Assembly (NCBI RefSeq): GCF_003363015.1
Contig: NZ_QRAP01000005.1
Coordinates: 330,820-394,819 of the forward strand
Length of the DNA stretch: 64,000 nt
Source: Enterobacillus tribolii
GTDB taxonomy: Bacteria > Pseudomonadota > Gammaproteobacteria > Enterobacterales > Enterobacteriaceae
Direction of reading: 5' to 3'
The notes under the pieces are model-generated. The model was not told the origin of the DNA. It was given only the letters and a program-made list of their open reading frames with translations, and did no database searches. Positions 1-64,000 of the stretch are shown here, in pieces (within the stretch, counting starts at the first letter, position 1; each line of letters starts with the position of its first letter). The translations under genes were made by a program, and so were the position numbers.

Positions 1-174
1 GTCGTCCTGAGCGTGGAGAAAGTGCAGCAGATTGCCGAGGCCACGGTATATATCAATGGCGGAGAGCTGCACGCGGAGTCAGAGCATGAAGATATGTACG
101 CCGCCCTGGATGCGCTGGTAGACAAACTGGCGCGTCAGTTAAACAAACATAAAGACAAACTGAGACAGCACTAA
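1..174 (+). CDS. hpf: ribosome hibernation promoting factor, 3' end (partial)
   Basis: The frame ends ...[21 protein letters not shown] with stop at 172-174. This matches the Hpf/YhbH C-terminus and is followed by ptsN-rapZ-npr as in the rpoN operon. Confidence 0.8.
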
Positions 175-281
175 GCGTGCCTGCTCGCTAATTCATTAAC
201 CGCTTTGCTATCGGCCCGTTTCCCGTGAAACGGGCCGATAGATCATCAGGGGAACATAAAAGCCCGCGCCGCGGGACTTGA

Positions 282-758
282 GTGAAACACACGATGAGTA
301 ACGATTTGACAATGCCTTTAACCTCCGTGCTCAGCCCGGAGTGCACGCGCAACGCAGTACATTGCACCAGCAAAAAACGCGCCCTGGAAATCATCAGCGA
401 ACTGGCGGCGAAACAGCTGAACCTGCCGTCGCAGGTGGTGTTTGACGCCATCCTGACCAGAGAACGCATGGGAAGTACCGGGATCGGCGGCGGCATCGCC
501 ATTCCGCACGGTAAGCTGGAAGAGGACACCCTGCGCGCCATTGCCGTATTTATTCATCTGGAACAGCCCATCGACTTCGATGCCATCGACAATCAACCCG
601 TCGACCTGCTGTTCGCCCTGCTGGTGCCGGCGGATCAGTGCAAAACGCATTTGCAGACGCTGGCGATGATGGCGCAGAAACTGGCCGATAAAAGCATATG
701 CCGCCAGTTGCGCTCGGCGCAAAGCGATGAAGAGCTCTATAAACTCATTGCAGAATAA
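282..758 (+). CDS. ptsN: PTS IIA-Ntr nitrogen regulatory protein
   Basis: 158-aa ORF with a near-identical motif block to E. coli PtsN (KKRALEIISELAAKQL...RE.MGSTGIG.GIAIPHGKLEEDTLRA...DNQPVDLLFALLVPADQ.KTHL). Synteny hpf-ptsN-rapZ-npr. Confidence 0.9.
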   Translation: MKHTMSNDLTMPLTSVLSPECTRNAVHCTSKKRALEIISELAAKQLNLPSQVVFDAILTRERMGSTGIGGGIAIPHGKLEEDTLRAIAVFIHLEQPIDFDAIDNQPVDLLFALLVPADQCKTHLQTLAMMAQKLADKSICRQLRSAQSDEELYKLIAE

Positions 759-987
759 TACGTTAACTGATTATGAAAAAAGTAGCGGATGGCGTTGCCA
801 CACGTTACAGTGATCGACGATCGGTTTAAGAAATAATGGCTTTAAGAGACAGTAGGTTTAAGAACCGCCATACACGTAGCTGGTAAAATCAGCGGGCCGT
901 CACGATGACGTAAGGCCCGGCAAAACCGGCGGCGGAAACAAATTTAACGGTGGCATGGTGCCGCCCGTATACGAGGGGAAATGACTC

Positions 988-1839
988 ATGGTGCTGATGA
1001 TTGTCAGCGGCCGTTCAGGTTCGGGAAAATCCGTTGCCCTGCGAGCGCTGGAAGACATGGGCTTCTATTGTGTCGACAACCTGCCGGTGGAACTGCTGCC
1101 CGATTTAGCGCATACGCTATCCTCGCGTAATATTTCCGCCGCCGTCAGCATTGACGTTCGCAACATGCCGGAATCGCCGGAAGTGCTGGAAAAAGCGATG
1201 GACAGCCTGCCGCAGAGCTTTTCGCCGCAGTTGCTGTTTCTCGACGCCGATCGCAACACCCTGATCCGCCGCTACAGCGACACCCGCCGTCTGCATCCGC
1301 TGTCGAACAAAAACCTGTCGCTGGAAAGCGCCATCGATGAAGAGAGCGACCTGCTGGAGCCGCTGCGTTCCCGCGCCGATCTGATCATCGACACCTCCGA
1401 AATGTCGGTGCATGAGCTGGCGGAAATGCTGCGCACCCGCCTGCTGGGCAAGCGCGAGCGCGAGCTGACGATGGTGTTCGAATCGTTCGGCTTCAAGCAC
1501 GGCATTCCCATCGACGCCGACTATGTGTTCGACGTACGCTTTCTGCCTAACCCGCACTGGGACCCGAAACTGCGCCCGATGACCGGCCTGGATAAACCCG
1601 TCGCCGCGTTCCTCGATCGCCATACTGAAGTGCATAACTTCATCTACCAGACCCGCAGCTATCTGGAACAGTGGCTGCCGATGCTGGAAACCAACAACCG
1701 CAGTTACCTGACCGTCGCCATCGGCTGTACCGGTGGTAAACACCGTTCGGTTTACGTTGCCGAGCAACTGGCCGACTACTTCCGCTCACGTGGGAAAAAC
1801 GTGCAGTCACGTCACCGTACGCTGGAGAAGCGTAAGTAA
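988..1839 (+). CDS. rapZ: RNase adaptor protein RapZ (YhbJ), P-loop NTPase
   Basis: 283 aa with N-terminus [33 protein letters not shown] identical to the E. coli RapZ start. Walker A GRSGSGKS present; synteny. Confidence 0.9.
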
Positions 1840-1859
1840 ACAGGTCCGAAACACACATC

Positions 1860-2132
1860 ATGACCGTAAAACACACTGTGGAAATCAAAAACCGGCTGGG
1901 CATGCATGCCCGGCCGGCCATGAAACTGTTTGAACTGGTTCAGGGATTTGACTGTGAAGTTATGCTGCGCAACGAAAGCGGCGTAGAAGCGGAAGCAAGC
2001 AGCGTCATCGCCTTGCTGATGCTGGACTCCGCGCAGGGCGGCCATATTGAAGTTCAGGCCGACGGCCCGGACGAAGAAAAAGCGCTGGAAGCGGTCATCG
2101 GGTTATTCAATGCAGGGTTTGACGAAGACTGA
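1860..2132 (+). CDS. npr: phosphocarrier protein NPr (PtsO)
   Basis: 90-aa HPr-fold protein with the active His region ([10 protein letters not shown]), located immediately after rapZ. Confidence 0.9.
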
Positions 2133-2183
2133 CGATGTTCCCTGTGCAACAAACGGCGGCACCCGCACAGGGTGCAGGCCGTT

Positions 2184-4106
2184 TTAACTGCGGCTCAGGC
2201 AATCTTTGGCAACGCTGCGAAACTGCTCGAAATCTTTGCTGGCTAACAGGCGGCTGACCGCCCTTTCGCGCATAAACGTCACGAACAGATCGTAAATCGT
2301 CATCGCCTCTTCGTAGTCCTGCATACTGATCGCCAGCAAGAAAATGACGTAGGCGGTTTCCCCCGGCCCCCAGGCGATACCCTGCGGCGCCAGCACGGTG
2401 TACACCACGGTTTTCTTCGCCAGCAGCCCCAGCGAGTGCGGCAGCGCGATGCCTTCGCCCAGCATGGTGGAAACGATGCCTTCGCGCTCGACCAAAGACG
2501 GATGGAAATCCCCGCCGATGTATCCTTCCTGCTCCAGTTGCCGGCACAAGCGGTTGAACAGCTCGGCCTGGGTGATCGGCTTGTCGATGATGCAGAAGTG
2601 CGTCTCATCGAAAAATTTGTCCATCATATAAGGCCGGGTGCGGTCGATCAGCACCTGTTTCGCCAGTTGCTCCAGTTGGAAGCTGGTGGGGAACGGTGCA
2701 ACCAGCACCACCGGCTTATTCTTTTCCGCCACCTTCACCGTGCTGATCACAAAGTCTTCTTCAATTTGCTCCAGCTTTTCATACTCGCGCAAAGAATCAA
2801 CCTGCCGCACCATCAGTTGCGGAAACTCACGTTTAATCTTCGCTTCCAGCAAACGCACGGTAGAGATACCGGAATCACACACCAACAGCGCCTGCGGGTG
2901 GCGCTCGTAGCCAATATCGTAATGGCGTTCCAGCCCGACGCCGATATGCAGCACCAGGTAGCCGATTTCATTGTCGGTGATGGTGTAAGGAACGTCTTTT
3001 TCCCAGCTGGAAACCGCCGCCAGCGTGACGTCGTAGGCCAGCGGATAATGCTGCTTGATATGCTCCAGCAGCGGGTTCGGCATATTAATCTGGTACTTGG
3101 CGCGCGTCATCATGGTCGCGATATGGGAAAGCAGATCGCTGCGCAGTTGCTCATCCTCACGCAGATCGTAATTGTAGCGATCGTTGATAAAGCCAAGAAT
3201 ATAATCCACCAGCGCACGGTTTTCGTCCTGTCCGCCCGGTTGCAGGTTGGCGCCGTCGGTCATACGCCGCGCGGCGATCTGCACGCTGAGGTAATCCAGC
3301 TCGGCCTGCGGGATCTCGCAGCCGGTTTGCCGTTGCAGAATTTCGATCATCTGCGCGGCCGCCAGCTTCAGCGCCGGCTCCACGTCGCTGGCGCTGAACT
3401 CGCCCAGCAGATGGCCGGCGCGGATACGCTGCACAATGATGCCGCAGTAGATCATCAGATGCTGCTCGCCCTCATCGGTCATGCGAATCTGATGTTGCTG
3501 GATCACCGCATGAAGCTGTTCGCGCAGTTGGAGAAGGTCAACGCCGGGCAGCGCCAGCGCGTGCAGCTCCGGCAGGAAGTCATCCCCGCTCTGAAACTGG
3601 AACAACATGTTAGCCAGGCAGGCGCGCACCGCGTTCTCGCTGCCGAACAGACGCATACCGTGATGCGGCTTGCTCTCAATCGTCAGCCCGTACTTAGCGG
3701 CGATCTCACGCACTTCCGCCATATCGCTCTGCAACGAAGCCCGGCTGACAAACCAGCCATCGGCGATGTCATCCAGCTTGCACGCCTCGTCCTGCGCCAA
3801 AAAACGCAGCAACAAATGCACTACCCTGTCGCGTGCCGTACGCGGCAGCGTATTGCTCCGCATGTCCTGCTGCTGTTCCAGCGCGGCAAAACGCGATTCG
3901 TCGGTAATATCCAGGCGATATCCGCTGCCCCGCTGATGGACGAACTGCGCGCCGTAGTGGAGCAGAATCTCATTCAGAGCGTTAATGTCTGTGCGCACGG
4001 TACGGGTGGATACGTCAAAACGCCTGGCAAGCTCTTCCTGGGGCAAGGTTTCACCGCGGAGCGCGTCAAACAATTGGTTCAGACGTGGATATGGAAATTG
4101 AATCAT
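2184..4106 (-). CDS. PRD-domain transcriptional activator of MtlR/LicR/ManR type (HTH + two PRD + EIIB-like + EIIA-like domains)
   Basis: 640 aa. It has an N-terminal HTH (RRFDVSTRTVRTDINAL), PRD-like His-containing segments, and a C-terminal mannitol/fructose-type EIIA signature (LGEGIALPHS). It sits at the transcriptionally downstream end of the cluster at 4.5-11.7 kb. Confidence 0.75.
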   Translation of the reverse strand: MIQFPYPRLNQLFDALRGETLPQEELARRFDVSTRTVRTDINALNEILLHYGAQFVHQRGSGYRLDITDESRFAALEQQQDMRSNTLPRTARDRVVHLLLRFLAQDEACKLDDIADGWFVSRASLQSDMAEVREIAAKYGLTIESKPHHGMRLFGSENAVRACLANMLFQFQSGDDFLPELHALALPGVDLLQLREQLHAVIQQHQIRMTDEGEQHLMIYCGIIVQRIRAGHLLGEFSASDVEPALKLAAAQMIEILQRQTGCEIPQAELDYLSVQIAARRMTDGANLQPGGQDENRALVDYILGFINDRYNYDLREDEQLRSDLLSHIATMMTRAKYQINMPNPLLEHIKQHYPLAYDVTLAAVSSWEKDVPYTITDNEIGYLVLHIGVGLERHYDIGYERHPQALLVCDSGISTVRLLEAKIKREFPQLMVRQVDSLREYEKLEQIEEDFVISTVKVAEKNKPVVLVAPFPTSFQLEQLAKQVLIDRTRPYMMDKFFDETHFCIIDKPITQAELFNRLCRQLEQEGYIGGDFHPSLVEREGIVSTMLGEGIALPHSLGLLAKKTVVYTVLAPQGIAWGPGETAYVIFLLAISMQDYEEAMTIYDLFVTFMRERAVSRLLASKDFEQFRSVAKDCLSRS

Positions 4107-4542
4107 TCTCGTACCGCTGCTAACGAACTGATTAGCGCCGCAAAGCGCTGCGAATTGGCCGGAGAGGAGTCAGCAGGAAAACGTAAACGCTTCGGTCAAT
4201 TGGTGAACGAAGTCAGGCTGATTGGATACCTACCACCCTAAATAATCCGAACTGCACGGCGCAAAGAACGCGTTGAGCACCGCTGCTTTTCGAAATATAA
4301 CGGGCATATACTGTACCTTACCGCGCACAATATAAACACCGGTATATCAACCGGATGCACCCAAAAACGATTATACCGGCGACTAACAGATTCAGACAGG
4401 GAATGAATGTGATCTGTGTACCAGTTTGCGGAATCTTTCATGGAAATAAAAATCGCTTCCTGCACCCGTTCTTGTCGCGTCCCTGCTACTGCGCGCCATC
4501 TCCGCCATTGCGGACATGGCGCGCCAAACTTTCCGGAGTTTC

Positions 4543-5769
4543 TTAATGCCCGAATACCATTTGTGACGGTGCGCCCACACCCACCACGTCATCACTCATC
4601 GTCAGGCGCCCGCTCTGCGGGTCGCGGCTGAAGCGCATGATGTTGTCGCTGCGTTGGTTCAGGGCATACAAATAACGCCCGGTCGGGTCCAGCGTCAGCG
4701 TGCGCGGGTAATCACCGCCGGTCCAGACTTCCGCAACCTTGCTCAGCTTCCCTTCGTCCCCGACGGCAAACTGCATGATGCTGTTACGCAGGCGGTTGGC
4801 GACGTACAGGAAATGCCCGTCATGGCTCAGCACCAGCCCGGCGGCAAAGCTGGTTCCCTGATAGGTTTCCGGCAGCGAAGACTGGGTCGCCACCTCTTTC
4901 AGCGTACCGCTCTGCTTGTCAAAACTGTACTGCGTCAGGGTAGAGGCTTCTTCATTAATCAGATAAACCGTTTTGCCGTCCGGATGGAAGACGAAGTGAC
5001 GCGGGCCGGCACCGGCGGACGACGCCATGATGTAGGGAGGATTATTGGCCATCAGCGTGCCTTTCTCCGCATCAAAGCGCCACTGGTAAATACGGTCTAA
5101 CCCCAGATCGGTGGAAAAGACGAACTTGCCGCTGGGATCGCTGGCAATCATATGCGCATGCGGTCCGTTATGATCGCTGATGGCAAAACTGCCCGGCACT
5201 GCGGCTTCGGGTTTCGCCGCGCCCGCCGGCCCTTCGCTCTGCTTCACCGCGCTCGGCGCGCCGATTTTCCCGTCGCTTTCCACGGGGAATACCGCGATGC
5301 TGCCGCTGATATAGTTAGCGACCAGCAGGTGCTTGCCGTCCGGCGTCAGCGAAAGATACACCGGCCCTGCGCCCTGTGAGTCCGCCTGATTGAGCAGCGT
5401 AAGATCGCCGTTATCGCGGTTAACTTTGTATGCCGCCAGCGAACCGTGCTTACCGCCCTGATAGTCCGCCACTTCACTGGCTACATACAGCACGTTGCCA
5501 TCCGCCGACATCACCATCTGCGCCGCATTCGGCAAGGTACTGACCGTTTTCACTTTGCTCAGCGCGCCGCTGGCCGGGTCCACCTTCATCAGGTAAACCC
5601 CTTCCCCGTTGGGATTATAGGTTCCCACGTAAGCGAAGCGGGCCGGGGCCGGGTTTTCTGCCGTCTGCGCCAGCAATGGTTGTGCCGCCACGCCGCCGAT
5701 TAACAGCGTCATCCCCATACAAACTGCCCGTAACGGATGTAACGAAAATGCTGAATTAATAGATGTCAT
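4543..5769 (-). CDS. secreted 7-bladed beta-propeller lactonase (6-phosphogluconolactonase/3-carboxymuconate-cyclase family)
   Basis: The ORF track gives 444 aa. The likely start is ATG 5769-5767 (MTSINS...), preceded by a GGAGAAGG RBS, followed by a signal peptide (LLIGGVAAQPLLAQTAE). It has repeated blade motifs (DGKHLLVANY, DGKTVYLINE, DGHFLYVAN, TGRYLYALNQ). Confidence 0.65.
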   Translation of the reverse strand: MTSINSAFSLHPLRAVCMGMTLLIGGVAAQPLLAQTAENPAPARFAYVGTYNPNGEGVYLMKVDPASGALSKVKTVSTLPNAAQMVMSADGNVLYVASEVADYQGGKHGSLAAYKVNRDNGDLTLLNQADSQGAGPVYLSLTPDGKHLLVANYISGSIAVFPVESDGKIGAPSAVKQSEGPAGAAKPEAAVPGSFAISDHNGPHAHMIASDPSGKFVFSTDLGLDRIYQWRFDAEKGTLMANNPPYIMASSAGAGPRHFVFHPDGKTVYLINEEASTLTQYSFDKQSGTLKEVATQSSLPETYQGTSFAAGLVLSHDGHFLYVANRLRNSIMQFAVGDEGKLSKVAEVWTGGDYPRTLTLDPTGRYLYALNQRSDNIMRFSRDPQSGRLTMSDDVVGVGAPSQMVFGH

Positions 5770-5941
5770 TGCCTTCTCCGTTTGATACAACCTGGACAGA
5801 GCGCCAATGCGTGACAGACTAACGACGCATAAAACGCCCGCTGAAAACGGCAGCCGCGGACGCAGCCACCGGGACAAAACACGAAAAACCGCACCGAACA
5901 GCCGGTGCGGCAGTAGCGGGGCTAACTAACGCCCCAATCCA

Positions 5942-6682
5942 TCAACCCAACAACTTTTTCACGCTCGCCAGCAACGTTTTAACGTCTTCCGGACGCGTGT
6001 TTCCGCTCGCTTTATCAATGATGGAGCTATAGATATGCGGAATGATCTTCTTCACGCCGGCATCCAGCGCGATCTGCATAATCGCTTCGAAGTTTTCCAG
6101 ATCGATGCCGCCGGTCGGCTCCAGCCAGAAATCCTGCTCAGCGCAGGCCTGCGCCACGCGGGTGAACTCATCGCGGGTTTTCAGGCCGCCCATCGGGAAA
6201 TATTTCACCGAGCTGCCGCCCATGTCCTTGAGCATCGCGATGGCGCTTTCCACCGGCACAATGGCGTCGGCTTTCTGCGAACTCAGCGGGCCGGTGGAGA
6301 TTTTCACCATGCCCACCTGACCGGTCGGGGAGATCAGGCCGTTCACCACGCTCGCGTTCTGGCCCAGCATGCCGCGGCTGACGCCCACGCCGGTGAAGAC
6401 CTGGTTCACGTGCTGCGGCTGCAATACGCCGGAAATCTGCGACACCATCAGCGACTGATTCGGATCGCCGGCGCCGAGGCCGACGGAAAGCGCGTTGTCG
6501 ATCAGCCGTGCGTACTCTTTCATGTCCGCGATAGCGCTGCTGTTGTCGGGATAGTTCTTCGACAAGACGCCGACCAACACATAACCTTCCGCCGCTTCAT
6601 ACACATCGCGCGCGTTTTCTTTGGAACCGGCCAGCACGTTCAGGCAAACACGGTCTTTATAAAAATTTGGTGACAATTGCAT
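5942..6682 (-). CDS. KDGP/DgaF-like aldolase (DUF1341 'KDGP aldolase' family)
   Basis: The likely start is ATG 6682-6680 (MQLSPNFYKD...) with an AGGGAG RBS. The protein shows TIM-barrel-like Gly-rich segments. This protein family is recurrently found beside a SelA-like enzyme (the Salmonella dgaEF arrangement). Confidence 0.55.
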   Translation of the reverse strand: MQLSPNFYKDRVCLNVLAGSKENARDVYEAAEGYVLVGVLSKNYPDNSSAIADMKEYARLIDNALSVGLGAGDPNQSLMVSQISGVLQPQHVNQVFTGVGVSRGMLGQNASVVNGLISPTGQVGMVKISTGPLSSQKADAIVPVESAIAMLKDMGGSSVKYFPMGGLKTRDEFTRVAQACAEQDFWLEPTGGIDLENFEAIMQIALDAGVKKIIPHIYSSIIDKASGNTRPEDVKTLLASVKKLLG

Positions 6683-6720
6683 GACTTTCTCCCTCTCAAA
6701 ACTTTTCATTACAAGGCCAA

Positions 6721-7836
6721 TCAGAACAGGGCCTTGATGCATTCATAAACGGTATGCAGTTGTGCGGCGTCAACGCTGCGCACATCCACCTCAATCTTGC
6801 CTTCATTGGCCTTATAGCCGCGGAAATAGATCGCCGGGTCGCCGTTTTTCAGCCGCTCGACGATATGCTCCGTCGTGATGCCCAGCTTCTGGTGATCAAA
6901 GGTAATCTCGGTACGGGCGATGTCGCGGCCCGCGCTGTCCCACACCACCTTCGCCGATACGCCGTCGAGGGTGTTCAGGTTGTCGATGAACGCGGTCATC
7001 TTATCGACCATCTGCTGGCCGCTTTCCTTCTCCAGCGTCATATAGCTGGCGATAGCCTGAGTCAGGCCGAGAATGCCTTCTTTGCCGACCTTCATCGCCC
7101 GGCCGATGCCGTTGGCCTGCAACTTCACCCACTCAACGTATTTCTTGCGGCCAATGACCAGGCCGCTGGTGGGGCCTTCGATCGCCTTGGCGCCGCTGTA
7201 AATAACCAGATCCGCGCCCATGTTGTAATAACACTGCAGGTCCTCTTCCGCCGCGGCGTCCACGATCAGCGGCAGGTTATGGGCATGCGCCACTTCCGCC
7301 GCCTGCGCCACGTTCAGCATGCTTTTCTGCACGCAGTGGTGGGACTTCACATACAAAATCGCCGCGGTTTTCGGGGTAATCGCCGCCGCCAGCTGCGCCG
7401 GAGAACATTCGTTAGCGTAGCCCGCCTCACGCACGCAGCCGCCGCCCAGTTGCACCATGGTGCCGACCGGCGCGCCGAAGTTAACGTTATGGCCTTTCGG
7501 CACCACGATTTCGCTCGGTACGTCATGCGCATGGGCATGCAGGTTATCCAGACGGTATGCGTTGTCCTGCACGATCATCGCCGCCACCGACTGCGCGATG
7601 CCCGCGGACGCGCAAGAAACCACCACGGCGTCTTCCACGCCCAGCAGATCGGCAATATAGCGACCGGTTTTATTCACCAGATCCTTTACTTCGAAGTAAT
7701 GGTTCAGGCCGAAATTCACCGCCTCCACCACGTCTTCACGCGGCGTGGAAACCCCCAGGATGGTCATGCGGCCGGACGTGTTGATTACCGTCTTCAGGTT
7801 GTATTTTTGATATACGCTCTGGTTGTTAGAAGACAT
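6721..7836 (-). CDS. SelA-like PLP-dependent enzyme (DgaE-like sugar-acid-6-phosphate ammonia-lyase family)
   Basis: ~370 aa. A Lys-containing block YSGAKAIEGPTSG resembles the SelA PLP-lysine region. The start ATG 7836-7834 has a GGAGAG RBS, and the gene is immediately followed by the aldolase. Confidence 0.65.
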   Translation of the reverse strand: MSSNNQSVYQKYNLKTVINTSGRMTILGVSTPREDVVEAVNFGLNHYFEVKDLVNKTGRYIADLLGVEDAVVVSCASAGIAQSVAAMIVQDNAYRLDNLHAHAHDVPSEIVVPKGHNVNFGAPVGTMVQLGGGCVREAGYANECSPAQLAAAITPKTAAILYVKSHHCVQKSMLNVAQAAEVAHAHNLPLIVDAAAEEDLQCYYNMGADLVIYSGAKAIEGPTSGLVIGRKKYVEWVKLQANGIGRAMKVGKEGILGLTQAIASYMTLEKESGQQMVDKMTAFIDNLNTLDGVSAKVVWDSAGRDIARTEITFDHQKLGITTEHIVERLKNGDPAIYFRGYKANEGKIEVDVRSVDAAQLHTVYECIKALF

Positions 7837-8959
7837 GCTTTGACTCTCCATCTTGGGTAAGTACCGGCTGACCGGCGACAATCGCCGCTAACGGCAGAAT
7901 CATCGTCTGCCCGTTGCGGGTTTGTTGTTCTGAATCGGCAAACACCTGCGGCTGCGCTTCCACGGCGAAAAGGGTGAAGTCGGCGTCGCAGCCCACCTCC
8001 AGCCTGCCTTTGTTTTCGAGACGCAGCGCCTGCGCGGCGTTGACCGTGACGCAATCAATGATTTGCGCCAGACTCAGTCCGGCGATAAAGAACTTGGACA
8101 TCACGTACGCCAGGCTGTACACCGGCCCTTTGATGCGGTTCTTGCAGTAAATGTCGGAGCTGATGGTATTGGGGTAAATGCCCTGACGAATGGCGATTTC
8201 CGCCACGTCGAAGCTGAAACTGGCGCTGCCGTGACCGACATCCAGCAACACGCCGCGATCCAGCGCGCGCTTCACCGCGGCGCGCAGTTCGCCTTCCGGC
8301 GTCAGGATGCGGTTCGGTTTGCCGTTGTAGCAGTGGGTGATGATGTCGCCGCGGGTCAGCAGGTCGGCAATATCGTCCAGATTCGGCGGATTGTTGCCTA
8401 CATGCACCATCAGCGGCAACCCGCCGTTCTGCGCCTGGATTTCTTTGGCGCGCACCAGCGGTCTGATGCCGTTGTCCTGCACCACGCTGCCGCTCATGCG
8501 CGCCTTGATGCCGATGACAAAGCCTTTGTGATCGCCGATCGCCTTGTGCGCCAGCGCATCATCAATGTCGTTCATATCGCCCAGCTCGTTCTGACGCAGC
8601 AGGCCGATACGGGAAATGTTCAGAAATGCATAAACGTTGGTCTTCGCCGCGCGGGTCAGACGATAAAACTCGTCAATGTCGTCCGCGCCGGTGCTGCCGG
8701 CGTCAACCACCGTCGTCACGCCGCTGCTGACGCCGACCAAATCAGGTTCGTCGTTGTAAATCGGCGAGGACGGGTAGCAGTGGGTATGGGAGTCGATCCA
8801 GCCGGCGCTCAGGTAATAACGGCCGTTCAGGTCAAGGATTCGGGTTGCGGTGAGGTCGCTGTCAAGCTGGCCAATCAGGGCAATCTTTCCGTCTTTAACC
8901 GCAATATCAATCAGGCTGCCGTCAACGCGCTTACCCTGCTTGATAATTAAATCGTACAT
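7826..8959 (-). CDS. metal-dependent amidohydrolase (cluster-specific EF_0837/AHA_3915-like family)
   Basis: 377 aa with an N-terminal metal-binding motif (GWIDSHTHCY) and a later HVG/DVGHG block typical of the amidohydrolase superfamily. Confidence 0.7.
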   Translation of the reverse strand: MYDLIIKQGKRVDGSLIDIAVKDGKIALIGQLDSDLTATRILDLNGRYYLSAGWIDSHTHCYPSSPIYNDEPDLVGVSSGVTTVVDAGSTGADDIDEFYRLTRAAKTNVYAFLNISRIGLLRQNELGDMNDIDDALAHKAIGDHKGFVIGIKARMSGSVVQDNGIRPLVRAKEIQAQNGGLPLMVHVGNNPPNLDDIADLLTRGDIITHCYNGKPNRILTPEGELRAAVKRALDRGVLLDVGHGSASFSFDVAEIAIRQGIYPNTISSDIYCKNRIKGPVYSLAYVMSKFFIAGLSLAQIIDCVTVNAAQALRLENKGRLEVGCDADFTLFAVEAQPQVFADSEQQTRNGQTMILPLAAIVAGQPVLTQDGESKHVF

Positions 8960-9010
8960 AGTTTGCCTTCATCAGTTGGTTCCCCCGCACAAGGCGGGGG
9001 AAGGGGGGAA

Positions 9011-9661
9011 TTACGAGATAGCTACCGGGAAGATGGAACCGAAAATCATCGCACCCAGGATGGCGCCGCCGGTGATCGGCTTGTTCCAGATGTAGAACAG
9101 CAGCGCGCCGATCAGAGAACCGATACCGATAGGAATCGACGCCGTCATTGCCGACAGGATAATCAACGGCCCCAGGAAACGGCCGGAAGCATTACCTGCG
9201 CCCATCATGACGTCCGCGCCATAGGTCGAGTTGCTCTGGTTGATGGTGAACTTACGCGCCAGAATGATCAGGTAGCCGATCAACATCCCGATCACCATGC
9301 CGGTAATCAGCGAGGCGATAAAGTTCTCCACCGGGTAGATGATGCCCGCGCCCAGCAGCAGCGCCGGAACACCCAGGCCAACGCCGGTCTGTACCGCGCC
9401 GCCGATGTCCAGAATCCCCACCAGGGAGCCTTCGATGATACGGGCGAACAGGAAGCTGGCGCCGAATGCGGCAACCGCGCCGTAAACGCCGGTATCAATC
9501 CCCGCACGCAGCATGGACACGAAGGCCACTTCGTTGAACGCGCCGATACCGTACAGGTAGTACATGTGCGTCCCGGCAAATACCCCGGAGGACAGCAGTC
9601 CGACGAAAATCGGGAAAGACCAGTCGGCATACCAAAAACTATTCTTTAATTTCTCATCCAT
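9011..9661 (-). CDS. polytopic membrane protein, DUF4310-type (EF_0833/AHA_3914-like)
   Basis: 216 aa, very hydrophobic and Gly/Ala-rich with ~6 predicted TM segments. GGAGAC RBS. Length and position in the conserved cluster are as expected. Confidence 0.55.
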   Translation of the reverse strand: MDEKLKNSFWYADWSFPIFVGLLSSGVFAGTHMYYLYGIGAFNEVAFVSMLRAGIDTGVYGAVAAFGASFLFARIIEGSLVGILDIGGAVQTGVGLGVPALLLGAGIIYPVENFIASLITGMVIGMLIGYLIILARKFTINQSNSTYGADVMMGAGNASGRFLGPLIILSAMTASIPIGIGSLIGALLFYIWNKPITGGAILGAMIFGSIFPVAIS

Positions 9662-9679
9662 TGTCTCGTCTCCGCCCGA

Positions 9680-10456
9680 TTATTTGCCGCTCAGGGTGTT
9701 ATGGATATATTCCAGCCAACCCGGAACACCCAGTTGGAAGGATTCCAGCACCTTCATATCGAACCCGCGGAAGAAGCCGCTGAGGACAAACAGCAGAACA
9801 ATTACCGCCATCATGATCTTGGTGACTTTGTTCCAGCCGCTTTCTTCTACGCCCTTACCGATCAGGATGCCCAGAACCAGACCCGGTACGGCGTTGCCCA
9901 TAATCAGCTGCGCCAGGCCGCCGAAGATGGTGGCCCAGAAGCCGGAGCGACGGCCCGCGTCAATCGCGGCCAGCCAGAAGATAACCGGCATCACGGTATT
10001 CACCAGCAGGTTAGCGGCAGGCACCAGCACCTTAACGGCGGTGATCTGCAGCGCTTCCGGCACCGCGGAGGCGGTAGAGTTCAGGAAGGTCACCACGAGA
10101 ATGCCGATGATGCCGCACGCGATCGCCATCTTTTTGGGATCGTGCAGGGTTTCCGCGACGTTGCGGTTTTTGATCATCAGCGCCGCGGCGCCCCAGTTAG
10201 GAATGATGCGGTGGTCAACGTCCTGAGTGAACGCACCGGCCGCAACGGAGGAAGCCCAGGCGTTAAAGAAGAAGCCCAGACCGAAAGAGAAGTGAGACGC
10301 AGGATCGCCCTCGCACGAATTCAGCTCGCCCAGTGTACGAAACGCACCCATTCCCTGTACCGTCGGCGCGTGGAACATTCGGGCCGCACCGGCGCCGACG
10401 CCCACTCCGACCAAGCCGCCGATGATAATCGACTTAATCAGAATAATTAAAAACAT
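9680..10456 (-). CDS. polytopic membrane protein, DUF4311-type (EF_0832/AHA_3913-like)
   Basis: 258 aa hydrophobic protein with N-terminal GGLVGVGVGAGAA, adjacent to the DUF4310-type gene. Confidence 0.55.
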   Translation of the reverse strand: MFLIILIKSIIIGGLVGVGVGAGAARMFHAPTVQGMGAFRTLGELNSCEGDPASHFSFGLGFFFNAWASSVAAGAFTQDVDHRIIPNWGAAALMIKNRNVAETLHDPKKMAIACGIIGILVVTFLNSTASAVPEALQITAVKVLVPAANLLVNTVMPVIFWLAAIDAGRRSGFWATIFGGLAQLIMGNAVPGLVLGILIGKGVEESGWNKVTKIMMAVIVLLFVLSGFFRGFDMKVLESFQLGVPGWLEYIHNTLSGK

Positions 10457-10520
10457 CAGTATATTCCTTAATAGTATGACGCCTGCCAGGTAATTCCGTC
10501 AGGCGGTTGCTGTGGTAGCC

Positions 10521-10817
10521 TTATACCGATTTGAAATCTATTTTATCCGTATCAATAGAGGTTACACTCACCGTTATTTCCAGCGTCACGGAATATTCCT
10601 TTTTTTTACGCGGCAAGAAAAAAAACAAAAACTTTTCTGTCGTTATTTTCTCCTCAGCACGAATAACACGGACATCTTCCGGCTCGATCCGCAATAAAAC
10701 CTTGTCGGTTTCCCTGAGAATCTGACCTTGTACGCTACTTAACGCCGCGGCAAACGCTTTTTGTTTAGTATTGCTTTTGCCGCTGACGGTTACGGTGGTT
10801 GTAATACTCTCTTTCAT
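10521..10817 (-). CDS. small soluble protein, DUF4312-type (EF_0831/AHA_3912-like)
   Basis: 98-aa ORF directly upstream of the DUF4311-type gene and downstream of the SFCGS gene. The order matches the conserved cluster. Confidence 0.45.
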   Translation of the reverse strand: MKESITTTVTVSGKSNTKQKAFAAALSSVQGQILRETDKVLLRIEPEDVRVIRAEEKITTEKFLFFFLPRKKKEYSVTLEITVSVTSIDTDKIDFKSV

Positions 10818-10819
10818 TA

Positions 10820-11182
10820 TCAGTTACCGTGTTTTTTGATATAGGCTTCCACCAGCTTCTGACCTAATTCCTCTTTATCCATAAAGCCGAATCCTAATAC
10901 GTTGCAGCCTTCGTTAATGGCGGTAACGCCTTCTTCGATGGAGCGCATACCGTAGCGCGCTTTATAACCGTACTTGGTTTGCGCGGTAATAGCACCGGCG
11001 CCGCCGCTGCCGCAGAAAGAGATGCCCAGGTCAGCGTTTTCCTGCTTCATCACGTCGCCCAGCTTCATGTCCGCCGCCACGCCGGGGATAACAACAGCCG
11101 TGCCGCCAGCCGCTTCCACGCCCTGGCCCACTTTCTGGCCTTTCCCCAGACGATCGCCGATCACTACTTTAATTGCCGTCAT
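10820..11182 (-). CDS. glycine-rich SFCGS-family protein (EF_0830/AHA_3911-like)
   Basis: 120 aa containing the literal motif ISFCGSGGAGAITAQ plus Gly-rich segments. This family is diagnostic of the EF_0829-0839-type cluster. Confidence 0.75.
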   Translation of the reverse strand: MTAIKVVIGDRLGKGQKVGQGVEAAGGTAVVIPGVAADMKLGDVMKQENADLGISFCGSGGAGAITAQTKYGYKARYGMRSIEEGVTAINEGCNVLGFGFMDKEELGQKLVEAYIKKHGN

Positions 11183-11185
11183 AAT

Positions 11186-11533
11186 TTATTCTCCCGTTAC
11201 GCTGCTTAATTCATTTTCTTTCGCCACTTCGAAGTGGACGGATAATAAATGTGCTTCTTCATACGCCAGGCCGTCAAACCAACTAACAACCTGCTCTGCT
11301 AATTTCAGTGACATCGGTGAGATTTCATCAAACAAGGAAATATCGACCTCAGGTAAAGGTTCTCCGGTATGCGAACGTAATACCATGGCTTTTACATGTG
11401 AAAAAAGCATCTGCTTCTGCACTTCATTCGGATAAATTCCTTTACCGCTTAATAATGTGCTAACTTTTTCCAATACGCCGTTCGTTTCTTTTTCCAGAGT
11501 CACTTCATCCACTGAGCGTTGTTGTTCTGCCAC
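11186..11533 (-). CDS. small PRD-domain protein (EF_0829/AHA_3910-like), first gene of the operon
   Basis: The probable GTG start at 11533 is preceded by GAGGGGAGAG. ~115 aa with a His-containing C-terminal segment (HLLSVHFEVAKE). The longer ATG-initiated ORF (to 11674) lacks an RBS. Confidence 0.4.
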   Translation of the reverse strand: MAEQQRSVDEVTLEKETNGVLEKVSTLLSGKGIYPNEVQKQMLFSHVKAMVLRSHTGEPLPEVDISLFDEISPMSLKLAEQVVSWFDGLAYEEAHLLSVHFEVAKENELSSVTGE

Positions 11534-11960
11534 GCCGTCTCTCCCCTCTATTCTGTTCAACGGTATTCTTCTCTCTGTTGATGTTGTTACCCTACAGCGG
11601 ATAAATAAATAAGAGGAGCGGATCTTTTTCCATTTCAAACTGGAAATCCCTCCCCGGAAATGGGCCTGCTTCAAATTTTGCTTTTCACAAAATTTTATTC
11701 ATAGATTTATTGTATGATTTTCTTGGAAAAATCATTTTTGTGATGGGCTTTGCCGGTCACATTTGATACTATCGAACGACAAAATGCGGGCTGCCGAAAT
11801 CGTGATGCAGCTCACTTTTAAAATGCGGCGTGGCTCTTTATTATCGCTACAGACGCAAAAGCGAATGCTGAACCCTCACACCTCTGGCTGTGGGGGTTTT
11901 CTTTGTTATGACCGAATTCAACGAGAGGGGAGCTCTCAACCAAGACTCATGGAGAACAGT

Positions 11961-12371
11961 ATGCCCAGACCTGCAATTATATTGAACGAACTCGACGCCG
12001 AACGCCTGGACGCGTTACTGGAGCAGGCCGCCTACGCTAACTCACCGGTAGCTGAAGCGTTGAACACCGAACTGGATCGCGCGGAAATGCGCAGCCCGGA
12101 AGATATTCCTGCCGACGTCGTCACGATGAACAGCCGGGTGAAATTCCGCGATCTGGAATCGGGTGAAGAGCACGTCCGCACGCTGGTCTACCCCGTTAAT
12201 CTGAAAGACAGCAACGATCAGATTTCCGTGATGGCGCCGATTGGCGCTGCCCTGCTGGGGCTGCGGGTCGGTAACAATATCATCTGGGATCTGCCCAACG
12301 GCAACCAGACCCACATCGAAGTGCTGGAGCTGCAATACCAGCCTGAAGCGGCCGGCGAGTACCACCGCTAA
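11961..12371 (+). CDS. rnk: regulator of nucleoside diphosphate kinase (GreA/GreB-family)
   Basis: The ATG at 11961 with a GGAG RBS gives a 136-aa protein that aligns along its whole length with E. coli Rnk ([17 protein letters not shown]...[13 protein letters not shown]...[11 protein letters not shown]). Confidence 0.85.
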
Positions 12372-12544
12372 TCAGAAAGGGCCGCCCACGCCAGGGTAGC
12401 CCGCGCTTATTAACGGGAAAATATCCTAATTTTCCCGTTATCGGTTAGGAAGATTCTCAAACTCAGATAGGCACCTCGCCATTCATTGGCGTTATGATAG
12501 CCTCTTCGCCCATATAGGGACGTAAGAGTACGAGATGCAGACTT

Positions 12545-13177
12545 ATGGAAAAAACCACGCCGATCGAATGCCTTATCGTTGACGATCACCCCGCCATCTG
12601 CTTCGCCCTGAAAGCTATTCTGGAAAAGACGCCCGGTTTTACTGCCTCTTCGGCGGCGGACGGCGTTCGTGCGATGGCGTTGATTAAAGAAAATCCCCCG
12701 TCGCTGGTCATTCTCGACATCATGCTGGCCCGTCTGGACGGCCTGGAAGTGCTGACCCGCATCAAACAGTTCGACCCGGCGATTAAGGTGCTGATTCTCA
12801 CCGGGCTGTCTGCGGAGCAATACGCCATGCGCACCCTGCGCGGCGGCGCGGAAGGCTTTATCAACAAGAATATTGATCTGCATGATATTCCGCTGATTTG
12901 CCGGCAGATTTTGGACGGCTACTGTTATTACCCGGATTTCTGCCTGAAGCAGCGGATTGCCGAACTCACGACGCCGGAGGCGGAGAACCCCCTCAGCACG
13001 CTGTCGGACAGAGAAATCTCCGTGCTGCGCCATTTACTGGACGGTAAATCGATCAAAGAAATCGCCGATCTGCTGCTATTGAGTAATAAAACCATCAGCA
13101 CCTATAAAGCCAGGCTGTTTGAAAAAACCGGCACGCACGATCTGGAGCGCCTGAAGCAGCTGATGGAACAGCAATAA
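12545..13177 (+). CDS. LuxR/FixJ-family response regulator (EvgA/BvgA-like)
   Basis: 210 aa with a REC domain (IVDDHP...LDIML) and a C-terminal LuxR HTH (LSDREISVLRHLLDGKSIKEIADLLLLSNKTISTYK). Directly upstream of a BvgS/EvgS-type hybrid kinase. Confidence 0.8.
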   Translation: MEKTTPIECLIVDDHPAICFALKAILEKTPGFTASSAADGVRAMALIKENPPSLVILDIMLARLDGLEVLTRIKQFDPAIKVLILTGLSAEQYAMRTLRGGAEGFINKNIDLHDIPLICRQILDGYCYYPDFCLKQRIAELTTPEAENPLSTLSDREISVLRHLLDGKSIKEIADLLLLSNKTISTYKARLFEKTGTHDLERLKQLMEQQ

Positions 13178-13205
13178 CCAATAAAAAAGAATTAATGGAA
13201 AAACC

Positions 13206-16200
13206 ATGAGCCGCCGCTTTTCGTTTCCGCTGTTTTCGCTTCTCCTGCTGACGTTCCTGTTTTGCGGTACGCCCCACACCCGCGCCGAAAACACCCCCGC
13301 GTCTTATCAGGAACTCATCCTGGTCGGTCACAGCGCCATGATGCTGGCCGACATAGATCTCAGCGACGACGAGTGGCGCTGGCTGCGCAAGAAGCGCGTC
13401 TTGCGGCTGGGCACCTGGGCGCCGAACTCTCCGCCCTACGACATTACCTCCGGCAGCCATGACTACAGCGGCATCAGCGCGGACTATGCCCAGCTTATCG
13501 GCCGCAACCTGAATATTCAGACCAAGGTTTACTACTATCCGGATTACAATTCGGCGCTGAACGCCATCCGCACCCGCCAGATTGATTATCTGGTGCTGGC
13601 CTCCGAGCGTGAACGCAACGAAGGGCTGATCCTGAGTACGCCCTACCTGCCTACCGTGCCCGCGATGGTGATGAACATTGATTCCACCAATACTCGGCGC
13701 GACCTGCGCATCGCCATCGATCCGCTGTACGCCGACAACGCAGAACTGCTGAAGCGCTATCCGGAGGCGACCCGGACGAAAGTAACGTCCACCCGCCACG
13801 CCCTGGAGTCGCTCTCGTTCCGCCAGCTCGATTTATTCGTCGGCGACATCGCCGGCGCCCAGTACATCGTCAATCAGGCCAACCTGCGCAACCTCAGCAT
13901 CCGGCCGATTCCCGACGTTAACATCAGAGGGTTTTCTTTCGCCGCCCTGCCGGAAAATCAAACCCTGATTACCATCTTCAACAAGCTGCTGGCGGCGATT
14001 CCCGGCAACATCCGGGCCGACATCCAGCGCCGCTGGGACGGCGGTGTTCCGCTGTCGATGGGGAACCGCAACCTGTTGTTCACCACGCTGGAGCGGCGCT
14101 GGCTGGAAAAACACCCGGCGCTGAAGGTCGCGATCGTCGACGATCTGGCCCCCATCAGCTTCTTCGACAGCAAGGGCACCCTGCGCGGCATTGCAGAAGA
14201 CATTATCACCGCCCTCGCCACCCGCACGGCCGTCCAGTTCATCCCCGAACGCTACGCCTCTTTGCACCAGGCGCAGGAAGCCATCGCCTCGGGCGAAGCG
14301 GATATCCTGATCAACTCGCTTTACAACAGCGCCAGCAAAAATGGCTTGCTGACCACCCGCACTTTTCTCTTTAACTCCTGGGCCGAAGTACGCCGCAAGA
14401 ATGAGCTTAAGCACAAAGGCCCGCCCCGGCTTGCCGTCCTGACAGGCGGAGAACCGGACGCCACACTGGCGGAGCTGTATCCGGGCAGCCCGGTAACGCG
14501 CCAGGAAACGCTGCGCGCCGCGCTGGAACAGCTGAGACTGGGATTGGCGGATATCGCCATTATGCCGCTGATTAACGCGGATTTTCTGGTGTCTCACTAC
14601 TATTCAGACACCCTGCGGATTAACGACAGCCTGGACGTCGAACCGGCCCGCTTCGTGCTGGCGGTCGCCGCCAACAACTACCCGCTGGCGACCATCCTCG
14701 ACAAAACGTTGCTGAACATCCCGCCGGAGGATCTGCATACCATCACCCATAACTGGTACACCAACGCCAACCTTCCCGGAAATATCGGCCCGCGCCCGGA
14801 AAAACGCGTTACCCCCTGGTGGCTGCCCGCCGCCGCCGGCGTACTGAGCCTGTTCTGCCTGCTGCTGGCCTGGTACGCTTTTCGCCTGAAACGGTACAAC
14901 CGCCAGATCGCCCGCAGCATTCTCGACACACTGCCGCTGCCCGCCTATGCCACGGATTTCAAAGGCCGTATCCGCTACGTCAACGATCGCTTCCTCAACG
15001 CGCTGTCGCTGCCCCGCGAAGAAACGCTGGGCAAACACCTCTCGACGCTGCTGCCGGTGCAATTGGACGACGCGCATACCCGCATTCTGCCCTCTTCCCG
15101 GCTGATCGAAACCGAGCGGGCCGACAAGAAAATCTCATTGCAGTTCTGGAATGAACTGATGCTGACGCCGGACGGCCAGGCCACCGGCTACATCGGCGGC
15201 TGGATCGACATTACCGCTCAGCAAAACCTGATCAGCGAACTGAAGAAGGCCAAAAGCGCGGCGGATAAAGCCAACCGCGCCAAGAGTACGTTCCTGGCGA
15301 CCATGAGCCATGAAATCCGCACGCCGATGAGCGCCATTATCGGCATGCTGGAACTGGTGCTGCGCCGGAAGTCGGCGAATCAGCCGGACTGGGACGCCAT
15401 CCACACCGCCTATGAGTCGGCGAACTCGCTGTTGATCCTGATCGGCGACATTCTGGACGTCTCGCGCATCGAATCCGACCGCCTGGTGCTGCACCCGGAG
15501 CGTGCCAATATCCGCCAGTTGATCGAGTCCGTGGCGGCGATGTTTGAAGGGCTGGCGCGCCAGCGGGGATTGCTGTTTCAGTTGGAGATCGACAGCGAAA
15601 TCAGCGGCGACGTGCTGATCGACCCCGTGCGCTTCAAGCAGATTGTTTCCAACCTGCTGAGCAACGCCATCAAATTCACCCAGTCCGGGCGCATCCTGCT
15701 GCGGGCCGCGCCCGAACGCGAAGACTCCACCAGCCTCTACCTGGTGCTGAGCGTGCAGGACAGCGGCTGCGGTATCGATCAGGACACGCAGTCCCGCCTG
15801 TTCCGCCCGTTCCAGCAGGGCGACATGCCGGCAACGCGCCAGGGCGCGGGGCTGGGGCTGTATATCTGCCGCACCCTGGCGCAGATGATGGAGGGCGACA
15901 TCACCCTGACCAGCCAGCCGGGCATCGGCACGGACGTCAATGTCCGGCTGCGCGTTCCCCGCCTTACGCACCTGGATCTGCTGCCGGTGTCTGCGCCGGC
16001 GCAAGCGCCGGAAAATCCGTCGCGCCTGATCCTGATCGTGGAAGATCATCCGGCCGGACGCATGCTGCTGACCCACCAGCTTCAGTACCTCGGCCACCGC
16101 GTCCTGTGCGCCAGCGATGGCGCACAGGCGCTGGCATTACTGGAACAACAGACGCCGGATCTGATCATCACCGACTGCAACATGCCGCGCATGAGCGGCT

Positions 16201-16703
16201 ACGAGCTAACGCGCACCCTGCGCCAGCGCTATGCCGCGGACATCACCATCTGGGGGCTGACCGCCAACGCCCAGCGCGCGGTGCGGGAAGAGTGCTTACA
16301 GGCAGGCATGGATGACTGCTTGTTCAAGCCCATCAGCATCAACACCCTCTCCGAAAAGCTGGCTACGCTGCCCGCCCTGCCGGTCCACGCCTGGCAGCAT
16401 TTCTCCCCGGAGCAGATACCCGCGGAGCTGCTGACACCGGAGAACCGGGAAGCCTTTGTCCGGCTGCAAATCGAGGCCATCGAAGAAGCGCTGCTCGTGC
16501 TTGACGGCGCCCCCGGCACGGCTACCCTGAAAGAAGCAATGCACAAGCTGCGCGGCGGGCTGTCGTTGATCGGCGCTGCGCCGCTGATCGCCCTGTGCCG
16601 GCAGGCCGAAGCCGCGCCGGAAGCCCCTCCCCTTGACGCACTGCGCCAGGAAGCCGGGCTACTGAGCGACGAGCTGAGCGCCTTTCAAAACATGTCATCA
16701 TGA
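13206..16703 (+). CDS. hybrid sensor histidine kinase with tandem periplasmic solute-binding domains (EvgS/BvgS-like)
   Basis: 1165 aa with a signal peptide, two SBP-like periplasmic regions, a TM segment, HisKA (MSHEIRTPM), HATPase (GLGLYICR), REC (LIVEDHP...DCNMP) and a C-terminal Hpt. Confidence 0.8.
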   Translation: MSRRFSFPLFSLLLLTFLFCGTPHTRAENTPASYQELILVGHSAMMLADIDLSDDEWRWLRKKRVLRLGTWAPNSPPYDITSGSHDYSGISADYAQLIGRNLNIQTKVYYYPDYNSALNAIRTRQIDYLVLASERERNEGLILSTPYLPTVPAMVMNIDSTNTRRDLRIAIDPLYADNAELLKRYPEATRTKVTSTRHALESLSFRQLDLFVGDIAGAQYIVNQANLRNLSIRPIPDVNIRGFSFAALPENQTLITIFNKLLAAIPGNIRADIQRRWDGGVPLSMGNRNLLFTTLERRWLEKHPALKVAIVDDLAPISFFDSKGTLRGIAEDIITALATRTAVQFIPERYASLHQAQEAIASGEADILINSLYNSASKNGLLTTRTFLFNSWAEVRRKNELKHKGPPRLAVLTGGEPDATLAELYPGSPVTRQETLRAALEQLRLGLADIAIMPLINADFLVSHYYSDTLRINDSLDVEPARFVLAVAANNYPLATILDKTLLNIPPEDLHTITHNWYTNANLPGNIGPRPEKRVTPWWLPAAAGVLSLFCLLLAWYAFRLKRYNRQIARSILDTLPLPAYATDFKGRIRYVNDRFLNALSLPREETLGKHLSTLLPVQLDDAHTRILPSSRLIETERADKKISLQFWNELMLTPDGQATGYIGGWIDITAQQNLISELKKAKSAADKANRAKSTFLATMSHEIRTPMSAIIGMLELVLRRKSANQPDWDAIHTAYESANSLLILIGDILDVSRIESDRLVLHPERANIRQLIESVAAMFEGLARQRGLLFQLEIDSEISGDVLIDPVRFKQIVSNLLSNAIKFTQSGRILLRAAPEREDSTSLYLVLSVQDSGCGIDQDTQSRLFRPFQQGDMPATRQGAGLGLYICRTLAQMMEGDITLTSQPGIGTDVNVRLRVPRLTHLDLLPVSAPAQAPENPSRLILIVEDHPAGRMLLTHQLQYLGHRVLCASDGAQALALLEQQTPDLIITDCNMPRMSGYELTRTLRQRYAADITIWGLTANAQRAVREECLQAGMDDCLFKPISINTLSEKLATLPALPVHAWQHFSPEQIPAELLTPENREAFVRLQIEAIEEALLVLDGAPGTATLKEAMHKLRGGLSLIGAAPLIALCRQAEAAPEAPPLDALRQEAGLLSDELSAFQNMSS

Positions 16704-16867
16704 ATGGACTACAGTGAAGTAGTCCATGCCTACCCCGAGCTTAGGAAGCAAGCCCATTGAGCTTACACAGGCACAGTACGTATCGTTATGGCTGAAGATT
16801 GCACGCCGGCGGATTAGCCGGTCGTGCGCCAATTGAAGTACTGATGACCTGAAATGGAGTTTACAAA

Positions 16868-17302
16868 ATGAAATTTACCAAACGCACCCTGCTGTCCATC
16901 GCTATGATCGCTGGTCTGGGCACCATGTCTGCCGCTCACGCTTACGAAGACTGCAATGCCAAGCGCGCTGCGCTGGAAAACCAAATCCGTATCGCCGAGC
17001 AGTACGGTAACTACAACAAAGTAATGGGCCTGAAAAAAGCGCTGGCGAACGTCAACGCATACTGCACCAACGACAGCGTAGCCAAAGACGCAGAAAAGAA
17101 AGTGCAGAAACTGGAAAACAAAATCGCAGATAAAAAAGCTGACATCAGCGAAATCAAAGCCGATCTGAACAAAGCAAAAGCCAAAGGCGATGCGAAGAAA
17201 GTGGCTAAATACCAGAGCAAACTGACTGAGAAGCAAGCTGAGCTGAAAGAGCTGCAGGCAGAGCTGAAAGCTGCACGCGCTCAACTGGCTGCGATGAAGT
17301 AA
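16868..17302 (+). CDS. DUF1090 (YqjC-like) periplasmic protein
   Basis: 144 aa with a signal peptide, a conserved Cys pair (CNAKRAALENQI...NVNAYCTND) and a Lys-rich coiled-coil tail, as in E. coli YqjC. Confidence 0.6.
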   Translation: MKFTKRTLLSIAMIAGLGTMSAAHAYEDCNAKRAALENQIRIAEQYGNYNKVMGLKKALANVNAYCTNDSVAKDAEKKVQKLENKIADKKADISEIKADLNKAKAKGDAKKVAKYQSKLTEKQAELKELQAELKAARAQLAAMK

Positions 17303-17370
17303 TTCCGCCGTATCCAATCTGTTACGCATTATAAGCCGGCCCCGCGGTAGTCCTGCCGCGGGGTCTTTAC

Positions 17371-19623
17371 GTGCATCCGCCGGATATTGCCCTTATGCGT
17401 CGCCTGACGTCATGCCTGATACTCCACGCCCTGCTGGCGGCGCCCGCGCCCGTGCTCGCGGAGGCCCAACGCGTCTGGGTATTGGTTAACGACGAATATA
17501 AAGGCGAGCTGCTGCTCGATTTTAACGAAGATTTCCCCTGTCTGCGCCGCCCGCTGCTGGAAGAATGGGGCCTGCGCGAACAACTGCTGGCACAGGTCGT
17601 TCCGACACCGGATACCTGTCTTTCCCGCGCCGCGCTGCCGCCGGAAACCCACTATTACTACGACAGAATCGCGCAGCTCATTACCTTTACGTTTCCGGAA
17701 AAAGACGTGGAAATCCGCCCCAACGGCGTCAGCACCAGCCGCTGGGACGAAGGCATTACCGCGCTGTTCGTCAACTACCACCTCAACTACACCTGGGACA
17801 ACGCCACCCGCAGCGAATACGAGCCCAAAAACAGCAACGCCTGGCTGGAGCTGGATTCCGGCCTGAACGTCGGCCCCTGGCGTCTGCGTTACCAGAACAG
17901 CATGCTGCGGGAGAAAACCGGCGAACGCACGTCCTACACCCGCCGCTTCAGCCTGGGTCGCAACATCCAGAGCTGGCGCAGCCGCTTCCTGGCCGGCGAA
18001 GGCGATACGCCTTCCGACCTGTTCGACAGCGTCTCCTTTCGCGGCGTGATGCTGAACAGCGACGAGAGCATGCTGCCCGACCGCTGGCGTGCGTTTTCTC
18101 CCAGAATTAAAGGGTTTGCCAAAAGTAACGCCGAAGTCACGCTGCGCCAGCGCGGCGAAGTGGTTTACCGCACCTTCGTCTTTCCGGGCGTCTTCACCCT
18201 GGACAACATCTACCCGCCCGAAGCCAACGGCGATCTGGAGATTACGGTGAAGGAGAGCGACGGAACGGAGAGCGTCAGGATCGTCCCTTACGCCTCCATG
18301 CCGAACCTGGTGCATGAAGGAAACGTCAATTATCAGTTGGTCTACGGGCACTACAAACCCTGGCGCGGCAGCGAACTGCCCCGCCCGGCCTTCGTGCAGG
18401 GCGCGCTCTTCGCCGGCCTGCCGGGCAACTTTTCGCTGTTCGGCGGCGTGATACACACCTCGCTGTATGACTCGCAGGCGCTGGGCATCGGTAAAAATCT
18501 GGGAACGTGGGGGGCGCTCTCCCTGGACGTAACCCACTCCCGCGCCACCCAGCCGCGCCGCAAAAGCGACGATCGCGGCGAAAGCTACCGCCTGCGCTAC
18601 GCAAAAGCCTTTTTCGACACCGGCACCAGCATCAGCATGCAGCTACGCTATTATCCCGCAGGACGGCGCTACCGCAGCTTCCAGCAGGCGGTTAATCAGC
18701 AAAAAACCTGGTGGTGGGACTGGGACGACAACGGCAACTGGGACGGCGACGAAGATCCGGAAAAACGCTGGCGCGCCGAGCTAAACCTGAACCAAAACCT
18801 GTGGCAGGACGGCAACCTCTACCTGACCTACTGGCAGGAGGCCTTCCGCCGGGGCGGAAAAGAGCACAGCATGATGCTGGGCTATTCCGACACCTTCCGT
18901 GACGTGGACTACAGCATCTACGCCAGCTATGACAAAGCGCCGGGGTTGCGCGGCAACAAAGAGGTCAACTTTACCGTCAGCATCCCCTTCTCCGTTTTCC
19001 TGGGCGAAGATCGCGGGCGCGGCATGCGTCTTAATACCGAATATACCGCGGCGAACCGCAAAAGCGCGCGCGAAGCGCTGACCACGATTAACGGCTCCGC
19101 GCTGGACGACTACAGCCTGCGTTATCAGCTCGGCACCGCTTACAACGCGGAAAAGCACGGCAGCCTGCTCGCCAACCTGGATTACCAACACAACGCCGGG
19201 GAAATACGCCTGGGCACCACGCAGCGGCCGCACTCACGGCAATACGACGCAGACGTCACCGGCAGCGTGATGGTTCATCCGGGCGGCGTGACCCTGGGCC
19301 AAACGCTGGGCGATACCATGGCGCTGGTGGAAATTCCCGGCACGGCCGGCATCGGCATAGACAACCAGTTCGGCGTCACCACCGACAAAAACGGCTATGC
19401 GCTGGTCAGCTATATGACGCCATACCGCGTCAACCGCATTACGCCGGATACCCTCAATCTGCCGGAGAATATGACGCTGCCGCTGGAAGAAGTGGACGTC
19501 GTGCCCACGGCGGGCGCCGTTGCGTTTGCCCGTTTCCTGAGCGTGGAGTGGTCTGAAGATGAGGAAGGTGAAGATGAAGATGGAAACGCTGAGGGAGAGG
19601 CGCCGGTCCCCCCTCCCCGGTGA
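17371..19623 (+). CDS. fimbrial outer-membrane usher (FimD/PapC family), orphan and C-terminally truncated (probable gene remnant)
   Basis: 750 aa. Colinear with FimD through the plug and barrel (LELDSGLNVGPWRLR; FRGVMLNSDESMLPDRWRAFSP; GDLEITVKESDGTESVRIVPYASMP; GVTLGQTLGDTMALVEIPG). It then ends in an acidic out-of-family tail (EDEEGEDEDGNAEGEAPVPPPR) about 100 aa before the expected CTD2. No chaperone or pilin genes are adjacent. Confidence 0.7.
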   Translation: MHPPDIALMRRLTSCLILHALLAAPAPVLAEAQRVWVLVNDEYKGELLLDFNEDFPCLRRPLLEEWGLREQLLAQVVPTPDTCLSRAALPPETHYYYDRIAQLITFTFPEKDVEIRPNGVSTSRWDEGITALFVNYHLNYTWDNATRSEYEPKNSNAWLELDSGLNVGPWRLRYQNSMLREKTGERTSYTRRFSLGRNIQSWRSRFLAGEGDTPSDLFDSVSFRGVMLNSDESMLPDRWRAFSPRIKGFAKSNAEVTLRQRGEVVYRTFVFPGVFTLDNIYPPEANGDLEITVKESDGTESVRIVPYASMPNLVHEGNVNYQLVYGHYKPWRGSELPRPAFVQGALFAGLPGNFSLFGGVIHTSLYDSQALGIGKNLGTWGALSLDVTHSRATQPRRKSDDRGESYRLRYAKAFFDTGTSISMQLRYYPAGRRYRSFQQAVNQQKTWWWDWDDNGNWDGDEDPEKRWRAELNLNQNLWQDGNLYLTYWQEAFRRGGKEHSMMLGYSDTFRDVDYSIYASYDKAPGLRGNKEVNFTVSIPFSVFLGEDRGRGMRLNTEYTAANRKSAREALTTINGSALDDYSLRYQLGTAYNAEKHGSLLANLDYQHNAGEIRLGTTQRPHSRQYDADVTGSVMVHPGGVTLGQTLGDTMALVEIPGTAGIGIDNQFGVTTDKNGYALVSYMTPYRVNRITPDTLNLPENMTLPLEEVDVVPTAGAVAFARFLSVEWSEDEEGEDEDGNAEGEAPVPPPR

Positions 19624-19658
19624 GCGCTTACTATCACGCCGGCGCGATGATGCGCAGC

Positions 19659-20075
19659 CTACTTATATTTCTTGTGATAAGTATTGCGCGTTTCTTTAAA
19701 GTTCTCCGCAGCCTGCTTCGCCTGCGTGAGCTGGCCAGCGTCCGCCAGTTGCTCCGCTTTATCGATCTGGCCGATCAACACGTCAAGGCCGTGGTGATAA
19801 TCCTTCATTTTCTCGCTGTCCGCAGCTTCCTTTTCCAGCTTGGGCGGCGTGCCCTGTTTGGCCTCGTTGGCCGCCGTTTTCATTCCTTCCAGAGCTTGTT
19901 TAAAGTCCTGGGCGTTCTCCGCTTTCAGCGCCGCTTTGTAATGTTCGGCAAGATCATCCATAGCATCACCGACATCAACAGAGGCGGCGAGAGCATTACC
20001 GCTAAACAACGCAACGGCCACGATAGCCAGTAAAGTTTTACGCATAATGGGGTCCTTATGATTTATTCTTAACAA
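19659..20075 (-). CDS. cybC: cytochrome b562
   Basis: 138 aa with a signal peptide. Colinear with E. coli CybC (..TPPKLE...MKD..HG.D.L.GQID.A..LA..G....A...A..K.TRN.YH.KY.). Confidence 0.85.
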   Translation of the reverse strand: MLRINHKDPIMRKTLLAIVAVALFSGNALAASVDVGDAMDDLAEHYKAALKAENAQDFKQALEGMKTAANEAKQGTPPKLEKEAADSEKMKDYHHGLDVLIGQIDKAEQLADAGQLTQAKQAAENFKETRNTYHKKYK

Positions 20076-20185
20076 TTACTCACGATGATTAACATAGGGG
20101 AGAGCGGAAAGCAGGGCAAGAGGATTTACATGAACATACATGAGGGCGGGCGTGATGACCGACCCGCACGGGAATGGCGGGAGCG

Positions 20186-20743
20186 TCAGCAGGCGGACAA
20201 CGGGGCATTTTCCCATTCGCTGCGCAACAGTCCGTAAGCGTACTCGTCCCCCCACCCGCCTTTAAAAAAGATATTCTGCCGGAAGTGCGCCTCGCGGCGA
20301 AAGCCGAGTTTTTCCAGGAGACGGGCTGCGCGGTCGTTTCTGGCGTCGATGGTAGCAACAAGCCGGTGCTTGTTAAGCTGCTCAAACAACAGCGTAATAA
20401 CCGCCGTAAGCGCTTCCCTGGCATATCCCTGCCGCTGGAATGGCTCATCAAATGTCATGCCCAGCTCAGCCTGCCTGCCTTCATCAATAAAGTGAACGGC
20501 GACGTCGCCGAGCAGTACGCCGTCTTCCGTGCGCACCACCGCAATCTGAAACCAGCTCCCCACGGTGTTGAATGCGAGGGGAAGCTGCTGCGCATAAAAC
20601 GCTTCCGCGTCTTCCCGCGTGTAGTTTTCCCAGGTCTGAAAGCGGGCAACGGCGGGATTACTGCGATAACGGATGAAACCCGGTAAATCGGCATGCGTGA
20701 ATTTACGCAAAGTCAGGCGTGAGGTAGTGAGCAGCAGTTCCAT
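20186..20743 (-). CDS. GNAT-family N-acetyltransferase (RimJ/RimL-like)
   Basis: ~185 aa starting from MELLLTTSRLTLRKF, with the acetyl-CoA motif (QRQGYAREAL). The upstream extension of the 232-aa ORF is probably not translated. Confidence 0.7.
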   Translation of the reverse strand: MELLLTTSRLTLRKFTHADLPGFIRYRSNPAVARFQTWENYTREDAEAFYAQQLPLAFNTVGSWFQIAVVRTEDGVLLGDVAVHFIDEGRQAELGMTFDEPFQRQGYAREALTAVITLLFEQLNKHRLVATIDARNDRAARLLEKLGFRREAHFRQNIFFKGGWGDEYAYGLLRSEWENAPLSAC

Positions 20744-20816
20744 CAGTGACCCATCGAATTTTCTCTGTGGCGGCGTCGGAATAAACCACGCCGCCGGATG
20801 ATCCTTCTTACGGCGC

Positions 20817-22157
20817 TTATTCCCCGGCAATCCGCATCGACGCCAGCAGCGCCGAGCCGCACTGAATATTACTGCGGGTTTCAATATCGTTGCCGAGGGC
20901 GACCAGGTTCCCCCACATCTCTTTCAGGTTCCCCGCGATGGTAATTTCGCTTACCGGGTACTGGATCTCGCCGTTTTCCACCCAGAATCCCGCCGCGCCG
21001 CGCGAATAGTCACCGGTCACACCGCTGACGCCCTGGCCCATCAATTCGGTAACCAGCAGGCCCTTATCCAGCTTTTTCAGCATGGCGTTAAAGTCGCCGC
21101 CGTTGCCCGCAATGCGCCAGTTATGGATGCCGCCGGCGTGGCCGGTGCTTTGCAACCCCAGCTTGCGCGCCGAATAGCTGGTCATCAGCCAGGTCTGCAA
21201 CACGCCGTTCTCAACGATATTCCGCTCCAGAGTACGAACGCCTTCGCTGTCGAACGGCGTAGACGCCAGCCCTTTCAGCAAATGCGGGTGCTCGCTGATG
21301 GTCAGCCAGTCCGGCAGAATCTGTTTCCCCAGGCTATCGAGCAAAAACGTCGATTTACGGTAAACGCTGCCCCCGCTGATAGCGCCGACCAGATGGCCGA
21401 ACAGCCCGGTCGCCACCTCAGCGCTGAACATCACCGGCGCCTGCATCGTCGCCAGACGGCGCGGGCTGAGACGCGCCAGCGTACGGCGCGCGCACTCTGC
21501 GCCGACCGCTTCCGGCGTGTCCAGATCGTGAATGTCACGGCCGATGGTGTAGGCGTAATCACGCTCCATGTCGCCGTTATGCTCGGCAATCACACAGCAG
21601 GAGATCGAATGGCGCGTGGAACAGTAGCTTTGCAGCATCCCTTCCGTATTCCCGAACACCTTGATGCCGTAATGGCTGTTGAAGCTGCCGCCTTCGGTAT
21701 TGGTGATGCGCTCATCGGCCTCTAAAGCCGCCTGCTCGGCGCGCGCGGCCAGTTCAATACCCCGCTCGGCGTCAAGTTCGCAGGGGTGGAACAGGTCGAG
21801 ATCGGGCGCCTCAAACGCCAGCAAATCCCGCTCGGCCACGCCGGCGCAGGGATCGGGCGACGTATAGCGGGCGATGTCCAGCGCGGCCTGCACCGTACGG
21901 GCAATCGCCTCCGGACTTAAATCGGTGGAAGACGCACTGCCCTTACGCTGCTGGTGGTACACCGTAATACCCAGCGCGCCGTCGCTGTTGAACTCTACGT
22001 TTTCCACTTCGCCGAAGCGGGTGCTCACGCCGATACCGGTGGTACGGGTCACTGACACCTCAGCGCCGTCCGCTCCCGCACGCGCCAGCTCCAACGCCCG
22101 TGACACCGCCTCTTCCAACGCCTTGCGCTGTTCTGCAACCTGAGTGACTATCTTCAT
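20817..22157 (-). CDS. pmbA: metalloprotease PmbA/TldE
   Basis: 446 aa of typical PmbA length and sequence. Divergent to yjgA and adjacent to cybC as in E. coli. Confidence 0.9.
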
Positions 22158-22335
22158 CGATCCGCCGTCGTCATTGAGGATAAAAATGAACCGGAGGCAT
22201 AATCCGGCTTTCCTTCGCTGAGTGTATCAGGAAGTTCGGGGAATTTCGCACTGCCCACCGTCATGCGCACTGGATAATCCCCCCGTCAACCTGATAGGAT
22301 CACCCTCTTTACCGATAACGTTGCGGAGCCCGATC

Positions 22336-22878
22336 ATGAACAAACACCCCGATGAAGAGTGGCTCGATGAGCTTCCTGAAGAGGAAGAAGACGAAGAGAT
22401 TATCTGGGTCAGCAAAAGCGAAATTAAACGCGATGCCGAAGCGCTGAAAGATCTTGGCGCAGAGCTGGTTGAGCTGGGCAAAAACTCGCTGGACCGCATT
22501 CCGCTGGACGAGGATTTGCGTAGCGCGATTGAGCTGGCGCAACGCATTACCAGAGAAGGCCGCCGCCGCCAGTTGCAGTTGATCGGCAAACTGTTGCGCG
22601 CCCGCGATCCGGAACCGATCCAAATCGCGCTGGATAAGCTGAAAAACCGCCACAACCAGCAGGTTGCCCTGTTTCACAAGCTGGAACAGCTGCGCGACCG
22701 CCTGATCGCCGAAGGGGACGACGTCATCCCCGTGGTGCTGGAGCTGTATCCGCAGGCCGACCGCCAGCAGCTGCGCTCATTGGTGCGTAACGCGCAAAAA
22801 GAAAAAGCCGCGAATAAACCGCCCAAGTCCGCCCGCCAGATTTTTCAGTACCTGCGCGAACTGTCTGAAGGGAATTAG
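22336..22878 (+). CDS. yjgA: ribosome-associated protein YjgA (DUF615)
   Basis: The ATG at 22336 gives a 180-aa protein that is colinear with E. coli YjgA ([21 protein letters not shown]...[15 protein letters not shown]). Confidence 0.85.
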
Positions 22879-22926
22879 CCTTATCCCGGCGGCGGCCCGT
22901 GCCGCTGCCGGCGCTTTCTCCCGCCG

Positions 22927-23202
22927 TTACGCCCTGGGGCGGATATTAAAGCGCAGGTCGCCTTCCAGTTCTTCTTCAGCCTCTTCGAACAGCAGCACCA
23001 GCGCGCCGAAACGACGCTTTTTATGGGCGCTCAGGTTGACGAATTCAACCTCCACCGGCAGGCCGATGCCTCCGGTCACGACGTCCCATAGGGCATCCAG
23101 GTTTTCCCCGAATCCGTCCGGTAAGGCGAACTTCTGCGCAAACTGTCTATAAAATGCCGGAAAATCGGGAATTTCACTGAAATCAAAGCTCACCCTGGTC
23201 AT
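22927..23202 (-). CDS. barstar-family ribonuclease inhibitor
   Basis: ~91 aa (MTRVSFDFSEI...), acidic, immediately downstream of and overlapping the end of a barnase-type RNase gene. Confidence 0.65.
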   Translation of the reverse strand: MTRVSFDFSEIPDFPAFYRQFAQKFALPDGFGENLDALWDVVTGGIGLPVEVEFVNLSAHKKRRFGALVLLFEEAEEELEGDLRFNIRPRA

Positions 23203-23206
23203 GCGA

Positions 23207-23659
23207 TCACTCCACACGGATAAAGTTACGATAGTGATCCTTGGTGACGTAAATCAGGCCGTCACTGGAATAAAGCAAACGATCGGCGTCACGCCGCCCG
23301 CAGCGGTAATTGATATCAGCCTCGCGCCATACCCGTTTGGCCTTATCCGGTAAACGCCCTTCACGGTTAGCGAAACGATCGCCGCCAATCGCCCGGCCGG
23401 GCAAAACGTCGCACAGGTTGCCGGAGCGCGCGTCCCAGCCGGCGCTGCGGGCCTGCTTCTTGGTTATATAGTAATCCGGCAGACGCTGGTGTTGCTGTAC
23501 GTAACTCACCACCTTGTCCTGCCGGGTAAGCTGCTCGATGCTTTCCGTGCTCCCGGCGTCCTCGTCGGCGCGGACCTCCGCGTTGCCGCGCAGGTTCATC
23601 CATGCCATACCGGCCAGTACCAGAACGACCAGCAGTACTATCCATGTTCGTTTTGTCAT
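23207..23659 (-). CDS. secreted guanyl-specific ribonuclease (barnase/RNase N1-T1 family)
   Basis: 150 aa with a signal peptide and a barnase-like C-terminus (LLYSSDGLIYVTKDHYRNFIRVE, compare barnase ...ILYSSDWLIYKTTDHYQTFTKIR). Confidence 0.75.
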   Translation of the reverse strand: MTKRTWIVLLVVLVLAGMAWMNLRGNAEVRADEDAGSTESIEQLTRQDKVVSYVQQHQRLPDYYITKKQARSAGWDARSGNLCDVLPGRAIGGDRFANREGRLPDKAKRVWREADINYRCGRRDADRLLYSSDGLIYVTKDHYRNFIRVE

Positions 23660-23856
23660 ATCTACCCCGTTTCGGCAAAGTCCGCCAAATCATAATCAAA
23701 AAAAATGAAACAAGCATGACACGGCGACGATGCACCGTTTCTGACAATGATAATAGCCGACGGGAAAGAAATCAGCGCGGAAGAATCCGCGCTGAATGAC
23801 ATCAGGGAGAAAGGGTAAACGGCGGGAAAACAGGTTTTCCCGACGTGAGGGAGTGC

Positions 23857-24120
23857 TTACTTATAAACGTCAGCAACGGCGCTGACGCGACCATGTTCAC
23901 GGCCGGCAATGATCACGTAATATTTTCCGCCTTTCTCATCGGCCAGTTTCGACAGTTCCTCTTTGGCATCCATCGGCGAGGTTGCCTCCGCCGTCGTCGT
24001 CACTGTACCGATCTTGGTGTATTTTGCCGCTTCTTCTTTAGTAATTTCTTCTGCCGCGATGGCACCGAAAGACACTGCACTTACCAGTACCGCTGTTGTT
24101 ATCAGTTTGAACGCCTTCAT
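23857..24120 (-). CDS. YhcN/BhsA-family (DUF1471) periplasmic stress protein
   Basis: 87 aa with a signal peptide then ...YTKIGTVTTT...EELSKLADEKGGKYYVI, typical of the family. Two hairpins lie downstream (23826-23843, 23768-23795). Confidence 0.7.
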   Translation of the reverse strand: MKAFKLITTAVLVSAVSFGAIAAEEITKEEAAKYTKIGTVTTTAEATSPMDAKEELSKLADEKGGKYYVIIAGREHGRVSAVADVYK

Positions 24121-24571
24121 GCATCACTCCTGTTGGTAAGAATCATTAATAAACATTCGGTTAACAATACACACACAAAAGCTAGTACAATATCTCCTTT
24201 CACGCAATTTTCTTTATTATTTTAATTCAGAATAGTCACATTACTTAAAAAAGGTAAAAATAAAGAAAAGTGATGAGATAACACCATGAAAAACAAAAAG
24301 GATTATCTTTATTGACATTCATATCCGTCACTTAATAAGTATTGTCAAATAAATAAAGACGCGCACAAATCGATCACAACATAATGAAATTAATCAGGTT
24401 TTATCAAAATGCCCAAACATCTCAAAATTCACAAAACAAACGCATAAAATGTCAAAAATACCGCTTTTTATATTATAAATTAATATAAGAGATATCTTAT
24501 ATATTGCCATAATGAATTTAATGAGATACAGATAAGGTTTGCCGGAAAAAATAGCCAAAGGAATATCCGCT

Positions 24572-25396
24572 ATGCCAACCCCCCGCCACATAACGCAATC
24601 CTTCCGGCGTTCCCCGGCCATACCTTATGCGGAGTTGCGTTCGACCTGGCATAGCCATCACGCGTATAAACGGCACACGCATCCTCAGCTTTCTCTCGGC
24701 GCTATCGTTCAGGGAGAGACGCACAGCGTTTGTCAGGGCAGGAAATATCATCTGCATGAAGGCGACCTGATTTTAATCGCTCCCAACGCCGTTCATAGCT
24801 GCAATCCGGTCGGCGGCGGCACGCGCAGCTATCATATGCTTTATCTCAAGCCGGAGTGGTGCCTGTCTCAGCTGGCCCCCTGGCATTCTTCCGGGGGAAC
24901 GGCGCTGCATTGTCCTCCCGCCATCATCCGCGATCCCCGGCTGTTTCAGGAGTACCTGGACATTGTCGACCTGATGACACAACAACAGACTGACGTATTA
25001 CCGCAACGGCTGAGCGCCCTGCTGCAATCGCTGCCCGGGCTGGGCGTCTCAAAAGCGGCGAACACTCTGCCGTACAGTGAGCGCTTGCAAACACGCCTGC
25101 TGGCGGATTTACAGTCTCCACCGACGCTGGATCAGTTGGCCGGTGAATTTTCCCTGCGCAAAGAAACGTTGATCAGGCACTTCCGGCGTGAAACCGGCCT
25201 GACGCCGGGCGCATTTCTCAGCAACGCACGGGTGGAATTCGCCCGGGAACGCCTGCGGGCAGGCGATGACATTACCGACGTCGGCTACCAGAGCGGCTTT
25301 GCCGATCAAAGTCACTTCCACAAAACGTTCGTAAATTACACCGCCTCAACGCCGGGCCAATATGCCGGGCGACGATCAATATCTGACAATTCCTGA
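24572..25396 (+). CDS. AraC-family transcriptional regulator (cupin N-domain + AraC HTH)
   Basis: C-terminal AraC HTH (LDQLAGEFSLRKETLIRHFRRETGLTPGAFLSNARVEFARERL) and an N-terminal cupin (HSHHAYKRHTHPQLSLGAIVQGE). Start placed at MPTPRH. Confidence 0.7.
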   Translation: MPTPRHITQSFRRSPAIPYAELRSTWHSHHAYKRHTHPQLSLGAIVQGETHSVCQGRKYHLHEGDLILIAPNAVHSCNPVGGGTRSYHMLYLKPEWCLSQLAPWHSSGGTALHCPPAIIRDPRLFQEYLDIVDLMTQQQTDVLPQRLSALLQSLPGLGVSKAANTLPYSERLQTRLLADLQSPPTLDQLAGEFSLRKETLIRHFRRETGLTPGAFLSNARVEFARERLRAGDDITDVGYQSGFADQSHFHKTFVNYTASTPGQYAGRRSISDNS

Positions 25397-25445
25397 GCCT
25401 TCCCCCTGCCTTACAGTGATCCGGTAATCGCATTCCGAGGTCGCT

Positions 25446-26087
25446 ATGGACATATTCAACCTGCTTATTCCGCCCGCCTTTCCCGTGCTGGCGCTTTCTC
25501 ATTTCGTTGCCCTGCTCAGCCCCGGCCCCGACTTTTTCCTGCTCACCGGCTATGCCGTCCGTTACCGTATGCGCGGCAGCGCGGGGTTATGCCTCGGTAT
25601 CGCATCAGGCAACGCCCTCTACATCATGCTGGCGATCCTCGGCTGGAGCGGCCTGCGGCATGCGCCGGCGCTGTTTACCGTCATCGAGCTGACCGGCGCC
25701 GGATACTTACTGTGGATCGGCAGCCGCCTGATGCGCAGCCGACCCGCGGCGTTCACCGCCGACGGCACCACGGCGGCATTTCCTGCCTTCTCCCGTCAGA
25801 TCCTGCTCGGCCTGGGTTCCTCCCTGCTTAACCCTAAAAATGCGCTGTTCTATCTGGCGCTGATGACTTCCATCCTGGGAGCGAACGTCACGCTGTTGCA
25901 GCAGGCTACCTGCGGCGTCTGGATGACCGGCGTCGTTTTGCTCTGGGATCTGATGATGGTATGGCTGATAGGTTTGCCGGGCGTTCAGGCACGCCTGACG
26001 GGGTATATACCGGTGATTGAACGCCTGGCCGGCGCGGTATTGGCCGGGTTCGGCGGTTGGATACTGCTGACGTTTCTTTGGCGTTAA
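25446..26087 (+). CDS. LysE/RhtB-family amino-acid exporter
   Basis: 213 aa, ~6 TM segments, with N-terminal family signature (LSPGPDFFLLTGYAV). Paired with the AraC regulator. Confidence 0.75.
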   Translation: MDIFNLLIPPAFPVLALSHFVALLSPGPDFFLLTGYAVRYRMRGSAGLCLGIASGNALYIMLAILGWSGLRHAPALFTVIELTGAGYLLWIGSRLMRSRPAAFTADGTTAAFPAFSRQILLGLGSSLLNPKNALFYLALMTSILGANVTLLQQATCGVWMTGVVLLWDLMMVWLIGLPGVQARLTGYIPVIERLAGAVLAGFGGWILLTFLWR

Positions 26088-26125
26088 TGCCGGCCCCGGC
26101 GGGCCGGCATTAACGCCACGACAAC

Positions 26126-27160
26126 TCAGCGATCGGACGACGCCTTCCAGATATTCAGCTTACCGTCCGCCACGTGGCGATCGATATTTTCCAACTCCTC
26201 GCGGCTGAAGCTCAGGTTCTTCAGCGCCGCACAGTTTTCTTCCAACTGCTCCGGACGGCTGGCGCCGATCAGCACGGACGTCACCCGCTCATCCTTCAGC
26301 ACCCAGCTCAGCGCCATCTGCGCCAGCGACTGGCCGCGCTGCTGCGCCATCTCATGCAGCATTTTGATGCTTTTCAGGTTCTCCGGCGTCAGCATCGACT
26401 CTTTGAGCGAACCTCCCGCCTCGCGCACCATGCGCGAATCCTGCGGAATGCCGTTGAGGTATTTGTCCGTCAGCATCCCCTGCGCCAGCGGCGAAAACGC
26501 GATACAGCCCACGCCCGTATCGCCCAGCGTATCCAGCAACCCGGTCGTCTCCACCCAACGGTTGAGAATGCTGTAAGACGGCTGATGAATCAGCAGCGGA
26601 ATCTTCCATGCCTTCAGGAGTTCGACCATCTCGCGGGTACGCGGCGCCGCATACGAGGAGATCCCCACATACAGCGCCTTGCCGCTGCGCACCGCCTGCG
26701 CCAGCGCGCCCGCCGTCTCTTCCATCGGGGTATTTTCATCCACGCGGTGAGAATAGAAGATATCAACGTAGTCCAGCCCCATGCGCTTCAGGCTTTGGTC
26801 CAAGCTGGACAGCAGATATTTGCGCGAACTCCCCTGACCGTACGGCCCCGGCCACATCAGATAGCCCGCCTTCGTCGAGATAATTAACTCATCCCGGTAA
26901 GGTCTGAAGTCTTCGCGCATCAAACGCCCGAAATTCTCTTCGGCGGAGCCCGGCGGCGGCCCGTAGTTATTCGCCAGATCGAAATGGGTTATCCCCAGAT
27001 CAAACGCTTTACGCAACAACGCCCGCTGCGACTCCAGCGTACTGATGCCGCCGAAGTTGTGCCACAACCCCAGCGAAAGCGCGGGAAGCTGCAGGCCACT
27101 GCGGCCGCAGTAACGGTATTGCATCTGTTCGTATCGGGAAGGATCTGCATTGTAAGGCAT
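26126..27160 (-). CDS. gpr: L-glyceraldehyde 3-phosphate reductase (aldo/keto reductase YghZ)
   Basis: 344 aa, near-colinear with E. coli YghZ (RYEQMQYRYCGRSGLQLPALSLGLWHNFG...HFDLANNYGPPPGSAEENFGRL). Confidence 0.85.
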   Translation of the reverse strand: MPYNADPSRYEQMQYRYCGRSGLQLPALSLGLWHNFGGISTLESQRALLRKAFDLGITHFDLANNYGPPPGSAEENFGRLMREDFRPYRDELIISTKAGYLMWPGPYGQGSSRKYLLSSLDQSLKRMGLDYVDIFYSHRVDENTPMEETAGALAQAVRSGKALYVGISSYAAPRTREMVELLKAWKIPLLIHQPSYSILNRWVETTGLLDTLGDTGVGCIAFSPLAQGMLTDKYLNGIPQDSRMVREAGGSLKESMLTPENLKSIKMLHEMAQQRGQSLAQMALSWVLKDERVTSVLIGASRPEQLEENCAALKNLSFSREELENIDRHVADGKLNIWKASSDR

Positions 27161-27381
27161 GTGGGACTCCTTGCGCCTGAGAAGTGTATTTTCGAAACAG
27201 TATTTCTATTTTACATTTCTGTCACTTCACGGCAAGCTGGCGCTCAAAATAGCGCCACGAATAAGCAGGGATTTCAAGCATTAAATTTTTTTAATTTGTC
27301 GTTCGCTGAAAAGCTGGTCTGCTTAATGTCTGGCATTATAGGATAGAATCATTCGTCACCGCGGTGATAACGGAGTCGGTC

Positions 27382-28275
27382 ATGGCCAACGAAAAAAATG
27401 TGGAAACCCCCGCCGTTCAACGGATAACGTCCCGGATCAAAGATGTCGGCGGTATCCCGGTGGCCCGCGCCTTGCCGGTGAAGGAACGCCGCCTGATCGG
27501 CGCGTGGTGTTTTCTCGATCACGCGGGTCCTTCCGTATTCCGCGGCGACGCCGATGCCATGCACGTCGGCCCGCATCCGCACACCGGCCTGCAAACTTTC
27601 ACCTGGATGTTGCAGGGCGAGCTGCTGCACCGTGACAGCCTGGGTTACGAACAAATTATCCGTCCCGGTCAGGTGAACCTGATGACCGCCGGCCGTGGCA
27701 TCGCACATTCGGAGAATTCGGTGCCGGGCGAGCGTCAATTGCACGCCGCCCAGCTCTGGATCGCCCTTCCCGAAGCCGTAAAGAATATAGCTCCGCGTTT
27801 CGATCACTATCCCCGGCTGCCGCAGTGGCAGCTTCAGGGCGTTCACTACACGTTGCTGACGGGCGAATTCGACGCTTATAAAGCCCCGACGCTCAGCTTC
27901 TCGCCGCTGGTCGCGGTAGACGCTTCCGCACAGCATCAGGCGGACGTAACGCTGGCGCTGCGCGGGGACTTCGAATACGGCGTTTTCGTGCTGGAGGGAG
28001 AGATCCGGCTTAACGAAGAAGTATTTATTCAGGACGAGCTGGCCTATCTGGGGCTCAACCATACCAAATTAAACGTCGCCCTGAGCCCCGGCGCCCGCAT
28101 CCTGTTGCTGGGCGGGGAACCGCTGGGCGAAAACGTCATGATGTGGTGGAACTTCGTCGGACGCAGCAAACAAGAACTTCAACAGGCTGTGGACGACTGG
28201 AATGAAAACAGCGGCCGCTTCGGCGAGGTCGCCGGCGATACGCAGGCACCGACGCCCGCGCCGCAGATGCCCTGA
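27382..28275 (+). CDS. pirin-family bicupin protein
   Basis: ~298 aa with pirin N-terminal motifs (GPHPHTGLQTFTWML.GEL.HRDSLG; MTAGRGIAHSE). Start placed at MANEKN. Confidence 0.7.
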   Translation: MANEKNVETPAVQRITSRIKDVGGIPVARALPVKERRLIGAWCFLDHAGPSVFRGDADAMHVGPHPHTGLQTFTWMLQGELLHRDSLGYEQIIRPGQVNLMTAGRGIAHSENSVPGERQLHAAQLWIALPEAVKNIAPRFDHYPRLPQWQLQGVHYTLLTGEFDAYKAPTLSFSPLVAVDASAQHQADVTLALRGDFEYGVFVLEGEIRLNEEVFIQDELAYLGLNHTKLNVALSPGARILLLGGEPLGENVMMWWNFVGRSKQELQQAVDDWNENSGRFGEVAGDTQAPTPAPQMP

Positions 28276-28310
28276 CTTTTTTATTTTTTCGTCAATCCGG
28301 ATGACCGATT

Positions 28311-29297
28311 ATGTATAACACTCGCATTTTTACCTTACTTTCAGCGCTGCTGCTGTACAGCGCTGGCGCCTGCGCCGCAGAAACATCCGCGGTGCAGGCA
28401 AGTCCAGACGATCAGCAAATCCGCGGGCTTGTCATGAGCTGGCAGGAGGCCCACCAGCAGCGCAACAACGAACTGCTGGCGTCGTTGTACGGAGCAGAGG
28501 TCGATTACTACGGCCAACACCTGGCGCACGAGCAGGTGATCGCCGCCAAACGGGCGTTTTTCAGTAAAGAAGAGAATAAAGAGTTCAGCCAGTCTATTGC
28601 CAGCCCGCTGCACATTGAGGGGATCGAAGGCAGCGCGGAAAGCGGCGAAGCGCCGGTCACGAACAGCAAGCAGGTTGAGTTTGTGAAGCGGGCAGGCAGT
28701 TCCGCCGATACCGTGCGCAACTACCCCTCTACGCTGCGGGTAAGCAAGGATGAGAGCGGAAAATGGAAAATCGTCGCCGAATCCGATGATATTACCGATC
28801 TGAACCTGAAGCAGCCCACCTACTCACGCGTCGTGCGCGGCAAGTTTGACGGTAAAACCGAGCAATATGCCTGGGTTCGCGGCCAGGACCCCATCAGCGG
28901 AAACTCCTGTACGCCGGACGGCGACTGCATTTGCAAGCTCTGGAACTCCGATCCCGCGGTCCAGCCCGTCAGCATTCCTTCCTGCATCGACGCCAGCCTG
29001 GCGGTGCTTCCCGGCCTTGACGGCACCGGCCGCGACCGCCTGCAGGTGATTCAGGACTGGTGGACCAGCGGATGGACGCTGGCGCGCCTCTACGACGTGC
29101 AGCAGACGCAGTGGATCCAGATCGTTCCCGCCTTCAGCACCAACGCGAACCAGCTGGAGGAAAGCGGCAACCGCATCCTGGTGGTAAGCAATCCCGCGCG
29201 CCCCGGCTACATCCGCATCAAAGTCACCCGTTTCGATCCCCAGACGGAAGAACTGCGCACCGAACAGCAGGATAAACCTCTGTTGGCATTACGTTAA
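28311..29297 (+). CDS. secreted hypothetical protein (N-terminal SnoaL/NTF2-like region, Cys-rich C-terminal half)
   Basis: 328 aa with a signal peptide (LLYSAGACAAE). No recognisable catalytic motif. Cys cluster C..DGDCIC...C. Confidence 0.45.
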   Translation: MYNTRIFTLLSALLLYSAGACAAETSAVQASPDDQQIRGLVMSWQEAHQQRNNELLASLYGAEVDYYGQHLAHEQVIAAKRAFFSKEENKEFSQSIASPLHIEGIEGSAESGEAPVTNSKQVEFVKRAGSSADTVRNYPSTLRVSKDESGKWKIVAESDDITDLNLKQPTYSRVVRGKFDGKTEQYAWVRGQDPISGNSCTPDGDCICKLWNSDPAVQPVSIPSCIDASLAVLPGLDGTGRDRLQVIQDWWTSGWTLARLYDVQQTQWIQIVPAFSTNANQLEESGNRILVVSNPARPGYIRIKVTRFDPQTEELRTEQQDKPLLALR

Positions 29298-29328
29298 TCT
29301 CCACACGGACGCCATACGGCGTCCGTTT

Positions 29329-30912
29329 TTATACCTGCCTGATGGTTTCCCAGCTCAACCCGAAACGCGCCAGATATTTACGCAGACGATCGGCATCGTT
29401 GGGCTGTTTCTTTTGTTCGCGCGACACGGCGAACAGCGTGCGCCCGGCTTCCGACAAGCTGGAAGACGCCCGGCACACTTTCAGCACGCAGGCCAGTTGG
29501 CTGCGGTCAAACATATCCACGTCACCCACGATGGCCGGCAGTTCCGTTTCCTCTTCCTGCCAGTCCAGGCGCAGCCGCCGGATTTCTTCATCAACCAGTG
29601 CGGCATTAACGCGCCCGTTTTCCGCCAACGTCGCCATACGGGTTACGGACGCCCCCAGCTCGCGGAAGTTTCCCCGCCAGATGGCCTGCGCCGAACAGGC
29701 GAATTCCAGATAACGCTGGCGGGCGTCTTTATCAAAACGCACCAACGTCTGCTGCTCCTGCCCGTAGCGGTTCAGCTCGAACGCCAGGTTCGGCTCAATA
29801 TCCTCACGCCGCTCGGCCAGGCCCGGCAACGGAAACGTCCACATGTTGATACGCGCATACAGATCCTCACGGAAATGCCCCTGCGCCACCCAGTGCCGCA
29901 TGTCGCGGTGCGTACCGGCAATCAGTTGAAAATCGCTGCTCACTTCTTTATCCGACCCGTAAGGCAGAAAACGTTTTTCCTCAATGGCCTTCAGCAGCAT
30001 CGCCTGCTCATCCAACCCCAGCTCACCGATTTCATCCAGAAACAGTACCCCGCCGTCCGCCTCGCGCAACAACCCGGTACGCGCCTGCTGCGCGCCGGTA
30101 AACGCGCCCCTGACATGGCCGAACAGGGTCGACATCGCGTTATCTCCGCGCAGCGTGGCGCAGTTCACCTCAACGAAGCGGCCCCCGACCTGATGGCGGG
30201 ACTGTTTAAGCTGAAATATCCGCCGCGCCAGGAACGACTTGCCCGCCCCGGTCGGGCCGGTCAGCAGCATCGGCGCGCGGGAGCGCAGCGCCACCCGCTC
30301 AATCTGATCGATCAGCGCGTTAAACGTCGGATTGCGGGTGGCAATGCCCGCCTTAAGGAAGGCCACCGAGGACTGCCGCTCGCGTTGAAAACGGCTGGTC
30401 AGCGCCGTATAACGGCTCAGATCGAGATCGATGACGGAATAAGTCCCGGCCGGCGATGCCTTGTCCTCCTCCTCCTGGCGCCCCACCGGTGAGGTTTGCA
30501 GCAGGCTGGCGGGCAGGTAGCGCGCTTCGGTCAGCAGGAACCAGCAAATCTGCGCCACGTGCGTCCCGGTAGTGATGTGTACCAGATACTCTTCGTTTTC
30601 GGTGTCGAAAGGATAGCGGGTCGCGAAATCCAGAAAAGCGGAGTACACCACTTCGAAATCCCAGGGGTCGTGCAGTTCCACGGCGTGTAAACGCACCTCC
30701 GTGGCGGGAGAAACTTCCGCGATGTCTTCACAGAGCCTTTGCGCCATGCCCAAATCACGCGGCTGATGCAGCAGCTCCAGCCGGTCGACGGGCAGATCCG
30801 GCTGCTGGCACAGCCCTACCGTCGGCCGCCATTTGTTCCAGCGATTATTACGCTTACCCCGTCTGTCGAGCACCGTTCCCAGCACCCCGATCACCACCCT
30901 GCGTTTCGTCAT
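29329..30912 (-). CDS. rtcR: sigma54-dependent transcriptional activator RtcR (CARF + AAA+ + HTH)
   Basis: 527 aa, colinear with E. coli RtcR (GTVLD..G....RW.KWRPT..LCQQ...IDRLELLH; [14 protein letters not shown]; GAFTGA; ESE-type [17 protein letters not shown]). Divergent from an rtcB-containing operon. Confidence 0.9.
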
Positions 30913-31047
30913 GATTTATCCATAAATATAAAAGGCGAGATAATTTTATAATAAATCGTCTCCCGTCAGAATCCCACCTTACGACCAGACTATTTTTAAT
31001 CAATTATTTATCAATGAGATAAAAAATATTTCCGCTGTTTTTCAAAA

Positions 31048-31064
31048 CTGGCACGTCTCTGGCA
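31048..31064 (+). promoter_or_regulatory. candidate sigma54 (-24/-12) promoter for the rtcB operon
   Basis: cTGGCACgtctctGGCAat has the -24 GG (31050-51) and -12 GC (31062-63) with the canonical 10-bp spacing. One mismatch to the TTGC -12 element. Located between rtcR and the operon. Confidence 0.5.
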
Positions 31065-31163
31065 ATAGTAATAGCGTCCGCACGCTGGAACTTGCCGGGG
31101 TTCAGAACCCCGCCGGCGCACCAGGAACGGCACGGGCCGTTTTCCGGTGGTACGTTCCGCCAG

Positions 31164-31224
31164 CGGTAGGACTTCGCGATAAATACAGGATTGCAGCAGG
31201 GTTCGAGTCCCCGCGATCGCACCA
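31164..31224 (+). ncRNA. tRNA-like element (acceptor stem + T-arm + ACCA, no anticodon arm) in the rtc operon leader; Y-RNA/YrlA-like candidate
   Basis: 5' strand GCGGTAG (31163-31169) pairs 6 of 7 positions with CGATCGC (31214-31220), including one G-U wobble and one mismatch. T-stem CAGGG/CCCCG (4 of 5 positions pair) flanks the T-loop TTCGAGT (31202-31208). Discriminator A then CCA (31222-31224). A further hairpin GCCGGGG..CCCCGCCGGC lies upstream (31103-31126). Confidence 0.35.
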
Positions 31225-31432
31225 TACTTTCAATATGGGATTGAACACATAAACGTAAAAAAACTCCGCGTAACCGGGCAGTTAACGGTTACCGCACCGG
31301 GCAGCCGGCAGAGATGCCGGGCCACGGGTAAAACGTCAGCCAGCAGCAACATCGTCCGCTGACCTTTCCCCCGCGGCTTCGCACAGACGTCCGCTCCCCG
31401 GCGCGCAGGAGAAATACCGATGGAGAATCAAC

Positions 31433-32569
31433 ATGATGGCTAAAAAAATTACAATACGGAAAGGTCAGTTAGGTTTGCTGTTAAAAGACGGCGATTACAC
31501 GCAGATACTGGAAGCCGGCGAACACCGCCTGAGCTGGTTTAATACGCCGCAGCTTGAGGTTGTTAACCTCAGCGACAACGAGGTTACCGCCGGACTGGCG
31601 GAGCAACTGCGCCGCTATCAACCGGCGTGGGTTGAAAAATATTGCCTGCGCGCCGACCTGGGAGAAAACGAAGTCGGCCTGCGCTTCGAAGACGACGTGT
31701 TGCAGGAAATCCTGCCGCCCTCTTCGCGCCGCCTGTTCTGGAAAAACGGCGAAGGCCAGCGCATTGAACGCATCAGCACTGAGGCCGCCCGCGTGCCGGA
31801 CGCCATCGTCAGCGCGCTGTTGCAGCCGAAGCTGCGCAACCGCGCGGTAAAAGGCGCGGAAGGCGTTCTGCTGGTGCAGGTTCCGGCCTGGCACGCCGGC
31901 GTACTGAAGGTCGACGGCGTAACCCAGGACTTACTGGCGCCGGGCGTCAGCGGCTACTGGCGTTTCAACCACGTGGTGGAAGCCGACGTGGTGGATACCC
32001 GCCTGCAGGTGCTGGAAGTCAGCGGTCAGGAAATCCTGACGCGCGACAAGGTGAACCTGCGCCTGAACCTGGCGGCCAACTGGCGCTATCGCGACGTACT
32101 GCAGGCCTTCGCCCAGCTCACCAAGCCGGTCGATCACCTGTACCGCGAGTTACAGTTCGCCCTGCGCGAAGCGGTCGGCACCCGTTCGCTCGACGAGCTG
32201 CTCGAAAACAAGCAGATCATCGACGAGGTGGTCAGCGCCCAAGTCGCGGCGCGCATGGCGGAGTACGGCATCGACCTCGCTTCGCTGGGAGTGAAAGATA
32301 TCGTCCTGCCGGGCGACATGAAGACCATCCTGTCACGGTTGGTGGAAGCGGAAAAATCGGCACAGGCCAACGTCATCCGCCGCCGTGAAGAAACCGCGGC
32401 GACCCGTTCGCTGCTGAACACGGCGAAAGTGATGGAAAACAACCCGGTGGCGCTGCGTCTGAAAGAGCTGGAAACGCTGGAAAAAGTAGCGGAACGCATT
32501 GATAAAATCTCTGTTTTCGGCGGCCTGGATCAGGTGTTGCAGGGATTGATACAGATTAAAGGAGCATAA
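31433..32569 (+). CDS. SPFH/band-7 (slipin/HflC-like) domain protein
   Basis: 378 aa with a band-7 core (VDTRLQVLEVSGQEILTRDKVNLRLN...) and a C-terminal coiled-coil (LSRLVEAEKSAQANVIRRREE...). Sits between the sigma54 promoter and rtcB, ending 4 nt before rtcB. Confidence 0.7.
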   Translation: MMAKKITIRKGQLGLLLKDGDYTQILEAGEHRLSWFNTPQLEVVNLSDNEVTAGLAEQLRRYQPAWVEKYCLRADLGENEVGLRFEDDVLQEILPPSSRRLFWKNGEGQRIERISTEAARVPDAIVSALLQPKLRNRAVKGAEGVLLVQVPAWHAGVLKVDGVTQDLLAPGVSGYWRFNHVVEADVVDTRLQVLEVSGQEILTRDKVNLRLNLAANWRYRDVLQAFAQLTKPVDHLYRELQFALREAVGTRSLDELLENKQIIDEVVSAQVAARMAEYGIDLASLGVKDIVLPGDMKTILSRLVEAEKSAQANVIRRREETAATRSLLNTAKVMENNPVALRLKELETLEKVAERIDKISVFGGLDQVLQGLIQIKGA

Positions 32570-32573
32570 CAAA

Positions 32574-33800
32574 ATGAAAAATAACGATTACCAGATCATG
32601 ACGTCAGAAAACGCCGCCCCGGTGAAGATGTGGACCCAGGGCGTACCGGTGGACCCGGGAGCGCGCGATCAGTTGCTGAACACGGCGAAAATGCCGTTTA
32701 TCTTCCGCCATATGGCCGTGATGCCGGACGTGCATCTGGGTAAAGGATCGACCATCGGCAGCGTGATCCCAACGCGCGGGGCGATTATCCCCGCAGCGGT
32801 CGGCGTGGATATCGGCTGCGGAATGATCGCGGTGCGAACGTCGCTGAACGCCGCCGATCTGCCGGATAACCTGTACGGGATCCGCAGCGCGATCGAGCAG
32901 GCCGTTCCGCACGGACGTACCGTTAACCGCAGCGGACGCGATAAAGGCTCCTGGAACCGGCCGCCGGAAGCGGTGGACCGCCACTGGGCGTCGTTGCTGC
33001 CGGGCTTCAAGCGCCTGACCGATAAGTATCCGGACCTGCTGAAAACCAACAACTATCAGCACCTGGGAACGTTGGGAACCGGTAACCACTTTATCGAACT
33101 GTGTCTGGATGAACAGAATCAGGTATGGGTGATGCTGCACAGCGGATCGCGCGGCGTAGGTAACGCCATCGGCAACCTGTTCATTACGCTGGCGCAGGAA
33201 GACATGCACCAGCATATCGCCAACCTGCCGGACCGTAACCTGGCCTACTTCGAAGAAGGCAGCCGCCACTTTGACGACTATATCGAAGCGGTAAGCTGGG
33301 CGCAGGAATACGCGCGCCGTAACCGCGAAGTGATGATGCAGCACGTGCTGGAGGCGCTGGCGCGCGAAATTCCCAAGCCGTTCACCGCGGTACAGGAAGC
33401 CGTGAACTGCCACCATAACTACGTACAGCGCGAGCGTCACTTCGGTGAATCGGTGCTGGTAACGCGTAAAGGCGCGGTGTCGGCGCAAAAAGGCGAAATG
33501 GGGATTATCCCCGGTTCGATGGGTGCCAAAAGTTACATCGTGCGCGGGCTGGGTAACGAAGAGAGCTTCTGTTCCTGCAGCCACGGCGCGGGACGGGTAA
33601 TGAGCCGTACTGCGGCCAAAAAGCACTTCACGCTGGAAGACCAGAAACGCGCCACGGCACACGTGGAATGCCGTAAAGACAGCGACGTGATCGATGAAAT
33701 TCCGATGGCGTACAAAGACATCGACGCCGTAATGGCGGCGCAGTCTTCGCTGGTGGAAATCGTGCATACCCTGCGCCAGGTGGTGTGTGTGAAAGGATAA
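32574..33800 (+). CDS. rtcB: RNA-splicing ligase RtcB
   Basis: 408 aa, colinear with E. coli RtcB (TSENAAPVKMWTQGVPV; MPDVHLGKGSTIGSVIPT; GTGNHFIEL; IPGSMGAKSYIVRG; SCSHGAGRVMSR). Confidence 0.9.
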   Translation: MKNNDYQIMTSENAAPVKMWTQGVPVDPGARDQLLNTAKMPFIFRHMAVMPDVHLGKGSTIGSVIPTRGAIIPAAVGVDIGCGMIAVRTSLNAADLPDNLYGIRSAIEQAVPHGRTVNRSGRDKGSWNRPPEAVDRHWASLLPGFKRLTDKYPDLLKTNNYQHLGTLGTGNHFIELCLDEQNQVWVMLHSGSRGVGNAIGNLFITLAQEDMHQHIANLPDRNLAYFEEGSRHFDDYIEAVSWAQEYARRNREVMMQHVLEALAREIPKPFTAVQEAVNCHHNYVQRERHFGESVLVTRKGAVSAQKGEMGIIPGSMGAKSYIVRGLGNEESFCSCSHGAGRVMSRTAAKKHFTLEDQKRATAHVECRKDSDVIDEIPMAYKDIDAVMAAQSSLVEIVHTLRQVVCVKG

Positions 33801-33819
33801 AATCATTAAGGAAAGAGAA

Positions 33820-34611
33820 ATGGAATGGGAAAGCGGCGGCGTCAGCGCCGCCATGCGCACCCGGGTCACGGAGACCCTGCGCATACTGGAGCAAGAACAC
33901 AAGGTGCGGGTGCTTTATGCCTGCGAGTCAGGCAGCCGCGGCTGGGGGTTCGCCTCGCCGGACAGCGATTACGACGTACGCTTTATCTACGTCCACCAGC
34001 CGGAGTGGTATCTGCGCGTTGACGCGCCGCGCGACGTGATAGAGATGCCCATCGACGATGAGCTGGACGTCTGCGGCTGGGAGTTACGCAAAACGCTGGG
34101 CCTGCTCAAACGCGCCAACCCGACGCTGATGGAATGGCTGGACTCCCCCGTCGTCTATCAGCAGGAGAATGAAACCGCCGCCGCGCTCAAAGCGCTGGCG
34201 CCGGCCTATTTCTCCGGGCCGCGCGCCCGTTATCACTATTTGTCGATGGCGCGCAAAAACTTTCGCGGCTATTTGCAGGGCGAACAGGTACGGCTGAAAA
34301 AGTATTTCTACGTGCTGCGCCCCCTGCTGGCCGTGCGTTGGATAGAGGCCGGCAAAGGCGTACCGCCGATGCGCTTCGATAGCCTGATGGCGGGAACCGT
34401 CACAGACCCGGCGCTGCGGGCGGAAATCGACGATCTGCTGGCGCTGAAGCGCCGCTCAGGCGAAGCGCAGTACGGCGTCCGGCGTGAACGCATCCACGCG
34501 TTCATCCTGGATGCCCTGGAGGAAACGCGGAGCATACCGCTGCCGCACGATCGCGAGCGGCGTGATACGCACGAGCTGGATCGCTTACTGCACGACGTCG
34601 TGCTGGGGTAA
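33820..34611 (+). CDS. Pol-beta-superfamily nucleotidyltransferase (minimal NTase with helical C-domain)
   Basis: 263 aa with the NTase signature ESGSRGWGFASPDSDYDVRFI (GS...D.D). Occupies the position usually held by rtcA downstream of rtcB. Confidence 0.65.
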   Translation: MEWESGGVSAAMRTRVTETLRILEQEHKVRVLYACESGSRGWGFASPDSDYDVRFIYVHQPEWYLRVDAPRDVIEMPIDDELDVCGWELRKTLGLLKRANPTLMEWLDSPVVYQQENETAAALKALAPAYFSGPRARYHYLSMARKNFRGYLQGEQVRLKKYFYVLRPLLAVRWIEAGKGVPPMRFDSLMAGTVTDPALRAEIDDLLALKRRSGEAQYGVRRERIHAFILDALEETRSIPLPHDRERRDTHELDRLLHDVVLG

Positions 34612-34707
34612 ATCGTGCCATAGCGCCGGACTAAACGCCGGTTCTATGGCACAGCCATTTGACAGCCTGAGGAGGCGCTCAGTAAGATCGTCTAAAAGTA
34701 AATCATT

Positions 34708-35169
34708 TTGGTACGGCTTATGGCGCAAACTTCTGCCTGTTCCCCTGAGGACATTCCGTTAGGACGGCTTATCCACCAGGTCAATCAATATAAGGATCGT
34801 CTGCTGACGCAAATCCTGGCGGCTCAGGATATTACGGCCTCGCAGTTCAAAGTGCTGGCGTCCATCCACTTTGAGCACTGCCAGACGCCGGTTGAAATCA
34901 GCCGGTTACTGTCCATCGACGGCGGTGCAATGACCCGTCTGCTGGATCGTATGGTCAAGAAAGGATTGCTCAAGCGTCAGCCGGCCCCCGACGACAAGCG
35001 CAAAGTGCTGCTGAGCCTTACCGACTACAGCGAAGAGCTGTGTAATAACTGCCGCCATCAGATCGCGGCCGGAATGCATGACATTCTGACGGAACGTCTC
35101 TCGCAAGAGGAAGTCCTCCAGTTAAAAAGGCTGCTGTGGCGTTTGCTGCCCCATGAAGGGAAGGAGTAA
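34708..35169 (+). CDS. MarR-family transcriptional regulator
   Basis: 153 aa with a winged-HTH core (ITASQFKVLASIHFEHCQTPVEISRLLSIDGGAMTRLLDRMVKKGLLKR). Alternative start MAQTS at 34720. Confidence 0.7.
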   Translation: MVRLMAQTSACSPEDIPLGRLIHQVNQYKDRLLTQILAAQDITASQFKVLASIHFEHCQTPVEISRLLSIDGGAMTRLLDRMVKKGLLKRQPAPDDKRKVLLSLTDYSEELCNNCRHQIAAGMHDILTERLSQEEVLQLKRLLWRLLPHEGKE

Positions 35170-35184
35170 TCCTCCCCCGCATGT

Positions 35185-36588
35185 TTACGCCTTGAACGTC
35201 ATCCACGGACGCAGGCGCGCCACCCGCTGAATCAGTCCTGCTTCCTCCTGCGCATCGATAACCGGTCCAATCCGTTTATACGCCGCCGGCGCCTCCTCCA
35301 CCCGACGCTCTTCGCGCAGCGTCACGCAATGCCACGGCAGCGCGTCATCCGCCGTTGGGCGCAGCGCCCGCACAGCCTGACGGCGCATGCGGCGACCGGC
35401 GCCATGACTACAGGAATTCAGCCATTCCGCATTACCCAACCCGCTGACGACGTACGAATAATCCCCCATCGAGCCGGGGATCAGCGCCAAATCGCCCGCC
35501 GCCGCCGGCGTCGCGCCTTTGCGGTGGATATTCATCCCGCCTTCGCGCAGCACCACGTTATGCGGAACGTCCACCGTCAGACGGGAATCGTCCTGCTGAA
35601 AAACATCCGCCAGACACTGACGCACCATTTCCGCCAGCGCCACCCGGTTCAGCCAGGCATAGCGTGCGGCGGCGCCCATCGCCTGCAAATACTCATCGGC
35701 CAGAGCGCCCGTCAACCCGTACAAACCGGAAGCAGGATGTTTTTCTCCCGCCGGCCACTGGTTACGGGCGTTGTCCATCCAACGCTGGCCGACGTAAAAC
35801 CCGACGTCGCGTGAACCGCTGTGAATCATAATGACCACATCCCCTTCACGCAGCCCATACTGCCAGGCGGCGCGGCGTTCAAGAATGCCGTCCACCACCT
35901 GCAGCTCAACGAAATGATTCCCCGCGCCCGGCGTTCCCAGCGAAGGATCGCGCAGCACATCGCGCGCGGTCGTCGTCAGCGCCGGCGGTGCCCAGGCGGC
36001 CTTACCGCCGAAGTCCGTCAGCCCGATGCAGGCATCGACTTCACGTTGCAGACGATCGCCATCTGCCGACGCCCACAGCCCCTGCTTCAGCAAACGATCC
36101 AGGCAGGCCTGCGGCCCGTCGTCGAACAGCGCGCGAAACGCCGCGCCGGTCATCGGGATATCACGCCCGTTCTGCAACAACGCGTGCGTAAGCCTCCGGC
36201 ATACGTCCTCACGCCGCGTTTCGAGCTGCGCCAGCGTCAGGCCGGTCGTCAGCAAACGCATGCCGCAGTTGATGTCCGTGCCGATAGCCGCCGGAATCAC
36301 CATATCCGGCGTGGTTGCCACGATGCTGCCCACCGGCGCAATGGCGCCGGGATGGAAATCCGGCGTAGCGCAGGCTTTGCACACATGGCCTTCGCTGCCC
36401 GGTACGCGCACGGCGGCAAAGTTCATCAGTTGCGTCACCGCTTTTTCTTCCAGCGGCAGCGCAGCGGGCAACAGCACGCTGGCGGATACGCCGTCGGTGA
36501 TGCGGGTCAGGGATACAATGTCATTTACGCGGGATACACGGATCCCTTTGCGTAAAAACGCTTTCTCAATTCTTGAGATGGAATACAT
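35185..36588 (-). CDS. RtcB-family RNA ligase paralog (RtcB2-like, N-terminally extended)
   Basis: RtcB signatures are present (GTDINCGMRLL; GAGNHFVELQ; IPGSMGDYSYVV; SCSHGAGRRM). The start is uncertain, taken as ATG 36588 (MYSISR...). The ORF track extends to 36744. Confidence 0.7.
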   Translation of the reverse strand: MYSISRIEKAFLRKGIRVSRVNDIVSLTRITDGVSASVLLPAALPLEEKAVTQLMNFAAVRVPGSEGHVCKACATPDFHPGAIAPVGSIVATTPDMVIPAAIGTDINCGMRLLTTGLTLAQLETRREDVCRRLTHALLQNGRDIPMTGAAFRALFDDGPQACLDRLLKQGLWASADGDRLQREVDACIGLTDFGGKAAWAPPALTTTARDVLRDPSLGTPGAGNHFVELQVVDGILERRAAWQYGLREGDVVIMIHSGSRDVGFYVGQRWMDNARNQWPAGEKHPASGLYGLTGALADEYLQAMGAAARYAWLNRVALAEMVRQCLADVFQQDDSRLTVDVPHNVVLREGGMNIHRKGATPAAAGDLALIPGSMGDYSYVVSGLGNAEWLNSCSHGAGRRMRRQAVRALRPTADDALPWHCVTLREERRVEEAPAAYKRIGPVIDAQEEAGLIQRVARLRPWMTFKA

Positions 36589-36850
36589 CAGAAACTGCCT
36601 CTGAAAAAGACATAACAAAATCACCCCATGAAAACGGGGCATGTTGTCTTTCCTGTCAGCAGCATTACGGGGAAAGGATCGGCAGTGTGGCGGAAACCGT
36701 AGCGGAAAGCAAGCACCGGGCTTTTCCCCTTTTTCATCCCGCAATAACCGTCACGACAGAAACCACCGCCGGTATTTAATTTTTCCCCGCTTCCGGGGTT
36801 AGGATAAGGTCAGTTTCGGCACGGCCGATGTTAACGACGGAGAAACGGCG

Positions 36851-37732
36851 ATGGAGAAAATCGATTTACACATGCACTCCCACCACAGCGACGACGCTGA
36901 CCTGCCGGTGGACGATCTTATCGCCCGTTGCCGGGCCAACGGCATCGGCGTGCTGGCCGTCACCGATCACAACTCGGCGGCCTCCGTGCCGGAAGCGGCC
37001 CGGCACCACGGTAACGGTCTGACCGTCATCTCCGGCATCGAAATCGACTGCACCGTTGAGGGCACCAATTTTCATCTGCTGGGTTACGGATACACGCCCG
37101 GTGACGACTTCGCACGCGTTCACCGTAATTTCAACGCATTACAGGCATCGCTGGTACCGGAAAAACTCGCCAAACTGCGTGCGCTGGGTTTCTTGCTCGA
37201 TGAGGACGAACTGGCGCGGCTGGCCGGAGATCGTTTGCCGCAGGAAGAACAGATGGGTGAGGCGATCCTCAACGATGACCGCAACCGCGATCACGCCTTA
37301 TTGCTCCCCTACCGCAGCGGCGGCGCACGCGCGGACATGCCGCTGATTAACTTCTACTGGGATTTTTTCGGGCGCGGTAAGCCCTGCTACGTGCCGGTGA
37401 CCTATCCGGCGATGAGCGAGATGATCGCCTTGATCCGTGACCACGGCGGGCTGCCGGTCGTCGCCCACATCGGGGCCAACATCAAAGATGACTATGAGCG
37501 CACCCTCGGCGCCATGCTGGACGCAGGCGTGGCCGGTATTGAAGTCTTTTCCAGCTATCACGCGCCGGAACTGACGCAGCGCCTGTATGACTTCGCGGCG
37601 TCCAGAAATGCGCACGTCACCTGTGGCAGCGATTTCCACGGACGTAACAAACCGAAAATCGAAGTTGGTCAGTGCAGCTACAGCGCGTCGCAGTATGCCG
37701 CCGTGCGGCGGTTCGTCGACGCCGTGGCCTGA
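36851..37732 (+). CDS. PHP-domain phosphoesterase (TrpH/YciV-like)
   Basis: 293 aa with the PHP N-terminal metal motif (IDLHMHSHHSD...LAVTDHN) and downstream His/Asp ligands. Divergent from the RtcB paralog. Confidence 0.75.
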   Translation: MEKIDLHMHSHHSDDADLPVDDLIARCRANGIGVLAVTDHNSAASVPEAARHHGNGLTVISGIEIDCTVEGTNFHLLGYGYTPGDDFARVHRNFNALQASLVPEKLAKLRALGFLLDEDELARLAGDRLPQEEQMGEAILNDDRNRDHALLLPYRSGGARADMPLINFYWDFFGRGKPCYVPVTYPAMSEMIALIRDHGGLPVVAHIGANIKDDYERTLGAMLDAGVAGIEVFSSYHAPELTQRLYDFAASRNAHVTCGSDFHGRNKPKIEVGQCSYSASQYAAVRRFVDAVA

Positions 37733-37733
37733 G

Positions 37734-38642
37734 CTATAGTGCGGAAAGCGCCGTCAGACGTTTATACAGGTGCTCCAGCATAAACGCGCTGAACGCATCA
37801 AACTTCAGCACCGGCTCTTTCTGCGGCAGGTAAAGCATATGCAACGGGCGGGTGGGCGGCGGGTAATCCGCCAGCACCCGCACCAGCGTGCCGTCGCGGA
37901 TATCCCGTTCCAGAATAACCTTGGACTGAAACACGATCCCGAACCCCGCCAGCGCCGCCTGCCGCCCGCCTTCCCCGGAGTTGACCACCAACCGCGGCGT
38001 CATCGGGCTGCCGGTTTCTTCTTCCGCGCCGATAAGCTGCCAGAATTTGCCGCCCTCGCGCTGACTGAAGCCGAGGCAATGGTGATGCTTCAGCGCCGCG
38101 GGCGTTTCCGGGGAGCCGTACGTCGCAAGGTATTCCGGCGTCGCGGCCAGCATCATTTCGTAGTCAGGCAACGCACGCGCCACCAGCCCCTCATCCATGA
38201 TATCCCCGATGCGGAAAGCGAAATCGAAACCCTCTTCGATCATATCGACCTTGCGATCGGCCAGCATGATCTCCACCCTGAGCTCCGGGTAACGCTTAAG
38301 AAAGCGGGTCACCAGAGGCGTGATGACGTGGTTGCCCAGCGTATAGGGCGCCGTGATGCGGATTTGCCCGACCGGCGTGGCCTGCAGGGCGTTGACCAGC
38401 GCCTCCGCGTTATCAGCATCGCGCACCAGCCGCCGGCAATGCTCATAATACAACTGCCCCGCTTCGGTCAGCCCCTGACGCCGGGTGGTGCGCACCAGCA
38501 GCTTGGCCTTCAGCCTGCGTTCCAGAAAACCAATGTGCTTGCCCACCATGGTCGGCGACATGTTCATCACATCGGCCGCCGCGACAAAGCTGCCTTTTTC
38601 CACCACGGCAATGAACACCGACATGCTGGTCAAACGATCCAT
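37734..38642 (-). CDS. LysR-family transcriptional regulator
   Basis: 302 aa with a LysR HTH (MDRLTSMSVFIAVVEKGSFVAAAD...) and substrate-binding domain. Divergent from an MFS transporter. Confidence 0.8.
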   Translation of the reverse strand: MDRLTSMSVFIAVVEKGSFVAAADVMNMSPTMVGKHIGFLERRLKAKLLVRTTRRQGLTEAGQLYYEHCRRLVRDADNAEALVNALQATPVGQIRITAPYTLGNHVITPLVTRFLKRYPELRVEIMLADRKVDMIEEGFDFAFRIGDIMDEGLVARALPDYEMMLAATPEYLATYGSPETPAALKHHHCLGFSQREGGKFWQLIGAEEETGSPMTPRLVVNSGEGGRQAALAGFGIVFQSKVILERDIRDGTLVRVLADYPPPTRPLHMLYLPQKEPVLKFDAFSAFMLEHLYKRLTALSAL

Positions 38643-38866
38643 ATATTCCGACTCCGGCTACGCATTTTCACATATCGATACTCGGGAGAACGGCCGGCAT
38701 TGTCAACGGCGGGCGCATTACACACCACGGGTTTATTCTCCACGGATAAACTAAGGGTTTTTCCCGCCCCCGGATCATGGAATACTGCACCAAAAAGATT
38801 CAATACCTATGATGTCAATGCGATTCGCCTTAGCGCACCCTGACGCCGACAAACCTGGCTGGACTT

Positions 38867-40117
38867 ATGCAACCAAACACACCCCCCGTCATTTCCCGTT
38901 CCGTCTTGCTGAAAACGCGCAACAGCGTGTTTCTTACGTTTTTCCTTTGCGGCTTTATGCTGGCCTGCTGGGCAGGGCGCATTCCCTTAGTGATGACGAT
39001 GCTCAACATTAATACCTCGCAGATGGGGATTTTGCTGCTGTGTATGGCGGCGGGATCGATCATCGCCCTGATCCTCGCGGGTTGGATCACTTCACATTTT
39101 GTGAACGCCATGACTCTTTGCGGCGGCGGCGGTCTGTTCTCCGGCGGACTGCTGATCACCGGGCTGTCGGTGCACTACGGCAGTTACCCGCTGGCCGGCG
39201 CCGGGCTGTTCGTCGCCGGGCTGGGGTTCAGCGCTGTCGACGTCGCGATGAACCTGGAAGGTTCGCGGGTGGAGCGCCTGATGAAACGCACCATCATGCC
39301 GCGCCTGCACGCCTTTTTCTCGCTGGGCACCGTGGCCGGCGCCCTGTTGGCCGCCGGCTTGCAGTTCGTCAGCATTCCGTTTACGCCGCCGTTTCTGACG
39401 CTGGCTGTGCTGACGCTGCTCGGGCTTATCGCCTGTAGCCGTCGCTACCTGCCGGCGGAATACACCCGCGCGGCCACCACGCACGATGGCGCCTCCGGAG
39501 AAAAAGCCAATCCGTTCGCCGCCTGGCTGGAACCCCGCACGTTACTGATCGGTTTTATCGTGCTGACCGCCTCGCTGGTGGAAGGCGCGGCGTTTGACTG
39601 GCTGGCGCTGGGCGTGGTAACCGGCTTCGGCACCGGCGCGGCTGCACCGGCTGAATGGCTGGGGTCGCTCTCTTTAGCACTGTTCGTCACCGGCATGACC
39701 AGCATGCGCTGGTTCGGCGGCGCGCTGATCGACCGCTACGGCCGCGTCGCCATCCTGCGGCTGTGCATGCTGCTGGGAATTACGGGGCTGCTGATTTTCG
39801 GGCTGGCGCCGTCTTACCATATCGCCATCCTCGGTATCATCTGCTGGGGGCTGGGCAGCGCGCTGGCCTTCCCGATGGGCATGAGTGCGGCATCGGACGA
39901 GCCGTCTAACGCCGGCGCGCGCATCGCCGTCGTTGCGGCGCTGGGGTATTGCTCCATGCTGGCAGGGCCGCCGGTATTAGGCTTTATCGCCCACGCTACC
40001 GGCGTACGCAGCGCGTTGCTGATGCTGGTCCTCCCGCTGATCCTCAGCTTCTTCCTGCTGCCGGTGATGAAACCGCCGGCACAAAAGCAGGCACAGGCCG
40101 AGCGGATTTCCGGATAA
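38867..40117 (+). CDS. MFS transporter, YbjJ-like
   Basis: 416 aa, 12-TM, colinear with E. coli YbjJ (LEGSRVERLMKRTIMPRLHAFFSLGTVAGA...). Confidence 0.75.
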   Translation: MQPNTPPVISRSVLLKTRNSVFLTFFLCGFMLACWAGRIPLVMTMLNINTSQMGILLLCMAAGSIIALILAGWITSHFVNAMTLCGGGGLFSGGLLITGLSVHYGSYPLAGAGLFVAGLGFSAVDVAMNLEGSRVERLMKRTIMPRLHAFFSLGTVAGALLAAGLQFVSIPFTPPFLTLAVLTLLGLIACSRRYLPAEYTRAATTHDGASGEKANPFAAWLEPRTLLIGFIVLTASLVEGAAFDWLALGVVTGFGTGAAAPAEWLGSLSLALFVTGMTSMRWFGGALIDRYGRVAILRLCMLLGITGLLIFGLAPSYHIAILGIICWGLGSALAFPMGMSAASDEPSNAGARIAVVAALGYCSMLAGPPVLGFIAHATGVRSALLMLVLPLILSFFLLPVMKPPAQKQAQAERISG

Positions 40118-40261
40118 GTTTTTTCATGGAAAGCCAGGGGGTATTAGGCTGCTGGCTTTCTGATTAACGTTGAGTCGTCAAAGAAGATAAAGGGGGCTGA
40201 TGCCAGCCACGGTATCTTACTTAATACTGGCTGGGTGACTTCGGTTTGAAGATATAAATGG

Positions 40262-41221
40262 TCAATCTTCGTTATAGTCAGGGACAATGTTACACCATTC
40301 ATCTCCATCGAAAGTCCAGACAGCAGAGGATGAAGCAATTAACATCATAGAATTACTGCTGTCCATCGAGCCTGATGGATGAATCACTTCCCCATTGCAA
40401 ATAAAAAAGTCTTTAATACTATTCCCATCCCAAATGAAAAAGTCTGCCTCCCCGATCCCCCAAAGCATATTATTAAACCAGCACAAATCATTAAGCTCAT
40501 CATGCAATTCAATAATATCTATTTTTTCCCAGGTATTCTTTTTTCCCCGCCAAATTGCGCTTCCAGATGCCACATAAACAAAACCATCACCAGCACACAC
40601 AACATTTTTCAATTTATCATTTGTTGGAAATCCACATTGCTGCCATGTTTGGCCATCAAACCACCAAATGTCTCCTTTCCCACCAACCGCATAGACTTCA
40701 CTTTCAGAAAATCCCGATATATCTTCAAATCCGTAATCAAAAATATCTTCTCTGTCACGGTCAATTTTAAAATGGATTCCATTTACCATTGGCCGCCAAT
40801 CATTAATTCCATACCGTTTTGATACTAATCGCTTTAAACCTACTGCCCAGGCGTATCCATCAATCATTTTGACTTTTCGGATGAGAGCACTGTCATTCCC
40901 GCCAACCAACTCCGGTTCCCAGGTTGTTTTCCCCCCACCGCTGGGTAAGGCAAACCCACCAATACTATCAACCATGAGGCCTTGTGATACAGGTTTTTGA
41001 GATGCGCCAAGCACACTGGAAAACGCCTCATCAAATTGTATCGATGAGTAACCCAGTTCATCATCCCCGGCGTCTTCAATAAGAGTTACTTGCCTCATAT
41101 CATCATCTGTACAGTTTTCAGCCTTAAGATAAATGATATCGCTTTCCCTAATGGCGCAGTCGGTAATAATGTAATTGTTCAGTATCTTTTTCCAATCTTT
41201 TTTTGCCAGCTTCTTTTTCAT
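40262..41221 (-). CDS. hypothetical protein with repeated W/F-x-F-D-G-x-x-W blade-like motifs (low-GC islet)
   Basis: ~319 aa from ATG 41221 (GGAG RBS). Repeats: DIWWFDGQTWQQ, AIWRGKKNTWEK, FFIWDGNSIKDF, AVWTFDGDEWCN. No signal peptide. AT-rich codon usage unlike the flanking genes. Confidence 0.5.
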   Translation of the reverse strand: MKKKLAKKDWKKILNNYIITDCAIRESDIIYLKAENCTDDDMRQVTLIEDAGDDELGYSSIQFDEAFSSVLGASQKPVSQGLMVDSIGGFALPSGGGKTTWEPELVGGNDSALIRKVKMIDGYAWAVGLKRLVSKRYGINDWRPMVNGIHFKIDRDREDIFDYGFEDISGFSESEVYAVGGKGDIWWFDGQTWQQCGFPTNDKLKNVVCAGDGFVYVASGSAIWRGKKNTWEKIDIIELHDELNDLCWFNNMLWGIGEADFFIWDGNSIKDFFICNGEVIHPSGSMDSSNSMMLIASSSAVWTFDGDEWCNIVPDYNED

Positions 41222-41450
41222 TTTATTCTCCGTATTTACTAGCAGTCCTGTCATCTGGAGCCTAACCCTGGTGATTTTTCTATCTGGGAACTAATTGCTC
41301 TGATCCTTTTAGCCCTCCCACCTCAAGATCTGTCAGTTTATCCTTATCTACCAACACCAGACTCTATTTCTATGCACCATTCACTGAATCACCCTGACTA
41401 ATAAATAAGAAACCGAGCATTAATCCGGCTTCTTATGATAAATCAAAAAG

Positions 41451-41738
41451 CTAACTGGAAGTCATCGACGCCAACCGTCCATTATTATCCTGTAAAATAA
41501 AACTGGTACCATAAACACGTACAGCAGGACTAACGTGATTCTTCAGCTTATTCTCTGACTCAAGGAATATGTCGAATGTATATCGTTTTCCAGCTTCAAA
41601 GTGATAGCCATAGGTAGGAATACATTTATCTGAGGACACAGGCACATTAATGCTAAACTTTTTTAAAATGTTCTCTTTATTGCCTACCTCCATAATGATG
41701 AGAGTAACCAGTTTTTCATCATCTTCTGGTTGAACCAA
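41451..41738 (-). CDS. hypothetical small protein / possible gene fragment (low-GC islet)
   Basis: 95-aa ORF initiating at TTG, with an internal ATG (MEVGNKEN...). No recognisable domain. Upstream frames are broken. Confidence 0.25.
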   Translation of the reverse strand: MVQPEDDEKLVTLIIMEVGNKENILKKFSINVPVSSDKCIPTYGYHFEAGKRYTFDIFLESENKLKNHVSPAVRVYGTSFILQDNNGRLASMTSS

Positions 41739-42042
41739 AACACAAACATCATTATTAACAGTAGTTACTTTGGCATCACAATCTTGTTGTAATCAATTGA
41801 GTTACCGTACACAGCCCGGGCCAGAACAATGACCATGGAAGCATTTTTCACCCCATAGATCAATTAGGCATTACTTAAATATAATTTATGAAATCAACAA
41901 CTTTTCGATATTCCCTTTGACGGCATATTTCTTTTCACTCACTGAGTTTTAAGCGTTTCGCCACCGCCCTTTCGGGCGGCAATCAATAAAGCAACAATGC
42001 ACTGAAAACGGAATCGAATGGCCCGTAGCCAGTACCTCCCAA

Positions 42043-43257
42043 CTACGCCGGCTTATGCGCAATCGCCCGGCACAGCACCAACGCCAGAACAATCCCCAAC
42101 GCGCCCCAGGCGCTGGTCAGCACCCATACCCATTGCCAGCCGTGGGTGTAGTCCACCACAAATGCCACAATAATCGGCCCCGCAAACTGGCCGAAGCTGA
42201 TCCAATGCTGCTGCCAGCCAATGGTGATGGGAATGGTGCGCGGCGACACGGAAACCTTTACCGCCAGGTTAAACAGCGTGGCCGGCGCCAAACCGCCCAC
42301 GGCGGAAAACAGGGTAATCGCCACGAACTGTACGCCGGACGACACGTTTAAGCCAAAAGCAATAAACGCGGTGACGATCATGGTGGAAAAAGCGACCATC
42401 AGCAGCGAACGTGCAGCGACCCCACGTTGCAGCAGCCGCCCGGCCATCAGGTTGCCGATGATGTTGACCCCCGCCGCCACCGCGGTAAAGGTTCCCATCA
42501 GCGGGCCGGAAATGCCGGCCTCATGGTAGATGATCGGTAAAAAGCTGATAATCGCCACCCATTGGCCGGTATACAGGGAAAAGCAGATCGCCACCAGCCA
42601 CGGCTCTTTCACCGCCAGCGTCTCTTTAATCGACTGCCACGCTTCGCCGCTCACCGGCCGCGTCGCCGCCGGATGTTCCGTATCCGTCACCGAGCGCCAC
42701 ACCAGCAGCGCCATCAGCAGGGAGATCAGCCCCGTACCGACCCACAGCGATACCCAGCTAAAGACATTCAGCATCGCCGCCCCCACGAACAGGGCGATAA
42801 CGGTCGCCGTGGGGATATACGCACTCCACAGCGCCACGAAGAAGTTAAGCCTCTCCTTCGGCGCGACCTGACGCATCAGGCTGGGCGCGGCCATCGAGAC
42901 CATCAGCAGAGCAAAACCTTCGATAATGCGAAACAGCAGCAGCGCTATGACGCTTTGGGAAAACGCACCGGCAAAGGAAGCCAGGGACAGGATAATCAGG
43001 CCGAACAGGATACTGCGCTTCTGCCCGATACGCTGAACGAACAGGCCGAACGCCAGCCCCATCAGCATTCCGGCAACCTGAAACACCGAGATAAGCCAGC
43101 CAGCCTGAGACAGCGTCAGCCCCAGGGTTTCCTGCAATACCGGCAGCGCCGGGGGAAGTTTCCAGATGTGCAACGCGGCGCTGACGCCAGCACCAAAAAC
43201 CAACATCGCCTGACGGGCGGAGGGTTTGCACTCTCTTTCCGATGAGATCGCGGACAT
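42043..43257 (-). CDS. MFS transporter (CynX/NimT-like)
   Basis: 404 aa, 12 predicted TM segments, typical MFS loop motifs. Confidence 0.75.
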   Translation of the reverse strand: MSAISSERECKPSARQAMLVFGAGVSAALHIWKLPPALPVLQETLGLTLSQAGWLISVFQVAGMLMGLAFGLFVQRIGQKRSILFGLIILSLASFAGAFSQSVIALLLFRIIEGFALLMVSMAAPSLMRQVAPKERLNFFVALWSAYIPTATVIALFVGAAMLNVFSWVSLWVGTGLISLLMALLVWRSVTDTEHPAATRPVSGEAWQSIKETLAVKEPWLVAICFSLYTGQWVAIISFLPIIYHEAGISGPLMGTFTAVAAGVNIIGNLMAGRLLQRGVAARSLLMVAFSTMIVTAFIAFGLNVSSGVQFVAITLFSAVGGLAPATLFNLAVKVSVSPRTIPITIGWQQHWISFGQFAGPIIVAFVVDYTHGWQWVWVLTSAWGALGIVLALVLCRAIAHKPA

Positions 43258-43689
43258 AATGCTCCTGATTGTACCTGGGTAATTGTTTTTTCACTAAATG
43301 ATAACTAATGAAACTGTTAACCCAATATCCTATTCTGAATGTGGCTTTTTGTTAACAACATATTATCCATTTTGCTACATTGTTGGCACTTTACGCCATC
43401 AGGCAAAATTTTGATTTTTCTCACCTTCGCATCATTAACCATGATGTTAGTATGAGAAATATTCCTTATATTTTTAGGATTTACCCAATACGCGCCAGAA
43501 CGACCGATTCACATAACAAGGAGTTTCCCTTATGCGAATATCCGTTCCTGAAGCCGGAAGCTTTTTCCCCAGACCCACTTTTTTCTTTTTGTTCAGTATG
43601 TTGTCGCATCATTCTGCCGCGCTGACCAGGCCGTTGCGCCCGTGCGTTATGCGTTGCTTTCCGCTTAACGTTGATTAAAGGAGTGATTC

Positions 43690-44763
43690 ATGGCTGCACA
43701 AAACCGTAAACGTCTTCTTCTCATGCTGGTGCTGGCTGCCGTGATCGTCATTGCCATCCTGTCCTGGTGGAGCATGCGTACGCCCGGCCTGCCGGAAGGG
43801 TTCGCCCGCAGTAACGGACGCATTGAGGCCACCGAAATCGATATTTCCACCAAATATGCCGGGCGCATCGACGCCATTCTGGTGCGCGAGGGCGCCTTCG
43901 TGAAGCAGGGAGAAGTGCTGGCGCGTATGGATACGCGGGTACTGAACGAGCAGCGCAATGAAGCGCTGGCGCAAATCAGCGAAGCCCAAAGTATGGTGGC
44001 GACCGCCCGTTCGCTGCTGGCCCAGCGGGAAAGCGAGAAGCTGGCGGCCAACGCCATCGTGAAGCAGCGGGAAGCGGAGCTGAATTCGGCCAGTAAACGC
44101 CTCGCCCGCTCGCAGGCGCTGTCACGCCGCGGCGCCGCCTCTGAGCAGCAGCTGGACGATGACCTGGCCGCAGCGCAAAGCGCCCGTGCGGCGCTGGAGT
44201 CGGCGCGGGCGCAGGTCGCCGCCTCGCAGGCCGCCATTGAGTCCGCCAGAGCAGGCATCATCCAGGCCACCACCCGGGTAGAAGCCGCGCAGGCTACCGA
44301 GCGTCGCCTTCAGGCCGATATCGACGACAGCGATCTTAAAGCGCCGCGCAACGGCCGTATCCAGTACCGCATTGCGGAGCCGGGCGAAGTGCTGGGCGCT
44401 GGCGGCCGCGTGCTGAATATGGTGGATCTCAGCGACGTGTACATGACGTTTTTCCTGCCGACCGCCGATGCCGGTAAGGTCGCGCTCGACAGCGACGTCC
44501 ACATCATCCTGGATGCAGCGCCCGATCTGGTGATCCCGGCCAAAACCAGCTACGTCGCCAGCGTCGCCCAGTTCACGCCGAAAACCGTGGAGACTGACAA
44601 TGAGCGGCTGAAGCTGATGTTCCGCGTCCGGGCGCGCATTCCCCCCGAACTGCTGGAAAAGCATCTGGAATATGTAAAAACCGGCCTGCCCGGCATGGCT
44701 TATGTGCGGATCGACGCCCAGAAATCCTGGCCTGATAACCTGCAAGTGAGGATACCGCAATGA
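43690..44763 (+). CDS. yhiI: HlyD-family membrane fusion protein YhiI
   Basis: 357 aa with an N-terminal TM, coiled-coil and barrel-sandwich regions. The stop overlaps the rbbA start (ATGA), as in the E. coli yhiI-rbbA-yhhJ operon. Confidence 0.8.
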
Positions 44764-47501
44764 CACACGCCCCGATCGTCCGCCTCCGGCAGGTCAGCCA
44801 GCAGTACGGACAAACGCGGGCGCTGCAGGAAATCACGCTGGATATTCCGGCACGCCAGATGATCGGGCTGATCGGCCCGGACGGCGTGGGAAAATCCAGC
44901 CTGCTGTCATTGATCGCCGGCGCGCGCAAAATCCAGAGTGGCGAAGTGTGGGTGCTGGACGGCAACATGGACGACGCCGCGCACCGGCGCGACGTGTGCC
45001 CGCGCATCGCCTACATGCCGCAGGGGTTGGGCAAAAACCTTTACCACACGCTGTCGGTCTTCGAGAACGTTGATTTCTTCGGCCGTCTGTTCGGCCATAA
45101 CAAAGCCGAGCGGGAGGCGCGCATCGACGATCTGCTGCACAGCACCGGGCTGGCGCCGTTTCGCGATCGCCCGGCGGGCAAGCTTTCCGGCGGGATGAAG
45201 CAAAAGCTGGGCCTGTGCTGCGCGTTGATCCACGATCCCGAACTGCTGATCCTGGATGAGCCGACCACCGGGGTTGATCCCCTGTCGCGCGCCCAGTTCT
45301 GGGATCTGATCGACCGCATCCGCGAACGGCAAACCAACATGAGCGTGCTGGTCGCCACCGCCTATATGGAAGAAGCGGAGCGCTTCGACTGGCTGGTGGC
45401 GATGGACGCCGGCAACGTGCTGTCTACCGGCAGCGCCGCCGAACTGCGCGGGCAAACTCACTGCGATACGCTTGAGGAAGCGTTTATCGCCCTGCTGCCG
45501 GAAGAGAAGCGCAGCGGCCATCAGGCGGTGGTGATCCCGCCGCGTGACGCCAGCGACGATGAAACCATCGCCATTGAAGCGCAGGATCTCACTATGCGCT
45601 TTGGTGACTTCGTCGCGGTCGATCACGTTAACTTCCGTATTCCGCGCGGTGAAATCTTCGGCTTTCTCGGCTCTAACGGCTGCGGTAAGTCCACCACCAT
45701 GAAAATGCTCACCGGCCTGTTGCCGGCCAGCGAGGGCAAAGCCTGGCTGTTCGGTCAGGAGGTCGATCCGCGCGATATCGAAACCCGCCGCCGTGTGGGC
45801 TATATGTCGCAGGCATTCTCCCTGTACAGCGAACTGAGCGTGCGGCAAAACCTTGAGCTTCACGCCCGGCTGTTTCACCTGCCGGAGGAGCAGATTCCGG
45901 CGCGCGTGCAGGAAATGAGCGAGCGCTTCATGCTTACCGGGGTGGAAGACGCCATGCCGGAAGCGCTTCCGCTGGGCATCCGCCAGCGTCTGTCGCTGGC
46001 CGTGGCGGTGATTCACCGCCCGGAAATGCTGATTCTCGATGAGCCGACCTCCGGCGTCGATCCCATCGCCCGCGACATGTTCTGGAGCATGATGGTGGAT
46101 CTGTCGCGCCGCGACGGCGTTACCATCTTCATCTCCACCCACTTTATGAACGAGGCCGAGCGCTGCGACCGCATTTCGCTGATGCACGCCGGTAAAGTGC
46201 TCGCCAGCGACACCCCGCACGCGCTGGTAGAGCAAAGCGGCCTGGCGACGCTGGAAGAGGCGTTTATTGCCGCGCTGCGCCAGGCGTCCGGCGACGCGGG
46301 CAACGCGCCGCCGGAACCGCCCGTTATCGCAGAAAACACGCATACGCCGGAGCGGGAACATGCCGGACGCAGGGGCTTCAGCCTGGCGCGCATGTTCAGC
46401 TACAGCCTGCGTGAGTCCCTGGAGCTGCAACGCGATCCGGTGCGTTCCACGCTGGCGTTGCTGGGGACGGTGATCCTGATGTTCATCATGGGCTATGGCA
46501 TCAGTATGGACGTGGAAAACCTGCGCTTTGCGGTGATGGATCGCGATCAAACCGGTACCAGTCAGGCCTATACGCTGAACCTTGCCGGATCGCGCTACTT
46601 TATTGAACAGCCGCCGCTCGCCGATTACAACGAAATGGAACAGCGGCTGCGCAACGGCGAGCTGGCGGTAGCGATCGAGATCCCGCCGAACTTCGCGCGC
46701 GATCTGGCGCGCGGGCATACGGTGAAGATCGGCGTCTGGGTAGACGGCGCCATGCCCAACCGCGCCGAGACGGTACGCGGCTACGTGCAGGCCATGCACA
46801 TGACCTGGCTGACGGAGATGGCGACCCGCCAGACCGGCAGCGTGGCAAACGGCGCGCTGCTCGACATCGAAACCCGCTACCGCTATAACCCGGACGTCAA
46901 AAGCCTGCCCGCCATCGTACCGGCGGTGATCCCGCTGTTGCTGATGATGATCCCGGCGATGCTCAGCGCGCTCAGCGTCGTGCGCGAAAAAGAGCTGGGT
47001 TCCATCATCAATCTGTACGTTACGCCGATCACCCGGGCGGAGTTTATCATCGGCAAACAGCTCCCTTACGTGGTGCTGGGCATGTTTAACTTCTTCCTGC
47101 TGTGCGCCCTGTCGGTGTTCATCTTCGGCGTGGATCATAAAGGCAGCTTCCTGACCCTGACGCTGGCGGCGCTGCTCTACATCACCACCGCGACCGGTAT
47201 GGGGCTGTTGATCTCAACGTTCATGCGCAGCCAGATCGCCGCGATTTTCGGCACCGCGATCATCACCCTGATCCCCGCCGGGCAGTTTTCCGGCATGATC
47301 AATCCGGTATCGTCGCTGGAGGGCATGGGCCGCTGGATCGGCAATATCTACCCGACTACCCACTTCCTGACCATCACCCGCGGAACGTTCTCCAAAGCGC
47401 TGACGCTGGTCGATCTGTACGCTTCGTTTATTCCGTTACTGATCGCCGTGCCGGTGATCGTCGGGCTGAGCGTCATACTGCTGAAGAAACAGGAGGCCTG
47501 A
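44760..47501 (+). CDS. rbbA: ribosome-associated ATPase RbbA (tandem ABC ATPase domains fused to an ABC-2 permease)
   Basis: 913 aa with two Walker A (GPDGVGKSS; GSNGCGKST), two LSGG signatures and a C-terminal 6-TM ABC-2 domain. Confidence 0.85.
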
Positions 47502-48625
47502 TGCGTAAGCTGGGAAATATTTTCAATCTGGGCATCAAAGAACTGCGCAGCCTGTTGGGCGATAAGGCGATGCTGGCGCTGATCGCGTTTTCGTTTACCC
47601 TCTCGGTTTACTCCACGGCGACCGGCGTGCCGGGATCGCTGCACATGGCGCCCATCGCCATCGCCGATCAGGATCAATCCCAGCTTTCCACGCGCATCGT
47701 CAACAGCTTCTACGCGCCCTACTTCATTACGCCGGCGATGATCGATGCAAATCAGATCGATCCCCTGCTCGACGAAGGAAGCTACACCTTTGCGCTGAAT
47801 ATTCCGCCCAACTTCCAGCGCGACGTGCTGGCAGGGCGTCAGCCGGCAATCCAGCTTAACGTGGACGCGACCCGCATGAGCCAGGCTTTCCTCGGCAACA
47901 GCTATATCCAGAACATCATTACCGGAGAGGCCAGCGAATTCGCATCGCGCTTTCGCGCTAACACTGAGCTGCCGGTCGATCTGGAAATCCGCACCCGTTT
48001 TAACCCTAACCTGACGCAGTCATGGTTCGGCGGCGTGATGTCGATTATCGACAACATCACCATGCTGGCGATCATCCTGACCGGCTCGGCGTTAATCCGC
48101 GAGCGGGAGCACGGCACCATTGAGCATTTGCTGGTCATGCCGATTACGCCGTTTGAGATCATGGTGGCGAAGGTGTGGTCGATGGGGCTGGTGGTGCTGG
48201 TGGCTTCCGGGCTGTCGCTGGTGTTCGTCGTTCAGGGGCTGTTGCAGGTGCCGATTGAAGGCTCCGTGCCGCTCTTTATGATGGGCGTGGCGCTGAGCCT
48301 GTTCGCCACCACTTCCATCGGCATTTTTATGGGAACGATCGCCCGCTCAATGCCGCAGTTGGGGCTGCTGACGATCCTGGTGCTGCTGCCGCTGCAAATG
48401 CTGTCCGGCGGCAGTACGCCGCGCGAAAGCATGCCGGAGCTGGTGCAGGATCTGATGCTGACGATGCCGACAACCCATTTCGTCAGCCTGGCGCAGGCGA
48501 TACTTTACCGCGGGGCGGATTTCAGTATCGTCTGGCCACAGTTCGTATATTTGCTGGTGATTGGCGGCAGCTTCTTTTTGATCGCACTGAGCCGGTTCAG
48601 GAAGACCATCGGGACGATGGCGTAG
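47501..48625 (+). CDS. yhhJ: ABC-2 family permease YhhJ
   Basis: 374 aa. The start overlaps the rbbA stop. ABC-2 type membrane domain. Confidence 0.85.
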   Translation: MRKLGNIFNLGIKELRSLLGDKAMLALIAFSFTLSVYSTATGVPGSLHMAPIAIADQDQSQLSTRIVNSFYAPYFITPAMIDANQIDPLLDEGSYTFALNIPPNFQRDVLAGRQPAIQLNVDATRMSQAFLGNSYIQNIITGEASEFASRFRANTELPVDLEIRTRFNPNLTQSWFGGVMSIIDNITMLAIILTGSALIREREHGTIEHLLVMPITPFEIMVAKVWSMGLVVLVASGLSLVFVVQGLLQVPIEGSVPLFMMGVALSLFATTSIGIFMGTIARSMPQLGLLTILVLLPLQMLSGGSTPRESMPELVQDLMLTMPTTHFVSLAQAILYRGADFSIVWPQFVYLLVIGGSFFLIALSRFRKTIGTMA

Positions 48626-48627
48626 GG

Positions 48628-49191
48628 CTACTCTTCCGTCAGTTCGTCGTACAGGCCACGCAGGCGGGTGCGCAGGTAGAGCACGGCTTTGTGCTTACGT
48701 GACAGCAGCGCCTGCACGCTGGCGCCGGATTCTTCCGCCAGCGCCTTAAAGCTGTAGCCATGCAGCTCGGTCTTTTCGAAAACGTCACGCTGCGCCGCCG
48801 GCAGCTCCGCCAGCGCTTCGTCCAGCTCTTCCCAGATCAGCGCGCTCAGGTACTCTTCCTCCGGCGTTTGCGGCACGCCAAACAGGGTTTCAGCCAGCTC
48901 GTTTTCCGGCGCATCTTCTTCGTCGCCATCTTCGTCATAATAGACGGGCAGCGGCAGCTCGCGCTTTTTCCGCGCCCGATCGGTGATCTCATTGCGCGCG
49001 GCGCGGAACAGCCAGGCGGCGACGTTCTCCACCGGCTGTTCAATCTTCATGAGTTGATAGGTGACTTCCTGCAGGATATCGTCCGCATCATCACGCACCG
49101 CCGTGCGGCCACGGATAAAGGCTTTCAGCCGCGACCGGCAGGCGTTAAGGGCGGACATCACCAGGGAATCGCCTTCCTTACCGACCTTCAT
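48628..49191 (-). CDS. ECF-family RNA polymerase sigma factor
   Basis: Sigma-70 region 2 (DADDILQEVTYQLMK) and region 4 HTH (FKALAEESGASVQALLSRKHKAVLYLR). The ATG at 49191 lies 6 nt after the stop of the upstream His-rich gene. Confidence 0.7.
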   Translation of the reverse strand: MKVGKEGDSLVMSALNACRSRLKAFIRGRTAVRDDADDILQEVTYQLMKIEQPVENVAAWLFRAARNEITDRARKKRELPLPVYYDEDGDEEDAPENELAETLFGVPQTPEEEYLSALIWEELDEALAELPAAQRDVFEKTELHGYSFKALAEESGASVQALLSRKHKAVLYLRTRLRGLYDELTEE

Positions 49192-49196
49192 TACGC

Positions 49197-49688
49197 TCAC
49201 TCTGCTTCCGGCGTTTTCTGTTCGCCGTTTTCCGGCTGACGGCAGCATTCCCGTTCATTCCGCGGGCCGCGACGACCGTCGTGCTCAGGGCGCCCGCAAT
49301 GGCCATGATGACCGTGATGACCGTGATGACCGTGCCGTCCGAATCCGTCGCGCCGCTGGCGGATAAATTCTTCGCGCTCTTCCGGCGTCATGTTCATCCA
49401 GCGCGCATGCATCCGCCGGCGGTCACGCGCCATGCCGAACATGCCCGGACGCATTCCCAGCCCGCCGAACAGAATGCGGCACAGGATCAGCAAACCCAAC
49501 GCCTGCCAGAAACCAATGCTGCTCACGCCGAACAAGGCGGGCAACAACGCATTCCACAGCGACATGACCAACAGGCCCAGCACGACAAACAACACCGCGC
49601 CGATCGCCAGCGGTTTAACCATCGGATGACCGCCGAAGCCATCGTGACCGCGGCCATGACCATGACCGCGCATACCAAATTCTCTCAT
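49197..49688 (-). CDS. His-rich two-TM membrane protein (candidate metal-sensing anti-sigma/regulatory partner of the ECF sigma)
   Basis: ~163 aa from ATG 49688 (AGGAGAG RBS). N-terminal GHGHGRGHDGFGGH, two hydrophobic helices, and a C-terminal GHHGHHGHHGHCG plus CC pair. Translationally coupled to the ECF sigma. Confidence 0.5.
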   Translation of the reverse strand: MREFGMRGHGHGRGHDGFGGHPMVKPLAIGAVLFVVLGLLVMSLWNALLPALFGVSSIGFWQALGLLILCRILFGGLGMRPGMFGMARDRRRMHARWMNMTPEEREEFIRQRRDGFGRHGHHGHHGHHGHCGRPEHDGRRGPRNERECCRQPENGEQKTPEAE

Positions 49689-49927
49689 TTTTTCTCTCCT
49701 CATAGCATAAGCTGATTACGCTTTCTGATGAGGTAGACGAATGAGCGACGGAAATATTGCCGGAAAAATAGAAAATTTTTAGTCGCCGGGGAAATTACGT
49801 CAGGAAACGTGCTCCGCCACTGATATTACGGACGGGGGGAAGCGCGATTAAAAAGCAGGGAGTAATGATAACACGCATGAAAAAGATGGGCGAAATACCC
49901 TCATTCCGCCCACCTCAATAAACCACC

Positions 49928-50662
49928 TTACGCCGTCAACCCGCCATCCAGCACCAGCGTTTGCCCGGTCATATACCGGCTGTCATCGCCGATCAGAAAC
50001 GCCGTTGCGCGCGCCACTTCCAGCGGGGTGCCGAGCCGTTTCAGCGGAACCTGTTTGCGCATCGCCTCCAGCTTGGCTGGCGGCATGGCTTCGGTCATCT
50101 CACTTTCGATGATGCCCGGCGCCAGGCAGTTAACGCGCAGGCCGAAACGGCCCAGCTCCGGCGCCAGCGAACGGCACAGGCCGATCATCGCCGCCTTGGT
50201 CGCGCCGTATGCAGTCTGCCCGATGTTACCCTTGATGCCGGTGACCGAAGACATCAGCACCAGCGCGCCGTCGCCGTTCATGATCATCGCCGGCAGCAGG
50301 TGCCGGTTCCAGTAAAACACCGCGTTCAGGTTGGTATTGATAACCTGTTGCCAGGTTTCCGCCGTTTGGTGGATGTGCAGGCCGTCCTGCGTAATGCCGG
50401 CGTTGTGGATCACGGCATGCGGCGCGCCGTGTTTTTCCAGCAGTTGCTGCGCCAACACATTAACCTGCTCTTCATTGCTGCCGTCGCACGGGTAAGCCTC
50501 TACCCATCCCGGCAGGCCGGCACAGGCGTCAACGACCGCCTGGCTGGCTTCACCGGTGTTACGGCAGGTGAACACCACGTTCCAGTCACGCGCCAGCTCT
50601 TCCACCAGCGCGCGACCGATCCCCCGGCTACCGCCGGTAATCAGCAGCCATTTTCTGTTCAT
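49928..50662 (-). CDS. SDR-family 3-oxoacyl-ACP reductase (FabG-like)
   Basis: ~245 aa from MNRKWLLITGGSRGIGRAL (TGxxxGIG Rossmann motif). Catalytic Y..K (YGATKAA) and S (SSVTG). Confidence 0.75.
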   Translation of the reverse strand: MNRKWLLITGGSRGIGRALVEELARDWNVVFTCRNTGEASQAVVDACAGLPGWVEAYPCDGSNEEQVNVLAQQLLEKHGAPHAVIHNAGITQDGLHIHQTAETWQQVINTNLNAVFYWNRHLLPAMIMNGDGALVLMSSVTGIKGNIGQTAYGATKAAMIGLCRSLAPELGRFGLRVNCLAPGIIESEMTEAMPPAKLEAMRKQVPLKRLGTPLEVARATAFLIGDDSRYMTGQTLVLDGGLTA

Positions 50663-50919
50663 GGCGCTGACTTCTGCTGTTGATCCGCCAGATGCTGGCA
50701 CAGTTCGCCCAGCGTCATTTCCGGGTTCTTGGTAAACATTTCCGCGTCGATGGTGACGCTGAACTCACGCTTGGCCAATACCATCAGTTCAACGTAGTCC
50801 AGGCTGTCGAGCTTCAGCTGGTGGAGAGGCATTTCTGCAGAAAGCTCATCCATCTCCATATCTTTAGCATCGCAGATCATTTCGCAGACTTTTTCATATA
50901 CGGTTTCATACTGGCTCAT
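50659..50919 (-). CDS. acyl carrier protein
   Basis: 86 aa with a phosphopantetheine attachment site (LKLDSLDYVEL, DSL motif). Confidence 0.75.
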   Translation of the reverse strand: MSQYETVYEKVCEMICDAKDMEMDELSAEMPLHQLKLDSLDYVELMVLAKREFSVTIDAEMFTKNPEMTLGELCQHLADQQQKSAP

Positions 50920-50937
50920 AGATAGTTCCCTTACTCA

Positions 50938-51759
50938 TTATTGTTGATATGAATTGACCTGGGCCGGCAACGTTTTCAATGTTACCGCGGTGGACAGCAA
51001 CGGCTGTTCATCCGACCAGGCCTGAATCACTATGCTGAGAACAAACCCACTTTCCCCTGAACCTGTTACTAAGGTGGGCTGAATCGCACAGTGCATACCC
51101 GAACCTGCGTGGAAATCGGCATCGGGCGAGAATAAACATGCATTAAAATGAACATCATGGTGCGTCTGTACTACCGGAACGCGGCCAAATACGTCGATCA
51201 GTGCATTGGCCCGTAATTGCGGAAAAACTTCTTTTACCATCCGCATGGTGTCCGGCGCTTCCACAATGCGCTGGAACAGCACGGCGTCCAGAAAACTCCA
51301 CAACCGGGCCGGTTCCTGCGCCGGTAGCGGAAAACGATGGCTCAGCGTACGTAGATCGTCCGAGGAATAGACGAGCACGTTGTCCGCGGGCGCGATCGTC
51401 AGCGGGGCGGCGGCGGTCAGCTTGGCGGAAAAGCAAACACTGTCGCTCTGCTCATCAACCAGCGTTCCCCTGACTTTCGTCCCGTCCGGCTGGCCGGTCA
51501 GCGACATCTGATAAGACTTATGGCACATCAGCGGCTGGCGCAGGCGTGCGCTGAACATGTAGAACTCCGCCTGCGGCGATGCCTGCAGCAACGCCGCGCT
51601 AAGATATTGTTTCATGTCCAGCAAAGCACGCATGCCATGTACGCTGAGATCGTCGCCGCCCAGCGCGCGGGCGCGCTCCAGATCGAAATGGATCGGGTTG
51701 TAGTCGCCGGAAAAGGCGGCCCACTGTTCGGCGTCACGTACGGTATACGTCAGGATCAT
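50938..51759 (-). CDS. MaoC-like double-hotdog (3R)-hydroxyacyl-ACP dehydratase
   Basis: 273 aa. The N-terminal hotdog carries FSGDYNPIHFD (MaoC dehydratase signature). A second hotdog-like half follows. Confidence 0.65.
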   Translation of the reverse strand: MILTYTVRDAEQWAAFSGDYNPIHFDLERARALGGDDLSVHGMRALLDMKQYLSAALLQASPQAEFYMFSARLRQPLMCHKSYQMSLTGQPDGTKVRGTLVDEQSDSVCFSAKLTAAAPLTIAPADNVLVYSSDDLRTLSHRFPLPAQEPARLWSFLDAVLFQRIVEAPDTMRMVKEVFPQLRANALIDVFGRVPVVQTHHDVHFNACLFSPDADFHAGSGMHCAIQPTLVTGSGESGFVLSIVIQAWSDEQPLLSTAVTLKTLPAQVNSYQQ

Positions 51760-53015
51760 GATCCGCTCCGGCTGATGATCAACGCCGCGTTAGCCCCGCC
51801 GAAGCCGAAGCTGAGATTCAGCGTATTATCCAGCTTGCCCGCCCGGTGCCCCTCGGCGACATAGTCCAGATCGCACGCCGGATCGGCGTTCTTCAGGTTG
51901 CAGGTAGCCGGCATCATCTGATGCTCCAGCGCCTGCAAACAGACGATGGACTCGAAGCTGCCCGCCGCCGCGATCAGGTGACCGGAATAAGACTTGGTGC
52001 TGGAGATCGGAATACGGTATGCCTGCTCGCCCAGCGCGATCTTCACCGCTTCGGTTTCGTTCAGGTCGTTGAGCGGCGTGGACGTACCGTGCGCGTTGAT
52101 ATAATCAATATCCTGCGCCGTGAATCCCGCCTGCTTCAGCGCCCGCTCGATGGTTTTGACGCGCGCCACCTTGTCGCCCGCCGGGGCGGTAAAGTCGAAG
52201 GCGTCGGAATAGTTTCCATAGCCTTTGATTTCGCCCAGGATGGTCGCGCCGCGCGCCAACGCTGCTTCGCGCTCTTCCAGGCACAGCACGGCGGCGCCTT
52301 CAGACAACACGAAACCGTTGCGATCGGTGCTGAACGGGCAGCAGGCACGGGTGACCTCTTCTTTTTCACTGGCCAGCGCCCCCAGAACATCGATGTTCCA
52401 AACCGATGCGTCGCTGCGCAGGGATTCACCCGCGCCCGCCAGCATCATGGACGCCCGGCCGCTGCGGATGATTTCAAATGCATCGCCAATGGCGATGGTG
52501 CCGGTCGCGCAGGCGGCAATCGGGGAGTTCTGGTAACCGCGCAGGCCCCAGAACAGGCTGCACGCCGCGGTGGCGACGTTCGGCATCGAGAAGAAGCAGC
52601 CGAAAGGCGAACCGACGCCGGAACGCTTGTATTCATCATAAAATTCGTAAGTTTCATCCTGCCCGGCCCAGCCGGTGCCGATGATGGCGCCGCACTCCAG
52701 CAGATCGTAATGATCCTTCGGATGCCCTTCGCCGAAGGCCATCGTCATGGCTTCACGCGCGGCGGCCAGCGACAGGCGCCCATGGCGCGGCAGGCGGCGG
52801 CGAATGGCGGCCGGTACGCCTTTCAGGCTGGGTTCTTCATCAATCAGGCCGAAGAAACGGGCCGAAATCCCTTCATCGGCACGGTCGACAAAACGGTATC
52901 CCAGGCGATACGCCATGATGGAATCCCAGCTTTCCCCGGCATTGCCTCCCAATGGGGTGACGGCACCATAACCTGTGACGACAACCCGACGCGGCATATT
53001 ATTATCGTTATCCAT
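51756..53015 (-). CDS. beta-ketoacyl-ACP synthase (FabB/FabF-like KAS)
   Basis: 419 aa with N-terminal VVVTGYGAVTPLG, an active-site Cys region and C-terminal His/His/Gly-rich motifs (GHLIAAAG; FGFGGANA). Confidence 0.8.
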   Translation of the reverse strand: MDNDNNMPRRVVVTGYGAVTPLGGNAGESWDSIMAYRLGYRFVDRADEGISARFFGLIDEEPSLKGVPAAIRRRLPRHGRLSLAAAREAMTMAFGEGHPKDHYDLLECGAIIGTGWAGQDETYEFYDEYKRSGVGSPFGCFFSMPNVATAACSLFWGLRGYQNSPIAACATGTIAIGDAFEIIRSGRASMMLAGAGESLRSDASVWNIDVLGALASEKEEVTRACCPFSTDRNGFVLSEGAAVLCLEEREAALARGATILGEIKGYGNYSDAFDFTAPAGDKVARVKTIERALKQAGFTAQDIDYINAHGTSTPLNDLNETEAVKIALGEQAYRIPISSTKSYSGHLIAAAGSFESIVCLQALEHQMMPATCNLKNADPACDLDYVAEGHRAGKLDNTLNLSFGFGGANAALIISRSGS

Positions 53016-54408
53016 TATTCATCCCTCCGAGGTCTTTTTCGTTATCGACACCCCCACCCAACGCCAGCCAAAGCTTCATCGTGGCGTACAAGTAGTTGTA
53101 TTGCATGGTCAACAAATTGTTCTCACTACTAAGCAGGGAATCCTGCGCATCCAGTAAGGTCTGGAAAGAAACGGCACCGGCCTGATATTGGCTGGTGACC
53201 AGCGCCAGACGGCGCTGGCTGAGCTCCAGGTCGCGCATCAGGCTGGCTTTTTGGCTTTCCGCATTCAGGCGTTGCGCCATGGCGTTATCCACGTCGGAAA
53301 GCGCGCTGTAGGCCGTGCTGCGGAACTTCACCGCGGCCTGTTGGACGTTCAGGTCGGACTGTTCGATCGTCAGCTGAACCGTATTCCACTGAATAAAAGG
53401 CAACGCGACGGCGGCGCCCAACGTCCGCACCGGGTTGGTGAACCATTGGGAAAATACGGAGCTACCGGCGCTTGCCCCGGCAGACAGCGACAGCGAAGGG
53501 TAGAAACTCAGTTTCGCCGCATCCTTACCCGCCAGCGCGGCGCGCAGACGCCACTCTTCGGCCTGCACGTCAGGGCGATGACCGATAACCTGCAACGGAA
53601 CGCGATCGGCAATGGCGATGCTCTGCATGAAGTCGAGCGTGCTCAGCTCATCCTGACGCTGGGAGGGGGGGCGGTTAAACAGGATCGCCATCGCGTTACG
53701 CGCTTCTTCCCGCTGTTCTTTCAGATCGCGCAGGCGGTTACGTTTACTGATGACGGACTGCTCCGACTGCAGCAGATCCACCTGCCCCACGTTGCCGGCT
53801 TCATAGCGCGAATTCACCATATCGAGCGTCTTTTCCGCGATCTCCAGGCTCTTTTCCTGGTTGGCGATCTGCTGATTGAGGCTGCCAATCTGCCAGTAAA
53901 GCTGCGCGGTAGTCCCGATCAGCGACAGGGCGGTAGCCTGGCGGTCGAACTCCGTCGCCTTCACTTTCCAGGCGGACTGCTCGCGCTCACGCGCCAGCTT
54001 GCCCCACAGATCCAGCTCATAGCTCAGGGAGATCGACGAACTGTAGGTTTCCTTCGGATCCGTATTGTTGTTCAGATTCTTGGTGTTGCTGGCGGAACCA
54101 CTCACGCTCACGTTCGGCGTCAGGTTGGTGTTGGTCAGCCCGGCCGCCACGCGCGCCAGTTGCAGTTGAATGCCGGCCGCCGCCAAATCGTTGTTGGTCG
54201 CCAGCATCTGGCTGATGATGCGTGAGAGCTGGGGATCGTTGAAGTTGTCCCACCAGTGAGGCGTATTTTTCAGGAACGTCGTACCGGTGCTGTCCTGCTG
54301 CTGCCAGGTGTCCGGCACCGACAGTTCCGGGCGCTGATATTCCGTTTTCGTCAGCGCGCCGCATCCGGTAAGCAGCAGGGTTAACAACGCTATCTGATAT
54401 CTTTTCAT
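53008..54408 (-). CDS. outer-membrane efflux lipoprotein (NodT/OprM family OMF)
   Basis: 466 aa with a lipobox (LLTGC) and the two coiled-coil/beta-barrel repeats typical of TolC-family OMFs. Confidence 0.8.
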   Translation of the reverse strand: MKRYQIALLTLLLTGCGALTKTEYQRPELSVPDTWQQQDSTGTTFLKNTPHWWDNFNDPQLSRIISQMLATNNDLAAAGIQLQLARVAAGLTNTNLTPNVSVSGSASNTKNLNNNTDPKETYSSSISLSYELDLWGKLAREREQSAWKVKATEFDRQATALSLIGTTAQLYWQIGSLNQQIANQEKSLEIAEKTLDMVNSRYEAGNVGQVDLLQSEQSVISKRNRLRDLKEQREEARNAMAILFNRPPSQRQDELSTLDFMQSIAIADRVPLQVIGHRPDVQAEEWRLRAALAGKDAAKLSFYPSLSLSAGASAGSSVFSQWFTNPVRTLGAAVALPFIQWNTVQLTIEQSDLNVQQAAVKFRSTAYSALSDVDNAMAQRLNAESQKASLMRDLELSQRRLALVTSQYQAGAVSFQTLLDAQDSLLSSENNLLTMQYNYLYATMKLWLALGGGVDNEKDLGGMNNG

Positions 54409-54410
54409 AT

Positions 54411-56369
54411 TTACTCGCGTGCCAGCGCCTCCGTTGGGTTAAGACGAGCGGCGTTCCTTGCCGGGAAGAACCCGAAGCACAAACCGATCAGCGCTGAGAA
54501 ACCGCACGACAACAGGACCGGCAGCAGGGTGAACACCATCGAGAACTCCTGGGTAACGAAGGAGAACAGGACCCCGAATATCCAGGAGCCGGCGATCCCC
54601 ATCAGTCCGCCCAAGACACAAATCACGATCGCTTCAATCAGGAACTGCAACATAATGTCCGCCGGCCGCGCGCCGACCGAAAGACGGATGCCGATCTCGT
54701 GGGTACGCTCCGTGACCGAAACCAGCATGATGTTCATTACCCCGACGCCCCCCACCAGCAGGGAGATCGCCGCGATGGCGGTGATCAACAGCGACATGGA
54801 GTCAGACGTTTTTTGCAGCGCCTTCGCCAGTTGATCGTCGGTCTGCGTGAAAAAGTCACGCTTCTCGTGTACCTGCTCCAGCAGCAATTCGACCCGGCGC
54901 TGCGCCTCCGACAGAGACACACCCTCATGGAAACGCAGCGTCAGTGATTCGATCGGCATAGTGCCGGACATGCGTTCCATCAGCGAGGTATACGGGATCC
55001 AGCCGCCCATCAGGCCGCCGATCACCTTAGGTCCTTTCTTGCTCGCCACGCCGACCACGCGGAACGGAACCCCCGACAGCAGGATTATTTCGCCGTTCGG
55101 ATCTTCCCCCTCCTCAAACAGGATCGACTTCGCCAGTTGATCGATGATGATGACCGGCTCGCGGTTCTCTACGTCTGCACCGGAGAAAGGCGCGCCGCTG
55201 CTGAAGTTGACGTCCTGCACGCGGAAGTAATCGTCGTTCACGCCGGAAAGCTGCATCATCGTCATCGGGATGTTGCCGCGGATGGCCTGCGCATTTTTAC
55301 CGACCACCGGCGATACGCTGTCAACGTAGGGCTGTTTTTGCAGTAGCTCTACGTCGGCCACCGACAGCGCATTGGCGTATTCGGGGCTTACCCGCCCCAT
55401 GCTCAGGCCGGGGCGGACTTCGAGCGTACTGTTACCCAGCTTGCCGATTTCCTGCATGATGCTCTGACGTGCGCCTTCCCCTACCGCCATGGACGAAACC
55501 ACCGATGAGATGCCGATGATGATCCCCAGCATGGAGAGGAAAGCACGGGTACGGTGCCCCAGCAGCGAGCGCCACGCCATGCGTACCGCTTCCGTCACGC
55601 TCAGCCAGAACGGCGGGCGCCCGTTGGAGTCCACCTTGGGCAAACCGCCGGAAGCGACGTCTTCGCGGTTGGACTCATTGACACGGTCGGCGATGATCTC
55701 GCCGTCGCTGATTTCGATGATGCGCTCGGCCTGATTGGCGATTTCCCGATCGTGGGTCACGATGATGATGGTGTGCCCGGCCTGATGCAGGGAGTGCAGA
55801 ATGCCCATCAGCTCCTGGCCGCTGGCGCGGTCCAGCGCGCCGGTCGGTTCGTCCGCCAGAATGATGCTGGCGCCGTTCATCAGCGCGCGCGAGATACTGA
55901 CGCGCTGCTGCTGGCCGCCGGAAAGCTGCGCCGGCTTATAGCCCATACGATGGCCCAGGCCCAGGCGCTTCAGCAGGTATTCAGCGCGGCTCTGCCGTTC
56001 GGCAACCGGCATCGCGGTATAAAGCGAGGGGATCGCCACGTTTTCCGTCGCCGTCAGGTACGGCATCAGGTGATAACGCTGGAAAATAAAGCCGATGTAC
56101 TGGCTGCGCAACTGCGCCAGTTGTTCGCTGTCGGCCACGTGCGCAGGCACGTCGTGGATAAACATCTCGCCCTGCGTCGGCTTGTCCAGGCAGCCGATGA
56201 TGTTCATCAGCGTAGACTTGCCGGAGCCGGAAGCCCCGACGATCGCCACCATCTCTCCCTCATGGATCTTGAGGGAGATATCCTTCAGCACCGCCACGGT
56301 CTCATTCCCCGACGGGAAGTGCCGGTAAATACCATTTAATTCAATCAGCGGCGAGGTGTCTTTCGTCAT
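54411..56369 (-). CDS. MacB-type ABC transporter (N-terminal ATPase fused to an FtsX-like permease)
   Basis: 652 aa with Walker A (GASGSGKST), signature ([15 protein letters not shown]), Walker B ([11 protein letters not shown]), then 4 TM segments with a large periplasmic loop. Confidence 0.85.
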
Positions 56370-56371
56370 AG

Positions 56372-57538
56372 CTACTTCCTGGCCATCGCGATGGTGCTGC
56401 CAATAACGACCTCTTCACCTTCCTGCAGGCCTTCCTTCACTTCGGCATACAGGCGATCATTTACGCCGGTTTTTATCCAGCGTGTTTCCACGCTATCGCC
56501 TTTTTTCACCCGCACCTGATAGGTGTTTTGATCTTTGCGCTGCCCCAGCGCGGTCATCGGCACTCTCGGCACGCCTTTAGCCTGCTCCGTGATGATGAAA
56601 ACCTGGGCTGTCATGTAAGTCCGCAGCAGGTGCTCGCTGTTGTCGATGTCGAACACGCCGTTGTAATAAACCGCGCTTTGCTGCTGGGAGGAGCTCATGG
56701 AAGAACTTTGCTCCATCAGCGCTTCATCCGGCGCGGATTGAATATTGCCCATCGTGCCTTCGTAACGGCGCTTGGGATCGGCCAGCACGTAAAACCACAG
56801 AGGCTGCCCCGGCTGTACCTTCAGGATATCGGCTTCTGAAATCCGGGTGTGGACCGTCATGGTGTCCATGTCCGCCAGCACCAGAATGGTCGGCGCGGTT
56901 TGCGAGGAAACGACCGTCTGACCTTCTTTGGTGACGATGCCCAGCACTTCGCCGTCCATCGGCGCCAGAATCTGGGTATAGCCGACGTTGGCCTTCGCTT
57001 TCTCCACCGCGGTTTCCGACTGGGTGATCTGCGCTTCATTCATGCGCAGTTGTTCAAGCTGGGCGTTATATTGCGCCTGAGCTTTCTCCAGATCGCTCCG
57101 CACGCCGGCGCCATCGCGGAACATTCTTTGCTGACGCTTCAATTCCTGCTGATACTGCTTAATCAATACGCGGGTGGAAGCGCGCTGCGCCAGCGAGCTG
57201 ACCAGCTGAGCTTCGGAGGTGCGCAGTTCGTTTTGTTGCAGCGTGGGGTCGATTTCGGCCAGCAGATCCCCTTTCTTGACCCGGTCGCCCTGCTTCACGT
57301 ACAGCTTCTTCAACTGCCCGTTAACCTGGGCGCCGACGCTGACCTGCAGCGACGGTTTGATAATGCCGGTGGACAAGACGGTCTTTTCAATATCGCCAAT
57401 GGATACCGGTTCCGTCAGCAGAGAGGCGGTTTCTTTATTTCCTCCGCTGAACATCTGGCTGATGGCTACCGCCACCAGCGCGATCACGGCCAGTGCCAGG
57501 AGAACAACCTTTTTGCGCTTTCCGCTCCATTTCGCCAT
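56372..57538 (-). CDS. MacA-type periplasmic adaptor (HlyD/RND MFP family)
   Basis: 388 aa with an N-terminal TM anchor, lipoyl/coiled-coil hairpin and beta-barrel regions. Immediately upstream of MacB. Confidence 0.8.
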   Translation of the reverse strand: MAKWSGKRKKVVLLALAVIALVAVAISQMFSGGNKETASLLTEPVSIGDIEKTVLSTGIIKPSLQVSVGAQVNGQLKKLYVKQGDRVKKGDLLAEIDPTLQQNELRTSEAQLVSSLAQRASTRVLIKQYQQELKRQQRMFRDGAGVRSDLEKAQAQYNAQLEQLRMNEAQITQSETAVEKAKANVGYTQILAPMDGEVLGIVTKEGQTVVSSQTAPTILVLADMDTMTVHTRISEADILKVQPGQPLWFYVLADPKRRYEGTMGNIQSAPDEALMEQSSSMSSSQQQSAVYYNGVFDIDNSEHLLRTYMTAQVFIITEQAKGVPRVPMTALGQRKDQNTYQVRVKKGDSVETRWIKTGVNDRLYAEVKEGLQEGEEVVIGSTIAMARK

Positions 57539-57550
57539 TTCAATGCATCC

Positions 57551-59710
57551 TTAATACGCAGCGGTCGCGACGAGTGGCTGCTCCACAGACGGAGTTGCCG
57601 AAGAGGCTTTTTCAAGCCGGCCATTTTCCATGCGATACACCTGATCAAACATCGCCAGCACCGTTTCGCTGTGCGTCACGGTAATCAAGGTCTTGCCGTA
57701 TTCGCGGCAGTGCTCCAGCAGGGTTTTGATCACCTGCTGAGCGGTAACTTCGTCCAGGTTGGCCGTCGGTTCGTCCAGCACCAGAACCGGTTTGTCGCTG
57801 TACATCGCCCTGGCCAGCAGCAAGCGCTGGCGTTGCCCCAGCGACAGCGCGGCATGGCTTTCACGGATCAGGGCGTTTTGCCCGCCGGGCAGCTTCGAGA
57901 CGACCGACGTCAGATTCAGCCCTTCCAGCGAGGCATCTACGCGCAGCTGTTTCTTCTCATCGAAGTCGGCGTCAAACAGCGTAATGTTTTGCAGCACGGA
58001 GGCGTTGAACAGAATGTCCTCCTGGCTTTGCAGGAAAAACAGGGAGTGAGCCTGACGGGCGTTAATCAGCACGTCGTCCACCGCGATCTCGCCAGCGGTC
58101 GGCGTAATCAGCCCGGCCATGATGCGCAGCAGGGTACTTTTACCGGCGCCGGATTCACCCACGATGGCCGTACTCTGGCCGCGGCGCAGGGACAACGATA
58201 AGTCGCTCAGCACCATCTGCTGCGGCTCATAGCCGAAGCAAATGCCGCGGTAGTCCAGCTGGCGCTCGAAGTGCACCACGGGCACCGGCGTCGCATCCCG
58301 CTCCTGTGCGTTTTCATCGTCGGTTTTGACCGGGAACAGATCCTTGGCGCGGGTATCAATAACGTGGATCTGGTTCTTCTGCAAAACAGAGAAAAAGATT
58401 CGGGTGATATAGGAGGTGAAGATCTGCCGGATAAAGTTATAGGCAAAGAATTCACCCAGGCTGATCACCCCGTCTTTCAGCATCGGCAGAGAAAGGAACA
58501 TGAACAGCACCATCTCAATGCTGCCAATCATCTGGTAAATGCTGTTTTTAACCTGCTCGTAAATCCGTTGCTTTTGCAGCGTGGTGAACAATGCCCAGGT
58601 ATAGCGGGCGAAATTGCTCTTGCGCTGGCTGTCCAGCCCTGCGGATTTGATGGTGGAAAAGCCCTGAATGGTTTCCAGAATATAGTCGTTCTGATCGGCG
58701 CTTTTCACCTGCAGCTGCTGGGTGTAGTAACGGTCGCGGTAAATCGCCCAGACGCTGACCAGCCCCATCAGGCTTACGCCGACGGCAGACACGGCCGCCA
58801 GTACCGGGCTGATGTAACACATCAGCGCCAGCGCAATAACGCCGATGATCCAGTCGGTGCGCAGGCCGTTATCCAGTTCAATCTTACGCGCCGCGGCCAT
58901 CTGCCAGGCTGAGAACCGGCTGAATATTTCACCGGGCGAGCGTTTGTCGAAAAAGCGCAGTTGGTTGCTCAGCAGGCGGGAAAATCCGGCCGTGCTGTTC
59001 AGAATGACGAACCGTTTGACGAACCGCTCAGTCAGTATGCGCAGCCCCATCGCCAAACCGGTGGAAGCGACAAACGCCAGGAAAAAGTAGAAATACGGGA
59101 AGTCAGTATTCCCGGCCCCCGAGAACACCTGGTTAATGGCCGAGCTGACCATGGTCGGCATGATGAACAGCGACAGGGAAATGATAAACGCGCAGATCAT
59201 CAGCCAGTAAATACCGGGAAGCTTTGAGGTTTCCTTCAGGCTCATGCTTTCCATGGCGCGGAAACGCTGGCTCTCCTTACGGGCCTTCAGCGTGGCTTCA
59301 TCGATAGTGGCTTCTTCGTCCAGCACCAGGGCATAACCGCTGATTTGCGCCTTCAGCGCATCCAGCGGCAGCAGCTGCTGCCCGATGGCCGGGTTCATCA
59401 CGCAAACGTAGTTTCCTTTACGGTAGGCCAGCACGACGTAATGGCTGGCGCCGTAGTGCAAAATCGCCGGCAGCGGCAGCGCATCGAGTTCGTTAAACGC
59501 GAACGCGACGGGGTAAACCGGGATCTTCAGATCTTCGAGAATGGAACACAGCGTCGCCAACGACGTGCCGTGCTCGGATGCGGGGTAACTCTCCCTCAGT
59601 TCGCGCAGCGGAACGTGCACGCCCTGCGTTTCCGCCAGCATCGAAATGCATGCCAGACCGCATTCATTGGTTTCTCCCTGAAATACCTGAGAAGGAATGA
59701 TCTTTTCCAT
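57551..59710 (-). CDS. peptidase-C39-domain ABC transporter (double-glycine leader-cleaving bacteriocin exporter, CvaB/LagD type)
   Basis: 719 aa. N-terminal C39 domain with catalytic Cys (QGETNECGLACI) and His (GASHYVVL). 6-TM domain. C-terminal NBD (GESGAGKST; LSLGQRQRLLLARA; VLVLDEPTANLD). Confidence 0.85.
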   Translation of the reverse strand: MEKIIPSQVFQGETNECGLACISMLAETQGVHVPLRELRESYPASEHGTSLATLCSILEDLKIPVYPVAFAFNELDALPLPAILHYGASHYVVLAYRKGNYVCVMNPAIGQQLLPLDALKAQISGYALVLDEEATIDEATLKARKESQRFRAMESMSLKETSKLPGIYWLMICAFIISLSLFIMPTMVSSAINQVFSGAGNTDFPYFYFFLAFVASTGLAMGLRILTERFVKRFVILNSTAGFSRLLSNQLRFFDKRSPGEIFSRFSAWQMAAARKIELDNGLRTDWIIGVIALALMCYISPVLAAVSAVGVSLMGLVSVWAIYRDRYYTQQLQVKSADQNDYILETIQGFSTIKSAGLDSQRKSNFARYTWALFTTLQKQRIYEQVKNSIYQMIGSIEMVLFMFLSLPMLKDGVISLGEFFAYNFIRQIFTSYITRIFFSVLQKNQIHVIDTRAKDLFPVKTDDENAQERDATPVPVVHFERQLDYRGICFGYEPQQMVLSDLSLSLRRGQSTAIVGESGAGKSTLLRIMAGLITPTAGEIAVDDVLINARQAHSLFFLQSQEDILFNASVLQNITLFDADFDEKKQLRVDASLEGLNLTSVVSKLPGGQNALIRESHAALSLGQRQRLLLARAMYSDKPVLVLDEPTANLDEVTAQQVIKTLLEHCREYGKTLITVTHSETVLAMFDQVYRMENGRLEKASSATPSVEQPLVATAAY

Positions 59711-59732
59711 GAGCGATATCTTCTAATCCATT

Positions 59733-60683
59733 CTATTCATTGATGAAATACAATGAATGCGCATGCCACAATAACCAGTCGGCCGGATGGCGGGTTATTG
59801 ACTCTTCAATAATGACCGGCATTTTCTTTTTCAACTCGCGGGCCGCAACCGGCGGCTCAATGTGAATTTTGATGCCTTTGTCGTAATACAGGTTGTAAAA
59901 CACCACCTGCGCCGACAGCACCCTGGCCAGCCGGATAATGCCGCTGTGCAAATGCGCAGGGCGGTTGAACAGGGTACAGTTCAGCTTGCCGGCCCGGGTT
60001 TCGTTGGTATCCAGGGTATAGTCCGGCGTGATGTCGGGAAAAATCATGATATTGCGCTGGTGGTCGGCGGCTTCCATGATGGAATCCATCAGGTTGCCGG
60101 CAATCATCCGGTTGTCACTGTGGATTGAGCAGTAAGTGAGGTTGACCCCGCCCATGGCGCGATCCTGCTCCTGATAAATCTCCGCGCTGGAAGACACCAC
60201 CACCGTGGCCTTCCCCGGATAAACCATGCTGCCGACGATGCCGGCCAGAATGTCCGATACCATGTGCATCGGCGCCAGGATCACCGGGGAGCCGTTCTGA
60301 TGCAGCGGTTCTACGATCTGATTAAGCTGATCGGCGCACTGCTTCAGTTCAGACTGGATCTGAGCGCTTTGCCCGTAGGTTGCGGCCAGGTCCAGCAGTT
60401 GCCGGCGCTGGGACACCCACGTATGACGCAACGGGGCCGCATCCGGCCCCAGCAAGCATCTTTTATTCTCTTCGGCCACCAGCGCCAGGTTGCGCCGGCG
60501 GCGCCCTGTCAGCCGCAGCCCGCGGCTGATGTGCGCCAGCAGAAACCCGGCGCGGTAGTCCAGGTGACGAAAGAGAAAACGGGCGGTTTTGCCGTGCCAC
60601 TCACGTGACTTGCCGACCTGTTCAGCCAGTTTCCCGGTGAAGTTTTTCCAGCTGAGATACAGCCACACGGCAAAGAAACGCAT
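59733..60683 (-). CDS. LpxL/HtrB-family (lipid A late acyltransferase-like) ACP-dependent acyltransferase
   Basis: 316 aa. Motif blocks parallel LpxL: HMVSDILAG (LpxL HFMSLELGG, HX4D/E region), FPDITPDY (LpxL APDQDY), and C-terminal PADWLLWHAHSLYF (LpxL PEQYLWIHRRFK). Confidence 0.6.
   Translation of the reverse strand: MRFFAVWLYLSWKNFTGKLAEQVGKSREWHGKTARFLFRHLDYRAGFLLAHISRGLRLTGRRRRNLALVAEENKRCLLGPDAAPLRHTWVSQRRQLLDLAATYGQSAQIQSELKQCADQLNQIVEPLHQNGSPVILAPMHMVSDILAGIVGSMVYPGKATVVVSSSAEIYQEQDRAMGGVNLTYCSIHSDNRMIAGNLMDSIMEAADHQRNIMIFPDITPDYTLDTNETRAGKLNCTLFNRPAHLHSGIIRLARVLSAQVVFYNLYYDKGIKIHIEPPVAARELKKKMPVIIEESITRHPADWLLWHAHSLYFINE

Positions 60684-64000: not shown

Follow-up and report, generated by a model that had tools for sequence, protein, structure and literature searches.

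Introduction

Descriptions of PCATs in Gram-negative bacteria (ABC exporters carrying a leader-cleaving C39 peptidase domain) assign them to type I systems, which use a CvaA/HlyD adaptor and export in one step. Class II microcin secretion in Enterobacterales (CvaA-CvaB-TolC, MchEF) is of this kind and combines a double-glycine leader with a C39 PCAT. Another route is taken by Escherichia coli enterotoxin II (STII, or STb), which passes through Sec, then DsbA, then MacAB-TolC. This toxin is a peptide of about 48 amino acids with four cysteines and two disulfides; it is oxidised by periplasmic DsbA and the 48-amino-acid product is secreted by MacAB-TolC. MacB acts on substrates located in the periplasm or outer leaflet and does not draw them from the cytoplasm. 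In pyoverdine export an inner-membrane ABC exporter, PvdE, brings an acylated precursor to the periplasm, maturation follows there, and a MacAB-type pump with its own outer-membrane channel (OMF) expels the product, all machinery being encoded within the biosynthetic locus. The pump is PvdRT-OpmQ (PMC8277102). Lipidic cargo is extracted from the outer leaflet of the inner membrane by the MacB-type systems DevBCA-HgdD, the heterocyst glycolipid exporter, and LolCDE.

Dedicated acyl chains are also known. The Rhizobium acpXL-fabZXL-fabF2XL-fabF1XL-lpxXL module supplies a special acyl chain for lipid A, with a dedicated ACP, KS, dehydratase and LpxL-family acyltransferase building and transferring one chain. 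Among peptides, the RiPP lipopeptides (selidamides, lipolanthines, goadvionins, lipoavitides) of cyanobacteria, alpha-proteobacteria and actinomycetes combine a ribosomal precursor with fatty-acid or polyketide genes and an acyltransferase. We know of no RiPP lipopeptide class reported with a MacAB-OMF pump. The acyltransferases of the described classes are all GNAT-type (PMC13647313).

Here we analyse an 11-gene cluster of Enterobacillus tribolii in which a double-glycine peptide, a PCAT, a MacAB-OMF pump and fatty-acid genes are encoded together. A literature search found no description of this cluster.

Results

The window, a 64,000-nucleotide stretch of contig NZ_QRAP01000005.1 (positions 330,820 to 394,819), had been given a preliminary description that placed a C39-ABC transporter and a MacA-MacB-NodT pump at 53008-59710. 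Four tightly packed minus-strand ORFs, encoding a PCAT and MacA-type, MacB-type and NodT-type proteins, were found at exactly those coordinates, with intergenic gaps of 12, 2 and 2 nt. They occupy the central part of an 11-gene unit of 11.8 kb, all on the minus strand, in the order DUF4762 precursor, DsbA, acyltransferase, PCAT, MacA, MacB, OMF, KS, DH, ACP, KR. Genes of the cluster are spaced 0 to 22 nt apart or overlap by 4 to 8 nt, with a longer spacer after the precursor gene.

The precursor gene (61580..61774) encodes 64 amino acids of Pfam family DUF4762 (E=3.9e-10) and provides a cognate double-glycine substrate 1.9 kb upstream of the PCAT gene. As the preliminary description had supposed, the peptide carries a GG-motif leader suited to C39 processing: its 15 residues, MKKINMIEAMQVVGG, have Ile at -12, Glu at -8 and Val at -4, followed by Gly-Gly, and fit the consensus used (hydrophobic -12, Glu -8, Val/Ile -4, Gly-Gly). 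The 49-amino-acid core (CEDVC...DCNLG) contains five cysteines, four of them invariant in the family, and an invariant Lys in a C-x-D-K-x-G motif. An AF2 model of the core is a three-stranded sheet (pLDDT about 80). By itself the core is acidic with no obvious amphipathicity, so the amphipathic product proposed earlier rests on the putative acylation of the peptide. Among 1.84 billion representatives, DUF4762 peptides make up just 35 clusters at the 50% identity level, with the motifs conserved.

A single DUF4762 precursor gene stands upstream of DsbA in 22 loci. The spacer between the two genes, 66-266 nt across loci, is occupied by a hairpin. In the window this is a predicted stem-loop of 16 bp (61488..61526) that follows the stop codon of the precursor gene and precedes the start of DsbA, and a strong predicted hairpin of differing sequence was present at the same position in 19/19 loci checked. 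The hairpin is probably a partial terminator or an mRNA stabiliser, which would uncouple the level of the precursor from that of the machinery. No conserved small ORF that could be an immunity gene was found within the 11-gene unit of the compared loci.

The next gene (60684..61364) encodes a DsbA-like thiol:disulfide oxidoreductase of 226 amino acids (DSBA 7.5e-12) with a CHYC active site, a Thr-cisPro loop and a predicted N-terminal hydrophobic anchor, the topology having been assigned by eye from sequence. Residues C73, H74, C76, T190 and P191 are invariant in 25 sequences. The gene for a four-cysteine peptide is adjoined by that for a predicted membrane-anchored periplasmic DsbA paralogue with an intact CxxC.

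The 316-amino-acid product of 59733..60683 belongs to the LpxL/LpxM/PatA (LPLAT) acyltransferase superfamily. Its Pfam PF03279 score of 22.7 bits is barely above the cut-off of 22.3, and its AF2 model (pLDDT 80, pTM 0.80) matches PatA and LpxM with a Foldseek probability of 1.0, E about 1e-8 and a TM-score, normalised to target, of up to 0.67. The protein has an N-terminal hydrophobic helix, and H140...D144 and FPDITPD are invariant; the motif is H-x3-D, compared to H-x4-D/E canonical for the family. A search with E up to 0.001 gave 148 homologues, of which all organism-named ones are from Enterobacterales. The NCBI label of this protein, "ABC transporter", is wrong.

The PCAT (57551..59710, 719 amino acids) consists of a C39 domain (Peptidase_C39, 6e-24), a six-TM exporter domain (ABC_membrane, 1.9e-12) and an NBD (ABC_tran, 3e-27). 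The E-values of the PCAT, MacAB and OMF family matches are so small, on long ORFs, that the matches are far beyond chance. Gln11, Cys17 and His90 align to catalytic residues of LahT150 and PCAT1, in agreement with the earlier statement that the catalytic Cys and His are kept, while the third member of the triad is Asn106 in place of Asp. In an alignment of 119 PCAT orthologues, His90 and Asn106 are found without exception, the Asp-to-Asn change being conserved; Gln11 and Cys17 occur in 118, and the one other sequence has a gap at these positions. Asn is also the third residue of papain's triad. The NBD motifs are conserved as well: Walker A GESGAGKST, signature LSLGQ, Walker B VLVLDEPT and H-loop THS. 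Identity to CvaB/MchF is about 25%.

The MacA-type periplasmic adaptor (56372..57538, 388 amino acids, one N-terminal TM helix; NCBIfam MacA 1.5e-86) is 36% identical over its full length to E. coli MacA. It has no significant similarity to CvaA (BLASTP E=0.079) and scores below the NCBIfam type_I_hlyD cut-off (63.8 bits vs 208.65). It is the only adaptor of the cluster, which contains none of the CvaA type. The MacB-type (type VII) ABC pump (54411..56369, 652 amino acids; ABC_tran, MacB_PCD and FtsX) has an N-terminal NBD, a periplasmic core domain and an FtsX-type TM domain. It is 48% identical over its full length to E. coli MacB and matches PDB 5NIK with E=2e-186. Its score of 733 is under the NCBIfam MacB equivalog cut-off of 966 and therefore places it in a paralogous subfamily; MacA too falls below its housekeeping equivalog cut-off. 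The third component (53008..54408, 466 amino acids) is a NodT-family OMF lipoprotein with OEP domains and an N-terminal lipobox, LLTGC, which passes the NCBIfam outer_NodT cut-off (256.7 bits vs 210) and fails that of type-I TolC (83 vs 225). By family scores and full-length alignments to E. coli MacA and MacB, the three proteins thus make up a true MacA-MacB-NodT set. The OMF gene lies inside the operon, in contrast to E. coli macAB, which has no operon-encoded OMF.

The OMF gene overlaps by 8 nt with that of a FabF/FabB-like elongating beta-ketoacyl-ACP synthase (KS; 51756..53015, 419 amino acids, Cys169 and His309). Then follow a MaoC-like (R)-specific dehydratase (DH; 50938..51759, 273 amino acids, hydratase-2 motif D19-x-N-P-x-H24), a dedicated acyl carrier protein (ACP; 50659..50919, 86 amino acids, DSL motif with Ser39) and, as the final member of the conserved unit, a FabG-like 3-oxoacyl-ACP reductase (KR; 49928..50662, 244 amino acids, Ser-Tyr-Lys triad). 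The KR start was taken as the ATG at 50662; the longest ORF starts at 50701. The precursor is in this way genetically linked to an acyltransferase and a dedicated KS/DH/ACP/KR set.

All fetched related loci that were complete enough, over 30 from some ten genera, have the genes in the same order. Loci fetched via the PCAT, from Pluralibacter, Serratia, Ewingella, Dryocola and Buttiauxella, gave the identical 11-gene order in 20 complete cases, plus several incomplete ones. The same order was seen in Yersinia, Atlantibacter and Rahnella, and again in five loci (L034-L037, L039) when the search was started from four divergent DUF4762 peptides; the cluster also occurs in Klebsiella michiganensis, Pantoea and others. 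Flanking genes vary between genera and the 11 genes are constant, with a chaperone-usher fimbrial operon usually adjoining the cluster in most lineages. A genome of Serratia fonticola can hold as many as three copies of the entire cluster, and every copy has a pump of its own, as in strain GTA-SR07, where each of three paralogues includes MacAB-OMF. Pairwise identities of all ten proteins track those of the PCAT across loci (r 0.88-0.96). MacAB-OMF is thus tied to the peptide genes, being duplicated together and co-diverging with them. According to the preliminary description, orthologous loci with an independent efflux operon into which peptide genes had been inserted would speak against a joint export route. 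The opposite was observed: MacAB-OMF lies between the PCAT and fatty-acid genes in all orthologous loci, and none of them shows peptide genes inserted into a separate MacAB-OMF operon.

A classical one-step arrangement for DUF4762 peptides also exists. In locus L038 of Serratia sp. L9 the peptide gene lies beside homologues of CvaA (43% identity) and CvaB (54% identity), and DsbA, acyltransferase, MacAB-OMF and fab genes are absent. The E. tribolii PCAT is 27% identical to the CvaB-like PCAT of this locus. The classical placement of a HlyD/CvaA-type adaptor beside the PCAT was seen in L032 and L038. By the contrast with L038, the classical adaptor and the MacAB-OMF/DsbA set appear as alternatives, and MacAB is not intrinsically required for DUF4762 peptides, since L038 can use one-step CvaAB.

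Discussion

The probable product of the cluster is a small peptide with disulfide bonds, and possibly a fatty-acyl chain, that is secreted in two steps. The 64-amino-acid precursor would be recognised in the cytoplasm by its double-glycine leader. Optionally, the LpxL/PatA-like enzyme would acylate it at the inner face of the membrane, with acyl-ACP from the cluster's own KS/KR/DH/ACP as donor and the invariant Lys of C-x-D-K-x-G as candidate acceptor. The PCAT would then cut after Gly-Gly; lacking an adaptor of the CvaA/HlyD type, it would take the 49-amino-acid core no further than the periplasm. In the periplasm the membrane-anchored DsbA paralogue would make two disulfides from the four invariant cysteines, and MacB, MacA and the dedicated NodT-type channel would drive the folded product out through the outer membrane. 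A further role of the pump may be to clear the periplasm of the producing cell. We give this sequence of leader cleavage, oxidation and MacAB-OMF expulsion a somewhat better than even chance. That two export machineries work in series we infer from the conserved synteny, from the presence of a MacA-type adaptor only, which leaves the PCAT with no CvaA-type partner, and from the predicted membrane-anchored periplasmic DsbA paralogue adjoining a four-cysteine peptide. The latter argument is weakened by the DsbA paralogues SrgA and BcfH, which sit inside fimbrial operons: with a fimbrial operon adjoining, this DsbA could serve pilins.

In principle the PCAT could dock on MacA and the OMF, or use an unlinked adaptor and TolC. 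Export would then take one step, and MacB, sharing both MacA and the channel, would mainly give immunity by pumping re-entering peptide out of the periplasm. Immunity by ABC pumps is common for bacteriocins, the conserved unit has no immunity gene of its own, and L038 is predicted from its genes to export the same peptide family in one step. We nevertheless think this improbable, as the adaptor is MacA-like over its full length without detectable CvaA similarity, the membrane-proximal domain of MacA docks on a periplasmic domain of MacB that PCATs do not have (structures 5NIK/5NIL), and a dedicated periplasmic DsbA would be roleless if the peptide bypassed the periplasm. An unlikely reading, too, is that the cluster has two products. 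MacAB-OMF would, like DevBCA-HgdD, export a lipid or an acylated small molecule, the product of KS/DH/ACP/KR and the acyltransferase, and the PCAT peptide would act in the periplasm or envelope, possibly linked to the neighbouring fimbriae. The direct junction of pump and fatty-acid genes with its overlap and the adjacent chaperone-usher operons are consistent with this, as is the acyltransferase family, which normally acylates lipids (lipid A for LpxL/LpxM, phosphatidylinositol mannosides for PatA); the acceptor here could also be a lipid. Against it, precursor, DsbA, acyltransferase and PCAT are never apart from MacAB-OMF and fab genes in any full cluster, and the single DUF4762 locus that has no MacAB is also devoid of lipid genes and has a full T1SS, which indicates that pump and lipid genes go along with the peptide. 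Clear homology of MacA and MacB to the E. coli macrolide pump might still suggest an independent drug or stress efflux operon beside inserted peptide genes. This we regard as highly improbable: peptide and fab genes flank MacAB-OMF in every orthologous locus, the three genes occupy the middle of the unit, have been triplicated with it in S. fonticola and diverge in step with it, both MacA and MacB score under the housekeeping cut-offs, and flanking genes change between genera while the 11 genes stay.

The proposed two-step route resembles STII secretion in peptide size, cysteine count and the last two steps. It differs in that the first step is a leader-cleaving PCAT instead of Sec, the cluster encodes a DsbA and an outer-membrane channel of its own, and lipid genes are present; the two peptides have no sequence similarity. 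Compared to class II microcin systems, whose leader and PCAT type it shares, the cluster has a distant PCAT with Asn for the triad Asp, lacks both an adaptor of the CvaA type and an adjacent immunity gene, and has MacAB-OMF, DsbA and lipid genes instead. Pyoverdine, in turn, is non-ribosomal, PvdE has no peptidase domain, and PvdQ removes the acyl chain, whereas the cluster contains no acylase. In the Rhizobium module the acceptor is lipid A and there are no peptide, PCAT or pump genes.

RiPP lipopeptide loci share the combination of ribosomal precursor, lipid genes and acyltransferase, but the enzyme here is LPLAT (LpxL/PatA)-type and the acylation of the DUF4762 peptide is putative. If the peptide is acylated, extraction like that by DevBCA or LolCDE is plausible by analogy, though these systems carry glycolipid or lipoprotein and work without a preceding peptidase-ABC step. 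More tentatively, and with less confidence than we place in the two-step route, the cluster may define a new Gram-negative class of ribosomal lipopeptides. A beta-sheet peptide of roughly 48 amino acids with two disulfides would be acylated from cluster-made acyl-ACP by the non-GNAT LpxL/PatA-type enzyme, flipped and trimmed by a stand-alone PCAT, and extracted from the inner membrane and ejected by MacAB-OMF, coupled to phase-variable chaperone-usher fimbriae. Such coupling would suggest that the biological activity of the product lies in surface colonisation rather than, or besides, a bacteriocin role.

The compact cluster, its wide occurrence and a natural CvaAB control locus for the same peptide family make the hypothesis directly testable. 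If the peptide is acylated, this would be the first case of an LPLAT-family enzyme lipidating a RiPP, in a lipopeptide pathway native to Enterobacterales and therefore easy to move into E. coli. To our knowledge, native peptide substrates for MacB-type pumps are mostly lacking, and the two-step route, if true, would supply one that is genetically defined. A conserved PCAT lineage that lacks the CvaA/HlyD adaptor and is wired to MacAB-OMF and a private DsbA would then constitute a second, two-step double-glycine route.

The four export genes

The four export genes lie on the minus strand of the window at 53008-59710. The first (59710..57551) encodes a C39 peptidase-containing ABC transporter (PCAT) of 719 aa with matches to Pfam Peptidase_C39 (6e-24), ABC_membrane and ABC_tran. 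It is followed by a MacA-type adaptor of 388 aa (57538..56372; NCBIfam MacA, 1.5e-86), a MacB-type pump of 652 aa (56369..54411) with ABC_tran, MacB_PCD and FtsX domains, and a NodT-family outer-membrane factor (OMF) of 466 aa (54408..53008) that has an LLTGC lipobox and scores above the outer_NodT cut-off but below the one for type-I TolC. Aligned over its full length, the adaptor shares 36% identity with E. coli K-12 MacA; its similarity to CvaA is not significant (E=0.079). The pump shares 48% identity with E. coli MacB, and its match to PDB entry 5NIK has E=2e-186. The PCAT sequence agrees at 100% identity with an NCBI protein of Enterobacillus tribolii, and the same DNA was found on two Logan contigs. 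The ORF coordinates, the domain and family matches and the tight intergenic gaps of 12, 2 and 2 nt show that the preliminary description of this export set was correct.

Alignment of the PCAT peptidase domain to LahT150 (6MPZ) and PCAT1 (4RY2) placed the catalytic positions at Gln11, Cys17 and His90, with Asn106 at the position where PCAT1 and ComA carry Asp. Of 119 aligned PCAT orthologues, 118 have Gln11 and Cys17, the remaining row being gapped there, while His90 and Asn106 are found in all 119. Retention of the catalytic Cys and His, proposed earlier, was thereby confirmed. Since papain itself has a Cys-His-Asn triad, by analogy we take the C39 domain to be active; Asn106 is a hallmark of this PCAT lineage. 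The Walker A, Walker B and H-loop motifs are conserved, as is a variant signature motif, LSLGQ. No NCBIfam equivalog cut-off was reached (best NHLM_micro_ABC1, 275 bits vs 853). JGI homologues labelled 'RaxB' owe that name to automatic annotation. Assignment to the CvaB/MchF microcin exporter family was rejected, identity being only ~25% and CvaA being absent. The protein is a separate PCAT lineage.

A co-inherited eleven-gene cluster

The export genes are part of an eleven-gene cluster (49928-61774, minus strand) in the order DUF4762 precursor, DsbA, acyltransferase, PCAT, MacA, MacB, OMF, KS, DH, ACP and KR. Adjacent genes are separated by 0-22 nt or overlap by 4-8 nt, the sole exception being a 215-nt spacer after the precursor. 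This spacer holds a 16-bp hairpin (61488-61526, minus strand), and a strong predicted hairpin, differing in sequence between loci, follows the precursor in the equivalent spacer of all 19 loci. This fits a putative element that, by processing or attenuation, adjusts the ratio of precursor to machinery. An Rfam scan of the leader region gave no match at gathering score.

A genome scan with the PCAT revealed 24 orthologous loci in Pluralibacter, many Serratia species, Ewingella, Dryocola and Buttiauxella, and the gene order was the same in every scanned locus of sufficient length. Identical eleven-gene order was found in Yersinia mollaretii, Atlantibacter hermannii and Rahnella sikkimica, and four divergent DUF4762 members at five loci (L034-L037, L039) are accompanied by the same cluster within the reach of each contig. 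Genes flanking the unit vary by genus. Comparison of 20 complete loci showed that, for each of ten proteins, pairwise identities track those of the PCAT (r = 0.88-0.96). Strains of S. fonticola carry three paralogous copies of the whole unit (L018, L020 and L024 in GTA-SR07; L007, L017 and L019 in RP0009), each with its own MacAB-OMF and peptide type; MacB identity between copies is 87-88%. The family is thus diversifying within one species.

It had been recognized beforehand that the pump could instead be an independent drug-efflux operon into which peptide genes were inserted. No free-standing orthologous MacAB-OMF operon was found among the loci compared, and synteny, co-divergence and whole-cluster paralogy all speak against such a pump, which we regard as extremely unlikely. 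The MacAB-OMF pump belongs to the peptide cluster as an integral component and is inherited together with it.

A decayed copy is present on a 353-kb plasmid of Chimaeribacter arupi (NZ_CP119396.1, 85139-111248), with frameshifted acyltransferase and PCAT genes and with neither DsbA nor a DUF4762 precursor recognizable; plasmids can thus carry the cluster, and it can be lost.

The precursor peptide and its putative modification

The precursor gene (61774..61580, minus strand) encodes a 64-aa Pfam DUF4762 peptide with the leader MKKINMIEAMQVVGG and a 49-aa core containing five Cys. A word-seeded homology search with the 64-aa sequence returned only 7 close relatives and was uninformative, so an exhaustive profile search of 1.84 billion representatives was undertaken. 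It yielded only 35 DUF4762 clusters at 50% identity, all of which share the leader pattern MKK[IL]N..EA..[IV][IV]GG, four invariant Cys and an invariant Lys in C-x-D-K-x-G. The core by itself is acidic (charge ~-4) and not obviously amphipathic. Its calculated monoisotopic mass is 5042.37 Da when unmodified, and two disulfides would lower this by 4.03 Da. No PDB structure was matched significantly in a fold search with the peptide model (best E=0.73). Lipoprotein-type processing between GG and Cys of the lipobox-like VGGC was rejected because the leader lacks a hydrophobic Sec/Lsp signal and because most orthologues either carry the first Cys at +2 or lack it. A regular-expression scan of the whole window found no further double-glycine peptides, but the same scan missed the true precursor. 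At one metagenomic locus (L036, 41-1910) three tandem precursor-like genes (65, 65 and 70 aa), not one, precede DsbA.

The next gene (61364..60684, minus strand) encodes a DsbA paralogue with a hydrophobic N-terminal anchor, a CHYC motif and a Thr-cisPro loop. It is followed by a gene for a 316-aa acyltransferase-like protein (60683..59733, minus strand) that barely passes Pfam Lip_A_acyltrans. Foldseek matched its AlphaFold model (pLDDT 80) to the acyltransferases PatA and LpxM with probability 1.0; the motif is H-x3-D rather than H-x4-D/E, and there is an N-terminal hydrophobic helix, as in LpxL. A search for the family yielded 148 homologues (E up to 0.001), and all organism-named ones are from Enterobacterales. 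In many genomes NCBI annotates it as 'ABC transporter', which is a propagated misannotation of an LpxL/PatA-like acyltransferase.

Downstream of the OMF, genes for a FabF-like KS, a MaoC-like dehydratase, an ACP and a FabG-like KR overlap or nearly abut, with catalytic motifs intact in all four products. An acyltransferase combined with dedicated ACP, KS, KR and DH is reminiscent of the Rhizobium AcpXL/LpxXL kit, and this analogy suggests that the five proteins may build and transfer one special acyl chain. The peptide, which carries an invariant Lys, is, speculatively, the preferred candidate acceptor. Known RiPP lipopeptide acyltransferases are, according to a 2026 paper, GNAT-type (PMC13647313), and lipoavitides, which are FAS/RiPP hybrids, come from Streptomyces.

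Genomic neighborhood

In most lineages the cluster and a chaperone-usher fimbrial operon are on the same strand ~0.1-1.7 kb apart (L004, L006, L007, L009, L012, L015-L018, L021-L025, L034, L035, L039-L042, and window 62607-64000 and beyond, L001 17-7104). The first one or two genes of the fimbrial operon often encode FimB/E-like tyrosine recombinases (182-202 aa). The operon lies downstream of KR in Serratia, Rahnella, Dryocola, Buttiauxella and Ewingella, and upstream of the precursor in Yersinia, Atlantibacter (precursor start 117 nt past the last fimbrial gene) and three metagenomic contigs. In Enterobacillus tribolii a fimbrial subunit gene, YuaE and a coiled-coil FKBP gene lie upstream of the cluster. 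As exceptions, L008 and L011 have a TPS-domain protein as neighbor, and L019 and L020 have OprD and YbfN. This adjacency suggests co-regulation with phase-variable fimbriae or a shared role in colonization, and the product may be a colonization factor instead of a bacteriocin.

The coiled-coil FKBP gene (62607-64000, minus strand, running on past the window edge; L001 3025-7104) encodes 1359 aa with tandem ~45-aa repeats (QQ..TESQKKAEEL..) and C-terminal FKBP_N and FKBP_C (Mip/FkpA-like) domains. Homologues adjoin the cluster in Pluralibacter and lie within the fimbrial operon of L034; being present in some lineages only, the gene was rejected as a core part of the unit. Directly downstream of KR (48628-49703, minus strand) are a 168-aa ORF (49197-49703, no Pfam match) and an ECF-type sigma factor. 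They are not conserved beside the cluster outside Enterobacillus and were likewise rejected as core parts; they may be a lineage-specific regulator. Further away, genes for an HlyD-family adaptor (357 aa), a fused double-ABC and ABC-2 protein (913 aa) and an ABC-2 permease (374 aa) at 43690-48625 (plus strand), an architecture presumably like that of E. coli yhiI-rbbA-yhhJ, are unrelated to the cluster. A sharp G+C dip at 40001-42000 (0.41 vs ~0.59), with a 330-aa ORF lacking a Pfam match (40262-41254, minus strand), may be foreign DNA. A 750-aa ORF at 17371-19623 (plus strand), 27% identical to a fimbrial usher, indicates a second chaperone-usher system ~30 kb from the cluster.

A proposed two-step export route

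A DUF4762 peptide with a different export set was found in Serratia sp. L9 (L038 9680-14075; CP192591.1, ~1.75 Mb). There, the peptide and two glycine-rich double-glycine peptides adjoin homologues of CvaA (43% identity) and CvaB (54% identity, Asp in the triad). Genes for DsbA, the acyltransferase and MacAB-OMF are absent from the locus, as are fab genes. It is of the classical class II microcin type, and the full eleven-gene cluster is present elsewhere in the same genome (L025). The contrast between the two shows a microcin-like family to which a one-step type I system is available; it also shows that a CvaA-type adaptor and the MacAB-OMF/DsbA/lipid set are found as alternatives.

For the eleven-gene cluster we lean toward export in two steps. 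The PCAT would cleave the leader and carry the peptide across the inner membrane, the DsbA paralogue would form its disulfides, and MacAB-OMF would then drive it out. This model is the most economical because the PCAT lacks its own adaptor and because a dedicated periplasmic oxidase is encoded beside a four-Cys peptide. The same sequential logic is followed by STII (Sec, DsbA, MacAB-TolC) and pyoverdine (PvdE, periplasm, PvdRT-OpmQ). A caveat is that fimbrial operons, too, can contain DsbA paralogues, and such an operon usually adjoins the cluster.

Secretion in one step, with MacB providing immunity, would resemble the CvaAB locus; MacB-type pumps, however, load their substrates on the periplasmic face, and the shape of MacA suits docking on the MacB periplasmic domain, which is absent from PCATs (structure 5NIK; PMC8277102). 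We consider it improbable. That the pump carries a separate lipid cargo seems unlikely. If the peptide is acylated, MacB would, speculatively, pull a membrane-embedded lipopeptide out, as LolCDE or DevBCA do.

A full-text literature search returned no paper that deals with DUF4762 or that links a PCAT to MacAB. The components of the cluster are all of known kinds; their combination, and the two-step route for a double-glycine peptide that it implies, are a new variation on them.
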